Assembly: GCF_008065095.1 (NCBI RefSeq)
Contig: NZ_CP042911.1
Span: 7,110,001-7,142,000 of the forward strand
Direction of reading: 5' to 3'
DNA: 32,000 nt
Source of the DNA: Gemmata obscuriglobus
Lineage (GTDB): Bacteria > Planctomycetota > Planctomycetia > Gemmatales > Gemmataceae
The notes beneath the pieces were generated by a model. It saw nothing but the letters and a program-made list of their open reading frames with translations. It was not told the origin of the DNA and ran no database searches. This document shows, piece after piece, positions 1 to 32,000 of the stretch; positions within the stretch are counted from its first letter, which is position 1; each line of letters opens with the position of its first letter. A program made the translations under genes and the position numbers.

Positions 1-25
1 CCACAAAAAGCACAAGCCACAAACA

Positions 26-158
26 GAAGAGATTGGCCACAAAAAAGCACAAAAAGCACAAAAGGGAACCAAAACCAGAAGCAAAAGAGTTGTGTTGATA
101 TCAATCTCTTGTTTTGCTCTTTGGTTTCCTTTTGTGCTTTTTTGTGGCCAATCTCTTC
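26..158. repeat. A-rich imperfect long inverted repeat (REP-like hairpin) immediately 3' of xylA
   Basis: Bases 26-54 (gaagagattggccacaaaaaagcacaaaa) are the exact reverse complement of 130-158. A central palindrome ttgatatcaa sits at 95-104, and the left arm carries ~15 extra nt. G+C is ~42% over 1-60 by hand count. Bases 1-25 look like a further partial copy of the ccacaaa(a)agcaca unit. Confidence 0.8.
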
Positions 159-162
159 GGCT

Positions 163-1476
163 TTACTTGAGGTAGCGATTAATGATGTTCTCGATCAGCT
201 CCTGGCGGCCGGACACGTTGGGCTCCGCCTCGCCCTTCTTTAGCATGTAGGCTTCCAGTTCTTCGAACTTCACCTTGCCGGCCTCAATGTCCGCGCCCAC
301 GCCCGAGTCCCAGCTCGCGTACCGCTTCTTCACCATGTCCTTCAGAACACCGTCCTTCCGCATCGCGGCGGCGATCTTCAGGCCATGGGCGAACGCGTCC
401 ATCCCGCCGATGTGCGCGTGGAACAGGTCGATCGGCTCGAAGCTGTCGCGCCGCACCTTCGCGTCGAAGTTCATCCCGCCCGACCCGATCCCCCCCTGGT
501 TCAGCACGATCAGCATCACCTGCGCGGTCAGGTACAGGTCCGTCGGGAACTGGTCCGTGTCCCACCCGAGCAGCGGGTCGCCGCGGTTGGCGTCGATGCT
601 CCCGAGCATCCCGTTGATGCTCGCGTACTCCAGTTCATGCCCCATTGTGTGCTTGGCCAGCGTCGCGTGGTTCGTCTCGACGTTGAACTTGAACTCCTTC
701 TCCAGGCCGTAGCTGCGGAGGAACGCGAGCGAGTTGGCGCAGTCGAAGTCGTACTGGTGCGAGGTCGGCTCGTGCGGCTTCGGCTCGATCAGGAACGCGC
801 CCGTGAACCCGATCTTCTTCTTGTACTCCACCGCCATGTGGAAGAACTTCGCGAGGTGGTCCAGCTCGCGCTTGAGGTCGGTGTTCCAGAGGGTCATGTA
901 CCCCTCGCGCCCGCCCCAGAACACGTAGTTCTCGCCGCCCAGCTCCTTGGTCGCTTCAAGCGCCTTCTTCACCTGCGCGGCGGAGTACGCGAACACGTCC
1001 GCGTTGCAACTGGTGCTGGCGCCGTGGACGAACCGCTTGTTGCTGAACAGGTTCGCGGTGCCCCACAGCAGCTTGATGCCGGTGCGGGCCTGCGCCTCCT
1101 TCAGCTTCGCCACCACCGAGTCGAGGATCTTGTTCGTCTCGGCGAGGTTCGCGCCTTCCGGCGCGATGTCGCGGTCGTGCCAGCAGTAGTACGGCACGCC
1201 GAGCTTCTCCATGAACTCGAACGCCACGTCCACCCGCTTGAGCGCCATCGCGGGGCTGTCGGTGCCGTCCTCCCACGGCCGGATCGCGCACCCGGGGCCG
1301 AACGGGTCGGAGCCGGTGCCGCGGAACGTGTGCCAGTAGCACACCGCGAACCGCAGGTGGTCCTTCATCGACTTGCCCTCGACGAGCTCGTCGGGGTTGT
1401 AGTGCCGGTACGCCAGCGGGTTGGTGCTGTCCGGGCCTTCGTACTTGATCTTCGGCACGTCCGGGAAGAACGACAT
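163..1476 (-). CDS. xylA: Xylose isomerase (class II)
   Basis: Track ORF 163..1722 trimmed to the ATG at 1474-1476 ([17 protein letters not shown]...), giving 437 aa. XylA hallmark blocks are present: [56 protein letters not shown]. Confidence 0.95.
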
Positions 1477-1600
1477 GGATGCCGCCTGTCGGTGAGAGGA
1501 TTTGGGGTCGTGAAGTGAGCGTAGCGGTTCGCGCCGCGCGCGGGTAGGATGTCGTGCGGCGGCTTTCCTGGTTATCCCATTTCTTGATGGGGAAAGTGCC

Positions 1601-2005
1601 GTGTCTGAGCCCGTTGAGTTTCCCGTTCCGGCCGACGACCTCCGGTTCCTCGAACGCGCGGCGCGGGAGCGGTCGCCACCGCCCCCGGTCGGCCGCGACC
1701 CACCGCGGGTGTCGTACCTCACCGCCGCCTCGATGCAGACGCTCTACGGGTACGTGTGGAGGTGGCGCCGGCTGCGGGGGCGCGAGTTGCGGCGGTGGGA
1801 ACCGCCGACCGGGTTCGCGAACGTCGTGTGCGTGGGTGTGGCCTCCGTGTCGCTCGCCGTCGAACTGATTTACTTCATCGTGTGCCGGCCCGATTTGGGG
1901 AACCGGCAGATTCGGGCGAGGCTCGTCACACCGCGCGACGTGCAGCGGATCGTGTACCTGCGGATCGGGACCGCCCGCGGGCTCCTGAACCGCGTCCGAA
2001 TGTGA
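1601..2005 (+). CDS. Hypothetical protein with one hydrophobic helix
   Basis: GTG-initiated ORF with G/C-dominated third positions throughout. Predicted helix [21 protein letters not shown]. No family recognised. Divergent from xylA. Confidence 0.5.
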
Positions 2006-2010
2006 CCGCG

Positions 2011-2038
2011 CCGGGCCGCTCTCGAACGAGCGGCCCGG
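2011..2038. terminator. GC-rich hairpin between convergent genes (probable bidirectional terminator)
   Basis: ccgggccgctc (2011-2021) / loop tcgaac / gagcggcccgg (2028-2038) forms an 11-bp perfect stem. It lies between the stop of 1601..2005 (+) and the stop of cysNC (-). Confidence 0.6.
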
Positions 2039-2071
2039 TGACCCTTTCAAGGACCCGCAGGGCCGCGCACG

Positions 2072-3988
2072 CTAGTGCAGAATGCCTTTCGCCTTCATCA
2101 GGTCGATGACGCGGTTGACGCACTCCTCGACACCGACCTTGTCGGTTTGAAGCACCAGGTCGGGCGATTGCGGCTCCTCGAACGCCGCGGTCACGCCCGG
2201 CATCTGGGCGATCTTGCCCTCGTCGGCCAGCCGGTACGCGCCGCTCTGGTCGCGCGCCCGCAGCACCTCCATCGGCGCCGTGCAGAACACCTCCAAAACG
2301 CGGTCGCGGCCGATCAACTGCTTCGCCTTCTCGCGCACCGCCTCGTGCGGGGCCACGAACGCCGCGACGGTGATCACGCCCGCGTCGTTCATCAGCTTTG
2401 CCACCTCGGCCGACCGGCGCAGGTTCTCGGAGCGGTCGTCCGCGGTGAACCCCAGATCGCGGTTCAGCCCGTGCCGCATGTTCTGGCCGTACAGCACCGT
2501 CACCGCCCGGCCCTCGTCCCACAGCCGGCGCTCCAGGGCGTAGGCGATGCGGCTCTTGCCGCTGCCGGTCAGCCCGACCAGCAGCACCGTGACCGGCTTC
2601 TGCCCGAACCGCCGCTCCCGCTCGGCCGGGGCGATCAGGCTCTCGCGGGCCTTCGCGGTGACCACCGCCTCCGCCTGCCGCGCCCCCCCCGCCTCCAGGA
2701 TCATCCCTGCCCCGACCGTGTTGTTCGTCAGCCGGTCGATCAGGATGAACGCCCCGGTCGCGGCGTTGGTGCGGTACGGGTCGCACGCCAGGGGCTGCGT
2801 CAGGCTGAGCTGGACGTGCCCGACCTCGTTCAGCTCCAGCCGCGCGACGGTCCGGTGCTCGAGCGTGTTAACGTCCACGCCGTAGCGGAACGCCGCGACC
2901 TCCGCCGTCACCTGCCGCGTGGTCTGCTTCAGCGTGTACGTCCGGCCGGGCACGAACGGCTGCTCGGCCATCCACACCACCATTGCCTCGATCTGGCGGC
3001 TGACGTGGGGCGGGCTGTCGGGCCGCACCAGCACGTCGCCGCGGCTGACGTCCACCTCGTCCGCCAGCGTGACGGTCACGGCCTGCGGCGCGAACGCCTC
3101 GTCCTGCTCGCCGTCGTAGGTCACGATCGACTTCACCCGGCTGCGTTTGCCCGACGGCAGCACCATCACCTCGTCGCCCTTGCGGACGATGCCGGACGCG
3201 ACGGTGCCCGCGAACCCGCGGAAGTCGAGGTTCGGGCGGATCACGTACTGCACCGGGAACCGCAGGTCGGTGAGGTTGCGGTCGCTGGCGATGTGGACCG
3301 TTTCCAGGTGGTCCAGGAGCGCCGGGCCGTGATACCAGGGCATCGCGTCGCTCTTGGACGCGACGTTGTCCCCCTTCAGCGCCGACATCGGGATGAACGT
3401 GATGTCCGGCAGGCCGAGCTTGGCGACGAACCCGGTGTAGTCGTCCTTGATCCGCTCGAACACCTCCTGCGAGTGCCCGACGAGGTCCATCTTGTTGACG
3501 GCGACGACGACGTGCCGGATACCCAGGAGCGACACGATGAACGAGTGCCGGCGCGTCTGGGTCTGCACGCCGTGGCGGGCGTCGATGAGGATGATGGCGA
3601 GCTGGCACGTCGAGGCGCCGGTGGCCATGTTCCGCGTGTACTGCTCGTGGCCGGGCGTGTCGGCGATGATGAACTTGCGGCGGTCGGTCGAGAAGTACCG
3701 GTACGCCACGTCGATGGTGATGCCCTGCTCGCGCTCGGCCTTGAGGCCGTCGGTGAGCAGCGCGAGGTCGATCTCCCCGGCGCCCGTGGTGCCGACCTTC
3801 TCGCTGTCGCGCTTCACCGCGGCGAGTTGGTCCTCGTAGATCATCTTGGTGTCGTGCAGCAGCCGCCCGATGAGCGTGCTCTTGCCGTCGTCCACGCTCC
3901 CGCAGGTGAGGAACCGCAGCAGTTCCTTCCGCTGGTGGCGGGCGAGGTAGGCGTGGATGTCTTCCTGACTCAGGTCAACGGCTTGCAT
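2072..3988 (-). CDS. cysNC: Bifunctional sulfate adenylyltransferase subunit 1 / adenylylsulfate kinase (CysN-CysC fusion)
   Basis: Track ORF 2072..4207 trimmed to the ATG at 3986-3988 ([44 protein letters not shown]). GTPase motifs [21 protein letters not shown] and NKMDL are present. The C-terminal APS-kinase domain has the P-loop GLTGSGKS. Confidence 0.93.
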
Positions 3989-4430
3989 TGCAGTGACTCT
4001 CAACCTTTCGGAACGCTTGCCCGAGCACCTCAATGACCCCGCTGTGGGCTCGCACAGCGTCGACGCTGCTAATAATCCACCGCACGTCACGGTATGGGGG
4101 TGACCAAGGGAAACAGCGGCCAAATAATTCGCTGTAGAGGTACCTTCGGATGGTTTCGCAGAACGCGCCTTCGTTTTGAACCAGGTTGTCGATTGAGGGA
4201 TATCCAAGGTCGTGAAGGTACTGTGGGTATGAGTCGCTTGTTCGCTCGAAATCGAGCTTCATCTCCTGCACGAAAGTGTTCGCATCAACGGCAATCAAGC
4301 CGCACACCTCGGCGACCTCAAACTTTAAGGCGTACGGGTAGAGTTGCCTCTCTACCGGTCCACCGAATCCCAGTTCTAGGTAGCTGATCCAGTAGGCCAG
4401 CGCGGGTTCGCCGTTCACTTCGCAGATCAT
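3975..4430 (-). CDS. Hypothetical protein (orfX), low-G+C orphan inserted between cysD and cysNC
   Basis: ATG at 4428-4430 is preceded by gagaagg 7 nt upstream. The 151-aa product has protein-like composition. The stop (3975-3977) overlaps the cysNC ATG by 14 nt. A 100-nt sample (4201-4300) is 50% G+C versus 73% in a cysD sample (4621-4680), both hand counts. No family recognised. Confidence 0.6.
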
Positions 4431-4458
4431 GGCGCAGCCTTCTCACAACTAACAGCCA

Positions 4459-5343
4459 TCAGAAGTACCCCTCGCGCTTCTTCTGCTCCATCGAGCCCGA
4501 CTCGTCGTGGTCGATCATCCGGCCCTGGCGCTCGGAGTTCTTCGCCAGGAGCATCTCCTCGATGATCTCCGGCAGGGTGGTCGCGGTGCTCTCGATCGCT
4601 CCGGTGAGCGGGTAGCAACCCAGCGTGCGGAACCGCACGCGCTTCATCATCGGCACCTCGCCGGGCCGCAGCCGCATGCGCTCGTCGTCCACCATGATGA
4701 GCGTGCCGTCGCGCTCCACGACCGGGCGCACGTCGGCGAAGTACAGCGGCACGATCGGGATGTTTTCCAGGTGGATGTACTGCCACACGTCCAGCTCGGT
4801 CCAGTTGCTCAGCGGGAACGCGCGGATGCTCTCGCCCTTGTTCACCTTACAGTTGTACAGGTTCCACAGCTCCGGCCGCTGGTTCTTCGGGTCCCACTGG
4901 TGCAAGCGGTCGCGGAAGCTGTACACGCGCTCCTTGGCCCGGCTCTTCTCCTCGTCCCGGCGGGCGCCGCCGAACGCCGCGTCGAACTGGTAGTGGTTCA
5001 GCGCCTGCTTCAGCGCCGCCGTCTTCATCACGTCGGTGTGCTTCTTCGAGCCGTGGTCGAACGGGTTGATGTTCTGGGCCAGCCCCTCCGGGTTGGTCCA
5101 GACCTTCAGGTCGAGCCCCTGCTCGCGGCAGTACCGGTCGCGGAACTCGATCATCGCCCGGAACTTCCAGGTCGTGTCGACGTGCAGCAGCGGGAACGGC
5201 AGCCGGCCGGGGTGGAACGCCTTCTGCGCCAGCCGCAGCATCACGGCCGAGTCCTTGCCGATCGAGTACAGCATCACGGGCCGCTCGAACTCGGCAGCGA
5301 CCTCGCGGATGATGTGGATGCTCTCCGCCTCCAGCACCTTCAA
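4459..5343 (-). CDS. cysD: Sulfate adenylyltransferase subunit 2
   Basis: Colinear with E. coli CysD from memory: [60 protein letters not shown]-terminal KKREGYF. The track start is TTG at 5341-5343. The true start may be ATC at 5368-5370 (see findings). Confidence 0.93.
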
Positions 5344-6044
5344 GTGGGTGAGGTTGTAACTGCTGCTGATGGCCCGCCCTCCCTCGTGAGTCTTCTGGCA
5401 CTAATTCTATGAGATCGCCCGACCCGCAGTCGCGGTCGTCCCGATCGCAAGCGTGGCCCGAAACGGCTCCGATCCGTTCCCCCGTTCCATGCGATACGGG
5501 TGAGGAAGAACGAGCCGCGTAACCGGCGCATCGGGCATTTCCCCACCGTATTCCGACTACCCAGCACTTCCGGAAGTCCAAATCACTCCTCGCAGAGCCA
5601 TCGGCGCCAACGTCTCATCCGACCGGGCGGAATCGCCTACGGATTGAAATCGACGCAAGTATCATCACGACAAAATCTTGTGACGCATCGCCCGGCGTCT
5701 CAGGCTCGGCACCCGTTAACCTCGGCACTTGACCCGTTGCCTGAACGCGGGATTCGTGGGTAGTTCCGTACCCGCTCGCGGGTAGTCCGTGACCAATCGA
5801 ACGGCAGCGAATGTCCAGTTCCGGTCCCATCGGGTATCCACCAGTATCGGCACTGTAACCCCCGTTACAGCACGGCCCGAGTCGGGAACACTCAGACCGT
5901 CCGGGTGGCTTTCGGTCCTCGGTGCGGAAGCGACCAACGAGCGGCAAAAACGATTCGCGGCACTCGGCGTGCGACCCACACGAACGCATAGCGGAACGGG
6001 ATCCGCATTGGATGCGCACGGCTCGATCGGGAAGCCCAAAAGAG

Positions 6045-6121
6045 TTTGACAGGATCGACAGGTTAAACGGGATTTCCAATCGCTCGGTCTTCATCCGGTA
6101 AATCCTGTCGATCCTGTCAAA
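6045..6121. repeat. Perfect 18-bp inverted repeat with a 41-nt spacer (gacaggat-type REP-like element)
   Basis: tttgacaggatcgacagg (6045-6062) is the exact reverse complement of cctgtcgatcctgtcaaa (6104-6121). The spacer holds related aggat/gggattt/aaatcc motifs. Confidence 0.8.
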
Positions 6122-6387
6122 ACCGGTCTTCGTGAACACGAGGCCCACAGGGGTCGAAGCGAAGCCGCACGACCACCCATCCATTCCGCGGCCCGTTCTG
6201 ACGTCGGAAGCGTGTGGTCTCCTCGGCACGGTCAGAACATCCCCCTACCAAGCTGATGGCACGGGCGAACGCGCCGCATCCCTTGCGATCGATATGCAAA
6301 CTGAAGGTGGCGAACAGCACCTCAGAGCGCCCGGCACGCGGGCGCGGTTTCTCGGAGGCAACCGTGCTGCGGATTCCCGAGTTCCGG

Positions 6388-7098
6388 ATGCTGATCGACG
6401 CCCCGGCCGATTGCGGTCTGGCGGCGGCACCGGGCGCGTACCTGTTCGGCCCGACGCACGGAACGTTCGGCCTAGGCGTGACCCGCGCGTCCCCGGCCGA
6501 CGACACCGCCGGCGACCTGCTGTCCCTGTACGAACTGATGGCCGCCCTCGGGCCGGTCGGCACGCACGGGGCCACGATACTCAACCGGCGCGACTCGGAC
6601 GTGCCGTTCATCGGGGCGATCCGCAACCCGGACACCGCCGAACTATTCCTCCTCGCGCCCTTCAACCACGCGGGACTCGCCGAACCCGAGTTGCGCCGCG
6701 AATGCGCGCGGCTCATCGGGTACGTGAGTTTCGTGAGCCCGGCGATGGAAAGCTGGACCTCCGTGCTGTCCGGAACGGTGATGGTCGGCGCCGACACCTA
6801 CCGCAGCACTCCCGGGGCGGGCGGGTATACGGTCGAGGAGCGGTACACGTTCCGAACCGACGGGATTTACGAGCGGGTCAAGGAAACGCAGGTCACGGTC
6901 GGCGTGGGCGGGCTGTCCGCCAGCCGCACCGGGCGCGAGCGCGAAGTCGGCTCGTGGGACGTTATCAGCACGGACGGGCGCCCGGCCCTGCGGCTCGACG
7001 ACGCGGACGGTAACCGCCGCGTGCTGGCTCTGACCCGGCGCGGCCCGGACGTTCTGCTCGACGGCGAGCGGTTCGTTCTTGACCGGTTTCGATCCTGA
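6388..7098 (+). CDS. Hypothetical protein
   Basis: Track ORF 6214..7098 trimmed to the first ATG (6388-6390, MLIDAPADCGL...); GTG at 6364 is an alternative. Third-position G/C bias is strong across the ORF. No family recognised. Confidence 0.6.
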   Translation: MLIDAPADCGLAAAPGAYLFGPTHGTFGLGVTRASPADDTAGDLLSLYELMAALGPVGTHGATILNRRDSDVPFIGAIRNPDTAELFLLAPFNHAGLAEPELRRECARLIGYVSFVSPAMESWTSVLSGTVMVGADTYRSTPGAGGYTVEERYTFRTDGIYERVKETQVTVGVGGLSASRTGREREVGSWDVISTDGRPALRLDDADGNRRVLALTRRGPDVLLDGERFVLDRFRS

Positions 7099-7130
7099 TT
7101 ACGGCACGTCTGTGCTCCACGCGTATGCGG

Positions 7131-7400
7131 TCACGACACGCCGTCGGCCGCATACGCCGCGGCCGTCAGCGCCACGGCAAGTGCCCGGGCTTGTGCCGGA
7201 GTTAGCTCCAACTCGGTGTTCGCGCTGATGTCAGCGTCAACCAGTCGCTCGCTCTCCAGTTCGAGCCCCGAAATGTTAGCTGCCGCGCTGACCTGCCACG
7301 TTTCGATGTTGACCAATCCCGGATGGACTTGGCCGATCACCTCAACGAAACCCTGGCGGTATTTCACCGCGTCACACCGCACACGAAAACCGTTAGCCAC
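7131..7400 (-). CDS. Hypothetical small protein (89 aa)
   Basis: GTG start at 7398-7400, verified codon by codon down to TGA at 7131-7133. It is the last gene of a same-strand run of small ORFs. No family recognised. Confidence 0.5.
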   Translation of the reverse strand: MANGFRVRCDAVKYRQGFVEVIGQVHPGLVNIETWQVSAAANISGLELESERLVDADISANTELELTPAQARALAVALTAAAYAADGVS

Positions 7401-7488
7401 GAGAACCTCGCCGAGCTAAACGTCCCCAGCCCTATCCGGAAGAAGCTACCGACACGAATTGGCTGGCGAGCCTTGATGTCGTTAACCC

Positions 7489-7887
7489 TCATTCACCGCG
7501 CACCAGTAGCCCTTCCGTGCGCTGCCCGTCGGGCGTTTCAAGAACGAGGGTGAGGAAATCGATCCCCGGCCTCGTCTGCTCTTCCAGTACGACAGCACCG
7601 GACGTGTCGCGCACGCGGACGACACACGCGCCATTCGGACCGGGGTGGTAGTACAGGAACCCCGGCAGCCGTCGCCGGTACGGGCCGGGCATGTCGGGCG
7701 TGTACTTGACGCGCCAACCCTCCGCGAGCGAGTCTCGGCACAGTTCGTCGAGAGTGAAAGTCGGTCCGACGCTGGACCTGTCCGAGACGGCGCGTTGGCG
7801 TGCCCACCGGTCGTAGGACACTGCGAACGCCAAGGTCGTGAGGGCCACGACGCACCCAACGATCCAGACCCGACGCTGTGAGAACAT
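7489..7887 (-). CDS. Hypothetical protein with N-terminal signal anchor
   Basis: Track ORF trimmed to the ATG at 7885-7887 (MFSQRRVWIVGCVVALTTLAFAVS...). One hydrophobic N-terminal helix. No family recognised. Confidence 0.55.
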   Translation of the reverse strand: MFSQRRVWIVGCVVALTTLAFAVSYDRWARQRAVSDRSSVGPTFTLDELCRDSLAEGWRVKYTPDMPGPYRRRLPGFLYYHPGPNGACVVRVRDTSGAVVLEEQTRPGIDFLTLVLETPDGQRTEGLLVRGE

Positions 7888-7974
7888 GTCGCGCGACCTC
7901 ACCCTTTGCTCGCTGGATTTGAAGCTCGCTGATCCGGCCGCAACTCCAGCACGTGGCGAGCAGTAAGAAACGAA

Positions 7975-8406
7975 TCATGTGGTTGGGTCCGGTGCCGCAT
8001 CCGCGGCGGCACGTGCCCACACTTGCCTCAGTTGGGTAATCTGATCGGGACTGAGCAACTCCCCGATCGGCACGTCCTGACCCCGCTCCCACTGGATGGC
8101 CCGGAGTTGACCCGGGGGCGGGACCAGACCGCCGTCCGCCGCCCACACACCCGTCGCCTGGAAGAACCGGCCGCAAACCTCGGTGCCGTCGCCCAGTTCG
8201 CGGCCGATTGTGGTCAGGTGTGACACGCCCACCAGACGCATCCCGGCCGGCGGTTCGGCAGCGTATGCCAGCCCCCATGCGACGGCCTTGCGGTACGCCT
8301 CGGTCGCGTCTGTGGCGTCGAACACCACGTTCGACGCTTCGCAGCGGTAGTCGGCGCGATCCGGGCGCGGCGGTTCGGCGAACAGTAATTCCGCAAGATA
8401 CCACAT
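7975..8406 (-). CDS. Hypothetical protein, DUF4288-like N-terminal domain
   Basis: Trimmed to the ATG at 8404-8406 (MWYLAELLFAE...). The pattern WY.A.LLF ... E.S..VF.A.....AY.KA ... G.EL.DGTEV.GRFF matches my recollection of DUF4288. Not verified by search. Confidence 0.55.
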   Translation of the reverse strand: MWYLAELLFAEPPRPDRADYRCEASNVVFDATDATEAYRKAVAWGLAYAAEPPAGMRLVGVSHLTTIGRELGDGTEVCGRFFQATGVWAADGGLVPPPGQLRAIQWERGQDVPIGELLSPDQITQLRQVWARAAADAAPDPTT

Positions 8407-8456
8407 ACCTTCCGCACCTCCGGTTGCCGGAACTCGAACGGCCAACGGCACGCGGA

Positions 8457-8876
8457 CTAAACGACCGTGTCCAAGGCCACACCGGAAGCCAACTGGGTCT
8501 CGTACCGCTCACGGTCGAAAGTAAACGGGCCGAGGTTGTAGTGCCAGTGCGGCCGGTGGAACCGCCCGAACTCGGACCAGACGACCACTTCCGGCAGCAA
8601 CGTAACACGCACCTGAACGAACCAGCATTGGGTAATGCCGCAGGTGCAACCCAACACCGTGGCCTTGGTGCGCCGCGGGTCGTCCGGATCGAGTACGAAC
8701 CCCGGATCGCGTGGGCAGTCAAGCCGTTCGCGACTCGGCTGTAGCAACTGGGCGGCAGGCAGGTAGTGATGGTCCCCTGGCTCGAATCTGAACTCGTCGG
8801 GGTTCTCGGCTTCCGGGGAGCCGCTCCAGGTATTCGGCCCGCGCCCACGGTTCCTCCGCGCTCCGAGCCAGTTCAA
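8457..8876 (-). CDS. Hypothetical protein (Cys-x-Cys-Gly...Cys, Trp-rich C-terminal half)
   Basis: The coding signal is convincing from about WSGSPEAENPDEF onward (LGCTCGITQCWFVQVRVTLLPEVVVWSEFGRFHRPHWHYNLGPFTFDRERYE). The only in-frame start is TTG at 8874-8876, so the 5' end is uncertain (see findings). Confidence 0.5.
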   Translation of the reverse strand: MNWLGARRNRGRGPNTWSGSPEAENPDEFRFEPGDHHYLPAAQLLQPSRERLDCPRDPGFVLDPDDPRRTKATVLGCTCGITQCWFVQVRVTLLPEVVVWSEFGRFHRPHWHYNLGPFTFDRERYETQLASGVALDTVV

Positions 8877-9072
8877 TTAGCACGGCGCGACACGTCCGAC
8901 AAGGGGCGCGTGAGCCACTCGCACTTGACTCGTACGAGCGTATCGGCCAGACTCCGCGCATGAACAGTTGCGAAGAGCGCGCGGACTTCTGGCTTTCGGT
9001 CTACACCGGCGCGGCGTTCGGGTTGTTCGTTTTTGCCGTCTGTTACCGCGCCTTCTGAGCCGCGCCGCCCCG

Positions 9073-11970
9073 TCACTTCGCGGCCCCGGCGGGAACCGGC
9101 CACACGAGCGCGGTCGTGTCCGCGTGGCCGGTGATGAGCTTGGTGCCGTCGGCGGTGAAGCGCATGACCTCCGCGAACGAATTCGAATACATGGTGTCGC
9201 CCTTCTCGGTCGGCGGCGACCGGTGCCGCGCGAGCAGCTTTCCGGTGCTCGTGTCCCAGAACGTGAGATCGGTGAGACCGGCCGCCGCGAGAACGCTGCC
9301 GTCCGAGTTCAGCGCCACGCGCCCGCCGGACCCGGCCGGCAGGTCGCACAACTTGGCCCCGGTGGCCACGCCGTAAACCACCCCGCGCATGACGCCCCGC
9401 GGGTCGCTCTCGTCGATGTACGTAAAGGCGATCCGGCCGCCGTCCGCCGAGAACGCGCCGGCGGCGAAGCCCGGCCCTAGCGTGCGCGGCGGGAGCAGTC
9501 CCTTCGTCGGCCCGTCCGCGGTGAGGAAGACATCCCCGTAGAGCGACGCGTAGAGGGCGTTAGGTGAGAAGTTGATGCAACAGCGTCCGGCGCTCCAGTC
9601 GAACGGGTCCAACTTCTTCGTGAATTGCCGCCCACCGCTCCGCGCGTCCCAGGTCGTGAACACCGAAGTGAGCGTGCCCTTCACCCGCCCGAGTGTGACG
9701 CCGGTCAGCGTTTTATCGTCGTCCGACAACCGCAGCCCGATCACCATCTCCTGGCGCGGCTCCTTCGGGTCCACCGCGAACCGCCGGAGTTCCGTTCCCG
9801 TGGCCGCGTCCCACTGCACGATTTCACCGCCGACCGGCGCGAATAGCGTTTTGCCGTTGCGAGAGAACTCCAGATTGTGCGGCCACTGGTTGACGCTGGG
9901 CACGGTCGCGACGGGTTTCCCGGTCGCCGCATCCCAGACCCGGATTCGTGAGCCGGCGCTGGTCGCGTAGCGCGTCCCGTCGGCCGATACGCCCAGCGCG
10001 TGGACACTCCCGAAGAGTGAGGCGGCGTGAACCCCGGCGAACAGCGGTTTCCCGGTCGCCGCGTCCCACCGGAACAAGACCCGGCCGGTCGTCGCGACGA
10101 GCACCTTCCCGTCCGGAGTGAACCGCGCGACCGACGTCTCACCGTACAAAAGCTCACCGCTGGCTCCGTCGAACTGCCGGAGTAACCGCCCCGCGATCGG
10201 GTCCCACCAGCGAACGCCGCGGGCGTCGCCGATCAGAACCGTCTTCCCGTCCGGTGCGAACGTCACCCAGTCGCCGCCGTCCGTACCGACCGCCCCCTTC
10301 TGGGCCTTTCCGGTCGTCGCTTCAAAGAACCGGACGTCGAGGTGTTCTTCCGTCGCTTCCTTGTAAAGCCGTGCCGCGACGACGTCGCCCGTGGTGTTCA
10401 GGGCGACGCGATCCAGTTTGAACCCGTCGACCGACCACCGGGCCAGTTCCTTACCGGTACCGACATCGAACACCAACAGCTCGTCGAACGTGTTGACGGC
10501 CACGCGCCGGCCGTCCGCGGAGAAGCGAACTTCTCGGATGTAGCTGAGATCCGTCACGAGGGCACGCGACTGCCCCGTCTGGATGTCGGCCACGTGGACC
10601 GCGTATTCGTTCTCTTTTTTCTCCTTGTTTCTTATGCTCTCTGAGTTACCTTTGCGATTTCTTGTGACAACAACGAGCTTCTTGCTGTCAGGAGCGAAGG
10701 CAAGCGATTCGACGGGGGGGAACTTGAACTTCCCGATCTCGGCCGGAACGTTTTCCCCACGGCGCTCGAACACGATCACGGATTCGGGTGCGCAACAGGC
10801 AACGCGCTTGGCGTCGGAAGAGATGTACGAATGGAAGCGCCCGTGCCATTCGTCCGGCACCCGTACCGGTAGCCGCACGGCGGGTTCCGGTGTGTCCGCT
10901 TCGGGTTGCCAGAGCCGCAAATCGCCCTCTTCACCTACGGTCAGCACGGCCCCGTCTGCGGTGACGCCAAAGCTCATCACCGTGGCGGCCCCGCGCAGCG
11001 TTCCCAATCGCATGAGCGCGCCGGCGGGGAGCGGGTCGCCGTAGCGGTCCGTTTTTGCGGGCGGCCCCGAGTTTTGACGGCGCGGGCTCCCGTCGAGCGG
11101 TGCATCAGCGGGCCGCGTGGCTTCGGCAGGCTGTTGCTCCGGAGTTCGGGGCGGGGTGGCGTACCCCAGCGCGGCCGCGCCACCAACCGCGAGCACCACG
11201 ACCGCCACCGCCACAGCCGGCCACGTCGCGTGGGCCGGTGCGCCCGCCGCGGCCAGCGCCGCGACGCTCGGCGACGCAGTACCGGGCGCGGCGAGTTCGG
11301 CCGCTCGCGCGAACAATCGCGGCGGCACCTCTGCGCGGGCCGAATCGAAGAGCAGGCCGCCCAACCCTGCCGAGAGCGCGAGCCCCCGCCGCGCGAGCCG
11401 CGCGCGCAACCGCTCCCGGCCGCGTTCCAACCGCCCCTTCACCGACGCCACCGAGCAGCCCAGCCGCCGCGCGGCCTCTTCCTGCGAGAGCCCTTCCAGG
11501 CAGCAGAGGGTGATCACGACCTGGTATCGCTCCGGGAGGCGAACCAGTTCCTCGTCAACCGCGGAGACCAACTCCCGCCCGGTCATCGCGGCGAGCGGGT
11601 CGGGCTCGCACCGGGCGGCTGACGGGTCGGACGGGCGCGGGCCGCGGGCCGCGGTCCCCTTCGCTTTAAGGGAGATGCGGACCGCCGTCCCGTGGAGCCA
11701 GGAGGCGACGGACGCGGCTTTGCGAACCCGGTGCGCCCCGCGCACCAGTGCGAGGAACGTGGCCTGGAAGGCGTCTTCCGCGGCGTGGGCGTCCCAGAGC
11801 GTGCGCCGGCAGGTGCGAAGGACCATCGGCCCGTGCCGCTCGACGAGCGCCGCGAACGCGGCCCCGTCTTGCGACCGGATGAACTGTGCGAGCAGGTCGG
11901 TATCGGACACTGGCGCCGCCGCGACCAGGCGCATCAATCGGGGCGGCACGACACGTTTCGGGGCGGTCAT
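9073..11970 (-). CDS. ECF-type sigma-70 factor fused through a transmembrane helix to a large WD40-like beta-propeller domain
   Basis: The N-terminus has sigma region 2 and region 4 (AEDAFQATFLALV; LPERYQVVITLCCLEGLSQEEAARRLGCSVASVKGRLERGRERLR). One TM helix follows (WPAVAVAVVVLAVGGAAALGYA). The remaining ~650 aa carry recurrent F(S/A/T)PDG...V and ...WD repeats. 965 aa in total, ATG at 11968-11970. Confidence 0.9.
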   Translation of the reverse strand: MTAPKRVVPPRLMRLVAAAPVSDTDLLAQFIRSQDGAAFAALVERHGPMVLRTCRRTLWDAHAAEDAFQATFLALVRGAHRVRKAASVASWLHGTAVRISLKAKGTAARGPRPSDPSAARCEPDPLAAMTGRELVSAVDEELVRLPERYQVVITLCCLEGLSQEEAARRLGCSVASVKGRLERGRERLRARLARRGLALSAGLGGLLFDSARAEVPPRLFARAAELAAPGTASPSVAALAAAGAPAHATWPAVAVAVVVLAVGGAAALGYATPPRTPEQQPAEATRPADAPLDGSPRRQNSGPPAKTDRYGDPLPAGALMRLGTLRGAATVMSFGVTADGAVLTVGEEGDLRLWQPEADTPEPAVRLPVRVPDEWHGRFHSYISSDAKRVACCAPESVIVFERRGENVPAEIGKFKFPPVESLAFAPDSKKLVVVTRNRKGNSESIRNKEKKENEYAVHVADIQTGQSRALVTDLSYIREVRFSADGRRVAVNTFDELLVFDVGTGKELARWSVDGFKLDRVALNTTGDVVAARLYKEATEEHLDVRFFEATTGKAQKGAVGTDGGDWVTFAPDGKTVLIGDARGVRWWDPIAGRLLRQFDGASGELLYGETSVARFTPDGKVLVATTGRVLFRWDAATGKPLFAGVHAASLFGSVHALGVSADGTRYATSAGSRIRVWDAATGKPVATVPSVNQWPHNLEFSRNGKTLFAPVGGEIVQWDAATGTELRRFAVDPKEPRQEMVIGLRLSDDDKTLTGVTLGRVKGTLTSVFTTWDARSGGRQFTKKLDPFDWSAGRCCINFSPNALYASLYGDVFLTADGPTKGLLPPRTLGPGFAAGAFSADGGRIAFTYIDESDPRGVMRGVVYGVATGAKLCDLPAGSGGRVALNSDGSVLAAAGLTDLTFWDTSTGKLLARHRSPPTEKGDTMYSNSFAEVMRFTADGTKLITGHADTTALVWPVPAGAAK

Positions 11971-12252
11971 CGGTGGCTCCTCAACTCGGCTCCGATCCCG
12001 GCGGCCCGCGTGCTCGTTCGCGGTCCCCCGCCGGTTGGCTGTATGAAGTGCCCCGTGCCCCAGAAACCGCCCGGCGTTTTTTCACATTCCGGGCGAAGTG
12101 CCCGCGCCCGGTGAAGAGCCCTCACCATTCCGTGGCGCGCTCACCAAAGAAACGCCGATGCCGATAGACTTCCTGTCCGAGATTATGATTGGCGCTGAAT
12201 AAAAGATTGGCGAAACGCTGAGCACGATCCGGTTAATCGGTATCCCGGCCGT

Positions 12253-12329
12253 CTTCTGTAGCCGGCCTGTGTGAGGCCGGTGGTACACGGGTGGTGTCGC
12301 ACCGGCCTCACAGAGGCCGGTTACAGAAG
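12253..12329. repeat. Nested palindromic element (30-nt arms, each arm itself a ccggcc...ggccgg hairpin)
   Basis: cttctgtagccggcctgtgtgaggccggtg (12253-12282) pairs with caccggcctcacagaggccggttacagaag (12300-12329): 28 of 30 positions complementary. It lies 3' of the DUF1559 gene stop. Confidence 0.8.
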
Positions 12330-12355
12330 AACGTTACTCTACAACCGGATGCGAA

Positions 12356-13183
12356 TCAGTCGATCATGGCCGGATCGGTATCTTTCCCGGCGATGGTACT
12401 CAAGCCGAACAGCACCCGCGGCTCGACCGCCGCGGTGAACGTGCGGACGCTGCCGTCGCACATCGCGAAGTTCGCAGTACCCGAGAAGTACCCGCCGAAC
12501 TGCCCCCCGGCCCCCACGAGCGGGGGCGCGCTCGGGGCGTCGTCCAGCCCGCGCACCGTCGCGGGGCCGCCGCGGAGCCACGGGCCGACATCGTTGCGCG
12601 TCTCCGCGAACAGGAGCGTCTGACTGATCCCGTCCGTGATCCGCTCGAACGGCGTCGGGGCGTCGTACCGCACGGCGCCCGCCCGCGGCGCGTCGAGCGG
12701 GAGCGCCGCCGCGCTGGCCCCCAGCCCGCCGATGCCCACGTAGGACGTGACCGCCGCCGCCCCCGGCGGCACCTCGGGCGGGTTTTCGGGGCACAGCAGC
12801 ATCGGGACGCGCACGCGCCCGGCGGCCTGGTTGGGCTCGAAGCTCCACGGCTTCGTGGTGTCGAGCGCGGCGAGCAGTTGGGCCGAATTCACTTTGCGCT
12901 GGTCGAGCACCGGGAGCATGGTCACGACCCAACTGAGCCGCTCCTCCGGCGGCACGCCGGGCACCACCACCGTGCCCGCGGGCACCTCCGTGAACCCCTT
13001 CGCGGGGGCGCGCCGGGGGTCGGGGTTCGCGGGCCGCGCGGCGAACAGGCTCAGCTCGCGCAAGTTGTTCTGCGACGCCGCGACGTTCGCCTGGTGCCGC
13101 GCCTTCGCGATGAACGGCAGCAGCACCGCCGCTACAAAAACAACCAGCAGCACCGCACCGATGATGGTGACCCGACGAGCCAT
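12356..13183 (-). CDS. DUF1559-like (H-X9-DG type) planctomycete protein with a degenerate pilin-like N-terminal helix
   Basis: Track ORF trimmed to the ATG at 13181-13183 (MARRVTIIGAVLLVVFVAAVLLPFIAKARHQANVAASQNNLREL). The C-terminus GGYFSGTANFAMCDGSVRTF resembles the DUF1559 C-terminal DG motif. The canonical GFTLIEL prepilin motif is absent. Confidence 0.75.
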   Translation of the reverse strand: MARRVTIIGAVLLVVFVAAVLLPFIAKARHQANVAASQNNLRELSLFAARPANPDPRRAPAKGFTEVPAGTVVVPGVPPEERLSWVVTMLPVLDQRKVNSAQLLAALDTTKPWSFEPNQAAGRVRVPMLLCPENPPEVPPGAAAVTSYVGIGGLGASAAALPLDAPRAGAVRYDAPTPFERITDGISQTLLFAETRNDVGPWLRGGPATVRGLDDAPSAPPLVGAGGQFGGYFSGTANFAMCDGSVRTFTAAVEPRVLFGLSTIAGKDTDPAMID

Positions 13184-13271
13184 CGCACTCCCCCGCGCAC
13201 CCGTGCCCACACTCACTGGTGTACGTCCGGCGCGGCCGATCGGTGCGGTCCGGTTCCACACGAGCACTCCC

Positions 13272-14750
13272 ATGCACTGGCTCCTCACGGCCGCCGCGCT
13301 CCCGCTGCTCCTCGCGCCGGTGCGGGCGGCCGACCCCACGCCGGAAGCCGTCGACGCGCTCGCGGGCGACGCGCTCAAGGCGTTCCAGGCGCCCGGAGCC
13401 GCGGTCGTGGTGCTGCGCGGCGACCAAACTCTGGTTCTGAAGGGGTACGGCCGCCGCGCGCTCGGGCGCGACGAGCCGGTCACGGCGGACACGGTGTTCC
13501 CGCTCGCGTCCTGCACGAAGCAGTTCACGACCGCCCTCCTGGCGGCGCTCGTGGACGACGGCAAGCTCGGCTGGGACGACCTGGTGAGCAAGCACCTCCC
13601 CGGGTTCAAGCTCTCCGACCCGCACGCCACCGCGCTGCTGACCGTCCGCGACCTCGTCACCCACCGCACCGGGCTGGGCAACCACGACCTCCTCTGGTAC
13701 CGCGCCCCATGGAGCATCGACCACATGCTGAAGCAGGTGCCGCGGCTGCCCCTCGATTACCCGTTCCGCAGCGGGTACCGGTACAACAGCCTCACGTTCA
13801 TGGCCGCCGGGCGGGTCGCGGAGGCGTGCGGGAAGAAGACGTGGCCGGTCCTCGTCCGCGAGCGGCTCGCCGAGCCCCTCGGCATGAAAAACGTCGCGTT
13901 CACCACCGCGGAGATCCCGAAAGACGCGGACCGCGCGCACGGGCACCGGTTGAACAAGGCCGGGAAGGTGGAAGCCGCGCCGGTGTACGAGATGCGCGAG
14001 CCGAACCCGTCCGGGTCGCTCCACGCGACCGCCCGCGATCTGGCCGCGTGGCTGGAGTTTCAGCTCTCCGACGGCGTCGCGCCCAGCGGCACGCGCCTCG
14101 TCTCCTCAAAGCCACTGGTCGAGACGCGCGCGCCGCAGAACCTCATGCGCCTGGAAGGTGCGGCGAAGGCCTTGTTCCCGGACACGGTGCAGGTGAGCTA
14201 CGCCATGGGCTGGGTGGTCAGCGACTACCGCGGCCTGAAGGTGGTCGCCCACGGCGGGCTGATCGACGGGTTCCGGGTGCAGCTCACGCTCGTGCCGGAG
14301 CGCCAGTTCGGCTTCGCGGTGCTGTGCAACATGCACGACTCGCGGCTGCCGATCGCGCTGACCAACGCGCTGATCGACCGGTACTGCGACCTGAAGTCGA
14401 AGGACTGGAACGCGTACTACGCGCGTCTTGCCGAGGAGGAGGCGGAGGCGAAGAGCGCGGCGCTGGCGGCCCGCGATCGCGCCCGCGACCCGTCCGCGAA
14501 GCCGGCGCTGCCGCTCGCGAGCTACGCGGGCACGTACTCACACCCGGCCTACGGCCCCGCGACCGTGACCCACGCCGGCGGGGCGCTGACGGCGAAGTTC
14601 AGCAGCTTCTCGCTGCCGCTCGAGCACTTCGAGCGCGACACGTTCCGCATCACCGGGGCGTTCTTCGAGAGCGATCTGGTGCGGTTCGGCGTGAGCGACG
14701 GAAAGGCCACATCGCTGACGCTCGCCGGCATCGAGTTCAAGCGAAAATGA
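13272..14750 (+). CDS. Secreted serine hydrolase, beta-lactamase/PBP-related family with a DUF3471-like C-terminal domain
   Basis: Trimmed to the ATG at 13272-13274. Signal peptide MHWLLTAAALPLLLAPVRAADP. The active-site SxxK is within FPLASCTKQFT. AHGG motif is present. The C-terminal block YAGTYSHPAYGPATVTHAGGALTAKF...LEHFERDTF is typical of the accessory domain of this family. Confidence 0.88.
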   Translation: MHWLLTAAALPLLLAPVRAADPTPEAVDALAGDALKAFQAPGAAVVVLRGDQTLVLKGYGRRALGRDEPVTADTVFPLASCTKQFTTALLAALVDDGKLGWDDLVSKHLPGFKLSDPHATALLTVRDLVTHRTGLGNHDLLWYRAPWSIDHMLKQVPRLPLDYPFRSGYRYNSLTFMAAGRVAEACGKKTWPVLVRERLAEPLGMKNVAFTTAEIPKDADRAHGHRLNKAGKVEAAPVYEMREPNPSGSLHATARDLAAWLEFQLSDGVAPSGTRLVSSKPLVETRAPQNLMRLEGAAKALFPDTVQVSYAMGWVVSDYRGLKVVAHGGLIDGFRVQLTLVPERQFGFAVLCNMHDSRLPIALTNALIDRYCDLKSKDWNAYYARLAEEEAEAKSAALAARDRARDPSAKPALPLASYAGTYSHPAYGPATVTHAGGALTAKFSSFSLPLEHFERDTFRITGAFFESDLVRFGVSDGKATSLTLAGIEFKRK

Positions 14751-14857
14751 CGCCGGCGCGCCTCGGTGTCAGAACACCGGATCGGCTCGCCCGAACCCGT
14801 CCGCGGCCGAAGCGAACCTGGACCGGAACGACCGTGCGGCTATACTTGGTGCGAATA

Positions 14858-14980
14858 GAATCCAGTCGTTTCAAGTTCCAGGTTCCAAGTCGGAACCCCG
14901 CTCGTCAAAAGCGCCGGCGGTTCGTGTCGCTCGTGACTTCACTTGGAACTTGGAACCTGGAACTTGAAACGACTGGATTC
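14858..14980. repeat. MITE-like palindromic element, copy A
   Basis: Terminal inverted repeats are gaatccagtcgtttcaagttccaggttccaagt (14858-14890) and acttggaacttggaacctggaacttgaaacgactggattc (14941-14980), around a 50-nt core. A second copy at 22913-23042 has its core in the opposite orientation. Confidence 0.8.
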
Positions 14981-15003
14981 TTACTGACGCCTAACGGTGA
15001 GCC

Positions 15004-16032
15004 ATGCCCAGGCCCTACGAACGCGAGTACACCGACCTCGGTAAGAAGCGCAACCGCTCCAACACCTTCCAGCTCCCCGCCGGAATCCCCGCGTGGCTCC
15101 CGGCCGTCATCTGGCTCGGCGGCGGCCTGCTCCCGCTGGCGCTCCTCCTGATCGCGGCCGTGGCCAGCGGAACGCGGCCGGTGCTGATGCCGCTGGCCCT
15201 CATCACCGGCCTGCTCAGTTTTATGACCGGGTGGGTGTGGCTGATGATCGTCGCGGCCTCTGACGGAATCGGAACACTGCTGATGTGTATGTTTGTTCCG
15301 TTTTACGGCCTGTACTATGTGCTGAACAATCTCGACCAAACGCTGCGCCCGGTGTTCCTGTACGTCCTCGGGCTTGCCGTAGTTGCGTCCGCGGGGTTCG
15401 TCCCCGCCCCGCCCCCCAAGCCGCTGCCCCCGCCCGAGCAAGTGCAGAACGAACCGCGCAACGGACCCGCGTCCGTTGATCCGCCCAAGGTGAAGCCGTC
15501 GGAGCCGAAACCGGCTCCGAAAAAAGGCCCCCCGCCCACCGTCGCCGTGCCGAAGCCGCCGTTCGACGTGGACCCGAAGGCGAAGGACACCGGTCCCAAA
15601 GCGTACCTCGCGTCGCTGACGCCGTTCGACTACCAGGCCGGCCCGTGGAAGCTCGGGGTCGGGGTGCGCGGTGACGACCTGAAAACGCCGATCCGCGTCA
15701 AAGGCCAGGAGTACCGGTACGGGTTCTCGACGCACCCGCCGGAGAAAGGCGCGTGCCGGGTCAGCTTCGTGCCCGGGCGCGAGTTCAAGCGGTTCAAGGG
15801 GTGGGCCGGGGTCGGCGACAGCATCGGCACGCTGTCCGGCCCGGTCGTGTTCGCGGTGTACGGCGACGGCCGCCAGTTGTGGGAGTCGGCCGGGGTCGGC
15901 GCGCCCGGAGACACGGCCGGGTTCGACATCGACGTGACCGGCGTGAAGGTGCTCACACTGGAGGCGCGCATGCAGAGCGGGTTCAACCACCTGGCCCACG
16001 CCTCCTGGCTCGACCCGTGGCTGGAGCGCTGA
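15004..16032 (+). CDS. Membrane protein with Pro/Lys-rich linker and C-terminal NPCBM-like domain
   Basis: ATG at 15004. About three hydrophobic helices lie in residues 30-135, followed by a PPKPLPPPE...KPAPKKGPPP linker. The C-terminal block AYLASLTPFDY...G.EYRYGFSTHPP...F.GWAGVGDS...VVFAVYGDGRQLWES...DIDVTGVKVLTLEA...HASWLDPWLE follows the NPCBM/NEW2 pattern as I recall it. Confidence 0.78.
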   Translation: MPRPYEREYTDLGKKRNRSNTFQLPAGIPAWLPAVIWLGGGLLPLALLLIAAVASGTRPVLMPLALITGLLSFMTGWVWLMIVAASDGIGTLLMCMFVPFYGLYYVLNNLDQTLRPVFLYVLGLAVVASAGFVPAPPPKPLPPPEQVQNEPRNGPASVDPPKVKPSEPKPAPKKGPPPTVAVPKPPFDVDPKAKDTGPKAYLASLTPFDYQAGPWKLGVGVRGDDLKTPIRVKGQEYRYGFSTHPPEKGACRVSFVPGREFKRFKGWAGVGDSIGTLSGPVVFAVYGDGRQLWESAGVGAPGDTAGFDIDVTGVKVLTLEARMQSGFNHLAHASWLDPWLER

Positions 16033-16191
16033 CCGGCGCCCGTTCACGGTCACCCGCTCCGCGCCGGTGGCGCAGACGGCGCCCGTTGACGCACAAACGT
16101 GCCGGAACGTGAACCCGTCGTCGGGGATGCCAAGGGGTCGACGGCGCGGGGCGTTCCGCAAGCGCCCAGGTTCAATCTCGGCTACGCGTAA

Positions 16192-16259
16192 CCCCGATCG
16201 GTCAACGGTGCGGGCCGGCAACCTGCAGGTTGCCGGCCCGCACCGTTGACCGATCGGGG
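16192..16259. terminator. 68-bp perfect palindrome between convergent genes (probable bidirectional terminator / cruciform element)
   Basis: ccccgatcggtcaacggtgcgggccggcaacctg|caggttgccggcccgcaccgttgaccgatcgggg. The two 34-nt arms have no mismatch and are centred on ctgcag at 16225/16226. It lies between the stop at 16030-16032 (+) and the stop at 16265-16267 (-). Confidence 0.85.
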
Positions 16260-16264
16260 CATGA

Positions 16265-18031
16265 TCACCAGCGGTACATGAGACCGAAGCTGATGCCCTG
16301 GACGAAGTACCCGCTGCTGTTAAACTGCGGGGCCGGGCGGATCGTGTTGGTGAGAGGCGCCCCCGTGCCCGGCGGCAACAGGTTCGGCACCCGGGCCGCG
16401 TCCAGACGCATGTCGATCGCGTCGCCCGGCCGCAGCGCGCTGCTCAGGTACAGGAAGTTGTACCCGACGAACAGCTTCATCCGCTCCGTCGCCTGCCAGC
16501 CCAGGTTCAGGCCCACCTCCGGCACCACCGCGAACTTGTCCCGGCTGAACTTGCCGATGTTCGCCCCCGGCACCGCCAGCAGCCCGCCCGGGGTGACCGT
16601 CGTGGTCTGGTCCGGGAAGTTCAGCGTCTGCGAGCCGTTGATCTCGGCCGTCTGGCGCACCGTACCGAACGCCACCGTGGCCCGCGGGTCGAGCGACCAC
16701 CGGCCCCGCGTGAACGTGCCCGCGATCCCGATCTGACCGCCGTGGAACCGGTTCGTCGTGCGGAACGAGTCGGTGATCGTGCCCGAAATGGCCGGCACGC
16801 CGATGGCCGGGTCCGAGTCCGGGGTGCGCACGAACCGCTCGGTGATCGTGAGCTCCTCGCGCAGGTCCAGGAACCGGTAGCCGGCGAGCAGGTCGAGCCG
16901 CATGTTCGGCCCGCTGGTCAGGTACCGCCGGTAGTTCACCTCCGCGCCCCACACGGTGTTCTTCAGCGTCACCAGCACGCTCCCGGTGGCCACGCCGGGG
17001 CGGGCGACGATCTCGGACGACTCCCCGAACCCCACGGTCGGCGCGGTGGTCGGGTTGATGTTAAAGAACGGCCGCGCCAGGAGCGGGTTCTGGGTCGTGG
17101 TCGTGAAGAACGACGTGGTCGCCGGCGCCACCCAGAACAGCCGGGCGTCCACCCCGCGGCACTCGCCGTCCCCGAACCAGTACCCGGCCCCGACCCGCCC
17201 GCCGGTGTGGTACGTGTCGCCGAACGAGCCGCCCAGTAGCACCCGGGTGTCGCCCTGGCCGATGATGCCCAGCGCCGCCGTGCTGCTGGTGGTCACCAGC
17301 GGCGGCACCACCGTGCCCCGGTTCCACCACATGAGCAGTTCGGCGCTCACCCAGCCCCGGCGGACGCTCGCGACCCGGTCCAGCCCGGTGAGCGGCGCGT
17401 CCGAGAACAGCGGGTCCTCGACCTCTACCGGACAGCCGGCCCCGCCGTCCGGCAGGACCGACGGCACGAAGGTCGTCCCGTCGGGGACACGGCCGGTCGG
17501 GTCGCGCGACTCGGTGACGCTCGGCGGCCCCCCCCCCGGCGCGACCCGCGGCGAGCCGAGCGGGGCGGGCTGCGCGCCGGTCACCGGGAAGCCCACCATC
17601 CCTCCGGGCACCGGCCCGCTCGTAACGGGATATCCGACCGGTCCGCCCGTAACGGGGTACCCGACCGGCCCGCCCGTAACGGGGTACCCGACCGGCCCGC
17701 CCGTAACGGGGTACCCGACCGGCCCACTCGTGGTCGGAACGCCGGTCACCGGGAACCCGACCGGGGGGGCACCTGTTACCGAACCGCCGACGACCGGCGT
17801 GGCGGGTGCGGGGGAGCCGAAGGTTCCCGGCGCGTAGCTCACGGTCCCGCGGGGCGCCCCGCCGCGGAGCAGGCCCGTTTGCGTAACCTCTGTGGGTTGT
17901 GAGTCCGGGAGCGCGCTGGGCAGCCCTAATGAGGCGGCACGCGGCGCGCCGGTTCGCGGCTGTTGAGCCAGGGCCGGGGGGGCGAACACGCCCAGCGCGA
18001 TCCCCAGCCCGCCGAGCAGAATGCGGCGCAT
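16265..18031 (-). CDS. BBP7-type outer-membrane beta-barrel protein with an N-terminal Gly/Pro/Val repeat region
   Basis: Trimmed to the ATG at 18029-18031, with aggagg 10 nt upstream. Signal peptide MRRILLGGLGIALGVFAPPALAQQ. The block SAELLMWWNRGTVVPPLVTTSS is typical of planctomycete BBP7 proteins. The C-terminal half shows alternating beta-strand patterning and ends in an aromatic residue (...GLMYRW). Confidence 0.8.
   Translation of the reverse strand: MRRILLGGLGIALGVFAPPALAQQPRTGAPRAASLGLPSALPDSQPTEVTQTGLLRGGAPRGTVSYAPGTFGSPAPATPVVGGSVTGAPPVGFPVTGVPTTSGPVGYPVTGGPVGYPVTGGPVGYPVTGGPVGYPVTSGPVPGGMVGFPVTGAQPAPLGSPRVAPGGGPPSVTESRDPTGRVPDGTTFVPSVLPDGGAGCPVEVEDPLFSDAPLTGLDRVASVRRGWVSAELLMWWNRGTVVPPLVTTSSTAALGIIGQGDTRVLLGGSFGDTYHTGGRVGAGYWFGDGECRGVDARLFWVAPATTSFFTTTTQNPLLARPFFNINPTTAPTVGFGESSEIVARPGVATGSVLVTLKNTVWGAEVNYRRYLTSGPNMRLDLLAGYRFLDLREELTITERFVRTPDSDPAIGVPAISGTITDSFRTTNRFHGGQIGIAGTFTRGRWSLDPRATVAFGTVRQTAEINGSQTLNFPDQTTTVTPGGLLAVPGANIGKFSRDKFAVVPEVGLNLGWQATERMKLFVGYNFLYLSSALRPGDAIDMRLDAARVPNLLPPGTGAPLTNTIRPAPQFNSSGYFVQGISFGLMYRW
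17612..17730. repeat. In-frame 27-nt tandem repeat (about 4.4 units) inside the BBP7 gene
   Basis: The cgtaacggg motif recurs at 17621, 17648, 17675 and 17702, an exact 27-nt period. It encodes GPVGYPVTG x4 with degenerate flanking copies (GFPVTGVP..., MVGFPVTG). Confidence 0.88.
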
Positions 18032-18112
18032 GTGAAGCGGTCCTCCTGACACGCCGGCCGGGCGATCTCCTACCGCCCGAGTTACGTCACGTCGTCTCCT
18101 TCCTTCGACCCG

Positions 18113-18727
18113 CGGTCGGCACCGCCCCGACCCGCGGCCCCCCGCTCGGGCCAACTTCTGGGCTCCGGCGCCCGCACCGGCGGCGCGTCGGGCGCGGCCG
18201 CCACTCCCGGCACGTCCGGCACAACCATACGATCCGCGCCTGCAGGGCGAAATGTTCAAGCGGGGCACCTGCGGCGGTCGAAGAAACACGCGCGCGACTG
18301 CGTAAGACACGTGATCCAGAGGAATGCGTCAAGGAGGGCAACCGTGACGACTCGCCGCACGCGTCTCAAGAAGGGTCTGAAGAAGCTGGTCCCGGTGATG
18401 ACCGTGACCTTCACAGCGGCCCCGTTCGCCGTGTGGGTTCAGCCGGCCCACGCGTTCTTCCCGCCCTTTATCAACGATTCGGGACCGCCCAGAGTATTGC
18501 CGCAGCCGCCCTCGCCGCCCCCCTTCGAGCCGCCGACGCCCCCGCCGCCGCCATTCAACCCGCCGCCCCAACCACCGGACGTGTCGCCGCCGGTGTGCCC
18601 CCCGCCGCCCCCGTGCGGGGTGCCGGAGCCCGCGACCGTCGTGAGCGGGTTGATCGGGCTGGCCGCGGCCGCCGGCTACGGGCTCCGCCGCAACGGCGAG
18701 AAGAAGTAAGAACAGAACCGGCGAACC
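18113..18727. repeat. Segmental tandem duplication, copy 1 (leader + PEP-CTERM gene)
   Basis: Aligns with 19111-19747. From gggccaacttctg (18148 / 19141) to the start codons the offset is constant at 993 nt. Confidence 0.88.
18344..18709 (+). CDS. Small secreted proline-rich PEP-CTERM sorting-domain protein (121 aa)
   Basis: GTG at 18344-18346 is preceded by aaggaggg (18331-18338); the paralog starts at the equivalent GTG. Signal peptide ...VMTVTFTAAPFAVWVQPAHA. The mature core is ~53% Pro by my count. The C-terminus is CPPPPPCGVPEPATVVSGLIGLAAAAGYGLRRNGEKK, i.e. VPEP + hydrophobic helix + basic tail. Confidence 0.8.
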   Translation: MTTRRTRLKKGLKKLVPVMTVTFTAAPFAVWVQPAHAFFPPFINDSGPPRVLPQPPSPPPFEPPTPPPPPFNPPPQPPDVSPPVCPPPPPCGVPEPATVVSGLIGLAAAAGYGLRRNGEKK

Positions 18728-19110
18728 GGCTCGCGACCGTACTTACGATCCGGTTGGCTACGTTTGTTTCTTGTGGCACCGACATTCCTCAGTCGTTGCC
18801 ACGGCTACGGCGTGCTCGGTCATTCGGGCGTGGTGTGGGAGCCCCGTCTGTCCCGCGCCGGGTGTGGTGTGGGGTGTGAATGTGATGATCAAATCCCAGC
18901 GGTTGCTCGCGAGTGTGTCGGCGCTGCCGGCGATCCACCACCCGCGAATCAGCAGTCGCGCCGCCGTAATAGCAACCGGTACACCGGGCGCGTGGCCCGG
19001 GTCCGGTGCTCGCCCCGCTGACGGTAGCTGGCCTCGGTTCCGAACTGGGTACGATCGTCCAAAATGGACCGGGATAACCGATCGAATCCGTCGGATTATG
19101 CGCACACGAA

Positions 19111-19747
19111 CGGTCGGCCCCGACCCGCGGTCCTGTGGTCGGGCCAACTTCTGAGGGCCGGCGCCCGCACCGGCGGCGCGTCGGGCCCGGCCGCCACTCC
19201 CGGCACGTCCGGCACAACTGCGCGAGCCGCGCACGCAGGGCGAAATGTTCAAGCGGGGCACTCGCGGCGGTCGAAGAAACAAAAGCGCGACTGCGTAAGA
19301 CACGTGATCTAGAGGAATGCGTCAAGGAGGGCAATCGTGACGACTCGCCGCACGCGTCTCAAGAAGGGTCTGAAGAAGCTGGTCCCGGTGATGACCGTGA
19401 CCTTCACAGCGGCCCCGTTCGCCGTGTGGGTTCAGCCGGCCCACGCGTTCTTCCCGCCGGTGATCACCAGCCCGCCGCCGGTCGTCGTGGTGCCGCCGAC
19501 GCTCCCGCCGCCGGTGATCGTGGACCCGCCGGTCAGCCCGCCGCCGTTCGTACCGCCGCCCCCGCCGCCCGTCGTGGTGCCGCCGGTTGTTCCGCCGGTC
19601 GTGGTGCCGCCGGTGTGCCCGCCGCCGCCCCCGTGCGGGGTGCCGGAGCCCGCGACCGTCGTGAGCGGGCTGATCGGGCTGGCCGCGGCCGCCGGCTACG
19701 GGCTCCGCCGTAACGGTGAGAAGAAGTAAGAACAGAACCGGCGGACC
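19111..19747. repeat. Segmental tandem duplication, copy 2 (leader + PEP-CTERM gene)
   Basis: See copy 1. The upstream in-frame TAG (gatctagagg) fixes the start of this copy at GTG 19337. Confidence 0.88.
19337..19729 (+). CDS. Small secreted proline/valine-rich PEP-CTERM sorting-domain protein (130 aa), paralog of 18344..18709
   Basis: GTG at 19337-19339 with aaggaggg upstream. The first 122 nt are identical to the paralog. The core FFPPVITSPPPVVVVPPTLPPPVIVDPPVSPPPFVPPPPPPVVVPPVVPPVVVPPV is 50% Pro. The C-terminal 41 codons give the same protein sequence, with 4 synonymous differences. Confidence 0.85.
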   Translation: MTTRRTRLKKGLKKLVPVMTVTFTAAPFAVWVQPAHAFFPPVITSPPPVVVVPPTLPPPVIVDPPVSPPPFVPPPPPPVVVPPVVPPVVVPPVCPPPPPCGVPEPATVVSGLIGLAAAAGYGLRRNGEKK

Positions 19748-19789
19748 GCCCCGCGCCCCACTGTCTTGAGGGGCGCGGGGCGGTCCGCC
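19740..19789. terminator. 20-bp perfect-stem GC hairpin between convergent genes
   Basis: ggcggaccgccccgcgcccc (19740-19759) / loop actgtcttga / ggggcgcggggcggtccgcc (19770-19789). It lies between the PEP-CTERM paralog stop and the acyl-CoA dehydrogenase stop. Confidence 0.8.
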
Positions 19790-19842
19790 AGTCCTTGTAC
19801 CGAACTCCGACGAACGCGGCCGCGTAACCGTGCGGCGTGCGG

Positions 19843-21024
19843 CTACTTGAACGCTTCCCACTCCTTGCCCAGTAGCGCGGCCGCGATCTTCAGCTTGAGG
19901 ATCTCGTCGGTGCCCTCGTAGATGCGGCACACGCGCACGTCGGTGAGGTGCCGGCCGGGGCGGTACAGGGTGCTCCAGCCGCGCCCGCCGAACACCTGCA
20001 CGGCGCGGTCCGCGGCGTCCCAGGCGGCGTTGGTGGCGAACAGCTTGGCTTGCGCCGCCAGCAGGTCCGCGTGCCGGGCCAGCTCCTTGTCGCCGGGGCT
20101 CGCCGCCGACCGGTCCTTCGCCTCGGCGGCGCGGATCAGCAGCGCGTCCGAGGCCACGCGGTCCATCTCGATGTGCGCGATGTGGTCCTGAACGAGTTGG
20201 TGCCGGGCGATCTCCTTGCCGTGCTGCTTCCGCTCCTTGGCGTACCAGATCGCCTCCGCGAGGCAGTCCTCGATCACCCCCAGGCACCCGGCGGCGACGC
20301 TCAGGCGCCCGCTCACGAGCGTGCCCATCGCGACCCGGAACCCGTCGCCCTCCTCGCCCACCAGGTTCTCCGCGGGCACGGCCACGTCGTGCATCTCGAA
20401 CATGGCGGTGTTGGACGTGGGCATCCCCATCTTGGCGTTCGCGGCGAAGCTCTCGGCCTCGAACCCCTTGGCGGCCGTGTCCACGACGAACGCGGAGATG
20501 CGGCCCGTGCCCACCTGCCCCGCGGGGTACGCGAACGCGACCACCGCGTGCGCGATGCCCCCGTTGGAGATCAGGTACTTCACCCCGTTGAGGACGTAGT
20601 GATCGCCCCGCTTCTCGTAGGTGCTGGTCATCTCGCGCGGGTTGCTGCCGGCGTCGGGCTCGGTGAGCCCGAAGGCGAGGATCTTCTCCCCCTTCGCAGC
20701 GGCGGGCAGGTACTTCCGCTTGAGCGCCTCGCTGCCCCACGTCTGGATCGGGTACGCCCCGATGCTCAGGTGCCCGGAGAAGAAGGTGCGGACGGTGGTT
20801 CCCTCGCGCCCTATGCGGGCGAGCGCCTTGAAGTAGCTGACGGCGTCGGCGCCGCGCCCGCCGTACTCGGGCTTCACGTTCATGCCCAGGAGGTCGTGCT
20901 TCGCGGCCAGCGGCACCACCTGGTCGTTGAACTGCCGGTTCGCGTACGCGAACTCTTCGGCCGGCCGCACCTCCTGACAGAACGCTTCGGTGTCGGCGGC
21001 CAGCTTAACGGGGTCGAACGCCAT
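19843..21024 (-). CDS. Acyl-CoA dehydrogenase family protein
   Basis: 393 aa, ATG at 21022-21024. ACAD-typical blocks are present: FGLTEPDAGSNP, YLISNGGIA, QVFGGRGW, RIYEGTDEI. Confidence 0.92.
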   Translation of the reverse strand: MAFDPVKLAADTEAFCQEVRPAEEFAYANRQFNDQVVPLAAKHDLLGMNVKPEYGGRGADAVSYFKALARIGREGTTVRTFFSGHLSIGAYPIQTWGSEALKRKYLPAAAKGEKILAFGLTEPDAGSNPREMTSTYEKRGDHYVLNGVKYLISNGGIAHAVVAFAYPAGQVGTGRISAFVVDTAAKGFEAESFAANAKMGMPTSNTAMFEMHDVAVPAENLVGEEGDGFRVAMGTLVSGRLSVAAGCLGVIEDCLAEAIWYAKERKQHGKEIARHQLVQDHIAHIEMDRVASDALLIRAAEAKDRSAASPGDKELARHADLLAAQAKLFATNAAWDAADRAVQVFGGRGWSTLYRPGRHLTDVRVCRIYEGTDEILKLKIAAALLGKEWEAFK

Positions 21025-21110
21025 GATTCCGGCTCCTCAGCGCGGGCGGAAGATGTGTGAACGGGATACCGGAATTGTATCCGCCCGCCGGCGCCGCAGC
21101 GCGGGGCAGG

Positions 21111-22085
21111 TTAGCCCAAATCCCAGAGCGTGATCGTCCCCTTCTGCCCGCTGCCGACCGCCGCGACGTTCCCGTCGGGCGACACGGCGAGGCAGTCCAG
21201 CCCGCCGGTCTGGAAGGTGTAGGTGCGGTCGAGGGTAAGGGCGTGCGTGTCCCAGCACTTCACGGTGGCGTCGCGGCTCGCGGTCCAGAGCCGCGAGCCG
21301 TCCGGGGTGAGGGCCATTGCGGTGATGCGGCCGTTGTGCCCCTTGAGCTTCGTTCGGTACAGCCCGCCCGGCAGTCCGTACACGACGATCTTCCCGCCGA
21401 CCAGCGCGAACAGGTGTTGGTTGTCGGCTGAGAACGCGAGGTCTTCGGGTTCGTAACGCTTCATGTCGATGTTTGTGCCGCGCGACGAATCGACCGATGG
21501 CCAGTGCCATAACTGACGACCGATCGCCACTTGCGACCCGTCCGGCGCGAACGCAATCGCCCGGGCAGACCAGTCTACTACTCGCGGGAGATCTGCAACT
21601 GAGCCGTCGGCGAGTGAGTACTGAACGCACTTTCGCATCCCCATAAGGGGCGACTCAACCAATCCGAGTACCGAGGCGCCATCTGGCCCGAGACACGGGC
21701 CGACGATCGTGGCCGCCCATTGAGTTGCGAATACGCGGAAGGCAGCACGATCGACGAAAATGAGCCCGCTTCGCTCGCGGTGAACCGCAACATGTTCGCC
21801 GCCACAGGACAAGAAAATCTTCCGAAGCGGATGGGCTCGATCAGGCACCATCGCGAGCGAGTGACGGAGAACAATGCGCGCTTGCTCCACCCCGCTCAGC
21901 GGATCCCACATGCGCACGGAGTTGTCGCCGCCGGCGGACACGAGGAACCGCCCGTCCGGGCCGAACGCCAGAGCCGTGACCGCGTTCTCGTGCGCGTGCC
22001 AAGTGAGCATGGAGGGCGATCGAAGGTGTGCCCGGCCGTCCCAGCGCCGGATTCTCGGCTCCGGATGAGGCTCGCGTTTGCACAA
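21111..22085 (-). CDS. WD40 repeat protein
   Basis: WD40 units are present, e.g. HENAVTALAFGPDGRFLVSAGGDNSVRMWD and GHNGRITAMALTPDGSRLWTASRDATVKCWD. The track start is TTG at 22083-22085; ATG at 22008-22010 (MLTWHAHEN...) is an alternative. Confidence 0.8.
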   Translation of the reverse strand: MCKREPHPEPRIRRWDGRAHLRSPSMLTWHAHENAVTALAFGPDGRFLVSAGGDNSVRMWDPLSGVEQARIVLRHSLAMVPDRAHPLRKIFLSCGGEHVAVHRERSGLIFVDRAAFRVFATQWAATIVGPCLGPDGASVLGLVESPLMGMRKCVQYSLADGSVADLPRVVDWSARAIAFAPDGSQVAIGRQLWHWPSVDSSRGTNIDMKRYEPEDLAFSADNQHLFALVGGKIVVYGLPGGLYRTKLKGHNGRITAMALTPDGSRLWTASRDATVKCWDTHALTLDRTYTFQTGGLDCLAVSPDGNVAAVGSGQKGTITLWDLG

Positions 22086-22246
22086 ATAGACGGCCGTCAG
22101 CGCGTTCCGAAACCGACAGGAACGCGTTTATCATAGCGTAGGCGGACACCCGATGTGTGAACGGCTTGTTCGATACCACAGCGGAGAGACGTGCAACAGC
22201 TGACAGGTGATGAATCACGAGGCCAGGGGCATTTGTAACGTGTTGA

Positions 22247-22300
22247 CGGCTGCAACGCTTGGGAGCGGGATGCGTGTCCCACTCCCAAGCGTTGCAGCCG
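22247..22300. terminator. 24-nt-arm hairpin 3' of the small-protein operon (terminator / REP-like)
   Basis: cggctgcaacgcttgggagcggga (22247-22270) / loop tgcgtg / tcccactcccaagcgttgcagccg (22277-22300), with one mismatch. It starts 6 nt after the stop at 22306-22308 of the minus-strand gene. Confidence 0.7.
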
Positions 22301-22305
22301 CCTGC

Positions 22306-22539
22306 TTAGCGGGTCGGCTTGGCCGTCGGCGGAGCCGAGCCGGAGCCCTTCGCGTGGGCCACCTTACCGGCCACGAAGCAGTTACACCCGCTGTTGCCCG
22401 AGACCCGAAGGGTGAACCGCTGAAGGCTCTCTTCGATGCAGAGCCCCATGGTCGTGTTCTCGACGCTCGCGTCGGGTTCGACCTGGAACCACTTGCAGCC
22501 CTTGCACTCGCCCCACTCGTCGTGATTCTTGCGTGCCAT
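22306..22539 (-). CDS. Small Cys-rich hypothetical protein (77 aa)
   Basis: ATG at 22537-22539. MARKNHDEWGECKGCKWFQVEPDASVENTTMGLCIEESLQRFTLRVSGNSGCNCF... has a CxxC ... C ... CxC arrangement. Good third-position G/C bias. No family recognised. Confidence 0.6.
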   Translation of the reverse strand: MARKNHDEWGECKGCKWFQVEPDASVENTTMGLCIEESLQRFTLRVSGNSGCNCFVAGKVAHAKGSGSAPPTAKPTR

Positions 22540-22581
22540 GTCATGTCCTCGATTATGGGATCGCGGCCGGGGCCGCGGTTG

Positions 22582-22773
22582 TCAGGAGTTCCGGGACGAC
22601 AGCTTCAGTTCGCGGTCGCGCCGCACGATCTTCTCGCGCACCTGCGCGATCCTTTCCTCGGTGCGGGTCAGTGCCGAATCCATCCGATCCAGTGTCGAGT
22701 GCGCGCTGCGTGCCAGCGTTTCGGCCCACGCACTCATCACACTTACCTTGCGGTCAGTCGGTGTTGCGGTCAT
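22582..22773 (-). CDS. Small charged helical hypothetical protein (63 aa)
   Basis: ATG at 22771-22773. The ORF ends 42 nt upstream of the Cys-rich ORF on the same strand. The sequence ...LDRMDSALTRTEERIAQVREKIVRRDRELK looks coiled-coil-like. Confidence 0.5.
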   Translation of the reverse strand: MTATPTDRKVSVMSAWAETLARSAHSTLDRMDSALTRTEERIAQVREKIVRRDRELKLSSRNS

Positions 22774-22912
22774 CGGAGCAGCCCGGAGGGGGAAACAACT
22801 GGGCGTCCGCCGTAGATTTGCAACCCGCGTGCCACCCGGCTCAAGGCGGCACCACGTTTGCGATGTGACGCAGAAGGCATCACGAACGATGCCCCGGACG
22901 GGTCGCTAAACT

Positions 22913-23042
22913 GGATCCAGTCGTTTCAAGTTCCAGGTTCCAAGTTCCAAGTGGAGTCACGAGCGACACGAATCGCCGGCGCTTTTGACGAGCGGGGTTC
23001 CGACTTGGAACTTGGAACCTGGAACTTGAAACGACTGGAATC
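22913..23042. repeat. MITE-like palindromic element, copy B (core inverted relative to copy A)
   Basis: The ends are ggatccagtcgtttcaagttccaggttccaagttccaagt ... acttggaacttggaacctggaacttgaaacgactggaatc. The core 22953-23002 equals the reverse complement of the copy A core (14891-14940) with 2 mismatches. Confidence 0.8.
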
Positions 23043-23187
23043 GGCAAGGACCAAGCGTCGGTTATGTTCGCCGGTGAGACGAACGTCACAGCGAAGCGAG
23101 AAGCGTTCGCGGCGCAGGTTCGGCAGCGGATCAAACATGCATCGATTTGTTCCGGACGAGCCTACAAGTACCAAGAGGAGCACAACC

Positions 23188-23661
23188 ATGCCACTGACCG
23201 GTGAACTCGCACGCATTGATGACGAACTCCGCCGCGCCTACGACGGCGAGTGCTGGCACGGGCCGCCGCTGCGGGAGGTGTTGAAGGGCGTCACGGCGGC
23301 GGCCGCCGCGGCCAAGCACCCGCAGATCACGCACTCCGCGTGGGCGCTGGTGAATCACCTCGCCGCGTGGGTCGGGGTTGTCGCGAACCGCATTACCGAA
23401 TGGCGGCCGATCACGGAGCCGGACGCGGGCGATTTCCCGCCCGTTATAGATACGAACGAAGTGGCGTGGGCGGCCGCGCTCGATGACCTGGATCGCCAGC
23501 ACCGGAAACTGCTCGGCGTGGTTGCCGGGCTTGACGCGGCGAAGCTGGACGCCACCGTACCGGGCAAGCCGTACCCGGTGGCGGTCATGCTGCACGGGAC
23601 CGCGCAGCACTACGCCTACCACGCCGGTCAGATCGCGCTGCTCAAGAAGCTGGTGGGGTGA
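23188..23661 (+). CDS. DinB-family protein
   Basis: Trimmed to the ATG at 23188-23190, with agaggag upstream. The 157-aa product has the DinB-like pattern ...WHGPPL..VL.GV... HSAWALVNHLAAW ... MLHGTAQHYAYHAGQIALLKK. Confidence 0.82.
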   Translation: MPLTGELARIDDELRRAYDGECWHGPPLREVLKGVTAAAAAAKHPQITHSAWALVNHLAAWVGVVANRITEWRPITEPDAGDFPPVIDTNEVAWAAALDDLDRQHRKLLGVVAGLDAAKLDATVPGKPYPVAVMLHGTAQHYAYHAGQIALLKKLVG

Positions 23662-24124
23662 CCCGCCGCGCCGGCCCGGCCTGGCAGCCGGACTCGGCGG
23701 CGGGTCGCAACTCCATGTCGTCCGGGCCGAGTTCTCGCCCGTCGTGGGCGTGGAACGCCAGCGGCCGGACCGGCTTCCGGTCCCGCTTGTCCACCAGCAC
23801 GAAGGGGTTGTCGCCCCCGCACCCCTCGCCCCACTGCCGGATCGCCATCAAAACCAGGAACAGCCCGCGGCCCTTCTCGGTCAGCACGTACTCCTGGTAC
23901 GCACTCCCCTCAACCGTGACCTGTTCGAGCACCCCGAGTGCGACCAGCTTCCGCAGCCGCACCGTCAGGATGTTCTTGGCCACCCCGAGACTCTTCTCGA
24001 ACTCTCCGAACCGGCGGTCCCCGGCGAACGCCTGCCGCACGATCAGCACCGACCACGCGTCGCCGATCGCATCCAGGGACCGGGCAAGCGGGCACTCTTC
24101 GTTCTCTAAACTCTTACGCTTCAT
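23642..24124 (-). CDS. HxlR-family winged-helix transcriptional regulator
   Basis: Trimmed to the ATG at 24122-24124. CPLARSLDAIGDAWSVLIVRQAF.GDRRFGEFEKSLGVAKNILTVRLRKLVALGVLE is a canonical HxlR core. The 3' end overlaps the DinB 3' end by 20 nt (convergent). Confidence 0.88.
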   Translation of the reverse strand: MKRKSLENEECPLARSLDAIGDAWSVLIVRQAFAGDRRFGEFEKSLGVAKNILTVRLRKLVALGVLEQVTVEGSAYQEYVLTEKGRGLFLVLMAIRQWGEGCGGDNPFVLVDKRDRKPVRPLAFHAHDGRELGPDDMELRPAAESGCQAGPARRVTPPAS

Positions 24125-24159
24125 GGCTTTTCCCCCGTTGTGGGAGAATTCTGGAATTC

Positions 24160-24215
24160 GGTTGCAAGGAGCAACCATTACCTATTGTATACCCCGCCAG
24201 TTGCGACTTGCAACT
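24160..24215. promoter_or_regulatory. Two GTTGC-N5-GCAAC palindromes in the HxlR/SDR divergent intergenic region (candidate HxlR operators)
   Basis: The sites are ggttgc-aagga-gcaacc (24160-24176) and agttgc-gactt-gcaact (24199-24215). They lie between the HxlR start (24124, -) and the SDR start (24235, +). Confidence 0.45.
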
Positions 24216-24234
24216 TCTCAAGTGGGAGCCGGTC

Positions 24235-24984
24235 ATGGCGAAGAAACTCGAAGGCAAGGTAGCGGTCGTAACGGGCGCGTCGAAGGGCATCGGAGCGGAG
24301 ATCGCCCGGCACCTCGCGGCCGAAGGGGCGGCCGTGGTGGTCAACTACGCCAGCAGCAAGGCGGGGGCCGACAAGGTCGTGGCCGACATCACGAGCAAGG
24401 GCGGCAAGGCGGTTGCGGTCGGCGGGGACGTGGCGAAGAAGCCCGACGCCGAGGCCATCATTGATGCCGCCGTCAAGAACTACGGCCGGCTCGACGTCCT
24501 CGTCAACAACTCCGGGGTGTATGAGTTCGGCGCGATCGAGCAGATCACCGAAGAGCACTTCCACCGCCAGTTCAACATCAACGTCCTCGGGCTCCTGCTC
24601 GTCACCCAGGCGGCGGTCAAGCACCTCAAGGCCGGCGGCAGCATCATCAACATCGGGTCGGTGGTCACCCGCATTACCCCGCCGCAAAGTGCGGTCTACA
24701 GCGGTACGAAGGGGGCGGTGGACGCCATCACCGGCGTGCTGGCCAAGGAACTCGGGCCGAAGGGGATCCGGGTGAACGCCTTGAACCCCGGGCTGATCGA
24801 GACCGAGGGCACGGTAACCGCGGGCGTCATCGGGTCGGAGATGGAGAAGGAGACGGTGAAGCAGGCCCCGCTCGGCCGCTCGGGCAAGGTGGACGACATC
24901 GCCAAGATCGCGGTGTTCCTCGCCTCCGACGACTCTGGCTGGCTGACCGGCGAGCAACTCCTCGCCGGCGGCGGGGTTCGGTAA
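24235..24984 (+). CDS. SDR-family oxidoreductase
   Basis: Trimmed to the ATG at 24235-24237. TGASKGIG cofactor motif, NNSG, and catalytic YSGTK are present. 249 aa. Confidence 0.92.
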   Translation: MAKKLEGKVAVVTGASKGIGAEIARHLAAEGAAVVVNYASSKAGADKVVADITSKGGKAVAVGGDVAKKPDAEAIIDAAVKNYGRLDVLVNNSGVYEFGAIEQITEEHFHRQFNINVLGLLLVTQAAVKHLKAGGSIINIGSVVTRITPPQSAVYSGTKGAVDAITGVLAKELGPKGIRVNALNPGLIETEGTVTAGVIGSEMEKETVKQAPLGRSGKVDDIAKIAVFLASDDSGWLTGEQLLAGGGVR

Positions 24985-25049
24985 TCCCACAGAACTCTAA
25001 CACACATCCTCCGGCCGTTCGGCGGCCCGGTCTTTTCAGGAGCGCTCCG

Positions 25050-25802
25050 ATGGCAGGCAAACTCGAAGGCAAGGTCGCGGTGGTCACCGGCGGGAACAGC
25101 GGGATCGGGCTGGCGACCGCCAAGCGGTTCGCGACCGAGGGGGCGAAGGTCGTCGTCACCGGCCGCCGCCAGCCCGAACTCGACGCCGCGGTGAAGGAGA
25201 TCGGGCACGGGGCGATCGGCGTCCGCGGGGACGTGGCGAACCTCGCCGACCTCGACCGGCTGTACGCCACCGTGAAGGAGAAGTACGGGCGGGTGGACGT
25301 GGTGTTCGCCAACGCCGGGGGCGGGGAGTTCGCGCCGCTCGGGCAGATCACCGAGGAGCACTACGCCAAGGCGTTCAACACGAACGTGAAGGGGCTGCTG
25401 TTCACCGTCCAGAAGGCGCTCCCGCTGATGCCCGACGGCGGGGCGATCGTCCTCAACGCCTCGATCGTGTCGATCAAGGGGATGGAAGCGTTTAGCGTGT
25501 ACAGCGCGACCAAGGCGGCGGTGCGGTCGTTCGCCCGGTCGTGGACCAACGACCTGAAGGCCCGCAAGATCCGGGTGAACGCGGTCAGCCCGGGGCCGAT
25601 CGAGACCCCGGCCATCGACGCCATCGCCGGGTCCGAGGAGAAGTCGAAGGAGTTCAAGGCGGGGATGGCGAGTCAGGTGCCGCTCGGCCGGATGGGCTCC
25701 CCGGACGAGATCGCCAAGGTGGCCGTGTTCCTGGCCTCGGACGACGCGAGCTACGTGGCCGGGGTGGAGCTGTTCGTGGACGGCGGGATGGCCCAGGTGT
25801 AA
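25050..25802 (+). CDS. SDR-family oxidoreductase (second, paralogous)
   Basis: ATG at 25050 with caggag upstream. TGGNSGIG, NAGG, and catalytic YSATK are present. 250 aa. Confidence 0.92.
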   Translation: MAGKLEGKVAVVTGGNSGIGLATAKRFATEGAKVVVTGRRQPELDAAVKEIGHGAIGVRGDVANLADLDRLYATVKEKYGRVDVVFANAGGGEFAPLGQITEEHYAKAFNTNVKGLLFTVQKALPLMPDGGAIVLNASIVSIKGMEAFSVYSATKAAVRSFARSWTNDLKARKIRVNAVSPGPIETPAIDAIAGSEEKSKEFKAGMASQVPLGRMGSPDEIAKVAVFLASDDASYVAGVELFVDGGMAQV

Positions 25803-25815
25803 GGACCAAGTCCGA

Positions 25816-25935
25816 CTGAAGAGTAGTGGTCGTTGAGCACGCCACCCGCCCGCTGACGCAGGCGGTTCGAAGAGCTACGGGCGAACCGCCTGCGTCAGCA
25901 GGCGGGTGGCGCTCCCGACCACCGTTACTCTTCAA
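25816..25935. repeat. Nested palindromic element between convergent genes
   Basis: The inner arms are gccacccgcccgctgacgcaggcggttcg (25841-25869) and cgaaccgcctgcgtcagcaggcgggtggc (25882-25910), with one mismatch. The outer arms are tgaagagta-gtggtcg (25817-25832) and cgaccac..tactcttca (25916-25934). Confidence 0.78.
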
Positions 25936-25947
25936 CCAGATTTGGTA

Positions 25948-26418
25948 TCACACGCCCGCCAGGTCGTCGCCCGGTTCGGCGGGCTGAAGGAAGCGGATGC
26001 CGTAGCGGCCGCAGATCTCGAACACCGTCTCCATCACCGGCGGCCCCGGCGGCAGCGCCCCCAACTCCTCGAACATGTGCTCGATCCCGGCCGGGAAGGC
26101 CGTGACCGTTGAGCGCGTGATCCCCGGCCCGACGGTCACGAACGCGTGCGGCACGTTCCGCGGCAGCAGCACCACCGCCCCGGCCTCGGCCCGGGTGGTG
26201 CGGCCGCCCACGGTCAAGTCCATCGCCCCTTCGAGCACGTGGAGCAGTTCGTCCTCGTTGGCGTGAGCGTGCAGCGGCACCCCCACCCCGGGCGGGTTGG
26301 TCTGTTCGATCAAGGTGAACGAGCCGCCGGTGTCGGCGCCGGTCAGGCGGACGAGTTGGTTGTCCCCGAGCACGTTGAGGCGGCGGCCTTCCCCTGCGGG
26401 CACGATTTTCGGGTTCAT
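25948..26418 (-). CDS. Cupin-domain protein
   Basis: 156 aa, ATG at 26416-26418. Cupin motifs are VPLHAHANEDELLHVLEG and ...LPRNVPHAF. Confidence 0.85.
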   Translation of the reverse strand: MNPKIVPAGEGRRLNVLGDNQLVRLTGADTGGSFTLIEQTNPPGVGVPLHAHANEDELLHVLEGAMDLTVGGRTTRAEAGAVVLLPRNVPHAFVTVGPGITRSTVTAFPAGIEHMFEELGALPPGPPVMETVFEICGRYGIRFLQPAEPGDDLAGV

Positions 26419-27645
26419 GGCACCTCTGCGAAAGCGATTACGGTTCAGTCTCTATCGGACGGGCGAACGCCCTCTGTGAACCCGTTTGAGCAACTCGCCC
26501 GGGCGATGGGTGCCCCTCTGGATTTTGGCATTTGTGAACGGTATGGGAGCCGGCTGGGGAAGCCGTGGCAATCTGGGAGGGATACTGATGCCGACGCTGA
26601 CTATAGAATACAGTACCGAATCCGAACGGTTGGCCTTGGAACAACTGCTGGGCTATTTCACGGACCTGAATCGTCTGGCCCAAGAAGCTCCCGACGGCAC
26701 GGTCCTGGCCGCCTGCGAGAAGCATGCACTCGATCAAGGGCGCAAACTGTTGCGGACCACACTCGGTGCCGCCTTGGGTTCACGGATCGAGAAGGACGAG
26801 CAAAAAGGGGGCGCGCCCGCACCTGCGCGAAGACGCACCCCGGGCGCTCCAAAGGACCGCACACCCGAACGGTTGTGACCGCCGTTGGTCCGATTGAGCT
26901 GGAGCGGAGGTATTTCCACTGCCCCACTTGCGGGCAAGGCGAGTTCGGAGCCGATCGCGGGCTGGGCCTCAGCGGCTACGTCACCCCGGGCGCCTGTCGG
27001 ATGGCCGTCTTGCTGGGCGTCCAACAGTCCTTCGCCAAAGCCGAAGTGACTCTGGCCGAGGTGGTCGGCTGGGAATTGGACGACAACACCATCCGGCAAC
27101 TCTGCCACGCCACGGCGGCCCAGGCCACCGCCACCCGGCAACACCGCTCGACCGCTGAAGTCTTCACCCGAGCCCAAGCCGCGGCCAGGACCGAGCGGCC
27201 GGTGGACAGCGAGTTGCACATCGACGCGGGCAAGGTCAACACTGTGGAGGACGGTTGGCGGGATCTCAAGATGGCCGTTTTTGCCCGGCGCGAGCGAAGT
27301 GCGCCGACCACGGCGATGGACTGGGAGGGACGCGACCTGCCAACCCCGTTGGCGCGGTCGGTGATCGCGGCCGTGGAGGAGGCGAGCCTGTTCGGGAAGC
27401 GGTGTCACGACGAGGCCACGCGACTGGAGTGGACCGATTCGAGCCAAATGACGGTACTGGGGGATGGGGCCGAGTGGTTGTGGAACGTGTCCGAGCAGCA
27501 CTTCCGTGACGCGACCCAGGTCCTCGACTTCTGGCATGGGGCGGAGTACCTCGCCAGCGGGGCGAAGGCGGTGTTCGGTCCCGGGGTCCAAGCCGCGACG
27601 GCGTTTGTCCGGGGCAAGTCGAAGCTGCTGGAAGACGGATATCCC

Positions 27646-29242
27646 CAGTGCTGTGCACAACTGAGTTCAGGGATCCTCGTTGGGCTTGTGGGCTTGTCGA
27701 CGCCGTTGGACGGAGGTGTGTGCCCCCTTCTGTTTCGCGGCGTGCGGGTGGGCACGGGGCGCCTTGTTGCGTGTCTTGTCCCAGCCCGGCTTCCACATCG
27801 TGCCCAATAACTGATCCAACAACGTTCCCACACTCTCTGCCGTCTGATCCGTCGGGATCAGGGACACGATCATCGACACCTCGACCAACTCCTTGAGCGC
27901 GGCCAACTGACGATGCCAGTCCGTGCAGAACTGCGCCGTCGAGAGGTCGTCGATGGTCACCTTCCGCTTCGCAACCACATAGCCCTGGAGGACCTGCACC
28001 ACGTTCGCGAGGACGAAACACATCGACGCCTGAAACACGGTCGCCTCCGGTGTCGAACCGATGAACCGACCCAGGGCGAAGATCGCCGTCACCTTTTGGA
28101 ACGTGCCTTCGATGGTCCACCGGATGCGGTACAGGTCCAACAGATCGGTCGCCGGGTATGGGGCCGAATCGAGCAGGTCCGTGAGGATTGTAATCGCTTC
28201 GCCCACCGGGCGCGCGACGGTGATCCGCCGGACGTACCGGCGGAGCTTGTCCTTGGGCTTCCCGGCCCACCCCCATTCTTCGACCACGGCTCGTTGGGAT
28301 GGGTCCGCGGTCGTGACCGCGGGGCGCTTCGGGTCGGGTTCGAACGACAGGGTCCGCGCGTACCGCACCACGAAATGACCATTGTCCTTGGTGAACTCGG
28401 CGAAGTGCTTCGACGCACAGAACAACCGATCCCCGACCACCAGTTTCGCCGGACCGCCTCGGGCGTGCACTCGGGGCATCAAATCGGGGATCAGTTTGGC
28501 CTCGTTGGTTTCGCCATCGAGATCGGCCGCCATGTCGAGCACCAACCCGTCACGGGGCCGGTACGCCACGAGCAGTTTTCCGCCCAAGAGCTTGCCCGGT
28601 GTGCCCCGCGTGTCGACGAGTCGCTTGGCCACCTTCTTGAGACTCTTGCCGTCGAGGATCAGAACCTCCAGGCGGTCGAAGGAGGTCGGAAGGCGGTGCG
28701 CGACGACCTCGGGGAACAGGGCGGTGAACCGGTCGGTGACGTCCCGCAGGAACGCTTCGCTCAGGCCCCGGGGGATGCGCCGGAGCTTGCCGTAGAACGC
28801 TTCGTGGCACCCGTCGTCGGGTTGCCGGTGGCGTCGCAGGTGGGCCTGCCGCCCCGAGCCCTGGTGTTCGATGAGCGCATCGAAGATCCAGGTGACCAGT
28901 TGGGCGAAGGTCACGACGTCCTCATAGCCGCGTCCCCGATGTCGCTCGTAGAGGTCCGCGAGGACCGGGTCGGGAACGCCATAGGCGAAGAGTGCGAGCG
29001 ACGCGTGGGCCAGTGGCAGGCCCTCCAGGACCTGGCGCGCGAAGTCCGTGGGCGCGTGCGGTTGGGAGCGTGGGACGCGCTGATGAGGTGGCAGAATCAC
29101 GGTGACCTCCATGTCCCGGGTCGCGGACCCCGCACCACCCCGCGTCCCACGACCACTCGGTTAACCCCAATTTCGTCGCAGTGAAAACCCTAAATCAGCA
29201 ATCCGCAATCAGTTATACAAATCCAAGATGTGCATAGCACTG
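27646..29242 (-). mobile_element. IS4-family insertion sequence (1597 bp), apparently intact
   Basis: The terminal inverted repeat is cagtgctgtgcacaact... (27646) versus the reverse complement of the right end cagtgctatgcacatct... (29242), 15 of the first 17 positions matching. A 9-bp target duplication ggatatccc flanks it (27637-27645 and 29243-29251). Confidence 0.85.
27667..29112 (-). CDS. IS4-family DDE transposase
   Basis: 481 aa, ATG at 29110-29112. It carries the LDGKSL and VVGDRLF D-containing blocks and a YRIRWTIEGTFQK (YREK-like) signature. Confidence 0.88.
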   Translation of the reverse strand: MEVTVILPPHQRVPRSQPHAPTDFARQVLEGLPLAHASLALFAYGVPDPVLADLYERHRGRGYEDVVTFAQLVTWIFDALIEHQGSGRQAHLRRHRQPDDGCHEAFYGKLRRIPRGLSEAFLRDVTDRFTALFPEVVAHRLPTSFDRLEVLILDGKSLKKVAKRLVDTRGTPGKLLGGKLLVAYRPRDGLVLDMAADLDGETNEAKLIPDLMPRVHARGGPAKLVVGDRLFCASKHFAEFTKDNGHFVVRYARTLSFEPDPKRPAVTTADPSQRAVVEEWGWAGKPKDKLRRYVRRITVARPVGEAITILTDLLDSAPYPATDLLDLYRIRWTIEGTFQKVTAIFALGRFIGSTPEATVFQASMCFVLANVVQVLQGYVVAKRKVTIDDLSTAQFCTDWHRQLAALKELVEVSMIVSLIPTDQTAESVGTLLDQLLGTMWKPGWDKTRNKAPRAHPHAAKQKGAHTSVQRRRQAHKPNEDP

Positions 29243-29744
29243 GGATATCCCGGGTTGGTGGACTGGATCGGAGAACTGACCGGGCAGATGCCCGCCGGAG
29301 GCGACGGAGCCGCCTTGGGCGGCGTATTGAATTACTTTTGTGGCCAACAGGGGCGGTTGAATTATGCGGTGCGTTTGCGGCGGGGGCAGTCGATTGGAAG
29401 CGGGTTGGTGGAGGGAACGGTTAAGCAATTGCTCAACATCAGAATGAAACAAACTGGGGCGAGATGGAATCTGGGGCATGTGGCACCGTTTGTCGAACTG
29501 GGGGCATTAGCAGCGGGGCCGGAGTGGAAGGGGTTTTGGGAAAACCAATAACGGGCCAAAATCCAGAGGGGCACCCCGGGCGATCGTTCCTGCCGCGCCA
29601 CTTGCGCCGCAGCGGGCCGTTCGGGAATTCCGGGCGCGTGTTCAAGTGCGGAAGGTCGCGGTACTCCGGTACGAATCTCGTTAGGTGCGATCGCGGTTGC
29701 CGTCAGGTAATATCGGGGCGCGGTACGTCGCCGGAGTAGACCAC

Positions 29745-32000
29745 ATGAAGCCGTTCTGCGCGCTGCTGCCACTCCTGCTGGGCGCGGTGCCGATTTCGGC
29801 GGCTCCCGTTCCGGAACGGGTTCCCGGTCTGGTGAAGACGCTCAAGAACGGCAAACCCGGCGAGCGGGTCGTTGCGGCGGAACTGCTCGGCGACCTCGGA
29901 CCGAAGGCTGAAGGCGCGGTACAGGCGTTGGTCGAAGTGATTCGCTCCACGCCGGCTCCGGCGCCGATTCCGTTTGCGGACCAACGCGAGTGGTCCCGCG
30001 AAGAGGCCGCGGCGGACTTCTTACTCAAAGCGACATGGGACGCACTCGAGCGTATCGGGCCGAAAGCGGTTCCCGCGCTCACGGAATTGCTCACGCATCC
30101 GGACGCCGAGATTCGCGAGCGCGCATCCGCGGTACTGGGAGCCATTGGCCCCGGCGCCGCGGATGCGGTGCCGGCACTCATCAAGTGTTTGAGTGAAGGC
30201 GAGCACCAACAGGTGACTCTGAACGCGCTGAACGCGCTCGCGGCTATCGGCCCGAAAGCAGAGGCCGCGGTTCCCGCGCTGATCAAAACGGCCCTCGACC
30301 CGAGGGCGATGGTTCCCGAAGGGGAGCTGAAGTTGCCGCTGCGTAATGCCGCGGCAAAGGCGCTCGTGGCCATCGGCGCGAAGGCGCTTCCTGCGGTCAG
30401 GAAAGACCTGTTCCCGGCAATCATCAAAGCGATTGACGACGCCGACGAACGCGGATGGCTCCTCTCCGGCTCTGGGTGGGGGAACGCGTGGTCCACGTGG
30501 GCGCCGTTCGGTGCCGACGCCGCTCCTCTCGTTCCGGCGATCGTGCGGTACCTGAGTCGACATAACCAAGATCGGCTCGTGCTGAGCCTGTTGAAGCTCG
30601 GCCCGGACGGACAAAAGGCTCTGGCCGGTCTGCTCTCGGACAAAGACGAACAGGTCCGCAAAGAGCAATTGAACGCGTTGTGCGAGCACGCATTCGGCAC
30701 TTTCGTATCGGAGGGCGGGTTCCACTGCCGGGCGGAAGCCGACCTCCGACCGATCGCACGGGAACTGATTCCGTTCCTGGCGGACAAGGACTACGGCGTT
30801 CGCTTCCACGCACTGGTGGCGATCAATCAACGGTGCCGCCCCGCCCCGCCGGAGGTCGTTAGGGCCGCGCTGCCGCTTCTCAATGACAAGGAATTCCTGA
30901 GCTACCGGGACAAACGTTACGAGATCGATGCCGCCGCGGTCATCGGCTTTTGCGGCCCCGCGGCGATTCCAAAGCTGGTGGAACATTTACAGTCGGACGA
31001 CACAAAGCTGCGCGAGTTCGCGGTACGCGCCCTCAAGGACCTCCGCGGTCCCGGGACCGAAGCGCTGCTCCCCGCACTGCGCGAACGGGCCGCGGGCCGG
31101 GCGACGCGCCCCGAAATGACGCCTCTGGATGCCGCGATCTCCGCGGTCCGGATCAGCCTGGCCCCCAAAGACGTTGAACTGCTCGTACCGTTCTTGAAGA
31201 GCGGTGACCCGAAGGAACGTCTCACGGCACTTGTCGAATTCCGTCAACTGCGGCACCTCGCGCGCCCGCACCTCAAGCACCTGTTCCCGCTACTGAGGGA
31301 TCGCAACCTCCGCTGGAACGCGGCGTTAACGATCGACGCCATCGACTCGTCCGACCCGGACGTGTGCGCGGCGCTGGCCCAATGGATCGCCGACTACGGC
31401 GACCGCCGCCCGCTTGAACGTACCGACCTGTTCGCAAAGGAAATCGCGCCGGCCATTCCCGCGGTGCTCAAAATGCTCGAGGGCGGGCGCGGTTTCGATT
31501 TGGTTCAGCGGATCGGCCCGCCGGCGAAGGACGCGGTTCCGCTCCTGCTGTCGTATCTCACGCGCGAGCCAACTTTTACGGCACGGGAGGGATTCGACCC
31601 GAATAGCGCCCTTCGCGCGCTTGGCACGATCGGCCCGGCGGCCAAAGGGGCCGTGCCCCTGATTCGCGCGCGTTTGGCCAGGGTCGAAGACCGGGAGAAG
31701 ATGTGGTGCCTGTTGTGTCTTGCCGACATCGGACCGGGGGCACGGGACGCGGTGCCGGAACTCAAGGAACTGCTCACCGACCCGGACCCGCGGTTGCGAC
31801 TGCTCGCGGCCTGCGCGCTCTCGAAAATCGAGGCCGATCCCGCCGCGTACCGGGCAACGTTCGCTCGCGCGATACACGAGCGCCCGAACAGCGCGTTCTG
31901 GCACGTGCCGCTGGTGCTCGATCGCATCGCGGCGGACTGCCCGGAGTTGGTGCCGCGCGCCGTTCGCGGCGCCATTCCACGGCTAAACGAGCCGCACGTG
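29745..32000 (+). CDS. Secreted HEAT-repeat protein (partial, runs off the 3' end of the window)
   Basis: Not in the supplied ORF track because no stop is reached. I translated 29745-32000 by hand: 752 codons with no stop. Signal peptide MKPFCALLPLLLGAVPISAAP. There are repeated ...LGDLGPKAEGAVQALVEV..., IGPKAVPALTELLTHPDAEIRERAS, IGPGAADAVPALIKCL and DIGPGARDAVPELKELLTDPDPRLR HEAT-like units. Confidence 0.82.
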   Translation, partial: MKPFCALLPLLLGAVPISAAPVPERVPGLVKTLKNGKPGERVVAAELLGDLGPKAEGAVQALVEVIRSTPAPAPIPFADQREWSREEAAADFLLKATWDALERIGPKAVPALTELLTHPDAEIRERASAVLGAIGPGAADAVPALIKCLSEGEHQQVTLNALNALAAIGPKAEAAVPALIKTALDPRAMVPEGELKLPLRNAAAKALVAIGAKALPAVRKDLFPAIIKAIDDADERGWLLSGSGWGNAWSTWAPFGADAAPLVPAIVRYLSRHNQDRLVLSLLKLGPDGQKALAGLLSDKDEQVRKEQLNALCEHAFGTFVSEGGFHCRAEADLRPIARELIPFLADKDYGVRFHALVAINQRCRPAPPEVVRAALPLLNDKEFLSYRDKRYEIDAAAVIGFCGPAAIPKLVEHLQSDDTKLREFAVRALKDLRGPGTEALLPALRERAAGRATRPEMTPLDAAISAVRISLAPKDVELLVPFLKSGDPKERLTALVEFRQLRHLARPHLKHLFPLLRDRNLRWNAALTIDAIDSSDPDVCAALAQWIADYGDRRPLERTDLFAKEIAPAIPAVLKMLEGGRGFDLVQRIGPPAKDAVPLLLSYLTREPTFTAREGFDPNSALRALGTIGPAAKGAVPLIRARLARVEDREKMWCLLCLADIGPGARDAVPELKELLTDPDPRLRLLAACALSKIEADPAAYRATFARAIHERPNSAFWHVPLVLDRIAADCPELVPRAVRGAIPRLNEPHV

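Follow-up and report, generated by a model that had tools for sequence, protein, structure and literature searches.

How do two neighbouring genes come to have nearly identical ends around quite different centres, and what might their products do beside an outer-membrane barrel? This question is raised by a tandem pair of small proline-rich genes in Gemmata obscuriglobus, which we analysed within a stretch of 32,000 nt (contig NZ_CP042911.1, positions 7,110,001 to 7,142,000; hereafter the window). The pair and its cores are located as follows:

18344..18709, forward strand: copy 1 of the mini-gene (GobsT_60000, WP_010051674), 121 aa, Pfam PEP-CTERM match of 22.9 bits
18466..18586, forward strand: copy 1 core, with 44 private substitutions, a 27-nt deletion, a GC3 of 0.80 and 7% V+I
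19337..19729, forward strand: copy 2 of the mini-gene (GobsT_60010, WP_010051671), 130 aa, Pfam PEP-CTERM match of 22.7 bits
19459..19606, forward strand: copy 2 core, with PPV.PPPVIVV-type repeats of 33- and 27-nt periods (Tandem Repeats Finder)

The pair had been described before in a sequence-only reading, nearly all figures of which were exact on recount. The two GTG starts, at 18344 and 19337, lie 993 nt apart, the opening 122 nt of both ORFs are identical, and the closing 123 nt differ at four positions, all of them synonymous (CCC/CCG, TTG/CTG, CGC/CGT and GGC/GGT); the cores in between measure 121 nt in copy 1 and 148 nt in copy 2. The proline content given for the mature part, 50–53%, applies to the portion before VPEP (52.7% and 50.0%), but falls to ~37% over the whole mature protein, and the proline runs, said to reach seven residues, do not exceed six in copy 2 and five in copy 1. 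An assembly artefact as the source of the pair was ruled out, the same two genes being present in the draft contig ABGO01000508 and in the complete genome CP025958, with accessions for both proteins from several G. obscuriglobus submissions.

The identification of both ORFs as PEP-CTERM proteins was borne out. Their PF07589 scores exceed the gathering score of 20.7, RefSeq names both 'PEP-CTERM sorting domain-containing protein', and both end in the tail VPEPATVVSGLIGLAAAAGYGLRRNGEKK, which consists of Pro-Glu-Pro, a hydrophobic transmembrane stretch and a basic cluster at the extreme C-terminus. A regular-expression scan of all ORFs of the window found this tail motif in these two only; in an NCBIfam hmmscan, TIGR02595 gave no hit at E <= 1 for either protein. 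At the N-terminus, the basic n-region RRTRLKKGLKK and a hydrophobic segment precede an AHA|FF site, conserved as AxA|FFPP in the family. We infer that the mini-protein is handled by an exosortase. No exosortase was found within ~10 kb in any locus examined, and a scan of 13 loci for proteins with at least four membrane segments returned none besides an NPCBM protein. The XrtA-system deacetylase of the ancestral cluster lends indirect support to the presence of an exosortase. An association with exopolysaccharide-type loci was found, a TIGR03006 deacetylase being adjacent or nearby in most relatives. Planctomycetes are among the PEP-CTERM-positive lineages, and an EpsH homologue has been reported in Rhodopirellula baltica (Haft et al. 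2006, PMC1569441).

Both proteins belong to a previously uncharacterised family of the Gemmataceae (Gemmata relatives), with members of 105–160 aa. More than 200 homologues have a common architecture and a conserved core: a putative signal peptide ending in AxA|FFPP is followed by a Pro/Val core of ~62 aa and then by VPEP, a membrane helix and a basic tail. In the family, the core measures between 34 and 72 residues. An AlphaFold2 model built from 109 sequences gave helices at residues 4–30, in the putative signal-peptide region, and at 105–127, with no regular structure for 31–104 (pLDDT ~66–78) and no compact fold (pTM 0.25). Residues 31–104 are thus predicted to form an extended chain, and the Pro/Val rod of ~55–64 residues would, as a polyproline-like structure, reach ~17–20 nm if fully extended. 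A Cys-P5-Cys clasp proposed earlier in front of the sorting signal is not a family trait: in 58 of the 108 homologues, the 12 residues that precede the PEP motif are free of Cys. A literature search found no paper on the mini-protein family, on a BBP7/PEP-CTERM pairing or on exosortase in Gemmata.

The divergent neighbour of copy 1 is defined by these features:

16265..18031, reverse strand: BBP7 outer-membrane beta-barrel gene, 588 aa, ATG at 18031 (Pfam PF07585, 5.4e-93)
17610..17725, reverse strand: 27-nt x 4.3 tandem repeat in the BBP7 N-terminal extension, encoding GYPVTGGPV (Tandem Repeats Finder, 94% matches)
18032..18343, no strand: divergent intergenic region, 312 nt, with conserved blocks from an alignment of 13 intergenic regions

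The match to the BBP7 profile is full-length (312.4 bits against a threshold of 26, profile positions 1–350 of 350). The BBP7 identity, its Gly/Pro/Val N-terminal repeat and the 312-nt spacer, all noted earlier, are confirmed. Moreover, the proposed tie between the mini-gene and the barrel extends well beyond the window, the divergent pair being found in 17 of the 17 other loci with upstream DNA covered. There, BBP7 orthologues of 44–96% amino acid identity occupy the same divergent position; the BBP7 start MRRILLGG is conserved, and the mini-gene, single-copy in every other locus, lies 288–343 nt away. Conserved intergenic blocks include GAAAT..C.AAG, CCGAAGAAA and the ribosome-binding site AAGGAGGG; copy 1 has kept both the promoter-proximal blocks and its ribosome-binding site intact. 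No match to a sigma-70 consensus was found in the divergent region, and RNAalifold found no conserved RNA structure upstream of the mini-gene (consensus of -2.3 kcal/mol, no covariation). The recurrent arrangement suggests that the mini-gene is functionally coupled to the divergent BBP7 barrel.

We then compared the two copies by segment. In the coding ends dS is 0.063 and dN is 0, without a nonsynonymous change in 80 codons, whereas in the core dS is 0.50 and dN 0.57 (dN/dS ~1.1). The core dS is higher than the interspecies values of 0.22–0.39. Copy 2, which has the ancestral sequence, is the canonical member and the one that best matches the family as a whole: it is 98.5% identical at the amino acid level to the lone mini-protein of G. 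algarum, and the two cores have the same protein sequence (dS 0.22, dN 0). The copy 2 core is under strong purifying selection. Against the relative at locus L003, nonsynonymous codons in copy 2 number 5 of 50 in the core, as against 8 of 40 and 6 of 41 in the two ends. Copy 1, although it occupies the ancestral slot beside BBP7, has the derived, hydrophilic core, and this deviant core is limited to copy 1 of G. obscuriglobus. The earlier idea of variable cassettes between fixed ends is not supported, the core being the most conserved segment across species.

Private changes are concentrated in the copy 1 core (44 in its 121 nt, as compared with one in copy 2). Differences between the cores are spread evenly over the codon positions (17/16/15), and the copy 1 substitutions comprise 17 transitions and 27 transversions, affecting 5 of 7 ancestral A, 11 of 52 C, 19 of 40 G and 9 of 17 T. 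GC3 is 0.80 in this core, compared to 0.94–1.0 in copy 2 and the orthologues, proline codons other than CCG make up 9 of 21 compared to 2 of 24 in copy 2, and the rare codons TTT, GAT, GGA, AGA, GTA, CCA and CAA occur. The V/I stripes are lost, the V+I content of 7% being lower than in all 108 family members (minimum 17%), and an internal 30-nt x 2.3 repeat is present (Tandem Repeats Finder). The frame nevertheless remains open despite the 44 substitutions and the in-frame 27-nt deletion, and proline still accounts for 21 of 41 codons. The cores of the pair contain no Lys and hardly any Arg. The two cores had been called unalignable, which is slightly overstated: 76 of 123 nt are identical with one 27-nt gap, at a significance that depends on the scheme, since one scoring scheme places the alignment above 990 of 1000 codon shuffles, while 192 of 500 shuffles were equally good under a gap-permissive one.

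The earlier conclusion that such ends around such a core do not result from ordinary divergence after duplication is upheld by the dS contrast. The mosaic supports the view that the core of copy 1 was replaced or scrambled en bloc, probably once a tandem duplication specific to this species had taken place; gene conversion may also have acted on the ends. A copy 1-like core was absent from 5.8 billion proteins; the core is unique in public data. A word-indexed protein search with the whole of copy 1 for a donor returned nothing but family members whose cores are canonical, a phmmer search with the 41-aa core gave 0 hits among 1.84 billion representatives (a query so short and of such low complexity has limited power), and tblastn of the core against the examined loci gave compositional matches only and no donor. 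On these searches, which covered proteins and the examined loci, replacement and in-situ scrambling would look alike. A compensated frameshift or an inversion was rejected as the source of the copy 1 core: read in its other frames or on the reverse strand, the canonical core gives peptides rich in Arg, Ala and Gly and not the copy 1 sequence, and the gap-permissive DNA alignment, no better than codon shuffles, lends such an origin no support either.

The duplication is larger than the ORFs, each unit comprising ~220 nt of upstream sequence, the gene and ~30 nt downstream:

18124..18738, forward strand: left copy of the duplicated unit (repeat search; three-way alignment and segment counts)
18739..19116, no strand: junction spacer between the units, 378 nt, 63% GC
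19117..19758, forward strand: right copy of the duplicated unit (repeat search; 91.5% identical to G. algarum 7780–8393)
19734..19795, no strand: terminator-like hairpin, an inverted repeat of 26 nt with 92% complementarity, which separates copy 2 from the convergent acyl-CoA dehydrogenase gene
19843..21024, reverse strand: acyl-CoA dehydrogenase gene (Pfam), in the slot held in relatives by the XrtA-system deacetylase

To the left of 18124, the sequence follows G. algarum. The 378-nt spacer had no match in G. algarum or in any other locus examined, and no Rfam family was found anywhere in the window, spacer included. Of the hairpin, the 3' flank of copy 1 keeps only part of the left arm (blastn). 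In the 220-nt upstream segment the copies differ from each other at 23 positions (10.5%), while copy 1 and copy 2 differ from G. algarum at 24 and 21, so that the three sequences are roughly equidistant; 11 differences from G. algarum are shared by both copies. In the coding ends, by comparison, there are four differences between the copies and 19 from G. algarum common to both (Fisher's exact test for ends versus upstream, p = 0.005). This contrast could also reflect relaxed upstream constraint after a recent duplication. Given that upstream divergence (10.5%) exceeds the synonymous divergence of the ends (6%), the age of the duplication is ambiguous, and gene conversion may have contributed to the pattern.

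Gene order in the relatives provides a further point of reference. The usual neighbour of the mini-gene there is an XrtA-system polysaccharide deacetylase (285.6 and 288.1 bits, TIGR03006 equivalog cut-off 276.2), and the cluster also contains a giant TPR protein, with PrsT as its best NCBIfam hit, and a protein whose tail is VPAP-CTERM-like. G. algarum, which is collinear with the window from 12356 to 18709, that is, to the stop codon of copy 1, has one mini-gene with the deacetylase directly downstream. In G. obscuriglobus the deacetylase-TPR block is now located at 6.41 Mb, 5.5 Mb away. The two-component genes beside the relocated deacetylase are generic ones, their scores against the PrsR and PrsK models lying well below the cut-offs. 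From this comparison, the acyl-CoA dehydrogenase gene is a new neighbour, which arrived when the rearrangement took the deacetylase block away. The duplication is, to judge from its flanks, tied to this chromosomal rearrangement: the 3' flank common to both copies is part of the G. obscuriglobus-specific junction, which would place the duplication after the rearrangement. Synteny also points to a role of the cluster as a cell-envelope or exopolysaccharide module.

We regard as the probable account, though by no means a certain one, that the pair is a species-specific tandem duplicate of a BBP7-coupled envelope protein in which the core of copy 1 was replaced or scrambled. The ancestor would have had one gene of the Gemmataceae family, whose product carried a Sec signal peptide cleaved at AxA|FFPP, a Pro/Val rod, VPEP and a C-terminal membrane helix, in a cluster with BBP7, an XrtA-type polysaccharide deacetylase, a second, VPAP-CTERM protein and the giant TPR protein. 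A rearrangement in the G. obscuriglobus lineage would have cut this cluster right behind the stop codon of the mini-gene, followed by a tandem duplication of the gene, its promoter region of ~220 nt and 30 nt of the new 3' flank around the 378-nt filler. Copy 2 would have retained the ancestral sequence, whereas the core of copy 1 would have been altered as a block, either through repeat slippage or through ectopic recombination or template switching, so that the hydrophobic Pro/Val rod became shorter and hydrophilic while still rich in Pro. The two sorting ends would have been preserved by purifying selection and possibly by gene conversion. Of the earlier interpretation, this account keeps the PEP-CTERM identity, the BBP7 link and the non-ordinary divergence, and drops the variable cassettes and the Cys clasp.

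Could copy 1 instead be a decaying, functionless duplicate, with a (CCG)n-rich core scrambled by slippage and mutation and ends conserved merely through recency? We consider this doubtful, though it deserves to be taken seriously. The core dN/dS of ~1.1 and the rare A/T-ending codons are equally compatible with a loss of function of copy 1, and the low GC3, the lost family-defining V/I stripes, the confinement of the core to one species and its own 30-nt repeat fit decay as well. However, the reading frame and the proline content have survived the 44 substitutions and the deletion, the 80 end codons are free of nonsynonymous change, and the promoter-proximal blocks and ribosome-binding site are intact. 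Neutral change, moreover, cannot give a core dS of 0.50 beside 0.063 in the ends of the same gene, and a block event is therefore still needed under decay. An old duplicate with a saturated core would account for that contrast differently, if its ends had been homogenised by repeated conversion with tracts stopping at the non-homologous core. Such concerted evolution, which we judge unlikely, would agree with a core dS above the interspecies range and with upstream segments that are equidistant (23/24/21) while the ends differ at four positions and share 19. Against it, only one copy, of the canonical type, is present in G. algarum and in each of the other relatives, exactly in the ancestral gene order with the deacetylase directly downstream, and the common 3' flank from the species-specific junction dates the duplication after the rearrangement. 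If the upstream segment was unconstrained after duplication, the four observed against ~7 expected synonymous differences in the ends are not significant, and nonsynonymous divergence in the core is about as high as synonymous divergence, unlike in an old functional paralogue.

A programmed system in which fixed sorting ends receive interchangeable polyproline spacers of variable length and composition would produce the local pattern of identical ends with different cores, and the family range of 34 to 72 core residues could be cited for it; we nevertheless hold it to be very improbable. The core is the most conserved part of the family, all relatives have one gene per locus, no silent cassettes or copy 1-like cores were found in the examined loci or in protein databases, and the Pfam listing of called genes in the ~10 kb on each side of copy 1 shows no recombinase beside the pair. 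Hypermutation targeted to the core, for instance by a diversity-generating retroelement, would explain why the change is so extremely localised between conserved flanks, but is scarcely credible: all four ancestral bases were substituted, not selectively adenines, a 27-nt deletion is also present, and no reverse transcriptase was found among called genes in the same ~10-kb flanks (Pfam). The substitution spectrum effectively refutes the core as a VR/TR target of such an element.

The preferred account, a species-specific duplicate with an altered core, can be set beside several known systems. With the PEP-CTERM/exosortase system (EpsH, XrtA; PMC1569441), the mini-proteins have in common the VPEP, helix and basic tail, the PF07589 score and a putative N-terminal signal peptide, and their relatives the XrtA-system deacetylase and PrsT-like TPR neighbours. 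Their passenger, however, is tiny and made of Pro/Val repeats instead of the usual Ser/Thr/Gly/Asn-rich domain, and the BBP7 partner is no described component of XrtA loci. Among mosaic paralogues, which arise by duplication with conversion or segmental replacement, sharply discordant divergence is the common feature, dS in the present pair being 0.06 for the ends and 0.50 for the core; here, however, no donor was found for the divergent segment, which is absent from every relative, and the genes are not classical old paralogues with homogenised ends.

TonB spans the periplasm with a proline-rich (Glu-Pro)n-(Lys-Pro)n spacer. By analogy, the mini-protein would resemble such spacers in its one-helix anchor, its extended polyproline-like segment of ~17–20 nm and its link to an outer-membrane barrel. 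The analogy is functional only: the sequences are not homologous, the mini-protein is anchored at its C-terminus and TonB at its N-terminus, VIVV hydrophobic stripes take the place of charged dipeptide repeats, and a C-terminal globular domain and ExbBD partners are lacking. In PgaA/PgaB, an outer-membrane barrel is paired with a polysaccharide deacetylase, and the ancestral cluster may be likened to it, with a barrel gene adjoining that of a periplasmic polysaccharide deacetylase. The barrel here is BBP7 and not a PgaA porin with TPR, the deacetylase belongs to the TIGR03006 subfamily, and pga operons contain nothing that corresponds to the mini-protein.

Little is understood of planctomycete envelopes, and to our knowledge no functions have been assigned to BBP7 barrels or to planctomycete PEP-CTERM proteins. 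The BBP7/mini-gene pair has outlasted at least two independent rearrangements across the family, which makes it a testable lead to the function of one BBP7 barrel, and it links that barrel to XrtA-type exopolysaccharide machinery. In a far-reaching version, which we put forward as a long shot, BBP7 and the Pro/Val PEP-CTERM mini-protein would form an undescribed, family-wide trans-envelope module: a rod of ~20 nm, anchored in the inner membrane or transferred by an exosortase, would dock with the barrel or pass through it and act with the XrtA-type deacetylase in building a surface polysaccharide, and G. obscuriglobus would possess a functional second rod whose core was replaced as a block. 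If this is true, the second rod, with its shorter hydrophilic core, is a natural experiment in retuning a tether. G. obscuriglobus, which is genetically tractable, offers the ancestral and the core-swapped versions together. For molecular evolution, the pair is a clean, small example of mosaic paralogues, a tidy piece of evolution that reveals no new mechanism or type of system. As a minor observation on the surroundings, a DDE transposase lies ~9 kb downstream of copy 1 (Pfam listing of locus L001).

Two small genes for Pro-rich PEP-CTERM proteins (hereafter mini-genes) lie in tandem in the window, whose G+C content is 67%, and their GTG starts coincide with the start positions of the orthologues. 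The pair is found in both a draft contig and the complete G. obscuriglobus genome (CP025958.1 883171-903536, reversed), and accessions for both proteins come from several submissions of this species.

Features of the mini-gene pair
18344..18709, + strand: copy 1, GTG start at 18344 preceded by AAGGAGGG
19337..19729, + strand: copy 2, GTG start at 19337 preceded by AAGGAGGG
18124-18738: duplicated unit, left copy
18739-19116: spacer between the units, 378 nt, 63% GC
19117-19758: duplicated unit, right copy
18245-18343 and 19239-19336: upstream conserved-block regions (columns ~280-325 of the intergenic alignment)

A distance of 993 nt separates the two starts. The copies match exactly over the N-end (first 122 nt) and differ at 4 positions, all synonymous, over the C-end (last 123 nt); the cores between these ends measure 121 nt in copy 1 and 148 nt in copy 2. 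Pro accounts for 50-53% of mature residues N-terminal to VPEP. These counts of the sequence-only reading were all reproduced, except that the longest Pro run is 6 rather than 7. The duplicated unit also spans ~220 nt upstream of the ORF, where the copies differ by 10.5%, and ~30 nt downstream. The cores had been described as unalignable; this holds under gap-permissive scoring, where their alignment is no better than shuffles, but not under another scheme, where 76/123 identical nt with one 27-nt gap beat 99% of codon shuffles.

The mini-gene is single-copy at all other loci compared, indicating a species-specific duplication, which is accompanied by a rearrangement. Window 12356-18709 is collinear with Gemmata algarum JC673, whose BBP7 outer-membrane barrel is 95.7% identical in amino acids to that of the window and whose only mini-gene encodes a protein 98.5% identical to copy 2, with a polysaccharide deacetylase gene directly after it. 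In G. obscuriglobus, collinearity stops at the copy 1 stop codon, and the block of deacetylase, 254-aa protein and 1470-aa TPR protein lies at 6.41 Mb (CP025958.1 6406683-6427585), 5.5 Mb away from BBP7 and the mini-gene, and shares 93.6% identity with its G. algarum counterpart. The breakpoint of this large chromosomal rearrangement falls within the ~120-nt gap between the mini-gene stop and the deacetylase stop (window 18709-19843 versus 8394-8512 of the G. algarum locus). The ancestral left flank is preserved beside copy 1, together with only ~30 nt of the new right flank. The new right flank, with a hairpin common to the convergent acyl-CoA dehydrogenase, is preserved beside copy 2. This flank pattern suggests that the rearrangement came first and that the mini-gene was then duplicated in tandem, with the 378-nt spacer as filler at the junction. 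The spacer had no match in G. algarum, in any compared locus or in Rfam. From sequence divergence, we estimate that the duplication would be about one-sixth to one-quarter as old as the split between the two species. A DDE_Tnp_1 transposase gene is located ~9 kb downstream of the pair (window ~27667-29160; 19324-20366 of the overlapping compared locus).

To polarise the differences between the copies, G. algarum was used.

Differences private to copy 1, private to copy 2, and shared by both versus G. algarum
Upstream 220 nt: 13, 10, 11
N-end 122 nt: 0, 0, 4
Core: 44 plus a 27-nt deletion, 1, 2
C-end 123 nt: 2, 1, 15

Copy 2 carries the ancestral sequence and copy 1 is a mosaic. By Nei-Gojobori estimates, the copies differ by dS 0.063 and dN 0 in the ends versus dS 0.50 and dN 0.57 in the core, whereas copy 2 and G. 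algarum differ by dS 0.36 and dN 0.012 in the ends and by dS 0.22 and dN 0 in the core. Point mutation, whatever plausible rate is assumed, cannot yield dS 0.50 over 121 nt beside 0.063 in the adjoining 245 nt of one gene. The core must have been altered en bloc, which bears out the earlier view that identical ends around a different core are not simple divergence. Within the copy 1 core, the three codon positions differ about equally often (17/16/15 of 41); there are 17 transitions to 27 transversions, and all four ancestral bases are affected. GC3 is down to 0.80, Pro codons are 12 CCG, 7 CCC and 2 CCA (22 CCG and 2 CCC in copy 2), and Val+Ile amounts to 7%, below all 108 homologues (minimum 17%). 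A 30-nt x 2.3 repeat particular to this core encodes two PPPF.PP units. The block change may reflect ectopic recombination or template switching, or else a scrambling of repeats; searches of public proteins and of the DNA of the compared loci turned up no donor.

Gene conversion may also be homogenising the ends. The contrast in copy-copy divergence between the upstream region and the ends is significant (Fisher p = 0.005), as conversion would predict, but it could also stem from relaxed upstream constraint after a recent duplication. The proposal of family-wide variable cores between fixed ends is contradicted by the comparison across species, in which the mini-protein is best conserved in its core. 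Copy 1 is a lineage-specific mosaic duplicate and its swapped core a neat but local evolutionary event; the more useful lead is the conserved clustering of BBP7 with the genes for the mini-protein, deacetylase and TPR protein.

Both copies pass Pfam PF07589 and are named 'PEP-CTERM sorting domain-containing protein' in RefSeq. With copy 2 as query against 5.8 billion proteins, 200 proteins of 100-161 aa matched at E <= 0.001 among 8,000 candidates scored, and all named sources are Gemmata or Gemmataceae. The N-terminus is basic, then hydrophobic, closing with a nearly universal AxA|FFPP; the core (median 62 residues, 45% Pro and 32% Val+Ile) is made of PPV.PPPVIVV-type units; and VPEP or TPEP leads into a hydrophobic helix and a basic tail, an architecture that suggests exosortase processing. 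The Cys-P5-Cys element singled out earlier is not conserved across the family. No Pfam or NCBIfam model covers any part beyond the sorting signal, and the mini-proteins are a new, uncharacterised member family inside the known PEP-CTERM class. AlphaFold2 (109 sequences) predicted only two helices, 4-30 and 105-127, with residues 31-104 as an extended chain lacking regular secondary structure (pLDDT ~66-78; pTM 0.25). This model is consistent with an extended rod; if polyproline-II-like, the pre-PEP mature segment would be ~20 nm long in copy 2, against ~17 nm in copy 1.

The importance given earlier to the adjacent barrel was well placed: the mini-gene is paired with a divergent, orthologous BBP7 gene in the window and at 17/17 other loci with upstream DNA, with BBP7 amino-acid identity at the latter ranging over 44-96%. 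The spacer between the two genes is 288-343 nt, mostly 312-315 nt. On two independent occasions, once in G. obscuriglobus and once in a relative (L003), a rearrangement parted the mini-gene from the deacetylase; none among the compared loci parted it from BBP7. This conserved pairing suggests that the two proteins cooperate in an envelope or exopolysaccharide module. Both copies keep family-conserved blocks of the intergenic region, which may be a promoter or regulator-binding site; the blocks do not match the sigma-70 consensus, and no conserved RNA structure was found in this region. GAAAT..C.AAG and CCGAAGAAA, conserved in Gemmataceae, lie ~60-95 nt 5' of the mini-gene start. The BBP7 N-terminal extension contains GYPVTGGPV units from a near-perfect 27-nt x 4.3 tandem repeat (94% matches, window 17610-17725). 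The upstream neighbour (window 15004-16032), also conserved in G. algarum, encodes 342 aa; the protein has an NPCBM/NEW2 domain at its C-terminus, as well as ~4 predicted membrane segments and a Pro-rich linker.

In most loci, the mini-gene is directly followed by the deacetylase gene in convergent orientation. The deacetylase scored 285.6 and 288.1 bits against the NCBIfam equivalog 'XrtA system polysaccharide deacetylase' (cut-off 276.2). The ancestral context of the mini-gene is of XrtA type. In four loci, the deacetylase is followed by genes for a Ser/Thr/Gly/Asn-rich secreted protein of 254-314 aa and a TPR protein of ~1470 aa.

Genes for the Ser/Thr/Gly/Asn-rich protein
L007 (compared locus): 8008-8835
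L010 (G. algarum): 9872-10705
L015 (compared locus): 9692-10636
L020 (relocated G. obscuriglobus block): 8710-9474

The Ser/Thr/Gly/Asn-rich protein ends in VPAPGGLVL...LRR..RK; this tail, VPAPGGLVL..LP.(I/F)GLRR..RK, resembles that of PEP-CTERM proteins and may be a variant sorting signal, which no Pfam or NCBIfam model recognised. The top NCBIfam match of the TPR protein is PrsT, with a score far under the cut-off, faintly suggesting a likeness. Three distant relatives carry a gene for an NAD-dependent sugar epimerase/dehydratase at 2-3 kb downstream of their mini-gene (L021 9189-10205; L022 8065-8994; L023 8109-9092), hinting at a polysaccharide context.
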